NCBI GenBank assembly: GCA_964187785.1
Contig: OZ076409.1
Location: 78,246,001-78,310,000, forward strand
DNA: 64,000 nucleotides
Reading direction: 5' to 3'
From: Amphiscolops sp. MND2022
Taxonomy: Eukaryota
Shown here: positions 1 through 64,000 of the stretch, piece after piece
Numbering within the stretch: position 1 is the stretch's first letter
How the letters are laid out: each line of letters opens with the position of its first letter
Translations under genes and position numbers: made by a program
Notes under the pieces: generated by a model
Databases searched by the model: none
Seen by the model: the letters and a program-made list of their open reading frames with translations, nothing else
What the model was told of the DNA's origin: nothing

Positions 1-1457
1 AAGCACTATAGTGAAATACCCGGATGCTAACATTTGCTAAATTTCATGTAAATTGTATTTAAATATGGAAATACATGAAATGTTATGTAATCATGTCGCC
101 CCGGACGCGCTGTCCAAATTCATTCTCAGCCAATCGGGTACTTCTATTTGGATCAGTGCTAATATTTAAAAGCCACCAAGGCTACTCGCCTTACGTCATC
201 ATTTAATTATGACGAGTTGACTTTTAGTCCCAATTTAGATTTTAAGTGCTGTTTACTTCCATTAAATGGCCAATCACGGCTGTCCACCTGAATAATTCAC
301 AGCTGTCTCACTTATGGCTAGTGGACACGTAGTCCCACATTAGGATTGGCATATAATTGAATTCAAGTGCAGTGCTAAGACTGGATAAATTGTCCTTCCC
401 CCTTTTTGGTATCGCCTTATAGGTGAAATGACCAATATTGAGTGTAAAGTTAATCACTGTCATGGCAAATACGAATATATTTTGTTGCCCTTATGGCCCA
501 GTGTTATGATGATACATGAAAAGTGCATGTATTGTTTCATTATCTAGAGTTACATGTAGTCACGTTACGGTTAGTAATATTACGTTGATGTAGACCGTGA
601 GGCTGCATAAACAATTTGTGCCGACAAGGCTTTGATGCTATTATTAGGACGACGAATTACGTCACCAGATATTTGTAGTGACACGTTGTACCATTTATTA
701 CCATTTTTACATATTGTGTTCTAAAAATAGTTTCATGACTTCCATATTTTGTATGTCATGCATATGTTAGTATAAATACTTGGGACTCCTAGTCCCGGGG
801 ACACAATTTTAATTTGTATCTCTATTGATGAGACCTTTTGTCAAACTCACTTCTTTTTACCATAAAAGAAGTAATTGACTTCTTTCCCTGCAAACACTTT
901 CTGCAACAAGAAGACAATATACTGAACTAGACATTCTAGAGAAATAGACATGAGGTCCAATGATAACAACAGGGACATGATGCTTGGTGGAAACAATTCA
1001 AATTCTACAGAAAGGAAATTCGAGATCGTAATGAATCATTCTCTTGGCCAAGGTGACACCGAGGCCATTCTTACTTACAAAATTCCTAAACAGCAAAATG
1101 AGAATAGAAACATCCGCTGTAGAATTGAGACCACTAGGTCAGATAGACACTTAGAGTCCATGGGAATGTTTTCAGTGGAATTGAATCTCAGGTTGTCCCA
1201 AGTGACGGATTCACTTATGAACATCCTACAAGTCCAGATAACTAGAGCAATCAATTCTGCCATCAGTGATAGAGTGATCCCAGAGATTCCAAATGCTATG
1301 GATACGCTGTCTTCAGGACAAAGAGACACTAAGTTCAGTTCGTCACCAAATAATCAAGAAGATCAAGAAGGATCAAACGGGCTCAAAGCTAAAATTACAA
1401 AAAAGGACTCAAGGTCCGCCTTTGATTTGAGAGACACAGAGGGCCAGAGTCCTTACA
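1..1457 (+). repeat. 5' LTR (partial) of element 1
   Basis: Direct repeat of 6349-7791; ends in CA before TGG; contains TATAAATA (~770) and gag N-terminal coding sequence. Confidence 0.85.
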
Positions 1458-2507
1458 TGGTGGCAGGAGTTAACGACACCCAGCGACCAATTCCTGAATT
1501 CCTGACTGGACGTTTCCACTCGCACCCGAACCTTGAAAAACAGGAATAGGTCCATAATGTCTCAATGGACACAACGCTACCCATACCAGAAACTGCTATG
1601 CCTGGTTTTCTCAAAACTTGCTCAGTTCGTCAACAAATAGTCAGGAAGATCAAGAAGAATCAAACGGGCTCAAAACTAAAATTACAAAACAGGACTCAAG
1701 GTCCGCCTTTGATTTGAGAGACACAGAGGGCCAGAGTCCTTACATGGTGGCAGGAGTTAACGACACCCAGCGACCAATTCCTGAATTCCTGACTGGACGT
1801 TTCCACTCGCACCCGAACCTTGAAAAACAGGAATCGGTCCATTATGTCTCAATGGACACAACGCTACCCATACCAGAAACTGCTATGCCTGGTTTTCTCA
1901 AAACTTGCTCAGTTCGTCACCAAATAATCAGGAAGATCAAGAAGGATCAAACGGGCTCAAAACTAAAATTACAAAAAAGGACTCAAGGTCCGCCTTTGAT
2001 ATGAGAGACACAGAGGGCCAGAGTCCTTACATGGTGGCAGGAGTTAACGACACCCAGCGACCAATTCCTGACTGGACGTTTCCACTCGCACCCGAACCTT
2101 GAAAAACAGGAATCGGTCCATAATGTCTCAATGGACACAACGCTACCCATAACAGAAACTGCTATGCCTGGTTTTCTCAAAACTTGCTACCCAGTGGCCT
2201 TGACACAAATAAAGCAGCTCAATGCGCATATTGCTAGGCGACAAACCGTTTTTAGAAAAGCTATCCAAAACTGAAAAAAAAACTGAAAATGGAGCACAAA
2301 AGTGACAAAAAGCACCAGCGTCCAACATACCCTGAATGCCCAAAGTGCAGTAAAACAAACCGCACAGCCGAAAATTGTTGGAAAGGCGCAGGTGTGCATC
2401 TACGTCCCAAGAGGAATCAACCAAAAACAAACCCATCCCACAGACCAGGAGACGAGGGGGCCCCAATATCAATGACAAACAGTCAAGTGCCACATCAGGT
2501 ATTATAA
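950..2507 (+). pseudogene. gag: gag remnant: N-terminal part in the LTR, triplicated segment, C-terminal zinc knuckle
   Basis: ELNLRLSQVTDSLMN..QITRAINSAISDRVIP and IPEFLTGR match gag 24234-25928; YPECPKCSKTNRTAENCWKGAG matches YPECGTCGKKNHPEERCWQGAG. Confidence 0.8.
1335..2187 (+). repeat. Three tandem copies of a 287-bp unit (third has an 8-bp deletion) spanning LTR end and PBS
   Basis: TCAGTTCGTCA starts at 1335, 1622 and 1909. Confidence 0.92.
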
Positions 2508-2744
2508 TCTCTCAGAAACCAAATTGAAAAAACTAAATGCGCCACGACTTCAAAAGAATGAACCGTGTCAGAACGACAATACGTCTTCTCCAGTTACAAA
2601 TACTATCCAGACTATCCACTTACAAATAAAAAAAAGGATCCGAACACGTCTACACGACGAACAGAAAACGATTTGTATACAATTTAGTGGGAATCAGACT
2701 TCTATTTCAAAGTATTTGAGCCGAGAAAAGAAAATTGGACCGAC

Positions 2745-3135
2745 GTGGCCAAACGCCTGCCGAACGACGACACAAGCGGCGGTGTGGACTATTACGTCGT
2801 TGAAAATGAACACAACAGCGTAAACGAAAACGAACGCTGCAGCGAGAAAAGGAGTGCAAATGTCGTCACCGAGAATGAAATACAGCCGACACCGGCCAAC
2901 AGCCGTGACACGGCGTCCCCATTGTATGAATCGCCTAGTGAGAAAGAAAATGAAAGTGACGTCACTAATGAATTAGGCGATGCGGAAATTGTTCCAAACG
3001 GAGGCGCAGATTTTACTGTGCCTGGAATATCGGAAAATTAAGAAATTGATGAAAATACGAGTACTAGAGGCGATAATACAAATACTATCTTCAACCTAAC
3101 CCACGCCCAACGATACTGAGGAATACAGTTACTAG
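2745..3135 (+). pseudogene. pol C-terminal tail remnant
   Basis: GGADFTVPGISEN resembles GDDIIVPEISEN at the end of pol in the big element; DYYV resembles DYVI. Confidence 0.6.
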
Positions 3136-5849
3136 TCAGAAAATTAAATAGCTAGTCCTTTTTCTCTATTCGCCCACGTGGACATGTATCTTATTTGGGA
3201 CTGTTCTAACTATATGTTTTGAATTTTCATGAACAAATTATATCTTCAGACAAGTACATCAAAAATGGCGAATAATACAATAATAGCAACAAACTGTCTG
3301 CAAGCACAATAATACAATAAATACAAATCCAGTTTGAAATACAACAGAAATAAATTGGAAACAAATGTACACTATGTACATTTAGGATTTGATGAACTTG
3401 GCCCTGTTTCCTGTACAGTCTCTGTAACCCAGGACGACGCGCTACCACTCTCTTCATTTGATGAACTAGGGGTCAATATGTCCGCTTGACTGCTAATTGG
3501 CCCAGCAGTTCGCTCATTTGTCTTATACGCAGTATCTTCAGTCACCAGGAATATAGTAATCTGCTGGAGCTCATTATTATTTTCCGACCCACATTTTCAA
3601 TGGGGAGGAAAATCATCATCTGTGTTGCGTTTTCTTTTCAAATTCTGCCAAAACGCCACGTTGTACAACTCCACTCCGCATACTTAGTCTCCCTGAAGAG
3701 CTTTCATCCTTCATACTGAGATGGAAATGATATCTAAAGTAAAAATGGGATTAAGATCTAAAGGGAATAAGATCTAAAATCACCTAATTTCAGATCTTAT
3801 TATTTAGATCCTATTCCCATTCCAAAATAGCTATGGCTCAAGTGATGAAGGCGAAAAGGGAGGAAAATATCCCGATGCTTAGCGGGCGTCTTGTCTTCAG
3901 AATGTTGTGTTGGATTTTCTCCAAGTTGTTCTTCAGACAATATGTCTAAATAGAAATATATTCAAGCGGGAACCTTCCTGAACTAGAGTCAATTTACCGC
4001 ATATAAAATCTCCCCGGGAGTACATTGAATTGAACTCAGGTGAACATTTGTGTTATATGGACAGGAAGTACATGAACAAGATGAAAGCCTTGATCAAGCC
4101 TCTTCAAGTTCAAAATTAAAAATCGAAACTAATGAAAGAAAACTTTCATAACAACTTACCTATATGGATATCTGCTGGGAAAATGATGGCTGTTGCGTCT
4201 AAATTGAAACTGTTGGACTGTTGGTCGTAATTATAGAAAGGAAATTGCAAACACAGTAGGAAGACGATTGAAAAGGAAGCTGGGACAAAACTCAACGGTG
4301 ATAATCCAAGGATGACCAAGGATGTCTGCAGAAAAAGGGATAGATGGACGAAGTATACCAAGAAGATTAAATGCAACGTTGGTTAAATACTGAGAAATTT
4401 AAAAGATTAATAAAAGAATTGAGTGGAGAAATGGGCAATGTAACAAAGAATGACAAAATGTCGATGAAAAAACTGGAGTTCGTGGCTATTCAATTTATTG
4501 TCAAATTTACAGTTATTTGGACTTGATGTCAAATACGTGTCAACTTATGGATTTTCACAAAACCTGCGAGCGGAATCTCCTGAGAAAGATTACATTTTTG
4601 ACAAACAGATGAAACGACCCTATTGGCCGACGAAAAACCGAAGGTTGGCCGAAAAAGTTCTCATACAAAACTAAAAAACTAATATTTAGAGCTGTTCGTT
4701 TATTTGATTTTTGTTGTTGATGCACTAATAAAATCAGGCCGAATACGGCTAATTGCCTTTCACGATAATATACGTAATGGCGGAGAGCCGGATACACACG
4801 ATTATTTACTTCGTACTTTGTGCTATACTTCGATGTGTTGATGTGCTAATTTGTTGCCTTCAAATGGAAAGCCTGTTACGGCAGACGGCCGGCTACGGCC
4901 TTAATCGTCATTCAATTGCTGGTGCTGTTTACTTCTATTTTTAAATGCTAGTATTATGCAGTACTTCATTCAATTACTCTAGCTGTAATTCAATGGCTGA
5001 GTACGGCTATGCGCCGTAGACAGCCATGCAGTAGTCGGCGCTTGGACGACAAGGCCTTATTATTACAAAAGTTTGATGCTACTGTTTCCAGCGCTGTATT
5101 ATTATTGTTCAAATGTCTTTTCGCTTGGCGTGGTGGACCACGTGTCCAAATTTAGACTGACCATCAGAAGAGTTTATATATTTTATATTATTAGTGCTGC
5201 GATTAGAAAGGTGTACGTGCTCAGTTAAATTAAAGGCCGAGTACGGCTATGCGTTTAGACAGACCACAGGTCCGTATTTTTTATTATCCAATCACAAGCC
5301 ACCATTCAGTGCTCTTAATAATTGTACGCAGTAAATAGAATTAAAAGCCACGCTGGCCATGCAAAACTTAGTGACGTCCTAATAGGACGGACAGCCATTG
5401 TGGCTTTCCTTCATTTGACGCGATGCTATTAACTTGTCAATTGTTGCGCTATTATAAAGCAGTTGAAATGTATTTTATTCAATACTTGTTGATGCTTTGA
5501 AACCAGTGGTTGATGTCCCTTGGCCATCAAGGCCAAGGACAGTCCACCAATCCTTGATATTAGAAAAAAGTCCCCACCCAATGTTTTATCCATTCACCTG
5601 TGTTAAAGGACATGATGGCCATAATCCAAAACCACCTTTGTACTCATGCAGAGTATTATGTAACCATGTCACATGTATTATGAGTGTTGCAAAATGTTGT
5701 GGACATGAAGGCCATATAGTTTGTTGCTTCTATACATGTGAAATGTTTTCCTTACAGTATATGAAATGATTGGAACGTGTGTCGTCATCATTTGAGAGAC
5801 TCATTGTCCTAATAAACAAATGTGACCAAAGTGCCACGGCGCTAATGAA

Positions 5850-6102
5850 TTGCTCAGATTGTGTGGTTTGTGGCAAGACGGTTCAATAAATCCAGAGTGA
5901 AGCTGTTAATGATTATTTGGCCCGGACGATGATCCCAAATGAAACCCTAGCAGAGACAGCGGCTAGGAGAAAAGCCTTTTTGGACGGTATGTCAGCAGGG
6001 ACGTTTCTCCTTATGCCAGGGGGAGTTTCACAGGCCGCCACCTGTGACCTTATTGTATTTTATGTTCCTTTGCCTGTCGTCTCGGACAGCCAGTCCGGTT
6101 GA
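5850..6102 (+). pseudogene. Remnant of the LTR-proximal accessory ORF (homolog of 36562-37347)
   Basis: CVVCGKTVQ*IQSEAVNDYLARTMIPNE..RRKAFLDGMSAG..VSQAATCD aligns with CMVCGKSRDQIKAEKVNWYMQRSTPSSE..RREAYENGLNAG..VSQAAACD. Confidence 0.8.
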
Positions 6103-7791
6103 ATTTAGACCAATCATATTGCAGTATTAGTATGAGTGCTCTGACTTAGTGGTTTTAATTAATGGACACAATGGCCGTTCACCGCTTGTCAACTAATAAA
6201 CCAGTACGTTTGCGGCAATCGGACATTGAGTCCTAAATAAAACAAAAACTGTTGTTTAAAGTGCTCTGACCGAATTATTGGTGCTAATTGACAGTGAAAT
6301 AGTTTTGATTGGTAAAAGGCATTGTACTAGCTGTCCCTCATGTATTTGAAGCACTATAGTGAAATAACCGGATGCTAACATTTGCTAATTTTCATTTAAA
6401 TTGTATTTAAATATGGAAATACATGAAATGTTATGTAATCATGTCGCCTTGGACGCGCTTCTCAGAAAATCAGGTGCTTCTATTTGGATCAGTGCTATTA
6501 TTTAAAAGCCATCAAGGCTACTCGCCTTACGTCATCATTTAATTATGATGAGTTGACTTTGAGTCTCAATTTAGATTTTAAGTGCTGTTAACTTTCATTT
6601 ACTGGCCATTCACGGCTGTCTACCCAAATAATTCACTGCTGTCTCACTTATGGCTAGTGGACACGTAGTCCCAAATAAAGATTGGCATATTATTGAATTC
6701 AAGTGCAGTGCTAAGACTGGACAATTTGTCCTTCATCCTTTTTGGTATCGCCTTAAAGGTGAAATGACCAATATTGAGTGTAAAATTATTCACTGTTATG
6801 GCATATACGAGTATATTTTGTTGCCCTTATGGCCCAGCGTTATGATGATACATGAAAAGTGCATGTATTGTTTCATTATTTAGAGTTACATGTAGTCACG
6901 TTACGGTTAATTATATTACGTTGATGTAGACCGTGAGGTTGCATAAAGAATTTGTGCCGACAAGGATTTGCTGCTATTAGTAGGATGACGAATTACGTCA
7001 CCAGATACTTGTAGTGACACGTTGTACCATTTAATACTATTTTTAGATATTGTGTTCTAAAAATAGTTTCATGACTTTCCATATTTTGTATGTCATGCAT
7101 ATTTTAGTATAAATACTTGGGACTCCTAGACCTGGGGACACAATTTTGGTTTGTAACTCTATTGTCGAGACCGATTGTCAAAATCACTTTATTTTACCAT
7201 AAAAGTAATTGACTTCTTTCTCTGCAAGCACTGTCTTCAACAAGAAGACAAAAGACTGAACTAGACATTCTAGAGAATTGGACATGAGGTCCAATGATAA
7301 CAACAGGGACATGAAGCTTGGAGGAAACAATTCAAATTCTGCAGAAAGGAAATTCGAGATCGTAATAAATCATTCTCTTGGCCAAGGTGACATCGAGGCT
7401 ATTCCTACTTAGAAAATTCCTTCACAGCAAAATGAGAATAGAAACATCAGCTGTAGAATTGAGACCACTAGGTCAGATAGACACTTAGAGTCCATGGGAA
7501 TGTTTTCAGGGGAATTGAATCTCAGGTTGTCCCAAGTGACGGATTCACTTATGAACATCCTACAAGTCCAGATAACTAGAGCGATCAATTCTGCCATCAA
7601 TGACAGAGTGATCCCAGAGATTCAAAATGCTATGTGTACGCTGTCTTCAGGACAGAGGGACACTGAGTACGGTTCGTCACCAAATAATCAGGAAAATAGA
7701 GAAGGATCAAATGGGCTCAAAACTAAAATTACAAAAAAGGACTCAAGGTCTCCCTTTGATTTAAGAGACACAGAGGGCCAGAGTCCTTACA
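6026..7791 (+). repeat. 3' LTR of element 1
   Basis: Matches 1-1457 over 6349-7791. Start inferred from a purine run AGGGGGAG and positional homology to the LTR start of the big element. Confidence 0.75.
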
Positions 7792-9123
7792 TGGGGAAAA
7801 GACCTTTTCGCGAAAGTAAGGTGTAAAAGTTTTAGGGGAATCGAAAATCAACAACAACTTGACAATTCTTTCCTGGCTTTGGAAATATTTAATCCAAATT
7901 TTGTTCGAATTGGACATGTTTGACCTGCCAAGCAATCAGATGATATGCATTTTGATAGATTGAAAAACTGGGCAATGCAATCGTTATTCTATGAAGGCTG
8001 ACTAAATTTTTAAATGAGAAAAATTAGAGAAGTTTCTTCCAGTCATTGGGTCAATCATTGTTACAGCGTCCAATAAGACCATAACTAAAAACCCTATCCT
8101 ACTTGCTTCAATTCAGCAAAAACTCATCATTTGAACAAGAGTGACAGATCAAGACCTAAAATCTTAAGAGAAGACTCACTTTTCTGATTTCTTGAGTGAA
8201 GTATTAGAAAAAATGCAACAGAAGCGTATCATCAACTTTTGTGAGAATATCGAATTTTGAAACCCCGAAATTTGAGTTCAGATCAAAGATGTCATGAATA
8301 TATCAAAAAACAATTACAAAGTACATGCTATCTGCAGGCAGGGCAAACGTGCAGATCAAACGTGCTTGATAGCTTTTTCAAAAAGCCTTAGATACCCTTG
8401 ATTACGATGTCTTTCCAAAGATTATGAAACAGTACGCATTTGGGGAATTAAAGTTTGATATAATACAACACTATCTTGAGAGTCAAGCCACTTTGCTCAT
8501 ACAATGATTGAACAAGTGAACATGCCAATGAAAGCGTTCCGAAACGTCGGATTCTGACGGTATTTTTTCTCCCAACTATTACAGAACTGTCGGAAAAAGC
8601 AAATGATTGAAGAACAGTTTGCGAAAAATATACAATTAAAGCCATGGAATAAAAAATTTTTGCCCTTTTGTCGACGCAGATACTGAAATAACTACGTGTA
8701 TTGAAAACCTATGTGCCTAGTTTGGTTCCCGGGCAAGGTCTAGAAGAGCACTAATGATCATACTTCGTCCTTTTTTGATGTACATGTTTCTAAAAGATTG
8801 ACGTTTTGGTTTTCATTGATACTAGATACTTGATTGTCTAATTTAATGAAACTGCTCTTTCTATAACTACCCTTTCTATATAACATCCAAATAAACTAAT
8901 TTTTGTTTCTTTTTTTTTAAACGTCTCATAGCCAGAATGGACTGTGTCAAAATATATTCAACACAAAAACAAAATTATTGCCCTGTTCCTTGCTTTTCCG
9001 AAGTTTCACAGCATGTTAATTATAGGTGAACCACCAGTTCTGGTCATGTTTTCTCACTGCCAGAGATATATACGAATTGTTTCAAGACGTTGCTGTGGAC
9101 CCATCGGACATCTGAAACTCAAA

Positions 9124-9205
9124 ATGGTGACCCTCCGGACAAACCTACCATGTGAATTGGCTAAACTTTTTGGAAGCTATGTAGTGAATAGCTGGAAGCT
9201 GCTGG
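9124..9205 (+). CDS. ABHD13: ABHD13-like hydrolase, putative coding exon 1 (MVTLRTNLPCELAKLFGSYVVNSWKLL)
   Basis: A phase-1 GT donor at 9206 fits the phase-1 acceptor at 13659 and gives an N-terminus of about the expected length. The donor (GTGTGC) is weak. Confidence 0.5.
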
Positions 9206-9481
9206 GTGTGCAACATGCTACACGATGCTCCTTGTCAGCATTTCAGCCAAAATTGCTTCTGATACTCTGTTGATTAAAACAGATACAAAAATTCGATTAT
9301 ACAATGTCAAGAAAAAATAATACGTATCACCTAGGGTGGACAGCGAACCGTACTGGTCCGCGGTCCGCAGCCCACACCTCAGCTAAAACCGGTCCGCGCG
9401 CATTTGTGTATTTTGTCTAGTTGAGTTTGTTTGCGCATTCTATTATTCTGTATATTCTGTAAGTATTTCAGTTGTGTAATT

Positions 9482-12400
9482 ATGTCTTCAAATAAACGGC
9501 CGCGTTACGACGACCTCTATGTAATAAGCAATGACCGTGCCAAATGCAAACAGCCAGATTGCAATGCAAAAATCGGGAACCAGTCTCCCTCTTAATAATT
9601 ACAAGAACAAGCACCCACGGGAACTGGAGGAATATTTCAAGAAACGCTCACCTGATCAACAAGAAGTCACCTCACTTTTCAATGCAACTGCCAACGCAGA
9701 AAAATTCAATGAGAAGGAGAAGCTTGCTATTGCATTTTGTATGGGTAAACACAGCCTCCCGTTCTCATTTTTCGATGACAAGGTTATGAGATGGGGCTTT
9801 GGAATCACTTATTGTGGACATGCAGTGCGACGATCCGTCGAGGACCTGCATGCGCGCATTCAGGAGTCCGTAAATGAAGCTTTAAAGAATATCATATGAT
9901 AAAGGGTTCACTCGCCATCGATGGCTGGGCGAATCCAACAACAAGTGTTGAAACCCGTTGGAACTCAATTTATGACAGATTGGTCGATATAGTGAATCGA
10001 AATGTATGCGAAACCCATGAAGAATTGCAACTTCTGCAATGAGCTATAACCTTGGTCAAACCGATAATCGATTTACTGAACTACTCACGGGCAAACAAGG
10101 CATCTTGGTTCACATTTCTCCGGAAATTTCGTGACCTGAAACAGGATGCAGCTTCTCCAGCAATAGTGGCATCTGCAATGGCGAAGTACGAGAAATATAC
10201 TGAGAACAACATTTCGGCTATAATTGACTCCATCTACATTGGTGCTGAACTCAATTCACGTTCTCAAGCTTGGCTTAGGTCACTTTCTCCGGACCGAAGT
10301 AACGACCTGGATCATGTCCAAATGATGAATTCTATTTCAGCAACTGCTGAAGATGATGTGCTGCGGAAGCTGTATAAATTCCGAGAATTGGTACTGGATA
10401 GACTCTTTCTCAGCGAAGCAGAAGTTGAGCGGGTCTTTTCGGCACATATGAACATTCATATTCCTTGCAATATTCCCACAATAAGTGAGTACAGTACCAA
10501 GCTGTCTTTTTCGCGTATATTTCACAACTTCATAACGGCTATTTTATTTTGTTATCATGTCCTGGATCATGTCCAAATGATGAATTCTATTTCAGCAACT
10601 GCTGAAGATGATGTGCTGCGGAAGCTGTATAAATTCTGAGAATTGGTACTGGATAGACTCTTTCTCAGCGAAGCAGAAGTTGAGCGGGTCTTTTCGGCAC
10701 ATATGAACATTCATATTCCTTGCAATATTCCCACAATAAGTGAGTACAGTACCAAGCTGTCTTTTTCGCGTATATTTCACAACTTCATAACGGCTATTTT
10801 ATTTTGTTATCATGTCCTGGATCATGTCCAAATGATGAATTCTATTTCAGCAACTGCTGAAGATGATGTGCTGCGGAAGCTGTATAAATTCTGAGAATTG
10901 GTACTGGATAGACTCTTTCTCAGCGAAGCAGAAGTTGAGCGGGTCTTTTCGGCACATATGAACATTCATATTCCTTGCAATATTCCCACAATAAGTGAGT
11001 ACAGTACCAAGCTGTCTTTTTCGCGTATATTTCACAACTTCATAACGGCTATTTTATTTTGTTATCATGTCCTGGATCATGTCCAAATGATGAATTCTAT
11101 TTCAGCAACTGCTGAAGATGATGTGCTGCGGAAGCTGTATAAATTCTGAGAATTGGTACTGGATAGACTCTTTCTCAGCGAAGCAGAAGTTCAGCGGGTC
11201 TTTTCGGCACATATGAACATTCATATTCCTTGCAATATTCCCACAATAAGTGAGTACAGTACCAAGCTGTCTTTTTCGCGTATATTTCACAACTTCATAA
11301 CGGCTATTTTATTTTGTTATCATGTCCTGGATCATGTCCAAATGATGAATTCTATTTCAGCAACTGCTGAAGATGATGTGCTGCGGAAGCTGTATAAATT
11401 CTGAGAATTGGTACTGGATAGACTCTTTCTCAGCGAAGCAGAAGTTGAGCGGGTCTTTTCGGCACATATGAACATTCATATTCCTTGCAATATTCCCACA
11501 ATAAGTGAGTACAGTACCAAGCTGTCTTTTTCGCGTATATTTCACAACTTCATAACGGCTATTTTATTTTGTTATCATGTCCTGGATCATGTCCAAATGA
11601 TGAATTCTATTTCAGCAACTGCTGAAGATGATGTGCTGCGGAAGCTGTATAAATTCCGAGAATTGGTACTGGATAGACTCTTTCTCAGCGAAGCAGAAGT
11701 TGAGCGGGTCTTTTCGGCACATATGAACATTCATACTAAGATCAGAAGCTCACTCTCGCCGGATATTGTGGAGAAGGTCCTGTACGTTCGTTATATTTAC
11801 TCAAAGCAGAGCCGAGCATCTCTTGCAATATTCCCACAATAAGTGAGTACAGTACCAAGCTGTCTTTTTCGCGTATATTTCACAACTTCATAACGGCTAT
11901 TTTATTTTGTTATCATGTCCTGGATCATGTCCAAATGATGAATTCTATTTCAGCAACTGCTGAAGATGATGTGCTGCGGAAGCTGTATAAATTCTGAGAA
12001 TTGGTACTGGATAGACTCTTTCTCAGCGAAGCAGAAGTTGAGCGGGTCTTTTCGGCACATATGAACATTCATATTCCTTGCAATATTCCCACAATAAGTG
12101 AGTACAGTACCAAGCTGTCTTTTTCGCGTATATTTCACAACTTCATAACGGCTATTTTATTTTGTTATCATGTCCTGGATCATGTCCAAATGATGAATTC
12201 TATTTCAGCAACTGCTGAAGATGATGTGCTGCGGAAGCTGTATAAATTCCGAGAATTGGTACTGGATAGACTCTTTCTCAGCGAAGCAGAAGTTGAGCGG
12301 GTCTTTTCGGCACATATGAACATTCATACTAAGATCAGAAGCTCACTCTCGCCGGATATTGTGGAGAAGGTCCTGTACGTTCGTTATATTTACTCAAAGC

Positions 12401-13192
12401 AGAGCCGAGCATCTCTTGCAATATTCCCACAATAAGTGAGTACAGTACCAAGCTGTCTTTTTCGCGTATATTTCACAACTTCATAACGGCTATTTTATTT
12501 TGTTATCATGTCCTGGATCATGTCCAAATGATGAATTCTATTTCAGCAACTGCTGAAGATGATGTGCTGCGGAAGCTGTATAAATTCCGAGAATTGGTAC
12601 TGGATAGACTCTTTCTCAGCGAAGCAGAAGTTGAGCGGGTCTTTTCGGCACATATGAACATTCATACTAAGATCAGAAGCTCACTCTCGCCGGATATTGT
12701 GGAGAAGGTCCTGTACGTTCGTTATATTTACTCAAAGCAGAGCCGAGCATCTCTTGCAATATTCCCACAATAAGTGAGTACAGTACCAAGCTGTCTTTTT
12801 CGCGTATATTTCACAACTTCATAACGGCTATTTTATTTTGTTATCATGTCCTGGATCATGTCCAAATGATGAATTCTATTTCAGCAACTGCTGAAGATGA
12901 TGTGCTGCGGAAGCTGTATAAATTCTGAGAATTGGTACTGGATAGACTCTTTCTCAGCGAAGCAGAAGTTGAGCGGGTCTTTTCGGCACATATGAACATT
13001 CATACGAAGATCATAAGCTCACTCTCGCCGGATATTGTGGAGAAGGTCCTGTACGTTCGTTATAATGGTCGAAACTTCGACATGTGTCCACAACAAACGA
13101 ACCTTACTGTAGACAAGCAGCAGAGGACGTGGAGGAATTGGAGCAACCTGTACAGGTTTCAGATTTCGAGGAGGAAGAGATGTTGTAACTGA
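9482..13192 (+). pseudogene. hAT transposase, fragmented
   Basis: N-terminal CKQPDC (BED-like), LPFSFFD, SLAIDGWAN (first catalytic Asp motif), SEAEVERVFS..IHTKIRSSLSPD (hAT C-terminal dimerisation motif); frameshifts and stops. Confidence 0.9.
10306..13063 (+). repeat. Near-perfect tandem array: six 255-bp and three 338-bp chimeric units plus a final transposase-only copy
   Basis: CCTGGATCATGTCC starts at 10306, 10561, 10816, 11071, 11326, 11581, 11919, 12174, 12512 and 12850. Confidence 0.97.
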
Positions 13193-13659
13193 GTTTGTTA
13201 TTTGCAAAAACAAATTTAATTTGTTTTGCTTTTGACAATTTAATTTTGATTATTACACTAAATGTTTTGGTCCGTGCCCTCGGCCCGCAGTCCGCACCAC
13301 GTGGTCCGCAGTCCGCGTTTTTGCTGCGGACCGATCCTATGTCCACCCTAGCGTATCACGAATCAAACCCCTATAATTTGCAGCAAGTGTTTTACATCTT
13401 CGTCAAAAAGTGAGTAAAGTCCATTGCAAAAATTCCGTAAATTTGAAATTTCTATGAAAATAGATAACAAAAAAATAATAAGAAATAAATGAAAAAGAAA
13501 ATGATAACAAAGGCAAAATTCATCATCATTTGCTCCCAGCTTGTTCAGTTTTCTAGAATTTCCGTAATCGCTGACTTTACATAGATCGGGAAAATTGAGC
13601 AAAGGTTTAATTGAATAGAGATTTACTGAAAAGAATCAAGTAGTATGCTGTTGTTTGAG

Positions 13660-13817
13660 CCTACTGCATTCTGCCTCTGCTGTTGATATTTTACGAGTAC
13701 AAAGCAGCTTACTTGTTGTTTTTCGTGGTCCTGTCCCTAGCTGGAGTCATTTACTTCGGTCAAGACATGATGCTTTTCCATGCCGACTATCCTCCCAACT
13801 CACGACTTTTCGTCAAG
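13660..13817 (+). CDS. ABHD13: ABHD13-like exon 2 (hydrophobic anchor region)
   Basis: YCILPLLLIFY..LAGVIYFGQDMMLFHADYPPNSRLFVK resembles the ABHD13 AGILYKFQDVLLYFP..SSRLYV segment; AG/GT bounded. Confidence 0.8.
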
Positions 13818-14371
13818 GTTCGCTTTTCTTTAGCTAATGGGGCTCCTTTTCTTTTCAATTTGCCCAACTCGTTGCCAAAGCAGAATTTCAACTTTAAAAG
13901 AGAACCTTCAAGGATATCTTCTAATAGTTCCTGAGACATTCCTTTTATGGAAACTTCCAAAGCCCCTCACATACAAAAAAGTCTGTGAAAAAATTGATGT
14001 TCCTATCTGCTACTAAATTATAACAACTTTTCAACTTTTCGCATATTGTTAACAGTCGGAAAAAATTTCCGACCACTTATGCACTCGTACCTTTTTTTCT
14101 TCGAGCTTCCAATGATAATTTCAAATTTCTCAAAAACTGTTCATACAATTCGAACGAAATTTTTTCATAGTCTTTCTACACCATATTACGGTCCTATGTG
14201 TGCAATGACATCAAAATTGTATTACCGACTCCTTTACCGGCTCCTTTACCGCATATGCGGCTCTGGTTTCAATTTTCAAATCACATTTTTGAATGATGTA
14301 AATGAAATATTGTATGGATTCATGTGACGACAGTTAAATAGTATAAGTTAGGAGTGTCTTAGGAGGATCAC

Positions 14372-14900
14372 GTAAATAACTTCTAAATAAATAAGTTCTA
14401 AAATTATATTAGTAAATAACTTCTAAATAAATAAGTTCTAAAATTATATTAGTAAATAACTTCTAAAATGCATTTGCGTCTGGTAACTTCTGAAATCATT
14501 CTAGTAAAGATTGCTATTCATTCTTCCGAAAATAAATTAACCGTTCCATTATTCCGAAAATAAACTTACCGTTCTATTATTCCGAAAACTGTTATTTGAA
14601 AAGATTAGCATATTTGTTGTATGGCTCGGTCGCTTCGCTCCCTTCGCCAAGTAGCAACATTGAGGCATGGCCATATGGCACGTCGCTCCGCTTCGCTTCG
14701 CTCCTGCATTTAGGGCACTAGGGGTATGTGAACATAGCTAACGACGTTATAGAAATAATTACGTCAAAATAGCTGTTTGGAAGTTATTTACTAGATGCCA
14801 TTGCAATTTAGAAGTTATTTACTAAAATAATTTTAGAACTTATTTATTTAGAAGTTGTTTACTATATTAATTAGAAGTTATTTATTTAGAAGTTATTTAC
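14372..14900. mobile_element. Foldback/MITE-like element with long AT-rich repetitive inverted arms
   Basis: GTAAATAACTTCTAAATAAATAAGTTCTAAAATT repeats on the left are mirrored by AATTTTAGAACTTATTTATTTAGAAGTT..GTTATTTAC on the right; TSD not resolved. Confidence 0.6.
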
Positions 14901-15320
14901 TTCCCCCTTTTAGGAATTGTTCAAGGTGTTCGTTGGGTAATAATTTAGTGTCGAAGGAAAAACGATTCATTAAAGAATTTTTTAAGCTGCTTCCGTTCTC
15001 CAACGAATTTAGATGTCAACACTTCGATAGCCTCCGAGCACTTTTATATGTTCATAAGGGATAATTTTAGAGCAACTAAAAGATGGAATTTATGTTAAAT
15101 TAAAAGGTAACTAGAAAAACACTACTGTAAATAACTGTGTATATTCAGGTAGCCTTGTTACAATGGTATAATTATATCAATATAACAACGCTACCTAAAT
15201 AAAAACAGCTATTTAGTTTTTTCTAGTTAACTTTTAATTAACCTATGCTAGAAATCAGAACACACTACAAATTCATCCTCTAAACATAGTTTCACTTCCA
15301 TAATATTTAATTGATTTCAG

Positions 15321-15453
15321 GGGAAGGAAGGACAATCAAAACTTCCTCCGGGAGGTTTAGAATCGGTTTCATTCCTCACAGAAGACCTCATTATCCTGCA
15401 TGCATATTTACTCAAAGCAGAGCCGAGCATCTCGTGCAATATTCCCACAATAA
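15321..15453 (+). CDS. ABHD13: ABHD13-like exon 3
   Basis: TTTCAG acceptor; ESVSFLTEDLIILHAYLLKAEPSISCNIPTI; GTGAGT donor; phase-compatible with both neighbours. Confidence 0.88.
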
Positions 15454-15710
15454 GTGAGTACAGTACCAAGCTGTCTTTTTCGCGTATATTTCACAACTTA
15501 ATAACGGCTATTTTATTTTGTTATCGAGATAAACATCGAGTAAATGAGATCTGTGAAACTGAACTTCCTGAAGTTTCGTTTATACTTGGTTAAAATTTTT
15601 AAGTTTGAGAACATTCAAGGACGAATCGTTCCCTCAATTTCAAGACTTGCTTGGTTAAAATACTACTGTATGATGTTAATTCTATCTGGCTGTTGAATGA
15701 GAATAATGAG

Positions 15711-16147
15711 AATAAGTCGTCACCATACCTGAGGCCCAAAAATAGCCCAAGGACTTCAAAGTGTCAAGTATTCTCTTTTATACTACCCCAAAAACTCAAA
15801 AATGGATCGAACGGGCGCGCTAAAAGGGGTGACCCTTTGGGATGTTTTGGCATCCTTTGTTGCAAAGTATCAAAAAAATTGAAGGTGGAACTTTGTGGAG
15901 ACAATGAAAAATTTTCAAAAAAGTCTCAACGTCCCGAAAAAAATGAAAGGGGGACCCTTTAGTCACGTCCGGTTTTGTATGTTACGCTAAAAAAGGAACA
16001 ACTCTTATAGAGTTCCATGGGCATAATGGTAATTTGGCGCCTTAAAATTTTGTAGAACTATTTTCGTCAGTTCCGAACAGATCGTGTGAATTGAAAAAAG
16101 AGTCACTATTATAGTCGCGTTCCACTTCATGAAGCGCTGACTAAAAA
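15711..16147 (-). mobile_element. Helentron-type non-autonomous element (HINE-like), degenerate
   Basis: Reverse complement of the family end (GCGCTGACTAAAAA) and GGGGACCCTTT internal repeats. Confidence 0.55.
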
Positions 16148-16245
16148 TAGCTATAAAGGATTGCAATGTTTTTGAGGTTTGACCCAAAATTAATCGAATA
16201 TACCGCCACGAATATACCAATTCTTAGTCATAACAAATTGGCCTA

Positions 16246-16882
16246 TTTTTAGTCGGCGCTTTTCCATTAAGGGAAAAATGCCCGACTATAGCAGTGACTG
16301 TTTTTTTTCTTCAGACTACAATCCTCACACTGATCGGTTCACTTTTTAGAAACAATCCTGAAACCATCTAAGGCGCCCAATCCGGCAAACGGGCCAAGGC
16401 AAACTTAGTGCAAAGGGTCCCCCCTTTCATATTTTACTTTTTCAAGGTAACCTACAAAACCGGACGGGACTAAAGAGTCCCCCCTTTCGATTTTTTCCCG
16501 TTTTTTTGGCACTGTGCGACTTTTTTTTCGCAATTTTTTTGTCTACAAAGGGTCCCCCCTTTCATTTTCTACTTTTTTTAACGTAACCTACAAAACCGGC
16601 CGAGGCTAAAGGGTCCCCCTTTTGATTATTTTCGGCACTGAGCGACTTTTTTCGAAATTTTTTTATGTCCTCAAAGGGTCCCCCTTTGAGTTTTTTGTTA
16701 TTTTGCAACAGAATGCATGTTTGGAAATCAAAAAGGGTCCCCTCTTTTACATTTTTCGGCACTGTGCGACATTTTCCGAAAGAAAAGGTTTTTCGAAAAT
16801 TTCAAGTTTTTTTCCAAAAAAAAATGTTTTGCGCTTTTTGAGCCTAAGATATAGCGCCGACTTTAGACGTTCCCGACTTCTT
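16246..16882 (+). mobile_element. HINE-like element
   Basis: 5' TTTTTAGTCGGCGC; 3' GCGCCGACT sub-terminal inverted copy followed by a short hairpin and CTTCTT; AAAGGGTCCCCC repeats. Confidence 0.7.
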
Positions 16883-16984
16883 GAAGCTTAACAAAAGGAC
16901 CTGATTATCTACGGAGACACACCTATACTTCCCTACGCGCAGAAGCGAAGTGGAGCCACATGCAATTACCTGACTAGCAGCTGG

Positions 16985-17370
16985 TTTTTGCCGTTTTACG
17001 CAATAAATTGGCCATTTTGCTATGCTTACAAAATTGGCGATTTTGTTACGTTTCGAAGAAGACCGTTTTGTTTTACTTTAGAATCGACCATTTGTTACTA
17101 TTTCAAACTCGGCCATTCTTTTACTTTTTCAAAAATGGCCATTTTGTTACGTTTTCAAAATCAGCCTTTTTATGTTTTCAAAAACGGCCACTTTGTTACA
17201 ATTTCAAACAAAATCTATCCTTATGTTACTTTTCAAAGTTGGCCATTCTGTTAAATTTTCAAAATTGGCCATTTTACTACGTTCTCAAAGTCAGCCATTT
17301 TATGTTTTCAAAATCAGCCATTTTGTTACATTTTAGAAATCAATTTTGTTGAAAATTGACCATTTCGTGG
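16985..17370. repeat. Degenerate ~24-bp minisatellite (AAAATYGGCCATTTTGTTACGTTTTC)
   Basis: Motif recurs about 15 times by eye. Confidence 0.8.
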
Positions 17371-18162
17371 TGCAAGTGAATCACCTTTTCAATGTCATGT
17401 GTTAGCACCACCTGACACTAGTGTACAGTGGTTTGATAAAAGAAACTTCTATTTGATTAACCCTAAATGGATCATGGTACGATTTCATACCAGTTAGTTT
17501 CTGCAAACTTCTCAACGCACCAGCTGACCGTATGGTAAAAAAGCTCTTGAATAAGATTTTCAGACGCCATTATATAGCATTGCACGCCTTTTCACGGAAC
17601 ATTGACCTGATGTCTCCAAAAAGAAGAAAACGGAACCGAAAAATCAAAAATATGAGCGCAGAATTTCCGTTTTTCCAGTTTTCGTTCATGGCCACTTTAT
17701 CCCACTCGTATCAAGATTGGGTCAAAGTGGACCTAGCATGTTTTCAAACACGCTGAAATGCAAGCAGAGACATGGGGTGTACGAAAATTTGTCGCAAAGT
17801 CCGGAGTCAGTGTGGCGAAGCTCAGCCCAGCAGTTCAGAAAGCGAGGTTATCTTCTTTCGAACGCGCTATAAATCGTTTGTCGGACTGAAACAGTTTAGA
17901 TATTGTGGTTTAAAGTTTAAGCACCAGATTTTTGGATGAATCCGGAAATTTTCTTGTCAATTTTGTGATCAAATGTTTGTAACCCTCCATTTTCTGCCAA
18001 TATCTTTGAATCTGTGATTTATTGAGTTTATTGCTCTTGATAAAAATGTTTATTTCTCAAATTCGCGTTAATTTGAAGCTTCTGTCTTGAATAACACAGA
18101 CACTAGTAAATAACACCTCTGTATGTGTAAAGGCTGAAATTTTATTCGCGATATCATTTTGA

Positions 18163-18796
18163 TTTTTAGTCAGCGCTTCATGAAGTGAAACGCGACTATT
18201 ATAGTGACTTTTTTTTTCAATCCGCACGAACTGACCAAAATGAATCTTAGAAGTTCTAAAATAATTTCTGGTGCTAAATTGAATAATTTGACCTAGCGAA
18301 CTGAACCAAAAAGGTTTTTCCTGTTTTTCCGCGTAACATAATGTACCGGGAGAGACTAAACGGTCCACCCTTTCAGTTTTTCCGGCATTGTGAGATTTTT
18401 TCGGGAAAAAAATTCCCCAAAGTGTCCCTTCCAATTTTGTGATGTTTTGCAACAGAATGGATGTTGAAAAATCCCAAAGAATCCTCCTTTCATTTTGTTT
18501 TCAGCATTGTGAGACTTTTTTCGGAAATTTTTTTTCACTAAATTTTTTTCACCCTTCAATTTTCTGATGTTTTGCAACAATGGATGGATGTTAAAAAATT
18601 CGAAAGGGTCCCCCCTTTTAGCGCGCCAAGGGCCCGCGTTAGCGGGGACCTGGCGCGCCAGTTCGTCGTTTGGGATTTTTGTGAGTTTGATACTCTTTTT
18701 GTGAGTTTGATTCTTTGAGTTTTTTGAGACTTTCATGTCGTTTTGCTATTTTTGAGCCTTAGATATGGCGCCGACTTATACCGTTCCCGGCTTGTT
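18163..18796 (+). mobile_element. HINE-like element
   Basis: TTTTTAGTCAGCGC ... GCGCCGACTTATACCGTTCCCGGCTTGTT. Confidence 0.7.
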
Positions 18797-19320
18797 TTGT
18801 TTATCAGAAACAACTTTGAGTTTCCATTTTTCTGAACTAATCAATCTTTACTGATTGAACTGTCAAGCTGCAATGTGTTCAAGCAAATCATAATTTTCTA
18901 CTGAAACTATTAGCATTGGGTATAAAACTGAACCTCGGAGGTTATTGATTATCTCTTAACGTGTAAACATTCGGGAACACAAAATTTGCAAGTGTAATTA
19001 GTCAATGATGGACATCTTGAACAAAAAACGAACCAATTAATGATTAGTTCCTGCTCCTAATTCAGGCTTTAGGAAAGATTTTTCAACAAATTACACGTAA
19101 AATTTACAATTTCCAAACTCAAAGAATGTAACCTTAACAAAAGTCCGAGAAACAAGTTCACAATTCATAAGAAAATTCACAAGCTCTTCAGGGCTTCCTT
19201 ATTCTGTCAACAAACGGAAGCTGAGCCCTTTCATTCAAAACAACATAAGCTTTGTAATGATGCAATTCAGCATTTTTCTATCAAAATTTGGTAGTTTTCA
19301 TGTCATATTTTCCGTTTCAG

Positions 19321-19500
19321 TAAATTTTCATGGCAATGCAGGCAACATCGGCCATCGGATCCCGAATGCAGTCGAGATGGTGACTAAGCTGGGGTGCAAT
19401 GTCTTGTTGGTGGAGTACAGAGGATTCGGAAAGAGCACAGGAACGCCCTCTGAGAGTGGTCTCTACCTCGATGCCAAAGCCGCTATCAATTTTGTGAAAG
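19321..19500 (+). CDS. ABHD13: ABHD13-like exon 4
   Basis: NFHGNAGNIGHRIPNA..LLVEYRGFGKSTGTPSESGLYLDA, characteristic of ABHD13; AG/GT bounded. Confidence 0.95.
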
Positions 19501-20148
19501 GTGGTCAATATTCGTCTACGATCGTTTTCCTCATTTTTCTTCAGATGTGAAACTTTTTTGTACGTTGTTTTGTTTGATAGTTTGTTTACTTTGCGCGGGA
19601 TGATTTTACCACGTTCAAGGTTTCTCCTCCGTATTTTCTCAGGAAATAAGATCTACTAATAACGAGTGTTACACAAATATCGACCGACCCGATTATATAA
19701 GTCGAGCAAGATAAATACATTTGACAAACGAGAATTTTTCATTCGTTTGCGTTTTTTTTTTCTGAAAAACAATCAGGTAGGAAATATCAAATAAATTCTC
19801 CGGACGTTTAACAGAAACTCCTCACTACAATAAATATATTAGAAAAATTTTGAAAAAACGCAAAGAAATGCGCAAATAAAACTCACAACTTCAAGCCTGG
19901 AAGAAAAATAGTCTGATCATTTAAACTTTTCGAATTCGAACTTCATGACTTGGAATAGATATCGTCTTATGTGAATGAAATCTGTCATTTATGTGACTGA
20001 CAGTACAAACGTGCTGGATTTGTTTTATTAGGTGATGAGAAATGAGGAAATTGACGTTTCACTGGTCATTAAAGACTAACTGGTTTTCAGTTCTATGGTC
20101 AGAGACAAGAAGAGTTGTAAGGCTCATTCTATATCCAAACTGATTGTC

Positions 20149-20637
20149 TTTTTAGTCGGCGCTTTTCTTAAGAAAAGAGCCCGACTATTACAGTCACTCG
20201 TTTTTTTTTCTTTTTTTATTTAAGACAGACTCGAAGCGACGAACGTTAAAATTAACGTTCAACTACTAAATACAGTACTAAACTACTGGACCGGTAAAGG
20301 CAAACGGGGAGCGCATTCATTTACTTTTTAAACGTTACCTACAAGCCCGGACGAGACTCAAGTTCCCCCCCCCCTTTCGATTTTTTTTCGGCACTGTGAG
20401 ACTTTTTTCGAAATTTTTTTAATGTCCCCAAAGGGTCCCCCCTTTGAGTTTTTTGTTATTTTGCTACAGAATGCGTGTTTATAAATCAAAAAGGGTCCCC
20501 CTTTTACATTTTTCGGCACTGTGCGGCATTTTCCGAAAGATTTTTTTTCGAAAATTTCAAGTTTTTTTTCCAAAAAATATGTTTTGCGCTTTTTGAGCCT
20601 TAGATATAGCGCCGACTTGAGACGTTCCCGTCTTGTT
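20149..20637 (+). mobile_element. HINE-like element
   Basis: TTTTTAGTCGGCGC ... GCGCCGACTTGAGACGTTCCCGTCTTGTT. Confidence 0.72.
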
Positions 20638-20747
20638 AAGTTTGTATACTAAATGGGTTAACTAATGACTTTCAATTAAAATAACTTCTTATTCGGCAAT
20701 GAAATGAAATACAAAGCAGAAACAGAAATGAAAGACAAGGAAATATA

Positions 20748-21315
20748 AACAAGCCGGGAACGCCAAAGTCGGTGCCATATCTAATGCTCAAAAAGCGCAA
20801 CATTTTTAAAATTTTAAAACGGGACCCTTTGGGCTTTTTGAAACTCCAGTTTGTGACAAAACATGGAAAAATTGAAGGGGGAACCCTTTGGAGACATTAA
20901 AAAATTTTTGGAAAAAAGAAACTTGAGAACTTTGAACAGTATCACAGTGCCGAAAAATGTAAAAGGGGAATCCTTTGGATTTTTTAACATCCACTTTGTT
21001 GCATATTATCGAAACAATTGAAGGGGGCTCTTTGGTGTAATAAAAAAATTCGGAAAAAGTCTCATAGTTCCATAGAAAAAATCTAGTTTAAAAACACCAG
21101 GATAAAGATAGTATGGTGGACCCTTCGTATGTTTTCGAGGTTGTGGACGTCAGTTTTGTTTTTGTTTTGGACGAGGTTCTGACATTTCTAGTATGTTTTG
21201 GATATCAAGTATCAAGTTCAGCTTCAACAAATGAACAAAAAATGGACCTCACGCGTCTAAAAAAACTACCCAATGTAAGAGTCGGGCTCATTTTCCACTA
21301 AAATGCACCGAGTAA
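20748..21315 (-). mobile_element. HINE-like element
   Basis: AACAAGCCGGGAACG..AGTCGGTGC is the reverse complement of the family 3' end. Confidence 0.68.
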
Positions 21316-21615
21316 CAAAAACAGTGGAAAGTAGCGGCATCAAAGTTTTAGGTCCGGCTGACTGACAGAAAATGGTTTGAAAAAAAAATAAATTAAAATT
21401 ATGTTTTACTGCTTAATGATTCCCTTGAATTTGATCTAACGTGTACATCGATGCGCTTAGATTTGACTGGTTGATTCCATAAATGTTACCTATAGATGAA
21501 TCCCAAATGTTAAAATTAATGCAGTATTTCAAAAACCAGAAAGTTACGTTTCATCTTCTCGACAAGGGAGTATCTTCGAAGTGTTTCAAAGCTTTGTTTT
21601 TTTCCGATTTTTCAG

Positions 21616-21817
21616 AAAAAACAGACTTGAATCCAACCAAGGTCATCCTATTCGGCCGCTCGTTAGGAGGAGCCGTTGCGATTCATTCCGCTTTCATGGC
21701 TGGATTCTCTGGACACAGCCAAGATCTGGCAATGCTGGTAGTCGAAAATACCTTCACGCGAATTGCCGACATGGCTGGAGCATTGTTTCATATACCTGGA
21801 TTTAATTGCCTTCCTCG
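21616..21817 (+). CDS. ABHD13: ABHD13-like exon 5 (nucleophile Ser, GRSLGG)
   Basis: KVILFGRSLGGAVAIH..VVENTFTRIADMA; AG/GT bounded, phase 1 to phase 2. Confidence 0.95.
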
Positions 21818-22581
21818 GTTGGTGGAACACGGACTTGAAACTGTATTATGGATCTTTTGATGCTTCTGATAAACAAAAACGATTTAATCGAAGCGCTGCA
21901 ATTGCTAGGGCACTATCGGTCCTAGGAATGAATTATACCTGTAGGTACCTAACGATAGTTATACGATATATTATACCTACGATAGTTATAAACCATCTAG
22001 GTTTAATAATGAATGCATTGCGTGGATTTAGTTTCTAATGATGGGCAGAAACGCGAAGGGTCCAACGAATTGCTGCGATGATTTAGGAAGCCTTTTGCAC
22101 AAAGCACACTGTATGAAAAAAATAAAAGCAGACAAGTTATCCAGCCAATCGTTCGAGTCAGCGGCCGGCATGCTTAAAGCTCAAAGACAGCAAAATTGTT
22201 AGAAAAATTTAGGGTCGTTTACTTTAAGTTTTATCAAATCTGAGAGTTTCAGAAACGGGGGACCTTTGGGCTCCGAAATTGTTTTTCTTCAACAGGAAAC
22301 ATCAAAAACCCAAATTTGTGGAGATTTTTTTCCAATGAATTGCACAGTACCGAAAAATAAAGGGATGACAGTTCAAGCTCGAAAACGTCGCGTTTCAATA
22401 GTTTTGACATTCGTTTCTCAGGAACTGGTACTATAAGCTGAAAAAAACATGCTCTTTCAGATATTTTACACCATTCTCTGCTAACAGTTGAAAACCCTAA
22501 GGTTTCTCAGTTTTTGACTAAATGAAGCTCAAATCATGGTGCAAGCAAAACAATTAGATTACTAACCATGATGGTTTTCAG

Positions 22582-22738
22582 CGTGTTCTACAAGAACAAG
22601 TTTGCGAGTTGTGAGAAGATTGGTCAGGTGCACATGCCCTCGCTGTTCATCAGTGGCCAAGCAGACCAACTTGTGCCACCTCACATGATGGCCTCTCTCT
22701 TCAGCAAGTGTCCAGCCAGCAAGAAACGCCTCCTGAAA
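22582..22738 (+). CDS. ABHD13: ABHD13-like exon 6 (catalytic Asp)
   Basis: YKNKF..MPSLFISGQADQLVPPHMM..KKRLLK; TTTTCAG acceptor, GTAAGC donor. Confidence 0.95.
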
Positions 22739-22874
22739 GTAAGCTACTAAGAGCATGGCTGAACAGAGTGCTGCTGGTGCAATGTTCTTTCAGCTCCAAG
22801 CAATGCATGTGAAACCTTTTTGTGATTCAAAGTGATTCTGTCAAGACCATGTCTATGAAACGGATATAATATAC

Positions 22875-24801
22875 TGTCGCAGGCTGCCGCCTGTGATGGT
22901 ACAAGGATCACTACTACCGCAGAAGGACAGGAAATAGCGGCCGGAACTCTACCAATATATTAGAGGTAAACATTAAAAACACAAACTTTGCTATTATTTT
23001 TTAGTCTACAAGTTGTACCTGTTATCGTTGCGAATTTTACACATAGTATAAAGTTTGTTGATATTAGTCCGTTAATGCCAACATTTGAAAATTCAGATGC
23101 TGTATTGATAATTTTAAAAGCTAGAAGTGCAGTATTAACACGCTGTTATAGCAATAGATAGGCAGCTAGAAAGCGTAAAGGAAACGAGTTCAAGTGAACG
23201 TAACTCCAATTCCGGAGACGTCACTTGAGCTCAACCTGTTAGCCAATCATATTCATCCATTTGAGTAATAGTAGTGCTGTATTTAATTAATGGCCGGTTT
23301 AGGCCATATGCCGGAATTTCACCTTTATCTATTGGCGCTTTAGTCAAACGGCCGGTTCCGGCCTTAATGTTCAGATGAAAGAATATTAATGCGAGCACTG
23401 TTGTGTTTCGTTTAATAGTAGTCTAATCACGTTGCTGTACTAATTAAACGTTCATTTTAGCTAATTGGCGTTTTATTTTATCCATTCCAATATTAGGCCG
23501 AATAAGGCCATTTGCCTGACTTCTATCCTCTGTTGCTGTGACCAATTGGACAGTGGCCGGTTGAGGCCCCTTTTCAATACTATTATTCAGATGCTAATTA
23601 CAATCATTTAGTATACTTTAAATGTCATGTATAATTACAAGTACGTCGTAAAGACTCATTTACCTTTTGAAATTAATTGGTGTAATCAATACCAATGTAA
23701 GATGTTGCTACCAATATTAGTCCAAAGGACATGTCTGACCATATTTACTAGTTGACACGTGGAATCTGTGTGCATATTATATAAAGGAAAATATGTGTTG
23801 TTACATGTAACATTGCTGTATACAAGTTGATCTAGCCTGCTAACGGGGCACGTGCCGACACGAGATTGTCAGCATTCCTGAAGTATTAGCGGCGTAAACA
23901 TTTTAATCGATGCTATTTGATGTACCGTGTGCCTTTTGAATACTTGTTATAGTTGTCAAAACAGGAATTTGATCGGCCGCGTGACCTTACGATCACGATT
24001 CGGCGGCACTTTGATGCTTGCATAGTCGAGTTAAGTCAGGTGCTTTCGGAATGTGTTTGTAACATTTTTTGGCTGTTTGCGTCATGTTTATCCCGCCCAA
24101 GGAAGTATATATAGGGGCAACTTCCTTTGGGTGGACACAATTTTGTTTTGGGTGGACACAACAATCTCGTTAACAATCATCAATTCTGTTTTCCGGTTTT
24201 AATAGTTTAACTATTTAACCCGGTTTAGTCTTAATGCCTACTACTAGAAAACAAAAGAAGGCAAGGAAATCTAGAGGATTAGAGATTCCCTCTGACATTG
24301 AAAACCTTGACATAATGTTAGGTGAAAATCACTTCAATGACATGAGGAGAGACGAAAGCCTCGATGGAACTTCCATTAGAAGGCAGGAAAGTGTTACAAG
24401 CAATAACTTAGAAAATGAGGAAATGAATCTCCATTCTGATCATAGAAATCCCGAAACTGGGACTAGTGCCGGTTACGACCGAACCACAGCGAGTATAGAT
24501 TCTCAAGCTGAGATCAATAAGTTATCGTGTGAACTAAACTCTAGAATATCTAGGGAGATGGATGAGATGATGAACAGCGTTAGTTCTCAAATCCAGAGAG
24601 CCATAAGTGATGCCATCAATAACCAAGTTTTGCCACAAATTCAAAACGTTATTATGGCTGGTTCAGGACAAGAGACTAGAAGGGGATGGGAGAGATCCGA
24701 CGAGAGACCGGAAAGTTATTCCGAAGTTCAGTATAACGCGAAAACTAGAACTACCCTCAATAATGAACACGGTGATAGAATACATCGTAATGTTCATGAC
24801 A
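22875..24801 (+). repeat. 5' LTR (1927 bp)
   Basis: Near-identical to 37259-39197 (about 15 substitutions by eye plus one 14-for-26-bp replacement); TATA-like TATATATAG at ~24106. Confidence 0.96.
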
Positions 24802-25928
24802 TGGTGACAGGAGACAACGAATCTCCAAATCAAGTTCCTGAGTTTCTCACAGGACGAATCTCATCCAGAAATCATCTCGACAGGTCCTTCGAGGACATCA
24901 ACCTCGACACGACGATCCCAGCACAAGAGAGAATCGCTACGGCTGCTGACTCCGACCCCATCACCCGACTGGCAGACGTCTTGACTACAATGCAAAATAG
25001 ACCGACAGCCCAACAACTCACCATACGCCCAGTCAACTCAAATACCATGACATTCGATAGCAAAAGTGAGAAATTCGAGCTGTTCGAAGACCTATTTCAC
25101 ACTATGATCAAGATGCAGCCAGAAATGACTGAGCAAATGAAGATCAATCACTTCCACTCTTTATTGAGGAAGAATGCTCTCCAGACGTTCAGAAATATCA
25201 ACTCAAGCAACCGACAAACTCTAGAGGACGTATTAGTCATCTTTAGACGGAAATACGTCAAGCCCGAGTCACAAGCGACTGCCAAACATAAATGGCACCG
25301 TCTAGTCTTCGATCCCAATACGATGAAGCTGCCTGATTTTCTCGAAGAATTGAACCAGGGAGCCGAGAAGGCGTTTGGCGATCATGCACAGAAAATGATT
25401 GACAGCTTGCTCTACGCAAAGCTGCCACCTAAGTTGAAGCGATCTGTCAACATGGCCAGATTAGAAAATGGCTCATATGATGAAATTGTTGCTCATTTGG
25501 AGAGAGAGTTGGAACTCAATGCCCTTGAGGAATCAGATGACCTACCAAAGGCCACAATGACCTCCTCATCTATAAAACCTAAAACTCCTCTGTCCACAGG
25601 GCAACTGTCCGATATCACTTGCAATTACTGCAAGGAAAAGGGCCACATGGTCAAGGACTGCGAAAAACTGAAAAAGAAAAAAGAAAAAGATGCCCAACAA
25701 GGCAAGTCGACACAGAAGAAAACATATCCGGAGTGTGGCACTTGTGGGAAAAAGAACCACCCGGAGGAGAGATGTTGGCAAGGTGCTGGTGCACATCTTA
25801 AACCCAAACGCACTAGACCTGATGACTCAACTGAAAATAAGCCCAATCCAAAGGCTCAGAAACCTCAGACCAAACCGACATCATCGAGCTCCCAATCCTC
25901 ATATCCTAATGATGAGTCAAAAAACTAA
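24234..25928 (+). CDS. gag: Gag, 564 aa, two CCHC zinc knuckles
   Basis: CNYCKEKGHMVKDC and CGTCGKKNHPEERC; helical capsid-like core; intact ORF. Confidence 0.93.
   Translation: MPTTRKQKKARKSRGLEIPSDIENLDIMLGENHFNDMRRDESLDGTSIRRQESVTSNNLENEEMNLHSDHRNPETGTSAGYDRTTASIDSQAEINKLSCELNSRISREMDEMMNSVSSQIQRAISDAINNQVLPQIQNVIMAGSGQETRRGWERSDERPESYSEVQYNAKTRTTLNNEHGDRIHRNVHDMVTGDNESPNQVPEFLTGRISSRNHLDRSFEDINLDTTIPAQERIATAADSDPITRLADVLTTMQNRPTAQQLTIRPVNSNTMTFDSKSEKFELFEDLFHTMIKMQPEMTEQMKINHFHSLLRKNALQTFRNINSSNRQTLEDVLVIFRRKYVKPESQATAKHKWHRLVFDPNTMKLPDFLEELNQGAEKAFGDHAQKMIDSLLYAKLPPKLKRSVNMARLENGSYDEIVAHLERELELNALEESDDLPKATMTSSSIKPKTPLSTGQLSDITCNYCKEKGHMVKDCEKLKKKKEKDAQQGKSTQKKTYPECGTCGKKNHPEERCWQGAGAHLKPKRTRPDDSTENKPNPKAQKPQTKPTSSSSQSSYPNDESKN
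24802..24813 (+). promoter_or_regulatory. Primer binding site TGGTGACAGGAG (resembles tRNA-Leu-type TGGTGTCAGGAG)
   Basis: TGG directly follows the LTR-terminal CA. tRNA identity is inferred from memory of tRNA-Leu 3' ends, with one mismatch. Confidence 0.7.
25919..25925 (+). promoter_or_regulatory. -1 ribosomal frameshift slippery heptamer A AAA AAC
   Basis: Lies directly before the gag stop; the -1 frame is open from here to 26356; the same AAAAAACTAA occurs at the matching place in element 1 (~2527). Confidence 0.8.
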
Positions 25929-28900
25929 CTTCGCCACAACTCCAATATAACGAACTTTTATCTGTCCGACAATACATCAGATCGGACCCTCCAACGCAAA
26001 CCCTCCACCAATACAATCAGCAATTGATGGGCTATCCCTCTGTTGTCTGGCAGCAGCAGATGGAAAAAGCTACCATCATGACCTACAATAACACCCATTT
26101 ATTCCAGAAACCAATTCCTGTTTGGGACTCTGATTACACCACTACCTTCACCACCCGCTTCAGGCCCATTCCCCTAATCGATGATTACAATCCAACATAC
26201 ATCGATCCAGACTACGGCAGAGATCCCTATTGGGACACCGAGCTTTACAACCAAGATTCACTGCAATTTCAATATGTCCTGGACGATATTGACTATTATA
26301 ACAGAACAGTCCACGAGAACCCCCCATTACCCATAACAAGAAAACACGAGCACTAATCGAAAACTGGCAAATGAATGATGGTACAAACCACCCAGTGTTC
26401 CCAAACCCATTGGGGACCGAGAACCCTGAAAACAATGGTGAATCCACGCCACAATCATTATTAGATGAAAAACAATTCCAAAATGTACTCATCACCAGAG
26501 ATGGTGAACCAGACTGTATACCCCTGTCAACCAACATCAACCTCAAATGCAAGAAATGCATGCTTTATTTCCCAATGGACTTTGGGGAATTGACCATTGA
26601 TGGATTAATAGACACTGGAGCACTGTCCAGTGCAATCCCTGAAATGGACCTCCGGAAAATCCGCCTTCTATCTCCACAATCTGTTATCCGAGAAGGTCCG
26701 CCTCCGAACTTCCAAATCATGGTCGCTAATGGGCAACTGGAAACTCCTAAGAGTACCATCGAGCTCAAATTCGAAGTTGGTGACATTGAGTTCCATGAAA
26801 TCTTTATAGTAATGGAACATTTGACCGCACCAATCATTGGACTAATGTTCCTTCAGAGAAATCATACAGTGCTGGACATGAGACAAGGGATACTGAATTT
26901 CCCCTTCTTTTCAATGCAGCTCAAAACGGCTGACCATAAGTACACAAATGTATTAGAACCAATTCTCAACCCTATTGAGATAACAATTCCACCAAATGAT
27001 AAAGTCCTAATTAGGACCAATTCCCTACTCTACCCTGAGAATGCTGTCACTGGAATTTTGCAACCGAGCGACCTTCTACATGAGGAAGGCGACATCACAT
27101 TTTGCCCAGCTTTGGTCACTCTGAATGACGGCAATTTATTGATACCAGTGAACAATTTCACAGACCACCCTTATAAACTCAAAAAGGGACTACATATTGC
27201 CAATTTCTCTGTCATGACGCCAGAACAGATGAAGTATGTCGAACCGGTAGACCCGGCATCAACCTGGCACCTTTTGCAGAATGACCAGGAGCAAGCAGCC
27301 CATTATGTCAGCAGTCTCATCAAAACCAATAGAAATCCACAAAACTCCGAAAATTATTGGTTCCCAACTCCAGAAAACCCTGGAAAGCCTGAGGAACACA
27401 CACCTATACAAAAATGAATCCTACGCGAGTTACAGGCCTTACAGGACTTGGAGACACTCGACCCCACCACAGATGCAGAATCACGTGCAAAATTCTTAGA
27501 AAACTTCGACTGGAAAGATTCCACCCTTACTCCTGAAGAAAAGGAGAAAATTGAGGAATTGTTAGTGGAATTCCATGACATCTTTGCACGACACCGATTT
27601 GATATAGGCATGAACGAGGAATTCAAAGTGAAAGTGACACCTAAGGACGATTCCCCAGCCTATAGTCAAAGCCTTCTAGCTCCTATCAATTTGAAGGAGG
27701 ACATCCTAGTCGAATTAGCCATGTTACACAAATATGGCATCATCACCACCCTACCGTTCTCAAAATATGCGAGTCCAATATTTGCACAGAAGAAACCGAA
27801 CGGGAAACTCCGACTCTTGGTTGACTTGAGAAAAATCAACAACCTCATCTCAGATGATTATATCAACAACAATCATCCCGTCAGTACACTAGTTGATGCT
27901 GCCCAACACTTGGCAGGCGAAAAACTGTTCTGTAAATTAGACTGTTCGCAGGCATACCACTGCCTACCAATGGCCGACCAACGCTCAATCGAAATGTTGG
28001 CTTTCAATTTTGCCAGTCGCACATTCGCTTACCGACGCTTGGCACAAGGCCTTAGTCGGTCACTATCCGCATTCTCGAGTTTCATGAGGGAATACCTCGA
28101 CAAAGTCATTAAAGCGGATCAGTGTGCCCAGTATGTGGACGATATCGGCATCGCAGCCAATGATGTCGACCACCTCATGACGAACCTGAGAGCCACGTTC
28201 AAATGCATTCAGGAAGCAGGCCTTAAGTTGACAATGCACAAATGTCACTTCGGTGCAAAAGAAATTGATTTTCTCGGACGGACTATTACCCCACAAGGCG
28301 TCAAACCTCAGAAACAGAACATGCAAAACTTTCTGGAAAAGACCAAATTCCCGAAGTCGAAAAAGGCTTTACAGCGCTATTTGGGATTCCTAAACTATTA
28401 CAGGAATTATGTCCCAAGACTCTCCGAACGCCTTGCTCCATTCTACAAGATGCTCAAAAGTGACGAAAAGGTCCTAGTATCGAAAGAATTAGTCCAACAA
28501 TTCGAAGGAATCAATAGAGCACTAGACAAATGTTGCGACCTGGCCCTACAACAACCCATTCCGAACAAACAAATAGCACTAATGACTGATGCAAGTTTTG
28601 GTGCAGCCGGGTACGCGGTCCTAATTGAAGACGACCCAAGTCAGAAATTTACATCACTCAGAAAATCGTATGCACCGGTCGCATATGGATCAAAAACTTT
28701 CACCCCAGCACAGATCAAGATGTCAATTTATGCCAAGGAATTCCTTGCAATTTATTTTGCATTCAAAGAATTCGGACAAATCTTCTGGGGTGCGCCGAAA
28801 CCGGTCATCATCCTTACGGACAACAAAGCTGTCACGAGATTTTTCCAAACGAAAATAATACCCCCAGCCCTGTGGAACGCGTGTGATTATTTCATTCAGT

Positions 28901-31130
28901 TCAATTTTGTCATAGCACACATCCCAGGGGCACAAAATACAGCCGCCGACTTTTTGTCCCGATTGGAAGCAGATCCAAAGGACAAATTGGTGATGAAAAT
29001 TCGTGAAGATGTACAAACACTAGCAATCGAAATCAACGTCCAATCCGCAGGTGTGACGCAAGAAGAACAAATCTTCTACACCAATGACGACGACGAGACA
29101 GAGGAACAGTATTGGGCAAGAAAAGAAGCAATTAGGAAAAATCCAACAACTGATGAGCCCACTGTTACTATACAAACTCTGTCAACAAATCTGGTCAAGC
29201 AACACCCCGATATACAAGTCCGATTGAGGAGAACGAACCAGATCATTATCGAGCAATCCAAGGATGCGGTACTACAACAATTGAAAGCAAAACTGCTTCA
29301 TGAAGAGTATTCAGAAAATCTACTACACCAGGATGCCCGATATAGACATTACGCAAACAATCTGGAACGAATTTTACTAAAGGACGAAATCCTGACAAGG
29401 CAATATTTCGATGAAACAGGGAATGTTAAATACCATCAAATTCTACTCCCGCAACATTTACTCCAGGAATTGCTCCAATCCCTTCACGGGACAGCGCATA
29501 AACATCCTGGAATTTCAAAAATGCTGCAGGAAATTCGACAGAGGTATTACTACCCTAACATGGCTAAACACGTCAGAAAGTGGGTAGAAGGGTGCGAACA
29601 ATGTGCCAGAGACAAAAGAGTCCCTAACCAACGATCACACCTGAGCTGCTCAACTTGCCCGAATGGGACCTCGGACCTGAAGACGCCATGCAAATAGACC
29701 TATTGCCGAATCTTCCCCCAAGTGGTGGGTATGAAAACGTCTTAACAGCAATTGATGTATTCTCCAGATATTTGTTCGCCTATCCCCTTACGGACACATC
29801 AGCGATCAAAGTAGCAAAAGCGCTCATTGACATCATGACTAAACACTCATATCTACCAACGACTCTTATCACTGATAATGGTACTGCATTTACTTCTACA
29901 ATTATTGCGGAGGTTACGCAGATTTTGGGCATCACACTCAAATGTGCAACGACAAAACACCCGCAGACAATTGGGAAATTGGAGCGAACCCATGCCTCAT
30001 TGAAAACAAATCTCAAAATGGCATGTGGGGAATATCGCCGACAGTGGCACAAATACTTGCCATTAGCAGTACTGAATTATAATACTAGTTATCACGCCAG
30101 CATCGGTTGTGAACCGACGAGAGTATTCCATGGAAGAATTCCATTTAATATCTTGGATCACAAACGTGGAAATAATCCAAATGAGCAGATCAACCCCACA
30201 ACCGAATTTGCTAAAGAAATCCAAAACCGGACAAAAATCCTAATTGACAAAACGAAGCAGAACATTATGCAGTCGTATATGAAGTACAAAGAATATTACG
30301 ACCGCAAAGCAAAAGCTGCTCCATTGAAGGAGAATGATTACTGTTTCGTCTTACAGCCGAAAGCGGATCATCAGGGATCAAAATTTCCATTCCGCGATTA
30401 CCGTTGGGTTGGATCATTTGTAGTCCAAAAAGTTTTGCCAAATGAAAACTATATAGTACGACGGATCAATACGAACAAATCTCAAATTTTGCATCGCATT
30501 CGCCTTAAGAAGTTCGTCCCCAATCAACCGCTTGAGGATAATTTCCGAGAACAACGTCTGCAGCCAGACGAAGAAATTGTCATTCCGCAAGATGACCTAT
30601 ACGCCATAGCGTGGGAAACAGATTTTGGCGAGCAGCTAGGTACACGAGACAACGAGCCTATTCCGACTAGCGTGCCGAATGGCGAACAACCGAATGCGGC
30701 ACAACCGAATACAAGTGACGCACACGAGAATGAAGAGGATTATGTAATCACGAGTGATGAATCAAATCTTGCCGATCGTGCGTCGCATAGCCGGAATGAA
30801 CGATTAATTGATGACGTCACTACAAGAAATTAAGCTAGTGAACAGTCTAGAAATGAAGAACCTGATTGGCCGAATCCGGCCATTTCCCCAAAAAGCCATG
30901 AAAAATCTTTGCCGGATACGGCAGACAGCCTAAAAGACAAAGAAATTTTACCCGATGAAAATTTAAGAACTGAAATCGATGCACAAAATTCTCCGAAAAG
31001 GGGGGATGATATTATCGTGCCCGAAATATCTGAAAACGATGCTAGAAATGAAAGTCTGAGCCCTAGAGGAGGGAAATATAACCTCAGACCTAACCCTAAC
31101 CCAAACTACTCAGAAGACTTCAGATACTAA
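25919..31130 (+). pseudogene. pol: Pol (protease, dUTPase-like spacer, RT, RNase H, integrase), broken by two frame breaks and two stops
   Basis: LIDTGA, YVDD, MTDAS, HKHPG..CEQC, QIDL..ITDNG..LER. Frame breaks near 26320-26370 and 29630; stops at 27415 and 30831. Confidence 0.95.
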
Positions 31131-31361
31131 GGATTGAATTTTCCCGGAAATGGGAATTCTTTTCTTTTATCTTTGTTTTAAGCCCCTCTGAGAATTTCTT
31201 TTGAATTAATACTGGGGCATTTCAAAGGATCCCATACAAAAATGGAATAAATATGGGATCAAGGCAACGAAGAAACAAAATCAAGAGCAAATGAGAAAAC
31301 AAAACAATGAAAGAAATGAACAAAGTTTACAGTCTGAAAGTACATAAATACATATGTACAT

Positions 31362-34300
31362 TTAGTCTTTAGAGGACCCTTGAACGGCTTTCTTGGATGC
31401 AGACGAAATTGTAGAACTGCTGCTACCTGCTCGCTTCCTCTGCTTCTTGGAAGGCACCTTTACAGCTGAATCATCAGGGATGGACGAGGCAGTATCCTTT
31501 TCTATCCGGACAGAACGAGTAGAAGGAACAGCAGTAACGGCCTTATAGGAAGTGAGAAGACTCTTGTAGATCTTAGACCTACCAAACTCATCCACAAGGG
31601 TCCACGGATCGTAGTCAGCAGAGAAAGCAGAACGCTCGAAAGAGGAACTGAGAACTGAGAACTTCTCTAAATTGACATCCGAGCAGCAATGGGAAATGGA
31701 ATTGGGCACACAGGAAAAGTAACTCTGGCAAGGCACCACTAGATCGGCAAAACGGCCCTGACACCCCGTTGTGTCAACACTCCCGAACAGTACTGGGGGA
31801 TATTGGGGGCTAACACTAGTCAGACACAAGCAGCAGAGTTTGAACAGATAGAACAAGTGCTCATGAGTTTGGAAAAACTCAAGCCCCATTAAAAAGTCTA
31901 TAAGATCGACGGAATTCTCCATCAGATCGAAATCTGGAGGATAGTTGACTCGGAGGTAGTCCAACAGAGCCAGATATTCGTCTCGACAACTGTTCTCGTT
32001 GGCGCTAGTGACCCATGATCGAAGCTGGAAAGTAGAATATAGCACATCGAAGTGCCGGAGCCCGACCTCAGAAGGCCTTTTGAAAAGCACGAAGGGATCA
32101 AAAGCAGCCAACCCCTTTATCACTTCAGAGCTCAGACCAGCTTGACTAAGGACTTGTTTGACTAGATATTGAATGAATTGCAACGCCTCTTTGACAAAGC
32201 TGCTGGTCGTTTCTGCAGCCGTCTTCTCGATAGCAGCTTTCTCCGATTTCTTGTTCAGGCGTGTGACTTCTGCACTCTGTTTACTAGCTGTAGCTATCCG
32301 GTTTGTGAGACGGTGCCGGACAAGGAAGTCTTCCTCACTCATGAATTTGCCCTCGCTCAACTTAAACCCGAGAAGGAGGAACCACGAGTTCTCGAGGGGA
32401 ATGATTTCTGGCAAATAACATCGGGCGCACAGTTTTGAAACAAAGCGGCAAACCTCCCCACAGAGGAAGAACGACGCATCACGGCGGCCCTGCAGATTGA
32501 TGGCGAAACTGGTAACGTCTGAAATACAACAGTCGTGATTATGAGAGGAATAGGATATACAAACGAGACAATGTTGATAGTGATTCAACAACTCAAGGAC
32601 CTAAATTATCAGAACGACGTCTTAGTGCACTGACGTGAAATGAAACCGTATACTCACAATCGCCAATTATACGTTGGAAGAATTCCAATTTAGCGACGAA
32701 GAAGAAGTCACAGATGATGGACCACTCGAAGCTTTGGACCTGATTGTGGACTCCTTGCATTCCTTGGTGAGGGGTGTGCGTAGTCAAGTACTGTCTGATT
32801 GCCTTCCAATTCTTCACAAGTTCTCGGCAAAGACTGGGGAGGCTTGACAAATCTAGTTTGCAGGTGTCGATGGCCTTAAACGAACCAAATTGTCTCTCAA
32901 CTGCACCTACCTTCAAACCTCTAACTACATGAGTGAACTTAATATACTTACTCTTCCCAGATCAGGAGATTCCAGAACCCAGTCCTCACCAGTAGCAGCT
33001 CCCAATGAAACGATCAGGCACTTTAGGACAGAGAAAAAGTCGATCCGTCCAAACACGCTGTAGGTGGGCTTGTGCATCATCTTCTGAAGCTGCAGCTGCT
33101 CGAAACGAAAGCAACTCTGTACTGCTCGGGGAAAGAACTCATTGTGATCTATGGTTTGGATCAACTCTACCGGACATCCCGAACAGGCGACGATATCGGC
33201 TTTGGTTGAAACCACAGATAGTAGCCTGGATATCGAACCCAAGTCTCCAGTCAGATCAGCGGAGGGAAGCCCACTTCGGCACACAAAGACGCGACAAAGA
33301 GAATCGCCTTTCCAGAACTTGATAGACATGAGCCTATTCACGCCCACATTCTCAAATTCGATAGCGAAGCATTGGGTGGTAGCAATTTGCTCTGCTAATT
33401 CACTCATGGCACAATTGAAAATGTGTTGGAAGATGGTCTAAAGAAGAAAAAGACAATTATGAAAAGTGTAGGGAATCTATACCCTCCCTGAGTAAATGTT
33501 ATCCTGAAAGGGAACCTACCGAAATTCGTTCTTCCCCCCAATCAAAGTCGCAGTAACTAGTTTGATAGTTCGTCAGAGATCCTATCTGAGCCCATAGTCT
33601 GCGGAGTACTCCAAGATCACCGTGAGTTTGCACGAAGTCTCCAATGAGGTGTATTTGTGTATTGGCCCTCGACGCAGGAGTGACGAGTGTGGTTGACGTC
33701 CCTTTCACGAAGTCGTCGTAGAATGGGAAGCGTTCTCCGATGTCTATTAGTTCGACGTGTATAAATTTGGGGAGTTCTTTCGCCAGCTCAAACTTGGTGA
33801 GGATCTTGCCGTTCCGCCCTCTGACCCGATGCTGCACTTTCCCAGTCACTGGATCAACGCTTTTGAGGTGTTCATAGCGCCACCTTTGATCACGTCTGAG
33901 GTGTTTTTCAGTTCTGTGGTGACGCAGAATCTCCAGTGTACCCTTGGTTTTCACAGAAATATTCTTCTTACATGTATGGCACCACACCATATAAGGATTG
34001 TGAAGGGGATCAGCTGGCCCGGAGATGAACGATCGGGTCCAGCCAATTTTGGAGAAGAATTCCTCCTTCATGGGAATGCCCAGTGTATGGCCGCGCCGTT
34101 TCTTCTTGGGCAATTTGCCAGAACTCGAAACTAGAGGTTGTGCTGGGGCCGTCTGGGTACGTAATTCGGAGAGCGTGGCGTCGAGACTGGATTGATCAGT
34201 GGACTCAAAACCTGCTTGGGTAGGGTCAGCTCGAGAAGGTGGAACGCGGCTGAAAGGTTCCTTGAAAGCCTGTGAGATGATTGCCATCTCACCAGAACTG

Positions 34301-35689
34301 TCAGTCTCGTTGAAAGATTCTAACCCTCTACTTTCTTGGCCAGCACTGGATCCTTCAGAGGTGTCAGTCCCTGATCCAGAACAGTATTCAGCCCGCGAAC
34401 TATCTTCCGAATCACTTTGCAGCCCTGGGCTGGGAGTTTGAGCCCTTGGTCGGATCTTGAAGTGGTCAATTCGGGCACTGGAAGTGACGGGGGCCCCCCT
34501 AACCGCTCCGATTACCATCTGCTCCATGGTGGAGTAGGACATTTTCAAGGTCTCGTCTGTAAGGACCCTTAGGAGATGATAGATTTGTGGCTCCGTGAAC
34601 GACACAGTTCTATGACCGAGCGGGAAGGTGATAGTGCTGGCATCATCATCAAAATACTGTTTCAAAATGGCCCTACTACGGCCGGAAAGCTCCCTGATCT
34701 TGGGGTCCTGAGCTGCTGAAGTGGAAGGACGCATGGAATCAGGAATTGCAGCGAAAGTATCAGTTGATGACCCTTCTCCTGCTGTGTCTGCTACATTACC
34801 TATTGGCAGGTAGGCGTACAATTGAGGAGCACTAGCCTGGCTAGATGTGTCACCGGCTTCTTCGGTTCCAGTCTCATCGCCCAACCACCTGACTTTTGGT
34901 GTTCCTGTTGGCAGCTTGGGGACATCACATAGGGAAGAGCTTTCGTCCGTTTCAATCTGGAGAAATGAGGCTGCGGACATTTCGGCAGGAGTCACGTTAG
35001 TGGGCAACAATTCCGGTAATATAGTCCTCGAGGAAGGAGCAATCGTTAGTCCAGTCTCTAACTGAGTCAAATTGAGCTCGTCGGTCTCACCGGCTACGCC
35101 TGGGGTAGGGGTACTAGTACGAAAGAGCGGCGTAGTAACCCGTGCCTCGATCCCCGTGGAAGAAGAACCCTCAGTTATACCTCTCCCAGTCTCTTGTTCT
35201 CCCATCTCAGAGTTCTCCGCAGTATGTCCCTCTGATTGCTGTTGGGCCTGTTCGAGGAGCTGAAGCTTTTCGTCGGCATAAGATGTTACGTCGACGTTGC
35301 TGTCTGTACTGCTGGGAGACCTTGTTGGCTTTATTGGAGGAAAAGGAGGAGGAGACAATTGTGATCCACGGACGGTGGAGGACGTACCCACAGAAACAAT
35401 CGTTTGTGTATGTTGGTCGGGAATGTCCGCTGCAGAGTTGGTTTGTGTTTGCGGTTCGTCTCCTGGCTGGTTTGCTAAACAAAAGGAGATGAAATTTGGC
35501 GGTGAGCTTCCTTGAAAAAAATCCATTTTACCGCATTAGAAAACTTCCGGAAGTGTTTGAAAATCTGAACGAAACGTGTTATCACGCGTTTACTAATGGA
35601 AACAGGAAGCATATTGTGAACGGATTTAACCCTGATCAAGTTAAATTTTAGTTCGGAATAAAAACAAACCAACCTTCAGAAGAAGACAT
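31362..35689 (-). CDS. Spliced antisense gene, 5 exons (35689-35674, 35474-33520, 33437-32952, 32874-32658, 32518-31362), 1276 aa: S/T/P-rich N-terminus, zinc finger, degenerate hAT-transposase-like body
   Basis: Four GT..AG introns (199, 82, 77, 139 bp), each phase-compatible, join the listed minus-strand ORFs into 3831 nt with no internal stop. Finger motif WCHTCKKNISVKTKGTLEILRHHRTEKH. Exon 1 is the least certain. Confidence 0.82.
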
Positions 35690-36561
35690 CCTGGGACTGA
35701 ATTGGATGTGAGAACGAGTCCTTGTCCGGCTGTAGAAGTTGATGGATATGGCCGAAAGCGGCTGGAGAAGGGGTTGCTCTGGGACGAAGAATCGGCTAAG
35801 AAGTGACGCGCGCGGGAAAATGAGTATCAGTCGAGAGGAAACAAATGGAAGATAATCAGAATTGAAATGGAATTAAAATTGGGTAGAAGAATTGAAGAAA
35901 TTGGAAAGTTGGAGTTCGTGGCTGAAGATTACTACCAGACTAATATTATGGATTATCTACATATTTATTCTGTACATGGAGTCTGCCAGCGAAGTGTACA
36001 AAGAACTTTATTATTTACAGCTTATTTAGTTAGAGGCCGGTTATGGCCGTTTACCCTGTTTTGTTTTGCCGTTTTGTCCAGTTACCCTAGTTACCCTTAG
36101 CTAGAATTTTCGCCATCTTGAATTATTTGGATTTATTAGTTTCGCCATTTCTTATTATTTAATTTTACAACTTATCGAAGCTTAACGCTGATTGGCTGAA
36201 GTCATTTTGAAAGAATTCCGCGTCGCGTGTCGTTAATTGCTATCAGGCAAACCGTTAATTACCCACTTGAAACGGATGAAGATAATATTTACAACTCAAG
36301 CGTCATTAACACCTCTCAGAGTGATGGTGCTGATGGGGGGTAAACACTGAGTTATCAAAGGATGCCGACTACGTATAAAATTCCATTCAGAAATGTTTAC
36401 GTCGGATCAGGGCAATTTACCGATAACTCGACCGCCAAAAACGAATTGCCGGGAAAAGGCCCGAGTCGACTAAAATTTTGAGTTGGTAAATTCATTCCAC
36501 TTTGAAATCTCACTCAAGCTAGTTAACTTTCCCAATCAGCAATATTGCTAAGAAACTCATA

Positions 36562-37347
36562 ATGCAGAGGTATAACTTAACTAAAAAGCTCTTTGATCTT
36601 GAAGAAGACTCAGAAAGTTCAGTGGATTCAGTTATCTACATCTCAAGTGACAGTGAGAATGAAGTCTCAAGTTCCTGGGACTCAGACTGGTCCACGGATA
36701 CAGAAGAGATCATAGAAAGAATAGAACGAGAGGTGAAAGCAGCTCCAATCCCTATAGCGAGACGCGGGATGACGACGGAAGATTTAGATGACGAGATGAC
36801 AGCTGGACCAAGCAGTGCATGGCCTGTTCCGCCCTCTACCCCTAAACTGGGATTCGAGTATTTTAACAAGGAAATGTGCTTGGCCCCATCGAAAAAACAA
36901 AGAAAATCAAAAGTCGAGCTCTGTGCAACTGTATTACCCGTTCTGGAGTCCCCACAGTCTCCTCCTGACCATGAAAGAGGACCGAGCATTGACACCCCTC
37001 TTGCGCAGTCAACCTCTGGACCTTTCTATGCGTCCTATCATGTGCAAAATATCGAGCCTTACCAGGATGTGAGCCAAAATTTGCACACAGGCTGTATGGT
37101 ATGTGGCAAGTCGAGAGATCAAATAAAAGCAGAAAAGGTGAACTGGTACATGCAAAGATCGACACCTAGCAGTGAGCCCGCTTATATTACCGCCCTACGA
37201 CGAGAGGCTTATGAAAATGGCTTGAACGCAGGAAGCTTACTTTTCCTAACACCCGCCGTGTCGCAGGCTGCCGCCTGTGATGGTACAAGGATCACTACTA
37301 CCGCAGAAGGACAGGAAATAGCGGCCGGAACTCTACCAATATATTAG
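36562..37347 (+). CDS. Accessory ORF, 261 aa: acidic N-terminus, CxxC motif, ends inside the 3' LTR
   Basis: Intact ATG-to-stop ORF; its C-terminal part is conserved at protein level in element 1 (5850-6102). Confidence 0.78.
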   Translation: MQRYNLTKKLFDLEEDSESSVDSVIYISSDSENEVSSSWDSDWSTDTEEIIERIEREVKAAPIPIARRGMTTEDLDDEMTAGPSSAWPVPPSTPKLGFEYFNKEMCLAPSKKQRKSKVELCATVLPVLESPQSPPDHERGPSIDTPLAQSTSGPFYASYHVQNIEPYQDVSQNLHTGCMVCGKSRDQIKAEKVNWYMQRSTPSSEPAYITALRREAYENGLNAGSLLFLTPAVSQAAACDGTRITTTAEGQEIAAGTLPIY

Positions 37348-39197
37348 AGGTAAACATTAAAAACACAAACTTTGCTATTATTTTTTAGTCTACAAGTTGT
37401 ACCTGTTATCGTTGCGAATTTTAAAGATAGTATAAAGTTTGTTGATATTAGTCCGTTAATGCCAACATTTGAAAATTCAGATGCTGTATTGATAATTGTA
37501 AGAGCTAGAAGTGCAGTATGAACACGCTGTTATAGCAAAAGATAGGCAGCTAGAAAGCGTAAAGGAAACGAGTTCAAGTGAACGTAACTCCAATTCCGGA
37601 GACGTCACTTGAGCTCAACCTGTTAGCCAATCATATTCATCCATTTGAGTAATAGTAGTGCTGTATTTAATTAATGGCCGGTTTAGGCCATATGCCGGAA
37701 TTTCACCTTTATCTATTGGCGCTTTAGTCAAACGGCCGGTTCCGGCCTTAATGTTCAGATGAAAGAATATTAATGCGAGCACTGTTGTGTTTCGTTTAAT
37801 AGTAGTCTAATCACGTTGCTGTACTAATTAAACGTTCATTTTAGCTAATTGGCGCTTTATTTTATCCATTCCAATATTAGGCCGAATAAGGCCATTTGCC
37901 TGACTTCTATCCTCTGTTGCTGTGACCAATTGGACAGTGGCCGGTTGAGGCCCCTTTTCAATACTATTATTCAGATGCTAATTACAATCATTTAGTATAC
38001 TTTAAATGTCATGTATAATTACAAGTACGTCGTAAAGACTCATGTAACTTTTGAAATTAATTGGTGTAATCAATACCAATGTATGATGTTGCTACCAATA
38101 TTAGTCCAAAGGACATGTCTGACCATATTTACTAGTTGACACGTGGAATCTGTGTGCATATTATATAAAGGAAAATATGTGCTGTTACATGTAACATTGC
38201 TGTATACAAGTTGATCTAGCCTGCTAACGGGGCACGTGCCGACACGAGATTGTCAGCATTCCTGAAGTATTAGCGGCGTAAACATTTTAATCGATGCTAT
38301 TTGATGTACCGTGTGCCTTTTGAATACTTGTTATACTTGTCAAAACAGGAATTTGATCGGCCGCGTGACCTTACGATCACGATTCGGCGGCACTTTGATG
38401 CTTGCATAGTCGAGTTAAGTCAGGTGCTTTCGGAATGTGTTTGTAACATTTTTTGGCTGTTTGCGTCATGTTTATCCCGCCCAAGGAAGTATATATAGGG
38501 GCAACTTCCTTTGGGTGGACACAATTTTGTTTTGCTCCTAATATTCAGTTGATAACACTTTCTCGTTAACAATCATCAATTCTGTTTTCCGGTTTTAATA
38601 ATTTAACTATTCAACCCGGTTTAGTCTTAATGCCTACTACTAGAAAACAAAAGAAGGCAAGGAAATCTAGAGGATTAGAGATTCTCTCTGACATTGAAAA
38701 CCTTGACATAATGTTAGGTGAAAATCACTTCAATGACATGAGGAGAGACGAAAGCCTCGATGGAACTTCCATTAGAAGGCAGGAAAGTGTTACAAGCAAT
38801 AACTTAGAAAATGAGGAAATGAATCTCCATTCTGATCATAGAAATCCCGAAACTGGGACTAGTGCCGGTTACGACCGAACCACAGCGAGTATAGATTCTC
38901 AAGCTGAGATCAATAAGTTATCGTGTGAACTAAACTCTAGAATATCTAGGGAGATGGATGAGATGATGAACAGCGTTAGTTCTCAAATCCAGAGAGCCAT
39001 AAGTGATGCCATCAATAACCAAGTTTTGCCACAAATTCAAAACGTTATTATGGCTGGTTCAGGACAAGAGACTAGAAGGGGATGGGAGAGATCCGACGAG
39101 AGACCGGAAAGTTATTCCGAAGTTCAGTATAACGCGAAAACTAGAACTACCCTCAATAATGAACACGGTGATAGAATACATCGTAATGTTCATGACA
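37259..39197 (+). repeat. 3' LTR (1939 bp), includes a copy of gag codons 1-189 (ORF 38630-39205)
   Basis: Direct repeat of 22875-24801; ends CATGACA then TSD. Confidence 0.96.
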
Positions 39198-40144
39198 TAT
39201 ACTAAGTTGGAAACATGGATGTATTAAAAAAATTTAAAATACAGAAGTGATTTGAAGTTGCTAGAAAGAGATATTGAGAATTTAAACAGATCTTACGAAT
39301 CTGATGTGGACATGGATGAAATTGAATCAAGAAGAAAGAAAACTCGTCAAATAAGAATGAAATTAGAACTGATTCGGCATTAAACTACTAGGATTCTGGA
39401 GGCTGCAGGAGATTAACCATAGGATGACCGAGAAGATCGATGGGATGACGAGATGAGTACATGAAATGCGCAAATTAACAGGGTCATAAATGCTGCAGTT
39501 AACCAGAGAATAATTCGTCAAACACAAATCGCAGTAAGCGCGTTCATTGATAAGTGAATTGAAGACATGGTTGTGATTCTTCCGTTGGACCTCATAAGGA
39601 AATTGACTGTGACGCTCCCTGCAATTCAAACAGAAAATGAACGAGATGAACCCTTTTAAAAAAGATAAGGAACATTCATTTTACTTAGTCTGCTTATTTG
39701 AGTCAATTTCGGTCAAGTTAATGCACCGAAGTGCAAGTTAAAGATCAGTTAATCTTTCTTTCACCGGCTTGAAATGGTTTAAAGAGTATTATATTAAACG
39801 AAGCCCTTATGTCCGAAGACAAGGAAATATGTGCGAAAACAACTCATGCATTTAATATTGATGAATTTTTTTTGTAAAAAAACTAAAACTCAAAAACAAA
39901 ACCAAGATGAAAGTTTATTATCAATGACACTTAAGCAATTAGAAAATATACAAAAAAAAACATTTCGAAACTGCCAACATTGGGGCTCGTTTGAAATCTT
40001 TTCGAGGTGAGGAGACTACTAAATGATTCGTAATCCAGAAACTTGCAGCACGTGTTTTTTTTAGTTTCAGGTGGTTTTGTTCCCCGTTTTTGGGACATGC
40101 AAAAAAGTAATGAGAGAACACTACAGTTTAATTAATTTCTACAG

Positions 40145-40378
40145 ATAGAAGGTGGTACTCACAATGAAACATGGATGGCCGCTGGGTACTACGAATCAGT
40201 GAAAAAGTTTATAGATGAAGTATTCGGCGAAGATTCTAAAAGTGCCCCTCTAGAAGTTGGGCAACCGAAGGTGTCAAACGATGCAGACACCATCTTCCCA
40301 CCCCGTCGTAGTTTTGCCTCCACTGCATTACACAATGATGACACTGGCCAAGGTGAATCAAACATAAAGCGGGTTTAA
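40145..40378 (+). CDS. ABHD13: ABHD13-like terminal exon 7 (catalytic His)
   Basis: TTTCTACAG acceptor; IEGGTHNETWMAAGYYESVKKFIDEV matches the ABHD13 GTHNDTW..GYF..FIKEV segment; TAA at 40376-40378. Confidence 0.92.
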   Translation: MEGGTHNETWMAAGYYESVKKFIDEVFGEDSKSAPLEVGQPKVSNDADTIFPPRRSFASTALHNDDTGQGESNIKRV

Positions 40379-43300
40379 ACTTCCCGCTCACTGCTACCTT
40401 ACCGTACTGTAAACAGTGCCATTTTATTGTGATTCAACTCAAAGTACATTCAACTCTGTAATCGTTGTGAGAATTGACAATTGAAAGATCCTTGCAAAAA
40501 GTTTTGGGAAATTTAATAACAAGAGGCCTGCTGAACACTTCATGGCGTATTCAATGCTCGAGCAAAGCCAATAAATTTATCCCAACAAAAAGGTTTAAAT
40601 TTGTACATGAAGTTCTGCACATCATTGAACCATAGGATCTTTTTCAAAAAATATGTATCGAAACTCATCTTTTTTCGTTGAATTATGTGGATGAAACAGC
40701 TGAGGCAATTGTTTTCCTTCCTCACATATGAAGGGGTGGAAATAAGTTGGAACGATGCAAAAGTATTTTCAGGCTTCAATGGCGTCAAGAATACGACGAA
40801 ACTTTCATTTTTAAATGACACGATTACTTGCAAGAAAAAGTTTTAAAAACAACATGTCGCTGGAAAATAAGATGCCTGTTACACCCTCACTAGTGGTTGA
40901 TAATAGCAGAACGTGTTGCTCCGCCGGAAAAAAATATGGGAAAAACGTTTTTTTTTAAAACTTCAGTCTATTAAAAAAAGAAGCTGAATCTTTCTTTTCT
41001 GCCGAATTAATTCTGCGAGACATAATCTGAATTAGAATTTAACAGGGCATACGATCATACAAAAACATCTAGCCATGAAAATTCATATATGGTGATATAT
41101 GAAATCAGCTGTTATACAATGAACAACCTCTTCTATTAAATTGTCCAGGAAAAACACTTGCAGTTTCCTTTACACTCGATAACTTGCGGAAATCCTTCTT
41201 CCAATTCAGGGCAAAAACTTTTGTAAAGGACTTTAATTTACAATACAACCAATTCCACTTAAAGCGTTAGAATTCAAATGAATGTTATATTTTTTCAAGT
41301 GTTTGTCGCTGTAAATATGTGTGATAAACCTCTGTCTTTCCAGCCTTCTTTACGCGAAGCTAATAAAGCGTTCACAGTTTTGGATCTTTGAGGTAGAGTA
41401 TACCAAGTACAAAAACAACAAAATAGCAAGATCTGATAACTCTTGCGTTGAATCTGCAAATTTCGTGGAAGAGCGTTTCTGTAATAAATAGTCACCTCCA
41501 ATGATACGACCAACAGTATCGTAACTCTCCTATTTCGGCATAAAACTATGTGTCCAACACAAGCTCCTGGTAGCGATAGGACGTTAAAATTCGCTATATC
41601 AAATTCTTTGTATTTACTATCAACAATAGGCATTTTTAGTGTCTTCGGCGATTTGAATAGCTGATATCGCATCTATAACGTTCGTTTAGGACACTAGTGT
41701 GCACAATAAACAAATATTCGTAGTCGATGAAGCAATTACAGCGCCTTTGAATTTCAATTGTCTTTTCTATAGAACATGAAATAGTGTAACATCTGAGAAA
41801 TAGATTATTTTCCTGTAGATCTCTTTCATCTAACTGACTTCTTAAGAACAAGGGCAAAACCTGTCTGTCTGATGACGATGAAACGTTTAAAACCACAAGA
41901 TTGAAGCAATAACTTTAAGTGCATGTAAAATATCGAATCAACTTGTTTTTACTAGGCAATTAAAAGTTGGTCAAATACAAATCAAAATATGTAGGAAATA
42001 AATAAAATTTTGAACAATTAATTTCAAAAATATGCTGCTTTGGGTATTCGAATCGAAGTTGAGGATCGACTGTTTGATAAGGTAGTTAGTTCTGTCCTTC
42101 GTTTCAGCTAGATTGGAGTCAATTAGCATGTACAGTAAATTACATAAACTGTCATGATTACAATCAAATGAACGGGCATCTTAAAGGTTCTTTACGATAC
42201 AACAAAGTTAACAAGCTGTACATTTTTGAGGCGATAAAATCAATAAAGTCATTGGATTATCAACATCACCAGTACACACTTGCATGATGTTATGGTTACC
42301 GAATATTGTTTTTATTTCATTTCAAAAACTTCTATCCGTCTACAAAACTCTTGCGGCTTCCTCATCATACTAGTTATAAACCAAATATGACCTACTTAAG
42401 TCATTAATTATATAAACAGAGGTGAAAACCAAAACGCGCAACGCCATGCTCAAAAATGGAGGACGCAGAACACGAAAAGAATTTTTTTCTTCGATTCGCA
42501 ATTTTTGATCTAGATCGCTTCTATGGGTCAAATGTGATCGATTTGGGTGCAAACTAGCGCTAAAATGCAATTCTATACCATTTTACAGCCTTTTGCCGGA
42601 CTAAATTGACGTATTTGTCCTTCAAATTTTTTAAATCTGGTTTGAAGCGCCAACAGTCTGTTTAGGGAATAAATGTTTTCCATACACAGCAAATGACAAC
42701 AACGTAGTCACTGACGCACCTGTTGGTGCATTTTTGGCTTTTGACTGCTCCTAAACCATCAATCAATTTTTTTTAAAAAAAAAACGTGGGAATATAATAA
42801 CAATTGTCAGTTTTGGGTATCTGATGCTGATTTTTTCTTAATTGATTTCGTTTGCAGCACAAATCTTCGAGCAAAAAACTGGAGAAAAATTCTTCACTAT
42901 AAATAATCTTGTCCATACAATGAGACAATGTAGTTCAAACAGCCAGTGGCTGTAAATTAAAAAGCAAAACTAACGCAATTTTTTATTAGAATTTCAACAG
43001 TTTTAGGACGATGCTTTGATCTAGATACAAACAAGAATAATTCTAGTTTTTCTCTAAAATTGATCTGAAAAGAGGCGTTTTGTAACAAGATTTCTCGATC
43101 AAAAAGACATGAAATCAACAAAACTACAGTACAATTCATAAGTATTAGACGATATAATTGCAGAATTCAGGTGGAAATCGGTCGACATATTGATCTAGAT
43201 ACAAACTAATATATTCTACATTTTCTCTAAAATTGATCTGAATAGAGGCGTTTTCCTGCAATTCCGTCAAAATCCATCCCCAAAACCATCAAAAACCCAC

Positions 43301-44088
43301 CTAATGCTAACGAAAATCTTGCCTATCTTGCGGCTTCAGGATGCGTGGTGCTGAAAAGCGCCCTTAATGCTACCTGGGTCATTAAGGTAACCCTAGAATT
43401 CCATTAATAGCGATAAACAACAATAAACAACAAATAAACCTCCATTTTATGAGAACCGACACGCACAGAAAGTTTTGCCTAATTTGAACGAATTTTTCAA
43501 CATGGCAAATCATGAATGAATCATGGATAACAATCATGGATGAAAATCCATGAAGCGTCACTCTGCCATGAATCATCGATGTTTTTCCATGAATAAGTAT
43601 GTAATGTGTTTAAAAATCCATGATCATGGATGAATATCCATGAATTAGCCATGATGGTCAACCAGGGCATTCACTACTCAAACTTTGTTTTCAAGCACAA
43701 CCGAAAAGTTTTTGATTAGAGGTGAAGCAGCGCTCCGAAAAGACTTTTTGTAGACAAATATATTGGAGATATCAATAGGATTATCAGTTGGATCAAAAGC
43801 GAGTTAGAGTGTTGGCCTAAATCACAATCCAATTGATTCGATTTTGAGCAGTGCATTTTCAAACATGAACAAAAATCTAATATTGGAACGCGTCATCTCT
43901 TTTCTCTCATGAAAATATTTTGATTATGATGATACATTGATTATGAAAAGATTGTTGAAACTTTGCAAAGTAGAGGCAGCTTGAAATATTTTGAAACTTT
44001 ATGGCCAAGCCTTTCTGAAAACAAAGTCTGGCTGAAAATGTAGCTTAATTCGGATCAAGTGTTTCTTCTATTATAAAGCTTGTTATAG

Positions 44089-47000
44089 TGTGGTAAATGC
44101 TATTGAAGTCATGAAAGTGTTAAAGTTGTCAGTTGTAAATATGTATCAACACTACCTGTCAAAAGTCTAGCTTAAGATTATTTTGCTAGAGCCAGTTGCC
44201 ACAGAGCTTTGAGAAAAGATACACGTTCTAAAAAAACACTTCAATTCATCATATTGTATAATACATTCTTAATCCTCTACATCTTTTACAATTTCCATTC
44301 GAGTTCCACGTTAACATGGCGCTGCGAACAGAAAGCAGCAATTCATCCTCTTAAACATTGTCAACAACGGCAATGTCGCACCTCGTCGGGTTACCAGTGT
44401 CCTGGCATGAGGCCAATTCAACCCCTACCATGGAATGGGGCAATTGGCTGGATTTATTCCAAGTGGCTGTCATGGCCAAGTTCTCTACCTCAACCACAGA
44501 GTTGACTCGTGAAGTGAATGAGCAGACTCCAAGGGCCCGAGCTTTCTTAGGGGATATGGACGAAGACCCTGCCAAAAAAAGTAGCCAGTGTGCTGTATCT
44601 GTCACTTGGAGAGGCGGCAAGGAAGCTATTCAAAGATAAATACCCCCATACAACCCTCTGGAACTTAAAGGTGAGGGAACTGATACAGCTAGCAACGGAC
44701 TGCTTCCTAATAAAAAGAAACCGTACCATCGACCGTCATAAATTCTTTTCAAGAATGCAGCAAACCAGAGAGACACTTCAACAATTCTGGCACACGTTAA
44801 ATGGTTTAGCAGCCCTGTGCGATTTTGGAGAAATAATGGAAACCCTCGTGCTAGACATGTTCATTCTGTCTAGTGCAGGAAAAACTTTGCACTGAAGCCC
44901 ATGAGCCAGATCAGGCCTTGGAATTTGCAATTGCGTTTGAGGAGGGGGTGGAAAGACAGAAGCCATATGGCTTACAGACAGCAGAAATCCCAAAAATTGC
45001 GGTGAAAACCGAGCCTGTATATGCAATCCAAAAATCATCTAACTCACAGGAATTCTTCAGACGTGGGGAATCCCACTTTACCCCGGATCACATAAAACTA
45101 TGTACAGCAACAAACAATCGATCTAATTTTTGTAAAATTGTGGGGCACGTAGAAAAGTGCTGCAACAAGAAGTTCCCCAAACGTCAAAAAGAAAAGCTGC
45201 AAAGGTTGAAGTCCAAAAACAACAAATTTCAAGAAATGCGAAGAGTAAATTATATCGACGACGAAAGTGAAAGTGACGAATCTGACAGCAACGAAGAGCA
45301 ATTAGTTCTCCAAATCGACGGAAGCGGAAGCAAACCCTTCTACATGGAAGGAACTATGTGCGGAAATTAATTTAAAGCGATCATTAATACTGGTTCCCCC
45401 ATATCTATTTTTACTAAACGAGATTTGACCAAAATCATCGGGGAAAGAAAGCTGGTAATCATGGACATGGTTGACAACGAGCGATATGTAGATTACAATA
45501 AAAGACTTCTGGATTTATTGGGCGACCAATTTGTGCGCCAGGAAATTGCCGGTGTCACAGTCTCGAATATAAGAGTGTTGGTGGCGCCAAATAGCGGAAA
45601 GTCGATAATCGGCCGCGATTGGCTAATTAATCTGCGTTACAAAATGCGTCAGCCAATAGAAAGAGGTGAGTGCAAAGTAAACACTGTATTTGTAAAGTGC
45701 GCAAAAGCGGTGAGTGAGATAAGTCCCAAAGAAAACATCAGCCCCGAGATTCAGCAAGTAATGCGGGAGTTTCCAGATTTGTTTAAACGGAAAGCTCGGG
45801 TAAAAAATTACGAAATCAAAATCGATATGAAAGATAATGCAAAAATATCACAGCAAAAAGGCCGTCGAAGTACTATTCAACTACAGGAGCAAGTAGAAAA
45901 AGAAATTGAAAAATTGCTAAAAGATGGCCACATTGAAAAAGTAGTAAAAATTCAAGATGACGTATTTACTCAATTGACAGTTATTACAGTTAAAAAGGAC
46001 AAATAGGCGAAAATAGCGCTGGATGCACGCGCGCAAAATGAATCTATAGCAAAAGATGAATACCAAATGCCCAACCTAGATAATTTGATTGACATGATTG
46101 CGGAGGAATTGGAAAAAAGTGAAGGGGAAGCCTGGTATTCGTCTGTAGATATGCCTTATGCTTATGGACAAATACCGCTACATGAATTAACAAAAAGACA
46201 TTGTAAATTTCAAATAGTCAGAGGAAAATCCACCGGTAGATATCGATTTACCACTGGGTATTATGGACGGATTGTAATGCCAACTGAATTCCAAAAATTA
46301 TTGGATTTGACGCTAGCCATTATAAATAGTGTGTTTGTGTAAAAGGTGACATTTTAATTGTAACCAAGGGAACCAAGCAAGAGCATGTAAATGAAGCAAG
46401 AGAAGTTATGAGAGTGTTTGTCGACGCCATTTTACTAAAGGCGGGGAAATGCATAATTGCTCAAGAGAGCATAGAATGGCTAGGCTTCAAATTATTGCGA
46501 ACAGGCATTTCCCCGAACAATACAAAATCCCAGGGTATCAGTGAAAGATTGCGACCGACCAATTTGAAACAATTACTCATTTCTGGGGGCAGTCAATCAG
46601 TTTAATAAGTTTCTACCTAGTTTACCTTGAATTAGTTTTCCTTTTAGATCCTTTTTAAAGGAGGTTGCAGAGTGGGAATGGAATAACAGTCATGAGAAAG
46701 CTTTTGTACAAATTAATGAAGAAATCAAGAACTTTGTAGACTGATCACATTTTGAAAGGAACCAAGAAATTAGAATTATTTGTGATGCAAGCAAAAAAGG
46801 ATAGGTGCAGTGTTGCAACAAAAGGAAAATAAGAATGAACGGAGACCAATTTGCTTTGAATCACGCTTTTTAACAGATTAGGAAATAAAATACTCCATTA
46901 ATGAACTGGAGTTATTAGCTATAGTATGAGCAGTCAAACATTTTATCAATTATGTATATGGTGTACAGTTTAAAGTGATTTCAGATCACAAAGCGTCAAT

Positions 47001-49296
47001 GTCAGTATTGAAACCAAATAGGGGAAACAAGACTTTTTCGAGCAGATTAACCAGATGAGTAGATAGATAACCACCCTTCGAATTTGAAGTAGTACATGTA
47101 GCTGGGAGAACATTAGGGATGGCAGACTACCTATCCCGTCATCCAACTGAGTTTTAAGGAGCATCGTTAAAAGCTGAAGCACTATGGAATGAATGGTTGA
47201 CTGTAATTAGTGTAATTAGTTTGAAAGATGTTTTAGAAGAGGGGACGCTAGCAAGCAGGCCAAGCGAGAGTGAAAGAATTAGCGTAAAGTGCATAAATCA
47301 GGCCAAAGTACGCGAGCCAGTCAGAGAGCGGGACAAACGCAATTCGCGAGAATGAAGTAAGATTCATTGTGCCACAAATTTAAACGAATCAAGCATGAGC
47401 GGAAGTTCCACGATTCAATTGCTCAATGAGAAATTATTACCGGCAAACTATTCCGCCGACAAAACGATACAACGTGTTATCGCAATTGTAAAAAATTACA
47501 ATGAAACAGCAGTAAGTCGCCTCCCGCCCCCCTGTCGAGAGAAGTTTCAGTCGTTCTCAATTGATGAACGTAACTTCCTATATATGGACAATCGTTTGGG
47601 TTTTCCCCAATCAATGCGAGCTATGATAATGTGTTCGCTCCGTTATGGACATCCCGGTCGCGATGCGATGTTATTGATGGTGGGTGACATTTGGTGGCCC
47701 CGAATTCACCGAGAGGTGATCGATCAAGAGCGCCTTTGTGAGCAATGCTTACAATCAGGTAAGAATTTAAATTGTATCCAAAGCAGAAAAGAAACAGGAA
47801 AAATCTATAAAACAAAAGAGCAAAATGAGGAAATAGCATTAGATTTTGCCGGCCCCTTTCAAAATGCGAGGGAAGGAAATAAATATTTACAAGTATCAAT
47901 TGATCATTTTTCGGGATGGCCGGACGCAAAATTCTTACGTTGCCCGACTACGAAAAAGGTATTTGAATTTTTGAAACGATACATTGTTCAATTTGGAGTC
48001 TCAAAGAAAATAAGAACAGACCCCGTCACAGTGCTTGTAAGTGAAGAATTCGCCCGGTTTTGTAAACAATTCGGAATAGAACATATAACTTGTCCGGTGC
48101 CTGATCATAGGGGAAATGGCAAAATGGAACGACTCATAAGACCGATCAATGAACGCGTGCGAACGAATAAACAAACATTAGTACCAAAGGGCCAATCAGG
48201 ACTGTCAGAAGTTTTGTACGCGCTACAAATAAGCAAAAAGAAGGACGGTAGTTCGCCCTTTGAAAAGCAATGGGGGAGGGAACCTAACACGGTGAAATCG
48301 AACTTAGTTTCAAAACTGCTGGATATTTCAGAACAGTACCCGGACCTTCAATTTGACAATTCTGACTTCCAAGACGAGCTAAATTATTCCACATCACCAT
48401 GCTGCCTGAGGTATCAAGCAAACCGAAAATGTATGGGAAGCGAGATGTGGTCATCGCAAAAAAGCGCAAAAGGAAAGGTCCCGCAACAACACTAACAAAA
48501 CAAGCAAAAAGAAGAAAAGAGCAAGAATCGAGACCACATCAGATTCGGACAGCACTGGGTGCACGAAAGAGCCAAAAAAGAGCCAGAAGAAAATAGCCCT
48601 GCAGTTTGCGACAGTAGCATTCGAGATGAACAACGAGGAAGAAGCGAGGCCCCTCTTAGTCTCTTAGTAAACATAACAGCAAGCAGCACAGAAGAGGAAA
48701 TGAGCAGAAAGAAGCGGGAGCAGAGAGGTGCCCCTGACGAAAAGACGGGGAATGCGCAGAACCCCGAGAAAGCGACTTGCCCCAAAAAGGCTACAACGAA
48801 GTGGGAGGTAGAAGAGAAGCCGCAAGAACCCATCAAGAGAGCATCGGAGAGAGTCCGAAAGCCCACAAAACGATATGGGATTGATCTGGATTCAACTGGA
48901 TACGGAGTCAGAAAACTAGACTGAAAAATGAAGCAATTAAACTTATGTCCAAATTCTCCCAAAAGGAGAAAGGTGATAGATGCTATTGAAGTCATGAAAG
49001 TGTTAAAGTGGTCAGTTGTAAATATGTATCAACACTACCTGTCAAAAGTCTAACTTAAAATTATTTTGCTAGAGCCAGTTTCCACAGAGACACGTTAAGA
49101 CACAAAAGATACACGTTCTAAAAAACACTTCAATTCATCATACTGTATAATACATTCTTTGTCCTCTACACGTTAAACAGACACGTTAAACACAAAAGAT
49201 ACACGTTCTAAAAAAACACTTCAATTCATCATACTGTATAATACATTCTTTGTCCTCTACATCTTTTACAATTTCCATTCGAGTTCCACGTTAACA
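44089..49296 (+). mobile_element. Decayed Ty3/Gypsy element, Mag-like, short LTRs (44089-44316; 48972-49296)
   Basis: TSD TATAG (44084-44088, 49297-49301); PBS TGGCGCTGCG at 44317 (tRNA-Ser-like); PPT AAAAGGAGAAA at 48961. Confidence 0.9.
44358..48924 (+). pseudogene. gag-pol of the Mag-like element, many stops and frameshifts
   Basis: RHKFFSRMQQ..LAALCDFG gag; CKIVGHVEKCC knuckle; IINTGS protease; AYGQIPL RT; CDAS RNase H; HPG..CEQC, LDFAGP and NGKMER integrase. Confidence 0.9.
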
Positions 49297-50425
49297 TATA
49301 GATGTGTCACTGCACTTAATTTTTATCGTTCAAGCCAAATCAAAATCTTACAACTTGTTGAAGGTAATACACCCTTGAACGTGAAATAAAAGACATTTTT
49401 TGGAACGCATAAAAGACCTACTTTGGAACACCGCGAGAAGTATAATGCATGCCCTATGATGAGAGAAACAGGCTGTGAATAATGTAGTCGTCCCATTGAT
49501 GTTTGTATGAACAAAAGAAAAAGTGGCAGACATCCAAAATTGGTTTAAACGGGTCAAAATTGAGACTCAAAAAATGGATAATTCAAGCTACAGGGTACCA
49601 AAAAGCTAAAGACCCTCGTTTTTGGAAGCGAGAAAATTCAAATCGGAATGACCGTTCACATAATTACTTGACAAAGAAGTCTCAGGAACAAAACTTTCTC
49701 AAATTTCCATCAACAATACTGGGAATATTTTGTTTCAAACAAAATTGACAGAAGTTATAGAACTTACCTTATTTCTAACTTCTATTCCTCGATCATACAG
49801 TATCTCGAAAACCGCTGTGCGGAACGAAAAATGTCTCTGACAAACGTTGCCCATTTTATTCACATCGTTAATTTTTGAATTTAACACTTTTCTGAAAACG
49901 CATTTGAAAGTTTACACCGCAAAATGGTCACAAAACGCAAACTCTTCGATATTTAGTCCGTAAAATTACTGTTTTGAAGGAATTACACCTGTTTTTGGCG
50001 GTTCATTTCTAAGAAAGTTTTACGAAAATAAAAGATAAGAGCAATGTCAAGGTTACAAAAATGGTCGGGGTAGGTTTTTCTTCAGACCAGTAGTTGTTGA
50101 GATTTTTCGTAATCGAGCTCAAAAATTAGAAAATTCGTCATTATACTACGTGAGATAGCTCTTCAAAATTCCATTCGATTCCAAAACGAAAAATATCGTA
50201 AAACAAAATCAGAGAAACTTTTGCTCGTGTCACTTTTTTGTCAATTACATGTCCTAAGCGTTTTCAAAGTTTAGGCCTGCGCCATCAGCTGTCTCTAGCT
50301 CTTTGGTAGTATATACCGTAGTTGCGAGACCCATTTTTTGGAAATGAAACAAAATCCGAACGGCAAGAGATGCCATATCAGTTTAGATTGCGCAACGAAC
50401 AAAACTGATTGAAATAAGTTAAATT

Positions 50426-51436
50426 CAGGGTGCCCACCAACCTGGGATTTGTGGAATTCCTGGGAATGTCAGGGGATCTGGGAATTGGTCTGGGAATCAG
50501 GCGATTTCTGGGATTGTATTTTTCTTGTATTTTTTTAATATTTAGTCAAATACGAAAACCTTACAGGTACTAAACGGATCAGTTACGTTATTTTTCAGAT
50601 CATGGTATAAAAGCGCACCTGTTTCAATGGAGATTGGCGTGATACTCAATTATTTCCAGAATAATGCCAGTAGGTCGAGCGCAATCGCAATGACAAATGC
50701 ACTGCATATTGTATCCCAAGTGGCAACACTCTTGCATTAAGTAATATGGGTCATTGGGCACTCGATTCTCATGCGTCGTACAAAAGCCACAAGAAGAATA
50801 TGGAACAAGAGGTTCTTGCGAGATGATTCAAAAAGTATTGGACTTGATCAGTTGTACTGTGGCAAATACAACTTGCGTGGTATACCCATTTGTGGAAAGT
50901 CACCAAAATTGTGCTTGTACTTCCACACAGCAATGCTATAGTGGAGAGCGGTTTTTGTGTAAATGAGGATTTGCTATTAGAAAACTTGAGCAACAAAAGC
51001 CTTGCGGGACAACGTATTGTTGCGCATTCACTTGCTGAACGGCGTGGCATTGGCGCTTTAGCGTCCTGGAAGATACCGAAAGACTGCTTGAAGTACATGC
51101 GGGAAGCCAATGAAAAATACAAAGGGAAACTAGAGGAACAGCGCATGGAGGAAGCCTTTAGGCTGCAAAGAAAGAGGAAAGCGTTGGAAAAAGATGACGC
51201 TATAAAGGCGCTTGAAAAACAGAAGCAGGAACTCTTGTCCAACTTTGCCGTTCTATCACGTGAAATTAACCCAATTCATTGAAAAAAGGAGTTATTTTGA
51301 TTATCAATTGAATGTTAAGTTTTCTGAACATTTTGTGTGAAAAAGTAGGCTGAATTTGGTCGGGGAAATTCATTAATTTTTGTTTGGGATTTCTGGGAAA
51401 TCAGGGGATTTGTTTTAGAGGTCGATGGGCACCTTG
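50426..51436 (+). mobile_element. Internally deleted hAT-family element with transposase C-terminal fragment (50890-51282)
   Basis: TIRs CAGGGTGCCCA / TGGGCACCTTG; subterminal CTGGGA repeats at both ends; LVLPHSNAIVESGF motif; flanks TAAATT / CAAATT. Confidence 0.8.
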
Positions 51437-51457
51437 CAAATTGACAAAATAGAAAGA

Positions 51458-52274
51458 AACAAGCCGGGAACGGTCAAAATCGGCGCTATAACTGAGGCTC
51501 AAAAAGCAAAAACTTCTAAAAATATGTTAAGGCCGTTTTTTATGAAAAACTCACAAAAAAGTGCCTTTCTTGCTCTGAAATGCTTCAGACGTTGAGATAA
51601 AGCGTGCTGAGACAAATGCGACCATTTTTTCAGTCCTACGCCTCCTCCTCAGTAAAACGCAATTTACATCGGATATAACGTCCAAAGTTCGGATATAGCG
51701 TGCTGGGACAAATGGGAGCGCTTGTTTTTGAACCTCTCCCTCCTCCTTAGTAAGACACAAGATAGTTCAGATATAACGTCAAAAATTCGGATATACTGCA
51801 ATATTTTCGAGCCTCCACTTCCAACATTCTGATAGTATTGAACAAAGTTATCGGTGGATATTCATTGAGAAAACCTAAAAGCACACAAAAAATCATAATT
51901 TTGAACAATCTCATAATGCCAAAAAATATAAAAGGGGAACTATTTGGGATTTTCATACATCCTTCCTGTTGCAAAATATCAAGAAAAATGAGAAGGGGTC
52001 TCTGAAGCAGACCTTGAAAATTTTCAGAAGAAAAGTCTCACAGTGCCGAAAAAAATCTAATTTAAAAACACAAAGATAGGCAAAGTGGGGTCCTTTGTAT
52101 GTTTTCGAGGTTCTGGACGTCGGATTCGTTTTGGACACGGTTCTGACGCTTCCAGTATGTTTTGGACATCCGTAGTTCAAGTTGAATAAATGAACAAAAA
52201 AGTGGACCATACGCGGCTAAAAATGTACCCATTGTAAAAGTCGGGCTTTCTTATTCAAAAGCGCCGACTAAAAA
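51458..52274 (-). mobile_element. HINE-like element
   Basis: AACAAGCCGGGAACGG..ATCGGCGC at left, GCGCCGACTAAAAA at right; internal match to 20748-21315. Confidence 0.72.
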
Positions 52275-53065
52275 CAGTCCCAAAAATTGTTTGTGTTTAG
52301 GGTTATTCTAGTGAATGAAGACATCGAACCAAAGCCACAAAAATTTCAGTCTCCCACTGTAAGTATTGTTGAAATTTACCAAGAACAAGTGCAACAAGCC
52401 AGGAACTGCAAATAGCGCAGCCTGCTAGAGGCTCGAAAAACACATTTGAAACAATTAAGCATCGGAAGTGTTTCGAAAGTTTTCTGATAAATATCACAGA
52501 GCCAAAAAAACATTCCCAAAATTCATTCTAAAAAACATCCCAAGGCAACTCATGCTCACAAAAGCTTTTTTTTCTAACTCAAACCATTTTAAAAAAAAAA
52601 ACAAAAAATGAATCAAAGTCTGGAGTTTTGAAAAATTTCTAACTAGAGTCATTCAATTTGTTGAAAAAGTCAAAATGTAGCTTCGATGTCTTTGGAACGT
52701 TTTTGGATTATCACTCAAATTCAAACATGGAATGAAGAACAAAAAGAATAAAGTACCAGAAGCATTGTCCACGGCAAAATAAGGACTTACGGCCAAAGAA
52801 GGACCAACGCAGACAATTGAAAACTTGGGAACACGGCCGAAGAATAGCTTTTCCAGTACTTGACCATGCAGATTCTGCAATGCAACGAGTTGATCGCTGT
52901 TACACAATTGTCCCGTATTGCGATCAGACTGCAATAGTGTCGGAAAAAAGGCTAATATGCAACAGCGAAAAATATTGGTAACCGGGCAGCAGAAAAATTT
53001 ACCCAAAGTATCTAAATGTTTTGTTGTTGGACTATGTGGATACCAGTACTTAACATACCAAACTA

Positions 53066-53944
53066 TCAGTCAGCGCATTTCGTGAGCAAAAATGACTATA
53101 GTCATGGCTTTTCGTCAGTTTTTATTCGACAACACCCGTTCTACCAAACAAAGGTTCTCTCAATTTTCAAGTAACATCTCACTGCCATTTGACCTAGTGG
53201 ATAAAGCGGAGTTCCTACAGTGTTAGAAGAAAGAGTAAGTGGGTTGGAGTCTCGCGCTCAACCAAAAACTTTTCATTTTGGAAAAGTAGGGGAAGACCAA
53301 ACGGTCTCCCCCTACAACTTTTTTGGGACTATGCTACTTTTTTCACACTTTTCGCAAACAAAAACTCCGTTGCTCGTTTTTCAGCAGAGACCACAACGTT
53401 TTGCAAGTATAGCTGGCCAAGTTTTGTTGTTTTTCGGCATCGTTCCACTTACAGAGAAATTTTGGAAAAATTTCCAAGAATTTTTTCGAGACTTTTTCCG
53501 CACTTTAAGGTTTGTGAGGTTTTCTGTAAGAGAAGAATGTTTCCCGAGTCTTGAGGATGACCTCTTCGTTGTTTTTTTATCCTTTGCAACTGATGAGTTT
53601 TCACAATGATTGCGGAAAACACCTCTTTTCAGTTTTTTTCGCCTCTGTGCGTCTTTCCGAAACAATCACCTGGTTGAAGGATACCCCCCACTTTCAAAAC
53701 CTTTCCAGTTTGAGAAAAAGAGGTTTTGCTTTCTTAACCTTTTTTGGCACTCTGGGACTTTTCTGAAAAGAATTCAAAAACGCATTTTTTGTTTTACCTG
53801 TTGGGTAAGAATGGTTTCCGAGTCTCAGGCGTAATACTTGGGGTAAAATTTGGCACTGAGAACATAGGTAAAAGTTCGAATTAGTGGCCTACGCAGGTTT
53901 AAGGAACTTGAGTGGGGCGACAACATAGGCGGTCCCTGCTTGTT
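53066..53944 (+). mobile_element. Older degenerate HINE-like element
   Basis: AGTCAGCGC start and GCGGTCCCTGCTTGTT end. Confidence 0.45.
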
Positions 53945-54075
53945 TTATTATTGCAGATAACGTTAGAATAATTCGACATTTTAGACAACTTTGGGGTCAT
54001 TTTGACTAACTTTTCTAACATGAAACTAAAGATGTCTTTTCTGAAAAGCCTAATGGAAACCGAATTCAGTTGTTG

Positions 54076-54530
54076 TTAGTCGGCACTTTTTCCACTTTTT
54101 CCACTAATGGGTAGTTTTTTTCAGCCTACAATCGCACTCTGAATGGTCCACCTTTCTTACAATCTTTACAATCTTATCTTACAATTTCTTACAATTCTTA
54201 CCGAGTAAATTTGTAAATAATGGCGCAAAAGCGCACAAATTAGTATTTTTGCATCATCTAAAAAACTCAGCGGGACCAAAGGGTCTATGGGACTTTTTTT
54301 GAAAAAAAATTCTGACCGAAGTTTCCCATCTTCAATTTTTTGAAAGTATCCGACAGAAAGGATGTTGAAAAAACCCAAAGGGCCCCCCTTTCCAGTTTTT
54401 TCGGCAACGTGAGACTTTTTTAAAAAAATCCATGAAATGGTCCCGAATTCACCAATAATTTGACATTTCGAAGTCCTTTTGCTATTTATGAGCCTTAGAT
54501 ATGGCGCGACTTGGGCCGTTCCCGGCTTGT
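54076..54530 (+). mobile_element. HINE-like element
   Basis: TTAGTCGGCAC ... GAGCCTTAGATATGGCGCGACTTGGGCCGTTCCCGGCTTGTT. Confidence 0.68.
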
Positions 54531-56089
54531 TGGATGTTCACATCATTCTAAATAGCTCGAAAAATTACAAAAAAATTGCAACAAAACGTCGCAAAAATTA
54601 TAATTTTTGAGTCATTCTCAGGTTTGCTTCCTACGTGGGGAACTGCATAAACAATTTTCTTTGGAAGGCGTACTCCATGCCTAGTGATTTTGCTGGGAGC
54701 TTTTCAAATATCAAATACTTGACAGAAAAGTTCGGAAAAAATATTACGTTTTCAAGTAAAGTTTTTCGGAAGTTGTGCTAATATTCTTGTCAAATATCTT
54801 TTCGAACTACTACCGGTAGCTACACGTTTCAGTCCTCACCGTATGGGATTTTTGACTGAAGTAAACATTCGGAAAATGCCCAAAATTGGGAGTATGTTGT
54901 CGGAAATTGATAAATTTCGGAAATTTTGGCACTTTTGTTGTCAAATTCGAGAACTCTATCCCTTTTTTCACAAATTGCGTTTTGGATACCCTAATGTGTC
55001 AACGTTTAGGTCAATGGATATTCTATTCTCGAAAACTTTTCGTGGTTTGAACAAAACTTCGGATTATTGTTTAAACAAACTTGCTTTACGGTTGTAATTT
55101 TAACTTTGGCGTGTTTCTGAGGCCAATGCCGACAACAAATTGCTGTTATATCTTCAAAACGCCTACCTACTGGCTACCAGAACCAGTCGTTGCTAAATTT
55201 TTCGAACCATCTGATGTAAGGCAGTTGCTCACAATTTATACTTTGAAAATGGCAAAGCTTTTGCCTTTTGTCCATTCGAGATATTTCACATTTGGAATAC
55301 TGAAACTATCTCGTCATAAAAGACTACTGGACAACAAATTCTTTTTGCACAATTTCATCATTTTAAGTCACGATGTCTATCTAGAATTCGACAAACATTG
55401 CATAAAAATTTTTAAAATAGGATTTTTCGGAATGTTTGTTGTTTTCGGGGTCATTTTGGGTCATTATGGGGTCGTTTCTGTCATTCCCAATGAAGTCAAA
55501 AATCTCTACAAGTACATCTCGCACGAAACTTGGTTTATGTGAGTTGAACTTCGGAAGTGACACCCTTTAATTGGAATATGAATTCTGTGCCTTGCAAATT
55601 TTTTGAAAAACCTTTTGATTTATTATTTTTTCCCATATAGAATATGGGCGGAACATATTAACCGAAAGAACTGACACAACACTGTTACTCGAAACAGTAT
55701 GAATGGAGATGTTCAAAGTAGCAATGGGGTAACGTAATGGGAAGTAACAGGCCGGGAACGGCCCAAGCCAACGACCTGCTCGAAACTCTAGAAATGGAAA
55801 GTCTTCCAAGTACGCTCAGAAAGAATCATTGAGAAATCTCTAGTCAACCTCAGGGTAATGAAAACCGAGTTTCGTAGGCTGCCGAATGAGATGGGAACAT
55901 CTATACGAACGAGCAGCGCAGACCGATTGCCTTTCCCGGAACTCACCCATCACTAAATCTGATATGTTTGAAGTTTTTATATTTTACTCTCAAAGTATGC
56001 AGCTTCAATTAGTTCAATTGCATTTAACAAAATCTGACAGCAAGCTATACTGACAAGCAGGGAGGAAACGCGTTCAAATGTCTGCCAAC

Positions 56090-56878
56090 TCAGTATAGCT
56101 AGCATAGCCGCCAACGGTGCATTGGCCGATAACAGCCTAGCATTTTTTCACCACTTTCTTCAGTAATGCTATAATGCACTCATAATTAGCCGGAATGGAC
56201 GAGTAAGACCACATGGCCCAAAAGGTGCAAATGTAGATTTAGTTGATGCTATTATTATGATAGTTGATAAAAGCTAAATGATAAATTAGTGCTTCATGTA
56301 TTTAGATAAAAAGATCACATGGAAGGATGTATTGAATGGAAATACAATAAATCATGACTAGTATTACCACTACAAATAAACCACCCATTGCTTTTCCGCA
56401 AAAGGCTCAACGGGGCCGTAGGTTGGTCGTCTAGGTCAAACAAGCACATGAAACAGCATGTAAAGTTGTTGAATACATGTTATTCTCATTGTTAGTTGTT
56501 CTAAAATAGTCGTCACAACTATTGTTGAGTGCTTTGGTCTTGTCGCAGTAATGGCCCAGTTACGTAAGACAGACGAGTCCGTCGAGATATTTTCGAGTGA
56601 ATTGAACGCTAGATTGTCCCAAGAGATGGATTGATTAATGAAGCTAATGCAAACAGAGATCAATGGTGCAATTAGTTCAACTATAAATGATGGAGTGTTA
56701 CCTAAAATACAATAATAATGTCTTATTTGCCTTTGGACCAGATCGGCATTGGGACGGATACGTCCTTGAGTAGGTGAGGGTCCGGTAATGTTTGGCAGGA
56801 GCCCAATATAAAATTTGCAAAAAAAGGTCTCAAGATTCACTTGTGATCTTAGAGAAAACATGGATTCTACTCGTTACA
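56090..56878 (+). repeat. Degenerate solo or 3' LTR of the gag-in-LTR lineage (left boundary uncertain)
   Basis: ~56586-56716 translates to IFSSELNARLSQEMD*LMKLMQTEINGAISSTINDGVLPKIQ; ends ..GTTACA like element 1 LTR, with no TGG after it. Confidence 0.65.
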
Positions 56879-58897
56879 CCGAACGCTACCCTTGAGACTC
56901 GAAAAACGCTATCCCTTAACTAGAAAGATAAAACCCATGTTTTTTGGAAAAAATTTCTCTAAAAGTTCACAAAACCGAAAATCTCAAAAAGGGGCTCTTT
57001 AGGCTCTAGAATTGTCCTTTCTCAAGTAAAAATGGAGACAATCCTAACTTGTTTTACTTCCAACGTCCTTCATCTCAAAACTGTAGCACCTTTAACTTTA
57101 CGAATCATTTGACGGTTACCTCGAGCGGTAAAAAGATTGATTCACGTCTTTCAGTTAGTGAATGCTTTTCCAGCACTATTGAGTTCATATTGTTTGTGAT
57201 AAAACTACGCTTTACATGGTACTTTTTGCTCAAAAATGCAAGATAAACCCTTCTAGAAAAGAAAAATTATTGAAGTGAACTTTCTGTTTGGCAAATTTCT
57301 CCAGACTTATTTGGCTAAGAAAACCACGAGATTGAATGAAGAATTTTGCAACAAAACTTATGTGGGAGTTGATTTTGTAATCTCTTTGGCAGTTGAAGGT
57401 TTTCCGATTTGATTTTCGATATCAGCAAAAATCTGAGCTTTTTTTACCTTCCATGAATTATAAGCTTCATAACGACCGAGTAAAAGAAATCTAAAATTTC
57501 AAATTTTGTGGGCATTAACATGGAATGAAATGTTTTCAGCCAAAAATGGAACTTTACCACACCGATATTCCTCACAACTACTACTCGTCACAACCGAAAG
57601 GCTCTGTAACCCTAATGTTATAACCCAGCTCGCAAATCATAAATAATAGATGCGAATTTGCAGTTGCCATATTTTATTTCCAGTGATCGAAAAAATAGTC
57701 GTCGGGAATCTTGGAACTAACGATCTGGAAGGTGCCTATTCATACAGACGACTTTACAAAATAGGTCTGAAATAGCAAAATTCAATTTATTAGCTTTTAG
57801 TGCTGTTACAGCCAATATGTATGAAACTTGATTCATTTGAAGAAGTTAACATACTTCCCATGTTGAGCTTTTCTTCAGAATCTGTACAGATCTGTGAGCC
57901 AATTTTCCTTGAGGATCTGCAAAGATTGTACCATTGCTACGTGAGAACAACTGCAGATCTGCAGGGATCTTTTTAGATGTTCAACGATGTTCTGTACAGA
58001 TTTTCCAGGAAAAAATTTTTGGACATTCTGGTGAAACTATGTATTTCAATTTTGGGCTTCTTCAACGAGTATTTTAGCTGACCAAGGCTCAGTCAGTTGA
58101 AACTCCATCGTTCAAAATTCTCTCAGGAAAATTTGTCCCCATCACGGTAATTTAGTGTCTATGGAATGTTTGGTTTTGGTTATACACGGTAATTTATCCA
58201 TTTCATCTGAACATTCCAGAAATGGTTTTTCAACTTTGAGGCTAGTTTGAAACATTGACTCCGTTTTGGCGGATGTAATTAGACATTTGGCCACCGTATT
58301 GTTTGGTACATGTGTTGATGAAGTGCTGTGGTTGTGATATTTCGGGAACATGGTTCGCTGGAGTAGTTTCAGTAATTGCTCGAAACTTGGAATACGTTGT
58401 AGTAATTTATTGGTCATTTTCGTATTGTTAACTTTTGACAAATCCTTGACTATCTGTCAGGATTTGTACAGTGATATACCATGATTGATGCTATACTATA
58501 AATTATATTTATCCCCCCGCCCCGTGTATGTCTAGACTGTAAAACTACAATTGTACTCCATTTATATTCTAGATGTAAAATGATTGATGTAACCACTTTA
58601 TATTCAATACCATAGATCGATGTAACTAATTTATATTCAATACTATAAACCTTCATTTAGAACACAACTTGAATTGACTCTTCACCGATTAGTTGTCTTC
58701 ACTCTAAGACCTAATAACTGCAGCTCTATTAGTGTCTCTTAAAGTACTAATCGTAACATCAATAAAAAGATTCAATTCCTCGTATAACTAAAATACCAAC
58801 TACAACCAAGTACTTTAACTGGTGCGACCAGCTCATTTCTTTCCTTCTCCTAAAACACTTTCTTCTTATTTCTCATTTTCCTTTCAAACAAACTTTC

Positions 58898-59146
58898 TGT
58901 ACTAATCACACAACGTGATTCGACTCATTGTCGGTACACATCTGAAGTCTTCTGTACTAATCACCTTCCGTGGTTCGACCTAGTAGTCGGTACATTTCTT
59001 TCTGTACTAATCACTTTCACGTGATTCAGCTTTTTGCTGGTACACTATTCTTTCTGTACTAATCACCTTTTGTGATTCAGCTCCGTGCTGGTACAATCTC
59101 CCCTTCAGTACTAATCACCCTTGTGATTCAGCTTTCCGCTGGTACA
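58898..59146 (+). other. Five tandem structured-RNA (three-way junction) repeats in the element leader
   Basis: TGTAC-T-AATCAC-loop-GTGATT-CGAC/CAGC-loop-GTCG/GCTG-GTACA five times, with variable loops and compensatory stems. Confidence 0.8.
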
Positions 59147-59284
59147 TTTCCTTTTTCCCCTTAACCCCTTGTATCTTAGTTCGCCTGTAACGGCTCCACC
59201 TTTTCAACCCTTCTCCTTTCATTTTATATCATTTCCCTCCTTATTTTAAACATCTCTCCATTTTCATCTATTCCAAAATTTTCT

Positions 59285-59422
59285 ATGCCTTCTCTCAATG
59301 ACTCTGTTTGTATTTGCCTAATACTCCTTTACTTTCTTGGTCTCTGTGCCATTGTTCTTCTTCTTCTTGACAAATTTATTCTTCCTTTCATTCCCCATGT
59401 TTTTGACCAATACCGAACATAA
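59285..59422 (+). CDS. Short hydrophobic ORF 1 (45 aa, putative single TM)
   Basis: MPSLNDSVCICLILLYFLGLCAIVLLLLDKFILPFIPHVFDQYRT. Confidence 0.4.
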   Translation: MPSLNDSVCICLILLYFLGLCAIVLLLLDKFILPFIPHVFDQYRT

Positions 59423-59433
59423 TATCTTTTTTA

Positions 59434-59547
59434 ATGTTCATCACTGAAAACCTCGCCACTATCATCCTTTTCGTTTCCTACATTTTTGCAATGCTTGTTT
59501 TTTTAATGCTCCTCATTGAAAAAATTGTTGCATCCCTTTTTCACTAA
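59434..59547 (+). CDS. Short hydrophobic ORF 2 (37 aa, putative single TM)
   Basis: MFITENLATIILFVSYIFAMLVFLMLLIEKIVASLFH. Confidence 0.4.
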   Translation: MFITENLATIILFVSYIFAMLVFLMLLIEKIVASLFH

Positions 59548-59658
59548 TTGCCCTTTCTTCTTAAACTCCCTATCTCCTTCTCCCTTCTCCCCTTCCTACT
59601 TCCCCTTATTTCCTTTCCTCCTTTTATTACTTTCCTTTCTTTTCTCCTCAATCTTTAT

Positions 59659-59895
59659 ATGAACCTCCTTTTTCTTCACCATAACCGCTTCATCGCTCTT
59701 TTTCAACTTGTCTTCATTTCCTTTTTTCTTATTATAATACCCATATACTTTCATTCGTTTCTCTCTTCATTTTATTTTGCCCTCTTTAAAATAATTCATC
59801 GTTATTTCTTCCCTCTCCCAATTGAACCGTCAATTCACCCTGATATTATTATGGATTGGATTTGGTTACATTATTTCCCTCATAGACACTCCTAA
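59659..59895 (+). CDS. Short hydrophobic ORF 3 (78 aa); stop overlaps the next ATG (TAATG)
   Basis: MNLLFLHHNRFIALFQLVFISFFLIIIPIYF..; TAA 59893-59895 shares a base with ATG 59895. Confidence 0.4.
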   Translation: MNLLFLHHNRFIALFQLVFISFFLIIIPIYFHSFLSSFYFALFKIIHRYFFPLPIEPSIHPDIIMDWIWLHYFPHRHS

Positions 59896-62800
59896 TGACT
59901 GATCCAATTCAACCTCTTATCCCTCTCCCCTTTGTTTTCAATACCACTCAACGTATTACCCGTGATGTTTCACAAACCCTCACTCAATTTCTTAACAATC
60001 TCATTTACAATTCCACCACTCCCCTTCCTTTTGAAACCTACCCCGAAGATATATATACAACTCCTCTTATTCGTGAACACCATGATTCATATTTATATTA
60101 TATTGAAACCCATTCTCTTGTTCTAAATTCTGAAGAACCCCCATTTTCTATTCCCTTCACTTCTCTCATAAATCGCTCCGATACCTTTCGTAAAAACATC
60201 TACCCTAATAATATTTACATCCCTATCGCTAAAGTCTTTACAACATTTCTCAATCATCTTCCAGAAAACAATAACCTTTTAACCAAACATGTTTTTAATC
60301 CTTCTTCCATACAGGACCTTCTTCAAAAGGAATCCCTTTTTAATCTTTCTAATATTGAACAATTTAGAACTATTGAAAATAATCCTCACCACTGGCTTAC
60401 CACTGATATTCTTCAAATTCACCATTTTCAATATCAATTCTTTCAAAAACTTACCCTCAATACAAAAACCAAAGAACAAATTCAAATTTACTCTCTCTTC
60501 CTCCGAAAATTTTTTAGACACAATTACCAACTCAAAGTTCCAAGAGGCCTGTATAAATTTTCCTCAACAGTTTTCTTCAGATGAACTTTTACCTTTTATT
60601 ATTAATTCTGATAGCCAACACCAACAGTATTATAACCTCCTTGATTTTCCATCCTCTCATTTTCAATATCTTGCCTAGGACTCCAATAGTCTTGATAAAA
60701 GTCTTAACCTTCCCTCTCCTATTCGTCCTTATACCCAACAATCTTACCTACCTCCCTCAACTGATACAACTTCCAACATCTCTATTCGAACTCTTCCTTC
60801 ATCTTCAAATGCTTTAATAAATCCCATCTCTCTTAATAATCAACATAATCCTACTTCTACTTCTCAAGTCACCTTAAATAATGAAAACCTCTCTCCTTCC
60901 AACTCTCCGAATCAATATAACACACCTTCTAACACTCCACCTGCTGTTCCTCCCAACTCAATTTCACTCCCTACCTCCTCCATTCCCACATTACCCCCAT
61001 TCCCCTTTCTTTCAATAATACTCTTCCTACCCAATCTTTTCCTCCAAATCCTCCAATCTCTTCTATTTCTCAAACTTCTTCTTCTACTACACAACCCACC
61101 CCATATAATCCTTTATTTCTCTTTATCCAACTTTTCAAAATTTCCCCACTAATTCTCACCAACCTCCTCCTAACCCCCCTCAACCTACTCTTTCCACTTC
61201 AACAATACCTTTCAACTTTTCTTCTCTCCATCCATCTCCTCCTTTCCCCACCACCCCTTCTGTCCCTTTTGCTGCACTCTCTGATCCCATTAAACTATTT
61301 GATGGCCTTGACCATACTTATCCTCCTGAAAAATTCTTGGCACATCTTAGTGCTCGAGTAACATTTCAACTTGGACCTCAACCTGTTGATACACATTCAT
61401 ATTTAACATGGCATTCTCGTCGAATGTCTCTCTTATATTGTTCCCTCACAGGAACTGCTTCTAATTGGTTTGATCGCCTCCCCCAAGTTTATAAAGATGA
61501 TTGGTCATCTTTCCTCCAAATTTTTAAGAAACAATTCTATTCCCAAAAACATGCATACCATGCTCAAATTGAAGCTCTTTCCCTTGTTAAAAAAGATAAT
61601 GAAAATGTCCGTCACTTTGCTCTTAAAGTCGAAACACTTGTTAAACAAGGATGGTACAATGAATACCCGTCCACTATTAACCTTAAATGTAATGAAATTT
61701 TCACTCGTGGTCTTCCAAAAAAACTAAAAGACTTTGCCAACAAACGCCAAGTTAAACATATTTCCAGTTCTTTAGAACCGTCAATGCCTTTTCACTCTCT
61801 TGTCAATATGGTCGATTCCGAAGATATTACTCTTGAAAAAATTAAAACTCAAGAACTTTCACTTGAAATCAACAATTTATCTAACACTTTTCAACAAAAT
61901 ACAAATATTCAAGATCCTCCTTCAGAACCTCCACACGTTCAAGTCATTGATCCGAACAATAAATCCAAACCTCAATTTAAAAATATTGTTCCTTTTGCCA
62001 TAAAAATAATCACTCTGTTTCAACTTGCTTTCGTCGCCTTAATTAACTCAAAGAATCGAAACCACAATCTCGATCTCCAACTCCTACCTTTTATCAACAT
62101 TTTAAAACTCCTTCAAATAAATCTCGTTATCCTCGATACCGTAGTCGAAGTCATAGTACTCCATCTCGCAAATCCTCTCGCGACAATCGCTACGACAATC
62201 GCTACCATTCTCGTTCTAATTCACGTTCACATTCACGCTCTAGATACAACTATAAAACATGCTCTCGTACATATTCCCCTTCTCATAATCGTGATAGATC
62301 TCGATATGACAAACATTACCATCAAAATCCTTACAAACCATATACTTCTTCACGAACATATTATAACTCTAATTCTTCTCGTAGCCCATCTAAATATTAT
62401 CTCCGTTCTCGTGAACGTGGCTCCAACTTTAATACTTCTACTTTTAACAGATACACCTCTCCTTATCGTCCTCCTTCTAAACCACGCAATGATCGTTATC
62501 GTAGCCGATCTCATTCAAATTCAAATCACCCCTCTCCATCTCAATATAAACCTTCCTTAAATCTTACACATCCGTCTACACCACCCATTCAAAGCAACTC
62601 CCCTTCACAAACTCATTTTGAAATAAACATGTACCACCCTAATCCTCCATTCCCTCAATCTTCTTCAACTTCTACTGAACATGCTAATGCTCTCACACCT
62701 TCCACTTGGTTTGTTAACTTATTTCTTTTTAAACCCAATGAAGATACCTCTATTCCCTCTAAATTAGAACTATTATTCTTACTTGACAGTGGAGCATCCA

Positions 62801-64000
62801 TCTGTGTTTTAAATTTACCCACCTTCACCATTTTAGCCGATCATTTTTTAAAATGTTCAAAACACTCCCCACCTCAAAATGAATATAAAACTTTAACTGT
62901 TGCCAATAAATCTGAAGTACCTATTCTCCATAATCTTATACTTACACTTCATACCTCCCTCCAAGGAAATACTCGTACCCTTGTTATCCCTTTTGCAGTT
63001 GCAAATATTAAATATAATATTCTTGGAACTCCCTTCTTTGAAAAATATGTTAAAACCCTCAATATTGAAAGCATGTCATTAACATTCAATACCCCACATG
63101 AATCTCGTATCAATACTCTCCCTTTCACGGCTCATAAAGAAAAGGATTATCCATATTTTTCTTACATATACACCATCAATGTTAAAAATAAAGTTTATTT
63201 TAAACCAAATGCTTCTCAAATTATTCATTTTCCAATTCAACCAACACTTCCTTTAACATTTAAAACTTCCGATAAAGAAGTTATATTTCCTTCCACACCC
63301 CATCCATTTTTTAAAACACGCTTCAACTCCACCTTTAATTTCCTCCAAGTATATCAAAATACTAATACCGAACCTTCCAGTTGTTCTGTGATTATTCAAA
63401 ATATCACACATCATTCTGCCATTCTTGCCCCTGGATCTATTGGATACATTGAAGTTCCAGCCACTAATATTCAACCAACTCATTACAAAGTTAATGATGT
63501 TAACTCTTTAATACACACTGTATTTCATAAATATTATCCTGATCTTTCTGAACCAAAACCTCCTCGCCGACGTTCTTCTCTTCGAAACCCTCAAATTGAA
63601 ATAAACAATTTGCAACCTTCTCAAATTTTAACCCGATCTCTTCCACCATTACCATATTCACCAGACACTCAACAATTCCTTCATAAATTTAAATTCCAAT
63701 ACTCTGATGTAACTGATGAAGAATATTTACAACTTTGCTCCATTCTTGTTAAATATCGATCATGCTACGCTACACATAAAAATGATGTTGGCCAGATAGC
63801 TACTCCTTTTAGAATTCGTCTTAAACCTAATGCTAAACTTCAAACTCAAAGACCTACCAAAGTTTCTATTCACTATAGAGAAAAATTAAAAACACTCCTT
63901 GATGAATTAGAAAAACACAATATTATTCGTCAAATTGGTTCCACTCATTCTGACAAATCCATCTATGGTACTACATTTTTAAACCCCCTTATTATTATCC
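59895..64000 (+). pseudogene. gag-pol polyprotein (frame breaks and a stop in gag); capsid, knuckle, protease, start of RT
   Basis: IKLFDG..PEKFL capsid (~61290); CSFCHKNNHSVSTC (~61987); LLDSGAS (~62780); HKNDVG..RIRLKP and FLNPLIII at the RT start. Confidence 0.88.

What the first reader, a model, noticed from the sequence alone, without database searches (positions are those of the whole stretch)
10306..13063. hAT transposon captured and amplified a piece of its host gene's exon 3
Each array unit joins transposase C-terminal DNA to sequence that matches ~15405-15525 almost exactly, i.e. the 3' end of ABHD13 exon 3, its GTGAGT donor and the start of the next intron, about 2 kb beyond the element's right end. 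There are nine captured copies in order S,S,S,S,S,L,S,L,L. Junctions show ATA microhomology and a small templated insert (ATC-ATGT-CCTGG), typical of templated end-joining repair. This is local exon capture followed by tandem amplification, with source and product both visible.
Basis: seen in the sequence. Interest (0 to 1): 0.75.

Follow-up and report, generated by a model that had tools for sequence, protein, structure and literature searches.

The report
Exon piece amplified inside dead transposon
A DNA repair accident copied a short piece of a marine flatworm-like animal's gene into a dead jumping gene sitting in that same gene, and the piece then multiplied into nine tandem copies; this is a tidy, well-preserved example of a known process rather than a new one.

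Summary
A dead, internally deleted hAT (9331-13351; 12-bp TIRs, 8-bp TSD) lies in intron 1 of an intact ABHD13-like gene of an acoel-like animal. It holds nine copies of exon 3/intron 3 DNA (source 15404-15525) in the order S5-L-S-L2. A second public contig (81,779 bp) with the same flanking ORFs encodes all three junctions but starts S-L, so the array is real and variable, and no transposed copy was seen. The founding unit L is a direct DUP-NML-DUP: 215 bp of transposon duplicated around 122 bp of host DNA, with a 3-bp microhomology and a templated 4-nt insert. That 215-bp direct repeat seeds unequal crossing-over. S is L minus 83 bp, not a second capture. About six unequal exchanges from an S-L root give the present order. 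So this works like a single-copy, cis, transposition-independent Pack-TIR; the element is the passive site, and one-step template switching cannot be told from tandem duplication followed by deletion. The unusual part: each unit brackets a TTTCAG acceptor and the real exon-3 donor, giving nine candidate cassette exons (one in frame, eight with stops). No RNA was available to test this. New variant of a known kind; modest interest.

The parts
9046..9205 (+). ABHD13-like coding exon 1 (ends phase 1, donor GTGTGC; true start may lie a little upstream)
   Evidence: tblastn with P0001; exon model
9323..9330 (+). left target-site duplication CGTATCAC
   Evidence: sequence
9331..13351 (+). non-autonomous hAT element in intron 1; 4,021 bp with the array, 1,477 bp without; 12-bp perfect TIRs at 9331-9342 and 13340-13351; subterminal GGTCCG/GTCCGC motifs
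   Evidence: Pfam PF05699 20.2 bits on an L unit
9482..10460 (+). broken transposase, 5' part: BED-like start, frameshift, DGW motif, internal deletion of about 113 codons, TRWNS motif, stop, C-terminal region up to SEAEVERVFS
   Evidence: tblastn with P0126, P0127, P0138
10306..10560 (+). unit 1, type S with C at unit position 77 (no stop)
10561..11580 (+). units 2-5, type S with T at position 77 (TGA); one private substitution in unit 4 (11192)
11581..11918 (+). unit 6, type L (transposon 11581-11795, host piece 11793-11914, insert ATGT 11915-11918)
11919..12173 (+). unit 7, type S with T77
12174..12849 (+). units 8 and 9, type L
12850..13064 (+). terminal native copy of the duplicated 215-bp transposon segment; differs from L at positions 77, 157, 165
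   Evidence: family member P0149 continues VRYNGRNF without host DNA
10341..10484 (+). candidate cassette exon in unit 1 (144 nt, phase 1-1, open in frame between exons 1 and 2); eight further candidates in units 2-9 carry stops
   Evidence: computed geometry only; no RNA evidence
13352..13359 (+). right target-site duplication CGTATCAC
   Evidence: sequence
13660..13817 (+). ABHD13-like exon 2 (158 nt; acceptor TTTGAG)
15321..15453 (+). ABHD13-like exon 3 (133 nt; donor GTGAGT, phase 1)
15404..15525 (+). source of the captured piece (50 nt exon 3 + 72 nt intron 3); differs from the array copies at 15434 (synonymous in the exon) and 15500
19321..40378 (+). ABHD13-like exons 4-7 (19321-19500, 21616-21817, 22582-22738, 40145-40378); the seven exons give an open 407-codon frame, 277 of 434 aligned positions identical to P0001

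Best explanation
A passive, transposition-independent capture in cis, followed by repeat-driven unequal recombination. (1, shown) A hAT inserted in ABHD13 intron 1 and decayed. (2, structure shown, pathway inferred) A break inside the element was repaired so that 215 bp of the element were duplicated around 122 bp copied from exon 3/intron 3, 2.3 kb downstream: a forward jump at a 3-bp ATA microhomology and a return by end joining with a templated 4-nt insert (direct DUP-NML-DUP; polymerase-theta-like scar). This made unit L. Whether the two junctions formed in one template-switching event or as a 2.7-kb tandem duplication later trimmed by a 2.3-kb deletion is open; I put it at about 55:45. 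(3, inferred) The 215-bp direct repeats flanking the insert allowed unequal sister/homologue exchange, which duplicated L. (4, shown by shared junction and variants) An 83-bp net deletion in the first copy made S. (5, inferred) About six further unequal exchanges, one of which carried the terminal copy's TGA into the S lineage, gave the present order; other haplotypes carry other orders. The array is most likely neutral intronic DNA.
For: All 9 of 9 units share one right junction with the same insert and the same C at 15500, and S and L share T at 15434, so there was one capture. Right-junction insert lies in a 9-nt match 5 bp away; 1 of 144 possible alternative 4-nt inserts (the observed one) reaches that length; the S insert lies in a 7-nt match, reached by 3 of 36 alternatives; a 3-bp microhomology arises by chance in 5.8% of random pairs. 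Geometry matches the directly oriented DUP-NML-DUP described in PMC6902434 (passages) and the tandem duplications with end-joining scars in PMC8654963 (passages). Tan et al. (PMC8277862, sections 7 and 8): 56.9% of animal Pack-TIRs lie within 15 kb of the source, hAT is the commonest carrier, nearly all are single-copy. Transposase is broken. Family member P0149/P0121 on another contig has native sequence with no host insert and shows the L-type states to be ancestral at 2 of 3 sites. Of 12 possible two-insert roots only CS-CL-TN reaches the window's order in 6 duplication/deletion steps; the other 11 need at least 7, and P0139 on the second contig begins exactly CS-CL. That contig also holds both flanks: exact ORF 7494-7823, a 2-residue variant of ORF 18359-18736 and a 1-residue variant of the element's 5' ORF. 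A separate 287-bp triplication of retroelement DNA at 1335-2188 shows that such amplifications are background here.
Against: No reads, no genome and no DNA of the second contig could be examined; its identity as an allele rests on protein records that share a contig length, and both flanking ORFs lie in repeat-derived DNA; 1 of the 5 distinct window ORFs found in the collection (6650-6880) showed no member on that contig. The microhomology (p about 0.06) and the S insert (3 of 36) are weak by themselves. The margin of the best root is a single step and the model allows only sister-type duplications and deletions up to 24 tokens. A role for a transposase supplied in trans in making the first break cannot be excluded (the left junction is 287 bp from the right TIR). 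Tan et al.'s single-copy cases typically show a small gap in the element, not a 215-bp duplication.
Confidence: 0.75

Rival explanations
1. Transposase-triggered capture: excision or nicking of the element by a transposase made in trans caused abortive gap repair from the sister chromatid, with a template switch to exon 3; the element is thus causally involved.
For: The element has intact TIRs and TSD and an internal deletion typical of abortive gap repair; the junction is 287 bp from the right end; Tan et al. list this route as one form of gap filling (PMC8277862 passages).
Against: No intact relative found: a search for 245-2000-residue relatives gave 0 hits at E<=0.001 among 1,108 candidates; the closest other copy (79-87% identical) is itself broken into short ORFs; the other relatives are 28-49% identical. 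No mobilised insert-bearing copy seen. Tan et al. found the transposition-independent route dominant.
Confidence: 0.15
2. The array is kept or tuned because it acts on ABHD13 splicing: each unit pairs a transposon-derived TTTCAG acceptor with the real exon-3 donor, making nine cassette exons (unit 1 adds 48 codons in frame; the other eight introduce stops), so unit number and order would set ABHD13 output.
For: Computed geometry: S 144 nt, phase 1-1; L 227 nt ending in TAA; 4 of 6 native acceptors of the gene are TTTCAG, while intron 1's own sites are TTTGAG and GTGTGC; the array supplies 9 of the 11 GTRAGT and 10 of the 13 TTTCAG motifs in intron 1. The in-frame unit 1 is present on both contigs. 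Tan et al. report that 30% or more of Pack-TIRs are transcribed as chimeras (section 10).
Against: The in-frame fit of S has a 1-in-3 chance; TTTCAG decoys occur in every intron counted (1-4 each); the order of units is explained by recombination alone; no chimeric ABHD13 protein appeared, though this species' ABHD13 is not among the listed hits either, so that blank is weak.
Confidence: 0.12
3. Assembly artefact: the array, or its copy number, is a product of mis-joined reads.
For: No reads could be laid on the region; units are 99.5-100% identical.
Against: All three junctions are encoded in a second contig (P0139); variants are phased with unit type (C77 with L, T77 with S); the junctions carry templated inserts; array and source differ at 5 of 337 positions.
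Confidence: 0.04
4. Single rolling-circle or onion-skin amplification of one excised circle.
For: Head-to-tail direct units inside one element.
Against: Two unit types in irregular order, a recombinant first unit (C77 with S junction) and the sharing of T77 with the terminal copy need several exchanges; C-to-T recurrence at CpG is unlikely here (0 of 22 substitutions in one LTR pair are CpG-type, 10 of 104 in another repeat pair; CpG o/e 0.86).
Confidence: 0.04

Closest known systems
Single-copy Pack-TIRs of animals (Tan et al. 2021, PMC8277862; abstract, sections 7, 8, 10, 14 and passages read; supplements not read)
   Same: Non-TE host DNA between the two ends of one TIR element; hAT carrier; source within 5 kb on the same strand of the same chromosome; short microhomology; exonic source; no sign of later transposition; captured size (122 bp) near their median of 224 bp.
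   Different: The element is duplicated (215 bp) at the insert instead of gapped; the insert is amplified nine-fold inside the element with two unit types; the source is the element's own host gene; their length-ratio filter (80-120%) would reject the whole array.
Directly oriented DUP-NML-DUP rearrangements (PMC6902434, passages)
   Same: Two duplicated segments separated by a single-copy region, one junction from the distal end of the first to the proximal end of the second, and one from the distal end of the second back to the proximal end of the first.
   Different: Hundreds of bases rather than kilobases to megabases; not Alu-mediated; followed by secondary amplification.
Polymerase-theta end-joining tandem duplications and templated insertions in C. 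elegans (PMC8654963, passages; PMC7368036, search listing only)
   Same: Tandem duplication of 100 bp-10 kb size class with minute microhomology and inserts copied from the flank.
   Different: Pathway dependence is untested here; the organism is an acoel-like animal.
Tandem arrays growing inside DNA transposons, e.g. Tetris of Drosophila virilis (PMC4079207, search listing and start of abstract only)
   Same: An internal 200-350-bp segment of a DNA transposon amplified head to tail.
   Different: Here the unit is a chimera with host exon DNA and, as far as seen, confined to one locus.
Multicopy Pack elements (Pack-MULEs, Ssk-FB4, Pack-hAT-N8_XT; as described in PMC8277862)
   Same: Host gene DNA inside a TIR element.
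   Different: Those moved after capture and show distinct TSDs; no such copy was seen here.

Membership tests
hAT superfamily | Short terminal inverted repeats | tested here: met
   Perfect 12-bp TIR CTAGGGTGGACA at 9331-9342 and 13340-13351, with subterminal GGTCCG/GTCCGC motifs
hAT superfamily | 8-bp target-site duplication (feature recalled) | tested here: met
   CGTATCAC at 9323-9330 and 13352-13359
hAT superfamily | hAT C-terminal dimerisation domain (PF05699) | tested here: met
   L unit 20.2 bits (cut-off 21.4), P0139 21.4, relative P0131 22.9; 5 of 9 aligned relatives match, 2 of 9 match DUF659, 1 of 9 weakly zf-BED. Profile against solved structures reaches Hermes only at E 0.34-0.37, below two unrelated hits
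hAT superfamily (autonomous member) | Intact DDE transposase | tested here: not met
   Frameshift, stops and loss of about 113 codons relative to P0127 residues 160-272
Pack-TIR (Tan et al. 2021) | Non-TE DNA of 100-5,000 bp between both ends of one TIR element | tested here: met
   122-bp insert in L, inside 9331-13351; criteria from section 14
Pack-TIR (Tan et al. 2021) | Unique parental copy at 90% identity or more, not itself a TE | tested here: inconclusive
   98.4% to ABHD13 exon 3/intron 3 and unique within the window; no genome held
Pack-TIR (Tan et al. 2021) | Internal sequence 80-120% of the parental length (their discovery filter) | tested here: not met
   The array spans 2,544 bp against a 122-bp parent; only the inferred single founding unit would pass
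Pack-TIR, gap-filling type | Source nearby in cis and microhomology at a breakpoint | tested here: met
   2,053 bp from the right TIR; 3-bp ATA
Pack-TIR, gap-filling type | Small gap in the element at the insert | tested here: not met
   215 bp of the element are duplicated instead
Pack-TIR, gap-filling type | Orthologous element without the insert in an outgroup or allele | not testable with these tools
   The second contig also carries the insert; no insert-free allele seen
Multicopy Pack-TIR (FoSTeST type) | Insert-bearing copies at other loci with distinct TSDs | tested here: inconclusive
   Element 5' ORF cluster has 2 members and L-ORF cluster 2 members, on the window's contig and on a contig that shares its flanks; protein records only, no genome search
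Direct DUP-NML-DUP rearrangement | Two direct duplications separated by single-copy DNA, joined by two junctions | tested here: met
   215-bp and 122-bp duplicated segments, about 2.34 kb skipped, 2,676-bp span
Polymerase-theta-mediated end joining | Minute microhomology and flank-templated inserts | tested here: met
   9-nt match for the right junction (1 of 144), 7-nt for S (3 of 36), 3-bp microhomology (chance 0.058)
Polymerase-theta-mediated end joining | Genetic dependence on polymerase theta | not testable with these tools
   Needs mutants

The most novel reading that the evidence does not exclude
The capture fused a transposon-derived acceptor to the host gene's own exon-3 donor, so the array is a run of nine chimeric cassette exons inside intron 1 of ABHD13 (one adding 48 codons in frame, eight acting as poison exons), and unequal crossing-over changes their number and order between haplotypes: a naturally variable splicing rheostat built from a Pack-hAT that never left its host gene.
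Probability: 0.12. Interest if true: 0.65.

Novelty: new variant of a known kind. Interest (0 to 1): 0.36.

Why it matters
It preserves, in 7 kb, the source, the founding junctions, a derived unit and at least two allelic states of a young repeat array, so the path from one repair error to a host-exon-bearing minisatellite inside a transposon can be read step by step. It suggests that captures which duplicate rather than delete element DNA leave a direct repeat that primes amplification, and that Pack-element screens with a length-ratio filter miss such cases. If the units are spliced, it would be a copy-number-variable set of poison exons; without that it is neutral intronic DNA and matters only as a case study.

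Tried and rejected
No whole genome is held for this window, so family copy number and genome-wide uniqueness of the source were not tested. Sequencing runs for 8800-15800: none was listed and no RNA holder was listed; this is no evidence either way, and no reads were laid. The JGI metagenome scan with P0139 gave 1 locus among 347 candidate stretches, a 40%-identical relative without flanks of use (L001). The search for full-length relatives of the C-terminal region (245-2000 residues) gave 0 hits among 1,108 candidates. Exact look-ups of window ORFs found 2 of 10 and 4 of 10; the misses include all exon 1, exon 2, exon 4 and exon 6 ORFs tried. P0127 alone matched no solved structure. Four look-ups of earlier findings of this scan returned nothing. 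Rejected: S and L as independent captures (shared right junction and variants); the source as a dispersed repeat (it is coding exon 3 by homology, and unique in the window); recurrent CpG mutation as the reason for shared T77; P0139 as a product of this window (the window's frame stops after 153 of its 214 residues). An inter-allelic origin of the founding unit (array and source from different haplotypes) would explain the 5 differences in 337 bp but could not be tested. In one search the exon-5 end was set at a non-canonical site; it was corrected to 21817. Literature searches for a captured exon amplified in tandem inside a TIR element (listings only) showed no such report; the library lacks most subscription papers, and the supplementary tables of PMC8277862, not read, may hold similar cases.
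Full report
Setting. The window is animal DNA. The best named relative of the gene at 9046-40378 is ABHD13-like of the acoel Symsagittifera roscoffensis (83% over exon 4; two unnamed proteins score higher, 95% and 86%), so the organism is probably another acoel (inference). Seven coding exons with GT-AG borders give an open 407-codon frame, 277 of 434 aligned positions identical to P0001. The gene looks intact. No genome is held for the window and no sequencing run was listed.

The element. A DNA transposon lies in intron 1 at 9331-13351, in the sense orientation, with perfect 12-bp TIRs and an 8-bp TSD. Its transposase is dead: a frameshift near the start, stops, and a gap of about 113 codons between the DGW and TRWN motifs relative to P0127. 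The C-terminal part scores 20.2 bits on the hAT dimerisation model (cut-off 21.4); a close relative passes the cut-off, and 5 of 9 aligned relatives match it. I file it as a non-autonomous hAT. Without the array it is 1,477 bp.

The array. L (338 bp) is 215 bp of element, 119 further bp of host DNA (15404-15525 with the shared ATA) and ATGT. S (255 bp) is 155 bp of element, TTC, host 15433-15525 and the same ATGT. The host piece is the last 50 (L) or 21 (S) nt of exon 3, the GTGAGT donor and 72 nt of intron 3. A second family member on another contig (P0149 and P0121, 79-87% identical) runs on as VRYNGRNF exactly like the terminal copy, so the insert is not element sequence.

One capture, not two. 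All 9 units share the right junction and a C where the source has A (15500); S and L share a T where the source has G (15434, synonymous in the exon). S is therefore L with a net 83-bp deletion.

Junction scars. The 4-nt insert at the right junction lies inside a 9-nt string that recurs 5 bp into the element; of 144 alternative inserts only the observed one reaches 9 nt. The 3-nt insert of S lies inside a 7-nt string that recurs 8 bp downstream; 3 of 36 alternatives do as well. The 3-bp microhomology of L has a chance rate of 0.058. Only the first is convincing alone; together they fit the end-joining scars described for tandem duplications in C. elegans (PMC8654963, passages). Dependence on polymerase theta is inferred, not shown.

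Geometry. In native coordinates the founding allele duplicates 215 bp, skips about 2.34 kb and duplicates 122 bp, across a 2,676-bp span. This is the directly oriented DUP-NML-DUP of human genetics (PMC6902434, passages). It can be made in one replication or repair event with two template switches, or by a 2.7-kb tandem duplication and a later deletion in the upstream copy. The second route is viable because exons 2 and 3 together are 291 nt, a whole number of codons, and because S shows that deletions do occur in this array. The sequence cannot separate the two routes, and neither needs a transposase. Tan et al. (PMC8277862; abstract, sections 7, 8, 10, 14 and passages) found that most animal Pack-TIRs are single-copy, 56.9% lie within 15 kb of the source, hAT is the commonest carrier, and transposition is mostly not involved. 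This locus works like those, except that the element is duplicated rather than gapped at the insert.

Why it amplified. The founding event left 215-bp direct repeats around the insert, a substrate for unequal exchange (inference). The variants record this: position 77 is C in unit 1 and in all 3 L units, T in the other 5 S units and in the terminal copy. T77 and the terminal copy's T165 are derived, judged by P0149. Recurrent CpG mutation is unlikely (0 of 22 substitutions in the LTR pair, 10 of 104 in a second repeat pair), so T77 moved from the terminal copy into S by recombination. Writing units as tokens and allowing in-register duplications and deletions, the root CS-CL-TN reaches the window's order in 6 steps; the other 11 of 12 possible two-insert roots need at least 7. 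The margin is one step, so this is a lead, not proof.

A second copy of the locus. The window's contig is 448,485 bp in the protein collection. Protein P0139 comes from a contig of 81,779 bp and reads through an S unit and then an L unit with no stop; the window cannot encode it beyond residue 153 of 214, though both of its halves match window translations exactly. It begins CS-CL, the inferred root. A contig of the same length holds the exact upstream ORF 7494-7823, a one-residue variant of the element's 5' ORF and a two-residue variant of ORF 18359-18736 in intron 3; the exon-5 ORF is on 2 contigs, the second not shown; ORF 6650-6880 showed only the window's contig. Six of 20 exact look-ups were found, covering five distinct ORFs. 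I read this as a second haplotype or individual at the same locus. It makes an artefact unlikely, shows that unit order varies, and gives no sign of a transposed copy. The link rests on contig length, and the DNA was not seen.

Timing. L differs from its two sources at 5 of 337 positions (1.5%); the 2,544-bp array has 1 private substitution; the two contigs differ at 3 of 697 codons in five ORFs found by exact look-up (a biased sample, counting the exon-5 ORF); the LTR pair in intron 6 differs at 22 of 1,940 positions. So the capture is older than the split of the two haplotypes, or came from a third haplotype, and the reshuffling is recent. A 287-bp triplication of retroelement DNA at 1335-2188 shows that amplification of units of this size is ordinary in this genome.

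Possible effect on the gene. Each unit has TATTTCAG 35 nt in and the true exon-3 donor further on. Introns 1 and 3 are both phase 1. The S candidates are 144 nt and symmetrical; unit 1 is open in frame, and the five T77 units carry TGA. The L candidates are 227 nt and end in TAA. Four of six native acceptors are TTTCAG, and intron 1's own sites are TTTGAG and GTGTGC. Against this: the frame fit has a 1-in-3 chance, TTTCAG decoys occur in all five introns counted, and recombination alone explains the order. No RNA could be examined, so I give it 0.12.

Novelty. Searches (listings only) showed no report of a host exon piece amplified in tandem inside a TIR element, but the library lacks most subscription papers and I did not read the supplements of PMC8277862. 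Each component is known: cis Pack-TIR, DUP-NML-DUP, end-joining scars, internal arrays in DNA transposons. The combination and the readable history are a new variant. Verdict: observation confirmed, interpretation partly supported, interest 0.36.

Noticed in passing
window 1335-2188: Three tandem copies of a 287-bp piece of a decayed LTR-retroelement ORF, differing by 5-8 substitutions pairwise; the surrounding 1-1460 is 92% identical to 6349-7794. A plain triplication with no foreign insert seen.
   Followed up: partly
window 22875-39198: A 16.3-kb LTR retrotransposon (gag/pol-like ORFs at 24219-30833) fills ABHD13 intron 6; its LTRs differ at 22 of 1,940 positions. The interior beyond 30.8 kb was not examined.
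   Followed up: partly
window 14372-14901: Foldback or MITE-like element in intron 2: AT-rich inverted arms of about 115 bp (90% alike) built from 15- and 40-bp subrepeats.
   Followed up: no
window 15814-21288 and 51457-54531: A dispersed family of 130-300-bp repeats with an AAAGGGTCCCC-like core in both orientations, 70-87% alike, plus a 26-bp minisatellite at 17005-17341.
   Followed up: no
window 9331-9342 and 13340-13351: The TIRs begin CTAGGG rather than TAGGG or CAGGG, which I recall as the usual hAT ends; the 8-bp TSD fixes this register.
   Followed up: no
window 9908-9977 and L001 ~50-215: The window's element and the 40%-identical relative L001 both lack the stretch that follows the DGW motif, and P0126 and P0138 have other internal gaps; this hAT clade appears mostly as internally deleted copies.
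   Followed up: partly
window 13648-13659, 9206-9211, 13818-13823, 21818-21823: Several ABHD13 splice sites depart from the commonest forms in this gene (acceptor TTTGAG; donors GTGTGC, GTTCGC, GTTGGT) by homology-based modelling; none is confirmed by RNA.
   Followed up: no
window 21616-21817: Exon 5 lacks a 23-residue stretch present in P0001 and longer ones present in P0002 and P0003: a length-variable loop in acoel ABHD13.
   Followed up: no
window 44090-49297 and 59895-62557: Further retroelement-like ORFs and a 91-bp duplication at 49088-49261 within an LTR-like pair.
   Followed up: no

Follow-up and report, generated by a model that had tools for sequence, protein, structure and literature searches.

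Antisense accessory ORFs are known from plant and fungal Gypsy elements, among them Retand with TRP28 (PF04195), Grande with gene23, RIRE2 and Boty (PMC7264820; PMC11963269). Most such ORFs lack similarity to other transposable elements, their origin and function are stated open questions, and a search for spliced antisense transcripts has been urged (PMC7264820); the word 'intron' does not occur in the main text of the second account (PMC11963269). In animals, extra ORF3s of LTR elements include DEDDy, GDSL and env genes in bdelloids and the env of Oikopleura Tor, which has an internal promoter (PMC5408684, PMC4402516), as well as CERV of Cer1 and an antisense ORF of Steamer-like elements (PMC10309623, PMC10974842). 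VANC proteins, which are plant DNA transposon proteins related to MAIN/PMD (PMC13547354), co-diverge with their targets (PMC5735166).

The gene described here lies in a Gypsy copy within a window of 64,000 nt, the whole stretch of DNA analyzed, between pol and the 3' LTR and on the opposite strand to pol (Table 1). It shares this slot, its orientation and its family-wide presence with Retand-type ORFs, which have an internal promoter of their own and a proposed nuclear or DNA-binding role (PMC7264820; PMC11963269); both are also proposed here. Unlike them, it has four to five conserved introns, a DDE-like fold and no Pfam match to TRP28 (PF04195) or the PMD domain. With animal ORF3s it has in common an accessory position downstream of pol, modular exchange and a precedent for an internal promoter, but none of those covered in the available portions of the sources combines an antisense, multi-intron structure with a transposase fold (PMC5408684, PMC4402516, PMC10309623, PMC10974842). 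As with VANC of VANDAL (MuDR) elements, there is an element-encoded accessory protein together with lineage-specific repeated motifs (PMC5735166), whereas here the element is class I, the protein is transposase-like, and binding and anti-silencing would be its putative activities. hAT transposases such as Hermes and the domesticated ZBED, GTF2IRD2 and FAM200 proteins also combine a BED-like C2H2 finger with an RNase H-like core and, after it, a long helical stretch, and they are neighbors in a protein language-model atlas. In contrast to hAT, the window protein has a long acidic N terminus, no catalytic triad and no significant sequence match, and its gene lacks terminal inverted repeats with an 8-bp duplication; the domesticator would be a retrotransposon rather than the host. 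Titles and abstract openings of papers listed in literature searches describe no such gene, although Repbase entries, supplements or subscription journals could hold one.

Table 1. Features of the Gypsy copy and its antisense gene (window positions)
Feature	Position	Strand	Remark
Target-site duplication, left	22870..22874	+	TATAC, 5 bp
5' LTR	22875..24802	+	TGTCGCA...GACA
Four GGCC-N6-GGCC dyads in 5' LTR	23292..23568		at 23292, 23350, 23496, 23555; candidate binding sites
gag	24234..25928	+	CCHC zinc knuckle; start within LTR
Primer-binding site	24803..24814	+	TGGTGACAGGAG; inside gag
pol (PR-RT-RH-IN)	25916..31130	+	four lesions in window copy
Dyad near 3' end of pol	30868..30881
Exon 5	31362..32518	-	mostly helical; basic S-rich tail
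Intron 4	32519..32657	-	139 nt, phase 1
Exon 4	32658..32874	-
Intron 3	32875..32951	-	77 nt, phase 0
Exon 3	32952..33437	-	RNase H-like core (alpha-b1-b2-b3-alpha-b4-alpha)
Intron 2	33438..33519	-	82 nt, phase 0
Exon 2	33520..35474	-	acidic S/T/P-rich N terminus, basic motif, BED-like C2H2 finger, conserved ~150-aa region
Intron 1	35475..35673	-	199 nt; unusually conserved
Exon 1	35689-35674	-	ATG + 13 nt (16 nt)
Putative internal divergent promoter region	35690..36522		promoter role inferred
Dyads in putative promoter region	35750-35762 and 36035-36048
ORF X	36523..37347	+	second accessory ORF; runs into 3' LTR
3' LTR	37259..39198	+
GGCC-N6-GGCC dyads repeated in 3' LTR	37676-37952
Target-site duplication, right	39199..39203	+	TATAC, 5 bp

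Paired TG..CA LTRs (98.2% identical), a short target-site duplication and a primer-binding site mark the carrier element as an LTR retrotransposon, and the order of gag followed by PR-RT-RH-IN places it in Ty3/Gypsy. The first ~190 codons of gag sit within the 5' LTR, and the primer-binding site is kept across sister elements, all ten of which have LTR pairs 97-99.9% identical and nine of which have a readable 5-bp target-site duplication. Polypurine tract candidates before the 3' LTR range from GGGGAG to GGGGGGAG in clade B, whereas in clade A nothing but short words rich in C/G and with a final AG is present, and the window copy reads CCCGCCG at this position. The tract region overlaps ORF X, a conserved frame of 274 codons with a C-x2-C motif. 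Rfam gave no match over 30800-39300, and ARAGORN found no tRNA.

The first-pass annotation had joined five exons through four introns, and coordinates and translation reproduce this model: all four introns are GT..AG, and the spliced gene of 3,831 nt encodes 1,276 residues followed by a single terminal stop. For intron 3, the nearer acceptors at 32900 and 32924 disrupt the frame, whereas 32874 is in phase. Intron 1 contains the palindrome ACTTCCGGAAG (35544-35554); an ATG at 35526, also within this intron, is in frame and possibly a second start. A canonical poly(A) hexamer is absent from the 460 nt past the stop. The S/T/P-rich N terminus (32-36% over residues 1-460), the KKKRR motif (residues 462-466; 34093-34107) and the C-x2-C..H-x5-H finger (residues 504-530; 33901-33981) could all be placed in the spliced protein, again as annotated. 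An env-like transmembrane segment was not found in it (highest 19-residue hydropathy 1.58), and we rejected an env identity for a gene that is antisense and lacks such a segment.

Among 60 other copies, the predicted GT/AG dinucleotides are present at 57/59, 55/59, 54/59, 54/59, 55/58 and 57/60 sites, the missing ones including intron-less copies, deletions and position slips. Intron lengths range from 64 to 228 nt, and the codon positions of the splice sites are maintained down to ~30% protein identity. Because the predicted sites recur in this way, sequence comparison puts the introns far above chance expectation. Introns antisense to the genomic RNA are not seen by the spliceosome there and so survive reverse transcription.

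The family carrying the gene is very abundant, and its clade is large and recently active. At each of 60 loci selected through the gene, pol sequence lies alongside on the opposite strand (RT at 59/60); when selection was through integrase instead, 19 of 20 loci bore the gene with conserved splice sites, so that its assignment to the Gypsy element holds and it is a fixed component of this clade. dN/dS between the window gene and close or mid-distance copies is 0.03-0.23, which indicates purifying selection. Conservation and linkage are just as strong for ORF X. The annotation had also set an intact antisense gene against a broken pol, and the four pol lesions were located (frameshifts near 26320 and 29628; stops at 27415-27417 and 30831-30833). 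This contrast is real, but the intactness is not special: in 58 copies, a sample biased toward intact exon 5, the antisense gene has 49 lesions per 42,565 codons and pol 92 per 46,980, which predicts ~1.5 for a gene of 1,276 codons, with a P(0) of ~0.23, within chance. Host domestication of the window copy was rejected since both genes decay in sister copies. No relative appeared in a metagenome scan, nor a full-length homolog in a weak search among longer proteins.

Evidence on the origin of the protein comes mainly from exon 3, whose model (pLDDT 67.6) was compared with 48,161 structure chains. The top chain is Hermes (8edg; Z 6.6, r.m.s.d. 3.6, 110 aligned), with model residues 1-117 superposing on Hermes 153-274, and a second comparison gave ISCth4 at Z 7.0 and Hermes at Z 6.7 over 110-112 positions. 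Hermes (hAT) and ISCth4 are thus the longest matches at middling Z (6.6-7.0); integrases aligned over 78-91 positions only, their Z within 1 of the transposases. An RNase H-like exon 3 followed by a helical exon 5 corresponds to the hAT-type core with helical insertion, but with middling Z and a tie with ISCth4 this match is not hAT-specific, and Z under 8 may reflect just the common RNase H arrangement. Exon 5 putatively holds the end of the insertion domain and a C-terminal dimerization-like region. Foldseek returned nothing for exon 3 at E<=0.001 (Hermes rank 8, E 0.17); for the exon 5 model (pLDDT 60.6) it found no match and VIA gave generic helical bundles only, an outcome compatible with hAT. 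Modeling both exons as a complex gave no answer (score 0.26).

For the catalytic register, which is approximate, we take D180/D248/E572 as the Hermes residues. The first position is then variable (E/Q/A), the second is S/L and the third has no conserved acid; no His follows strand 5 (CxxH motif). Catalytic residues thus appear lost, consistent with the missing motifs noted at first pass. All four zinc ligands of the finger are invariant in 28/28 aligned exon-2 pieces, of which only two match Pfam zf-BED (best E 0.024). The atlas places the finger region at 0.83-0.87 to hAT-derived families and the C-terminal region at 0.90 to clusters with 53-72% PF05699, though scores in this range (0.83-0.92) serve only as leads, and recognition was low. 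The hATC domain PF05699 itself had no Pfam match among 71 and 78 members. Pfam gave no curated match on the exons or on alignments A1, A2 and A4, PDB sequence profiles returned nothing, and profiles against hAT ORFs from 63 loci of the same genome were not significant. The same was true of hhalign against two hAT alignments, where in one test 6/30 shuffles outscored the real sequence; the best A2-A6 alignment fell on an F..A....FDP stretch (P 0.21). Searches of the genome for DUF4371 and zf-C2H2_12 had no match anywhere, controls included.

The fold models support descent from a DDE transposase that has a helical insertion and is catalytically dead, and the language-model atlas supports it weakly. 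A hAT origin is likely, not proven, given the apparent loss of catalytic residues and the lack of a hAT match in sequence profiles. The annotated hAT derivation is therefore supported as to a DDE-like fold, but the label is not established, with sequence tests non-significant and a MULE/IS256 match tying Hermes. A different source, either another RNase H-fold protein (a MULE/IS256-like transposase or a host gene) or a retained non-canonical nuclease, seems unlikely, although the ISCth4 tie and the negative hAT profiles fit it, as does a strand 1 Glu conserved in at least 90% of 36 exon-3 sequences. Finger type, atlas neighbors and motif order point instead to hAT, and the second and third catalytic positions are non-acidic in the alignments.

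The two main clades of the family differ in palindromic dyads repeated in the LTRs and internal promoter. Dyad A (GGCC-N6-GGCC) occurs four times per LTR against 0.06 expected, with a spacer of 6 only (29 counts; other spacers at most 3), and is found at 41/42 clade A but 2/18 clade B loci. Dyad B (GGAC-N5-GTCC), which ranked first among gapped words in a de novo search of clade B LTRs (22 vs 0.17), is present at 18/18 clade B but 2/42 clade A loci, with 4-10 per LTR and 1.4 per kb throughout the element. The dyads are retained in LTRs with only 53-67% identity elsewhere. A lineage-specific repeated motif co-diverges with the antisense protein, as a correlation that comes from a single phylogenetic contrast and was noticed post hoc. 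Clade A antisense alleles have a common motif despite ~40% divergence, a point against the reading favored below. The clade-specific dyads lend indirect support to the annotated, still hypothetical role as a regulator or anti-silencing factor. Over a pol that is nearly shared, LTR-plus-accessory lineages reassort; this reassortment and the clade-specific dyads are new here.

We favor, with a probability of roughly 0.55, an activator or anti-silencing factor that binds DNA as a dimer, targets its own element in the manner of VANC and derives from a captured DDE transposase. The transposase gene, most likely a hAT and in any case from the helical-insertion class, would have been captured by an ancestor of the clade and would have come to lie backwards in the interval that separates pol from the 3' LTR. 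Its catalytic residues would have been lost, with the BED-like finger, RNase H scaffold and helical C terminus retained alongside a long acidic low-complexity N terminus and a basic nuclear-localization-like motif. The internal promoter presumably drives the antisense transcript, which conservation suggests is spliced. The nuclear, sequence-specific product would bind dyads in its own LTRs and internal promoter, dyad A in the window clade and dyad B in the sister clade, and would thereby activate the element or protect it against silencing, both in cis and in trans.

ORF X, integrase, gag or differing host factors could also bind the dyads. If ORF X or host transcription factors did so, the transposase-derived protein might act by contact, for example as a decoy for the silencing machinery, or repress copy number. 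The conservation and linkage of ORF X fit this, one clade contrast cannot assign the binder, and unrelated small repeats at 54514 and 55750 in the window contain dyad A as well. We nonetheless consider it improbable, as a fixed-spacer palindrome switching by clade is easier to reconcile with a dimer encoded by the element than with a host factor common to both clades, and a BED-like finger and putative dimerization region are features of the antisense protein only.

Transposases bind the ends of their elements as oligomers, and an integration or targeting cofactor that binds LTR motifs in the cDNA as well as host chromatin, tethering or importing the pre-integration complex, would accord with this, with dyads in LTRs and with the basic motif. 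It has rather low odds in our view: dyads are not confined to the element ends, since the internal promoter has them too and clade B has them all along the element, target-site duplications vary across sister elements, and accessory alleles reassort freely over the same RT.

Post-transcriptional action, either Rev/CERV-like export of genomic RNA or regulation mainly by the antisense RNA itself, has a precedent in Cer1 CERV (PMC10309623), and roles of antisense RNA have been discussed (PMC7264820); the conservation of intron 1 would suit it. Strong selection on a 1,276-residue protein with DNA-binding-type domains and the likeness of the dyads to double-stranded DNA sites make it very improbable. 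A nested DNA-transposon insertion in the window copy alone, or chance ORFs, can practically be dismissed, as the gene is at 79/80 examined loci across deep lineages, terminal inverted repeats with an 8-bp duplication were not found around it, and none of five flanking short inverted matches has such a duplication beside it.

The family offers a traceable origin of an antisense accessory ORF in a DNA-transposase fold and, with two clades and two palindromes, a candidate target motif that brings its own specificity control; candidate loci number in the thousands, in a genome of 1.07 Gb. If the favored reading is correct, genes have passed from class II elements into class I, and a sequence-specific anti-silencing system may exist outside plants. 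More tentatively, at somewhat short of even odds, a class I element may have domesticated a transposase of class II in the form of an antisense gene with several introns; the dead enzyme would recognize a co-evolving LTR palindrome as a VANC-like self-protection switch, many deep LTR-plus-accessory lineages would share and exchange a common pol, and introns would be lost by reverse transcription of antisense mRNA.

Three introns are precisely missing in some lineages. L106 lacks introns 3 and 4 and L110 lacks intron 4, which is removed precisely in both; an exact-pattern search for the intron-4-less junction in the lineage of the window copy gave 0 matches. Most relatives have an extra intron, 3b, inside exon 4, which the window lineage precisely lacks, and the family thus forms a natural series for intron retention and precise intron loss within a retroelement.

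The antisense gene, a multi-intron minus-strand gene between pol and the 3′ LTR, is a real feature and resides in a 16.3-kb Gypsy element flanked on either side by a TATAC duplication. The gag start sits inside the LTR, which holds ~190 gag codons (24234-24802), and the primer-binding site (PBS) is one we take to resemble the 3′ complement of tRNA-Leu. The pol gene, with PR, RT, RH and IN in Gypsy order, ends at ~31130, convergent with the antisense gene stop at 31362. At 37240-37258, before the 3′ LTR, no clear polypurine tract is present in clade A, the major clade of the window copy; a short G-run is found there in the second major clade, B, and the zone overlaps ORF X, a second accessory ORF.

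Coordinates of the Gypsy element features in the window
Feature	Position	Strand	Remarks
5′ LTR	22875-24802		98.2% identity to 3′ LTR; TG..CA ends
3′ LTR	37259-39198		98.2% identity to 5′ LTR; TG..CA ends
PBS			TGGTGACAGGAG; lies within gag
Antisense gene	31362-35689	-	five exons
ORF X	36523-37347	+	divergent from antisense gene; extends into 3′ LTR
Dyad A sites	36035, 35750, 30868		one each; four more per LTR

The five exons join into 3,831 nt encoding 1,276 amino acids with a single terminal stop, and pol of the same copy carries four lesions, both as the first-pass annotation had described. The S/T/P-rich N-terminus, basic motif and finger it reported were likewise located: S/T/P make up 32-36% of the N-terminal 460 residues, the first 250 of which are acidic, and the motif and finger occupy residues 462-466 and 504-530. 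No transmembrane segment was found in the protein.

The antisense gene is part of the Gypsy element. A search of the 1.07-Gb genome with exon 5 gave 7,555 candidates, 127 of them scored, a figure that is not a copy number. At all 60 loci fetched by similarity to the window protein or distant homologues, pol sequence lies on the other strand and at the same side (RT in 59, ORF X in 58), and in an unbiased converse sample of 20 loci out of 150 integrase matches, 19 contain the gene. A nested insertion, which inverted repeats around the gene or its absence from sister copies would have indicated, is refuted by this linkage, and the gene is not bounded by inverted repeats with an 8-bp duplication. 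Ten elements were extended to both ends; the LTR pairs are 97-99.9% identical in all, and a 5-bp duplication is readable in nine. By our own count, ~40 of the 150 integrase matches also lie in open frames of 1,734-1,746 residues, so the clade was active recently. Homologues in the databases come from ENA assemblies and carry no protein name (661 cluster representatives at E<=0.001), and one shares just 26-31% identity with its best matches in this genome, which suggests that the family also occurs in another.

Judged by the conservation of their splice sites, the introns are real. GT or AG occurs at 54-57 of the 58-60 sites projected for each from the protein alignment, intron lengths span 64-228 nt, and splice sites hold down to ~30% exon-5 identity; 150/152 are canonical in the 19 integrase-picked copies. 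Exon 1 is also conserved: its donor motif occurs in 55 of 61 sequences, preceded by an ATG at a distance of 16 nt in 50 and of 13 nt in 2. Exon 4 is split by a fifth intron in most lineages (GT 37/39, AG 39/39); the window lineage precisely lacks it while relatives at 75-79% exon-5 identity retain it; introns 3 and 4 are missing from locus L106 and intron 4 from L110. Such precise loss implies that spliced antisense RNA probably once existed and was copied back. At L018, an in-frame deletion starting at the exact donor (~4610-4630 of the oriented copy) removes intron 3 and a few exon 4 codons. Among clade-A lineages, conservation of intron 1 (35475-35673, minus strand) exceeds that of introns 2 and 3 (82% versus 61-66%), less clearly so in clade B (70% versus 59-68%). 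The final 52 nt of intron 1 can be read as an in-frame alternative N-terminus, stop-free in 38/38 distinct sequences (pN/pS 0.46), and it is possible that the intron holds a second start or a promoter.

All parts of the antisense gene have a dN/dS of 0.03-0.23 when compared with close and mid-distance copies, comparable to RT and IN (0.06-0.13). Post-insertion lesions number 49 in 42,565 codons of the antisense gene versus 92 in 46,980 of pol, in a sample biased to intact exon 5. Copies thus decay in both genes after insertion and selection acts on propagating lineages, so that the lesion-free gene beside a broken pol, accurately described, is unremarkable. Within a set of 58 sequences, RT DNA is >95% identical in 47 pairs whose exon 5 is <75% identical (window and L035: 97% and 61%), and exon 5 is >96% identical in 24 pairs whose RT is <91%. 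Clade-A lineage LTRs are 53-67% alike outside the gag part, whereas their RTs are 88-95% alike. These discordances indicate that deep LTR-plus-accessory lineages share a recombining pol. The major clades A and B are congruent in both trees, clade B RT having ~70% DNA identity.

Sequence methods name no origin for the protein: it matched no Pfam family and no PDB sequence profile, and HMM and hhalign comparisons with hATs of this genome were not significant. The finger keeps all its zinc ligands in the 28 sequences compared. A language-model look-alike lookup, which provides leads only, pointed to clusters of GTF2IRD2 zf-C2H2_12, FAM200 and zf-BED for the finger region (0.83-0.87) and to clusters of hATC and FAM200 for exon 5 (0.90). 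The AlphaFold model of exon 3 (36 sequences, pLDDT 67.6) runs helix, three strands, helix, strand, helix, which is RNase H topology. Its best match among 48,161 chains is Hermes, where model residues 1-117 superpose on 153-274 (110 aligned, Z 6.6, rmsd 3.6). Integrases score within 1 Z of it over shorter alignments; a second comparison ranked ISCth4 (Z 7.0) above Hermes (Z 6.7), and Foldseek alone gave no significant match. The exon 5 model is mostly helical (pLDDT 60.6), and no specific structural match was found for it. In an approximate register with the Hermes catalytic residues, the first acidic position is variable and the second is occupied by S or L, next to an invariant Gly that follows it; the CxxH His is absent, and downstream of the HL..LF.L.CLC helix there is no conserved Glu. 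The catalytic residues appear to be lost, as proposed at first pass. The protein likely derives from a DDE transposase with a helical insertion. The proposed hAT derivation is favored by finger type, look-alike clusters and motif order; against it stand the tie of ISCth4 with Hermes and the silent sequence methods, and it is probable rather than firm; a non-hAT origin, or a residual nuclease, is unlikely. One hAT subfamily of this genome (L156, L158, L159, L161, L163, L169, L173) has the spacing F..A..KL...F.A.R.FDP..EW..Y..FW..YP.L, like exon 5, a similarity that is not statistically significant.

The window contains 33 strand matches to GCC-N6-GGCC versus 1.65 expected. Six clade-A LTRs have 2-4 copies each of dyad A (GGCC-N6-GGCC) versus ~0.06 expected, enriched at spacer 6 only. 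De novo gapped-word scans ranked the same word first in clade-A LTRs and a different palindrome, GGAC-N5-GTCC (dyad B), first in clade-B LTRs (22 versus 0.17). In the promoter-to-LTR zone, A occurs in 41/42 clade-A and 2/18 clade-B loci, and B in 18/18 clade-B and 2/42 clade-A loci; density in control DNA is 0.06-0.08 per kb. A clade-switching palindrome of fixed spacing is what an element-encoded dimeric binder would predict, making the dyad a candidate target, albeit from one post hoc contrast.

We favor, with a probability of about 0.55, a mechanism in which the antisense protein would be made from an internal antisense promoter and, as a nuclear pseudo-transposase, would bind the dyad of its own clade and activate or protect the element, like VANC. 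The proposal is directly testable. Binding of the dyad by ORF X or host factors, with the antisense protein acting otherwise, is unlikely. ORF X is itself constrained (dN/dS ~0.11-0.12), with C-x2-C and SQAAACDG conserved across the LTR start; it matched nothing in Pfam, and its conservation starts before the first Met, at KIAKK, with no constant-phase acceptor evident. That the protein serves as an integration tether is rather doubtful, and an RNA-level role is improbable.

Plant and fungal Gypsy elements carry antisense ORFs in the same slot, their origin and function open (PMC7264820; PMC11963269). Other reports describe PMD domains moving among Gypsy, host and MULE (PMC5418596), VANC as structurally related to MAIN (PMC13547354) and co-evolving with its targets (PMC5735166), and other extra genes in animal LTR elements (PMC5408684, PMC4402516, PMC10309623, PMC10974842). 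Among the mostly open-access papers that we searched by title and abstract opening, none described an LTR element with a multi-intron antisense gene derived from a transposase.

Elsewhere in the window, 1-7794 is a degenerate relative with a direct repeat (1-1460/6349-7794, 92%), gag remnants (926-2447), an ORF X-like piece (5860-6048) and several dyad-A motifs; neither pol nor the antisense gene was detected in it. Further retroelement remains lie at 44176-48924 (integrase 47356-48492, rve) and 59548-64000 (gag 61109-62557, Retrotrans_gag), and C strongly exceeds G from 59 kb onward. A ten-copy tandem array of 255/338-nt units occupies 10306-13149. A dispersed family of small repeats (AAAGGGTCCCCC...GGCACTG units) occurs at 15800-21000 and 51400-55800 in both orientations, and two members, at 54514 and 55750, contain a dyad-A-like word.

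Follow-up and report, generated by a model that had tools for sequence, protein, structure and literature searches.

We found that the open reading frame (ORF) at positions 36562 to 37347 of a 64,000-nucleotide (nt) stretch of Amphiscolops sp. MND2022 DNA, hereafter the window, is a genuine accessory gene that belongs to a lineage of Ty3/gypsy LTR retrotransposons, a conclusion that we hold as close to certain. The ORF lies in an element of 16,323 bp (the 16.3-kb element) and ends 89 nt inside its 3' LTR (Table 1). What its protein does is a more tentative matter: we read it as a nuclear protein that dimerizes, binds SUMO, and regulates transcription of its own element, Tas-like rather than Nef-like, a reading on which we are almost evenly divided and lean slightly to doubt. 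Additional ORFs are already known from the interval that separates pol from the 3' LTR; what sets this one apart is its orphan protein family and the unusual cis-anatomy of the element. No account of the family or its architecture was found in the open-access literature (supplements and the repeat databases Repbase, Dfam, and GyDB aside), and the same literature, supplements again aside, yielded neither an LTR boundary with a hairpin and no polypurine tract (PPT) nor an LTR element carrying a hAT/BED gene in antisense.

The host element (22875 to 39197) was assigned to Ty3/gypsy by its LTR pair, its target-site duplication, and a gag gene followed by pol domains in the order PR-RT-RNase H-IN (Pfam). 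Its LTRs start with TGTC, end with GACA, and are 98.2% identical over 1940 aligned columns (22 substitutions, K2P 0.011); the LTR boundary was verified for this element only. The pol frame is broken by an in-frame stop (27415 to 27417) and a frameshift near 29630 to 29697. The primer-binding site (PBS) is one that we take to be of the tRNA-Leu type, and no matching tRNA was found in the 64-kb window. The LTR contains about 190 codons of the gag frame (24219 to 24801 and 38615 to 39197), where a TATA-like box is followed by an ATG at 24234, and the LTR/PBS junction at 24801 creates a second in-frame gag ATG. The same gag-in-LTR layout was observed in an internally deleted relative at 1 to 7794 (element 1), whose LTRs are 92% alike, the 5' LTR being cut by the window edge; the DNA similarity of the two LTR families resides mainly in the gag coding block. 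Element 1 also carries a gag remnant with a 287-bp tandem triplication (1335 to 2188), and no match to pol or to the antisense gene described below was found in it.

Table 1. Features of the accessory ORF, its host element, and the relative in element 1 (window coordinates; res, residues of the ORF protein)
Feature	Position	Strand	Remarks
Accessory ORF	36562..37347	+	261 aa, ATG to TAG; last 29 codons and stop inside 3' LTR
SIM-like motif, res 24-31	36631..36654	+	Hydrophobic stretch of four residues before Ser-Ser and acidic residues; CK2-type context
Basic patch KKQRK, res 111-115	36892..36906	+	Possible NLS, poorly conserved (motif counts)
C121, P126, SP-x-SPP (130-135), H160, CxxC (178-181)	36922..37104	+	Conserved in distant members
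Helical hairpin, res 185-224	37114..37248	+	AlphaFold2; A216-G220-G224 face at predicted homodimer interface
Hairpin, 9-bp stem and 4-nt loop	37260..37281	+	Opens 3' LTR; its codons read VSQAAACD in the ORF frame
Candidate poly(A) signal ATTAAA	37356..37361	+	Just past ORF stop; ATTAAA also follows the stop in L001
Colinear non-coding blocks	35910..36507	+	Common with L001 (one with element 1); candidate internal/bidirectional promoter
Antisense gene in several pieces	31362..35535	-	GT-AG intron-like edges; BED-like Cys/His finger; hAT-like C-terminal part
gag (two zinc knuckles) and pol	24219..30833	+	Pfam; order PR-RT-RNase H-IN
5' LTR, 1927 bp	22875..24801	+	LTR pair alignment
Primer-binding site	24802..24813	+	TGG-initiated; adjoins 5' LTR, inside gag frame; similar in element 1
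3' LTR, 1939 bp	37259..39197	+	TATA-like box at 38490; about 190 codons of gag frame
Target-site duplication, 5 bp	22870..22874 (left); 39198..39202 (right)	.	Same sequence at both ends
Remnant of distant ORF homologue in element 1	5635..6060	+	In-frame stop at 5887; same hairpin at about 6027-6048

A preliminary description of this DNA, made from the letters alone, had proposed a conserved coding ORF running across the 3' LTR boundary, and both the 89-nt overlap and the database searches bear this out. Searching with the single sequence gave 169 matching clusters among 510 candidates, an unindexed search gave 238 representatives, and a profile search gave 281 clusters among 2608 candidates; several of these clusters are large (50 to 136 members). 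Among the listed matches for which a source is given, all come from ENA, plus one JGI member, and none of the listed matches is named or has a Pfam domain. The start, the end, and the length (256 to 263 aa) are kept in subfamilies at 57 to 65% identity, and at 25 to 35% identity the order of the motifs is unchanged, with length and motifs persisting to about 25% identity. Frequent disruption of young copies, which the preliminary description had named as evidence against a gene, was not what we saw: of 60 members listed for four clusters, 48 have the full length, and the other 12 are nearly all shorter. A metagenome scan for DNA relatives returned one locus, L001, from 123 candidates, and its ORF is a distant relative (38% identity over the C-terminal 86 residues). 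A scan of prokaryote genomes gave no relative (0/19), nor did viral contigs match the ORF profile (0/57), the hairpin motif, or pol.

The family could not be attached to any described one. Pfam gave no match for the ORF, and 54 members run against Pfam-A produced only scattered sub-threshold matches. A profile search of the PDB found no match for the protein; its best Atlas score (0.82) was at noise level, Foldseek against the PDB and viral structures returned no E value below 0.001, and the best VIA-align hit (Z 4.5 over about 48 residues) was a generic helical hairpin. Such absences do not establish a new fold.

The frame might instead be non-functional and owe its openness to recent amplification combined with constraint on the DNA of the LTR end, an explanation that we regard as very improbable. 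Part of the best-conserved motif is indeed a cis-element, as described below, the family databases contain called ORFs only and so over-represent intact copies, and 12 of the 60 listed members are off-length. The database bias, however, does not account for residue-specific conservation, and at a distance from the LTR end Cys, His, Pro, Gly, and SIM residues stay conserved at 25 to 35% identity. The same start and end recur across subfamilies, and the probability that a 261-codon frame would remain open under neutral drift is about 1e-3 or less (1.5e-3 for an amino-acid identity of 60% and 2e-5 for one of 28%, in an analytic estimate of neutral substitution that leaves indels out). The homologue in element 1, a C-terminal remnant of a distant subfamily (67% to P0382), is 44% identical to the window protein over 63 aa (E 2e-12), and over these 63 codons identity at codon positions 1, 2, and 3 is 0.49, 0.70, and 0.33, a second-position bias that likewise speaks against a non-functional frame. 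The protein-level conservation between the two elements that had been noticed beforehand is thus upheld.

Several motifs of the protein bear on its function. The N-terminus is Ser-rich and, by inspection, acidic. VIYISSDSE (residues 24 to 32), picked out earlier as SIM-like, proved to be conserved, since a fixed SIM-plus-Ser-acid pattern is present in 19/19 close and 11/26 distant full-length members; among 9200 shuffled N-termini, 3 match it. Both Ser and the acidic residue are kept in 23 to 26 of the 26 distant members, and the hydrophobic core is weakened in 15 of them, which counts against the SUMO-regulator reading. Acidic Ser-rich tracts also work as activation domains or degrons, and this limits what can be read from the SIM. 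According to an excerpt of a report on HCMV IE2 (10.1101/655282), the SIM of that protein, CIVI followed by a CK2-phosphorylated Ser, supports transactivation; both proteins have four hydrophobic residues before a CK2-type Ser/acidic stretch, a likeness at the motif level only, and SUMO binding by the ORF protein is putative. A SUMO-acceptor-like IKxE occurs in 13/19 close but only 6/34 distant members.

The basic patch and the hydropathy were counted over 73 full-length rows, taken from 107 non-redundant sequences of 390 family proteins. KKQRK had also been pointed out in the preliminary description and does occur at residues 111 to 115, but as a family motif it is ruled out, being exact in only 3/73 members, with K[KR]x[KR] in 9/73; a looser basic patch (at least four K/R in some nearby 10-residue window) is present in 50/73. 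The NLS candidate is therefore poorly conserved, which counts against a nuclear regulator. No transmembrane segment was found: the highest 19-residue hydropathy of the protein is 1.18, and values above 1.6 occur in only 3/73 members. This agrees with the earlier view that the protein, lacking a transmembrane segment, is not env. The ORF does lie where env-like ORF3s are found in the rotifer elements covered by an excerpted paper (PMC5408684), past pol and before the 3' LTR, and it could on that ground be an env substitute or a factor for cell-to-cell transmission. We rate this as the most improbable of the explanations weighed here, since 70/73 members are without a hydrophobic segment, the N-terminus is acidic, and no env Pfam match was obtained; an identity as env was rejected on the absence of a transmembrane segment and of such a match.

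Further along the protein, several conserved residues may bind metal or be phosphorylated. The CxxC noted before was found at residues 178 to 181, with C178 kept in 34/34 and C181 in 33/34 distant members, along with C121 (26/29) and H160 (26/31). From their conservation in sequence, C121, H160, and the CxxC are a candidate zinc site, and the SP motifs are candidate proline-directed phosphosites. Further positions conserved among the 34 distant members are G182, Y196, E205, A216, G220, G224, the SQAAACDG block, and the terminal L-P.

AlphaFold2 modelled the full-length protein poorly (pLDDT 51). With residues 96 to 261 and 119 sequences, the CxxC knuckle was modelled confidently, as were two helices spanning roughly residues 176 to 225 (block pLDDT 74 to 95), in disordered surroundings (mean pLDDT 64). 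The helices, at residues 185 to 200 and 207 to 224 (block pLDDT 78 to 95), match the helical C-terminus anticipated from the sequence. When two copies of residues 150 to 261 were modelled with zinc, a parallel homodimer was predicted (ipSAE 0.67 versus 0.26 for the best control), with agreement between runs of at least 49% of contacts and a partner pLDDT of at least 55. The mark used for calling a dimer was reached by 21/30 solved homodimers and 0/23 single chains, and among eukaryotic proteins by 17/29 homodimers and 0/30 single chains, the rate being 1/7 among those without an older solved relative; the dimer run carried zinc, which the calibration did not, and partly disordered fragments lie outside the calibration. 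The predicted interface covers residues 212 to 229, and its closest contacts are A216, G220, and G224, which would explain why these three small residues are nearly invariant (kept in 31 to 33 of 34 distant members). The model thus supports dimerization of the ORF protein through an A-xxx-G-xxx-G helix. No DNA-binding fold was recognized in the protein by sequence and fold searches.

The 3' end of the ORF meets an LTR boundary of an unusual kind. The preliminary description had the ORF ending 89 nt into U3 in a nef-like position. The 89 nt do lie in the LTR, and the label U3 is itself deduced from the TATA-like box at 38490. As for nef, the accessory gene of HIV/SIV overlaps the U3 of the 3' LTR and spans a canonical PPT. 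The likeness is one of position, as both ORFs overlap the 3' LTR; the ORF here does so by 89 nt only, lacks the Gly2 myristoylation start, and has no PPT. Its protein starts with MQRY, Gly2 is absent from the aligned members shown, and no Pfam match was found, and membership in Nef was rejected. Searches of Pfam, the PDB, and folds gave no match to a Nef core domain, although absence from fold lists is not in itself exclusion.

A PPT was looked for immediately before the 3' LTR and found to be absent, as the 20 upstream nucleotides contain 6 purines in the window, 7 in L001, and 10 in element 1. The best purine window lies about 130 nt from the LTR start, inside coding DNA. The missing PPT is a departure from the Ty3/gypsy norm, and the pol order still places the element there. 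At this position a hairpin opens the LTR. No other 30-nt fold in the ORF and its 300 nt of flanking DNA is as stable, and the same holds in L001; in the region of element 1 the hairpin is only the second-best local fold. In 4000 synonymous recodings of each of the three copies, 68, 12, and 88 folded as well. Between the window and L001, 7/8 codons of VSQAAACD are identical, versus 22/60 at other identical residues (p = 0.009); the corresponding excess for element 1 was not significant (3/7 versus 6/21, p = 0.40). Aligning the three copies showed the core stem to be preserved: a G-U pair has become A-U in one place and one closing pair is broken, and the stem shows no double compensatory change. 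The wider 161-nt region was no better folded than shuffles (z -0.3). Claims about the hairpin, like those about the promoter below, draw on three DNA copies. Comparison of these sequences indicated that the VSQAAACD block is partly under nucleic-acid constraint as well as protein constraint. Of the CxxC...VSQAA.CD domain put forward at the outset, the VSQAA.CD part is accordingly not a purely protein signal, as it also forms the terminal hairpin of the LTR. We infer that the hairpin may stand in for the PPT.

With these observations, the ORF protein could also be a cofactor of replication or integration, helping plus-strand priming to proceed in a non-canonical way at the boundary without a PPT, or tethering the pre-integration complex to SUMO-rich chromatin. 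The absent PPT with a conserved hairpin in its place within the ORF would fit the former, and the SIM could serve the latter. Against this, gene compaction alone can explain the overlap, no nuclease or nucleic-acid-binding fold was found, and nothing ties the protein to particles; we judge such a cofactor to be decidedly unlikely.

We then considered how the ORF might be expressed. The DNA at 35910 to 36507 shares nine exact runs of at least 9 nt with the DNA upstream of the ORF in L001, mostly in the same order, where 2.6 are expected and 0/2000 shuffles reach nine; the longest run taken by itself is matched in length by 330/2000 shuffles. Local runs were used, as global alignment of the upstream DNA with L001 was uninformative. 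The common blocks include one of 16 nt and a CCAAT box (36189 to 36197). A 14-nt non-coding block at 35910 to 35923 is identical to one at 4474 to 4487 in element 1 and is partly present at the edge of L001 (1 to 9). The conserved upstream blocks and the ATTAAA past the stop suggest, at the level of sequence, an internal promoter and a short mRNA.

On the other side of these blocks lies an antisense gene, head-to-head with the ORF and about 1 kb from it. Its GT-AG intron-like edges, together with the type of element, would by themselves point to a eukaryotic host, probably an invertebrate animal. Its Cys/His finger was read by inspection and is presumably of the BED type. The C-terminal part scored 0.89 to 0.90 against Dimer_Tnp_hAT clusters in Atlas, which we treat as a lead only; Pfam gave just a weak zinc-ribbon match, and a sequence search of the PDB gave no relevant match. 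The product of the first exon has 168 database clusters, all listed ones from ENA, with identity tiers like those of the ORF. A nested DNA-transposon insertion with terminal inverted repeats was rejected, since the 25 longest of 65 inverted repeats included no convincing arm pair bracketing the gene. Because of this large ENA-only family and the absence of such repeats, the antisense gene is probably part of the LTR element. Its linkage to the ORF across the family is putative: when contigs were matched by length, 26 of the 175 carrying the ORF were shared with the 225 antisense-gene contigs, the large contigs containing several elements; identity tiers of the two genes are uncorrelated (rho 0.09); and one 14,233-bp contig has distant versions of both. 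The absent PPT, the conserved upstream blocks, and this divergent antisense gene did not figure in the preliminary description of the ORF.

Taken together, we propose that the ORF would be transcribed from an internal promoter between it and the divergent antisense gene and be polyadenylated just past its stop. Most of the protein would be disordered; its N-terminus would be phospho-SIM-like, and it would carry proline-directed phosphosites and a small helical homodimerizing domain, the domain and the dimer being modelled and the domain's zinc binding putative. In the nucleus it would engage SUMO-modified host chromatin or silencing factors and thereby activate or de-repress the element's own promoters, as foamy-virus Tas or HCMV IE2 do. 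The antisense BED-finger protein could possibly supply DNA recognition, and the last conserved codons of the ORF would double as a cis-acting hairpin at the 5' end of the LTR, where the PPT is absent. A more far-reaching version, which we offer as a rather improbable conjecture, is a module like those of complex retroviruses, in which a bidirectional promoter would drive both the SUMO-binding anti-silencing dimer and a captured hAT/BED protein acting on element chromatin, with the hairpin replacing the PPT for plus-strand priming.

The protein might alternatively act after transcription, like Rev or the CERV protein of Caenorhabditis elegans Cer1, as a phosphorylated, multimerizing nuclear protein that binds element RNA (for example, at the hairpin) and helps genomic RNA to be exported or the early U3 poly(A) signal to be read through. 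According to the excerpted account of CERV (PMC10309623), that protein is nuclear and regulated by phosphorylation, has a Cys-rich finger, is predicted to multimerize, and is needed for genomic RNA export. The predicted self-association and conserved SP sites of the ORF protein would suit such a role, and full-length RNA must read through the ATTAAA right past the ORF stop. On the other hand, the ORF protein is acidic, has neither an Arg-rich RNA-binding stretch nor a conserved basic motif, and matches no Pfam family, and the apparent introns of the element are on the antisense strand. We consider a post-transcriptional regulator unlikely. The small share of probability left by all these readings falls to unforeseen roles.

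The transcriptional reading was compared with known systems, for which excerpts of the papers cited served as sources. Foamy-virus Tas activates both an internal promoter and the LTR and is itself expressed from the internal promoter (PMC3798896, PMC13220597). Like tas/bel2 in these excerpts, the ORF is an accessory gene at the 3' end of the internal region and may have an internal promoter; it differs in giving no sequence match (54 members against Pfam-A) and in residing in a Ty3/gypsy element without env and with a divergent antisense gene, and transactivation by its protein is putative. CERV is, in the text available, a 517-aa protein made from spliced mRNA, with exons in common with gag and a G-protein-like domain (PMC10309623). 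Likened by description, both are orphan, lineage-restricted putative regulators of invertebrate LTR retrotransposons with a Cys-rich finger, a helical hairpin, phosphorylation (putative in the ORF protein), and a predicted multimer, whereas the ORF here is separate, encodes 261 aa, lies at the 3' end, and has a SIM-like motif.

Additional ORFs of the plant elements Retand, Grande, and RIRE2 are described in excerpted papers (PMC7264820, PMC11963269) as conserved and located from pol to the 3' LTR, some with nuclear products and their own promoter. Those in antisense are, on these descriptions, best likened to the antisense neighbor and not to the sense ORF; TRP28/Transposase_28 was not found here, and the ORF is in sense orientation, runs across the LTR boundary, and faces the antisense gene head-to-head. 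Bdelloid rotifer ORF3s include env, transmembrane, GDSL, DEDDy, and coiled-coil types in the part of the source at hand (PMC5408684), and they resemble the present case as non-env ORF3s in invertebrate LTR retrotransposons, but no enzyme or transmembrane signature was seen here. By sequence, the ORF belongs to none of the plant additional ORFs, rotifer ORF3s, or CERV, the last compared by description. VANC and other transposon anti-silencing factors come, in the excerpts, from plant DNA transposons and have dimerization domains and sequence-specific DNA-binding pockets (PMC12859917, PMC11512509); they could be functional analogues of a two-gene anti-silencing system, and no homology with the ORF protein was found.

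Extra ORFs in LTR retrotransposons are known, and few have functions. The element-encoded anti-silencing proteins described in the excerpted sources come from plant DNA transposons (PMC12859917, PMC11512509), and one of them gives SUMO a central place in the piRNA-guided silencing of flies (PMC11512509). For counter-defense against that step, a retrotransposon protein bearing a SIM would be a direct and testable candidate. The cis-anatomy departs from the standard model in its lack of a PPT, its dual-coded terminal hairpin, and the gag-frame codons in its LTR, and these departures make the question of plus-strand priming testable. LTR-finding pipelines that require a PPT would be tripped by this element.

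Other repeats were observed in the window. A near-identical tandem array of 255- and 338-bp units at 10043 to 13149 begins at the end of a 198-codon frame without a Pfam match. AT-rich inverted and tandem repeats occupy 14370 to 14900 and 15800 to 21300, together with dispersed repeats having GGGTCCCC cores in both orientations, which are MITE- or Helitron-like by appearance only. At 44090 to 49297 lies a third, degenerate LTR-type element with direct repeats of about 200 bp (at 44090 and 48973), gag- and protease-like frames, and an integrase. A fourth retroelement (59000 to 64000), with an extreme strand bias (GC skew of -0.5 to -0.67), a Retrotrans_gag domain, and a 51-bp tandem repeat before it, runs off the window.
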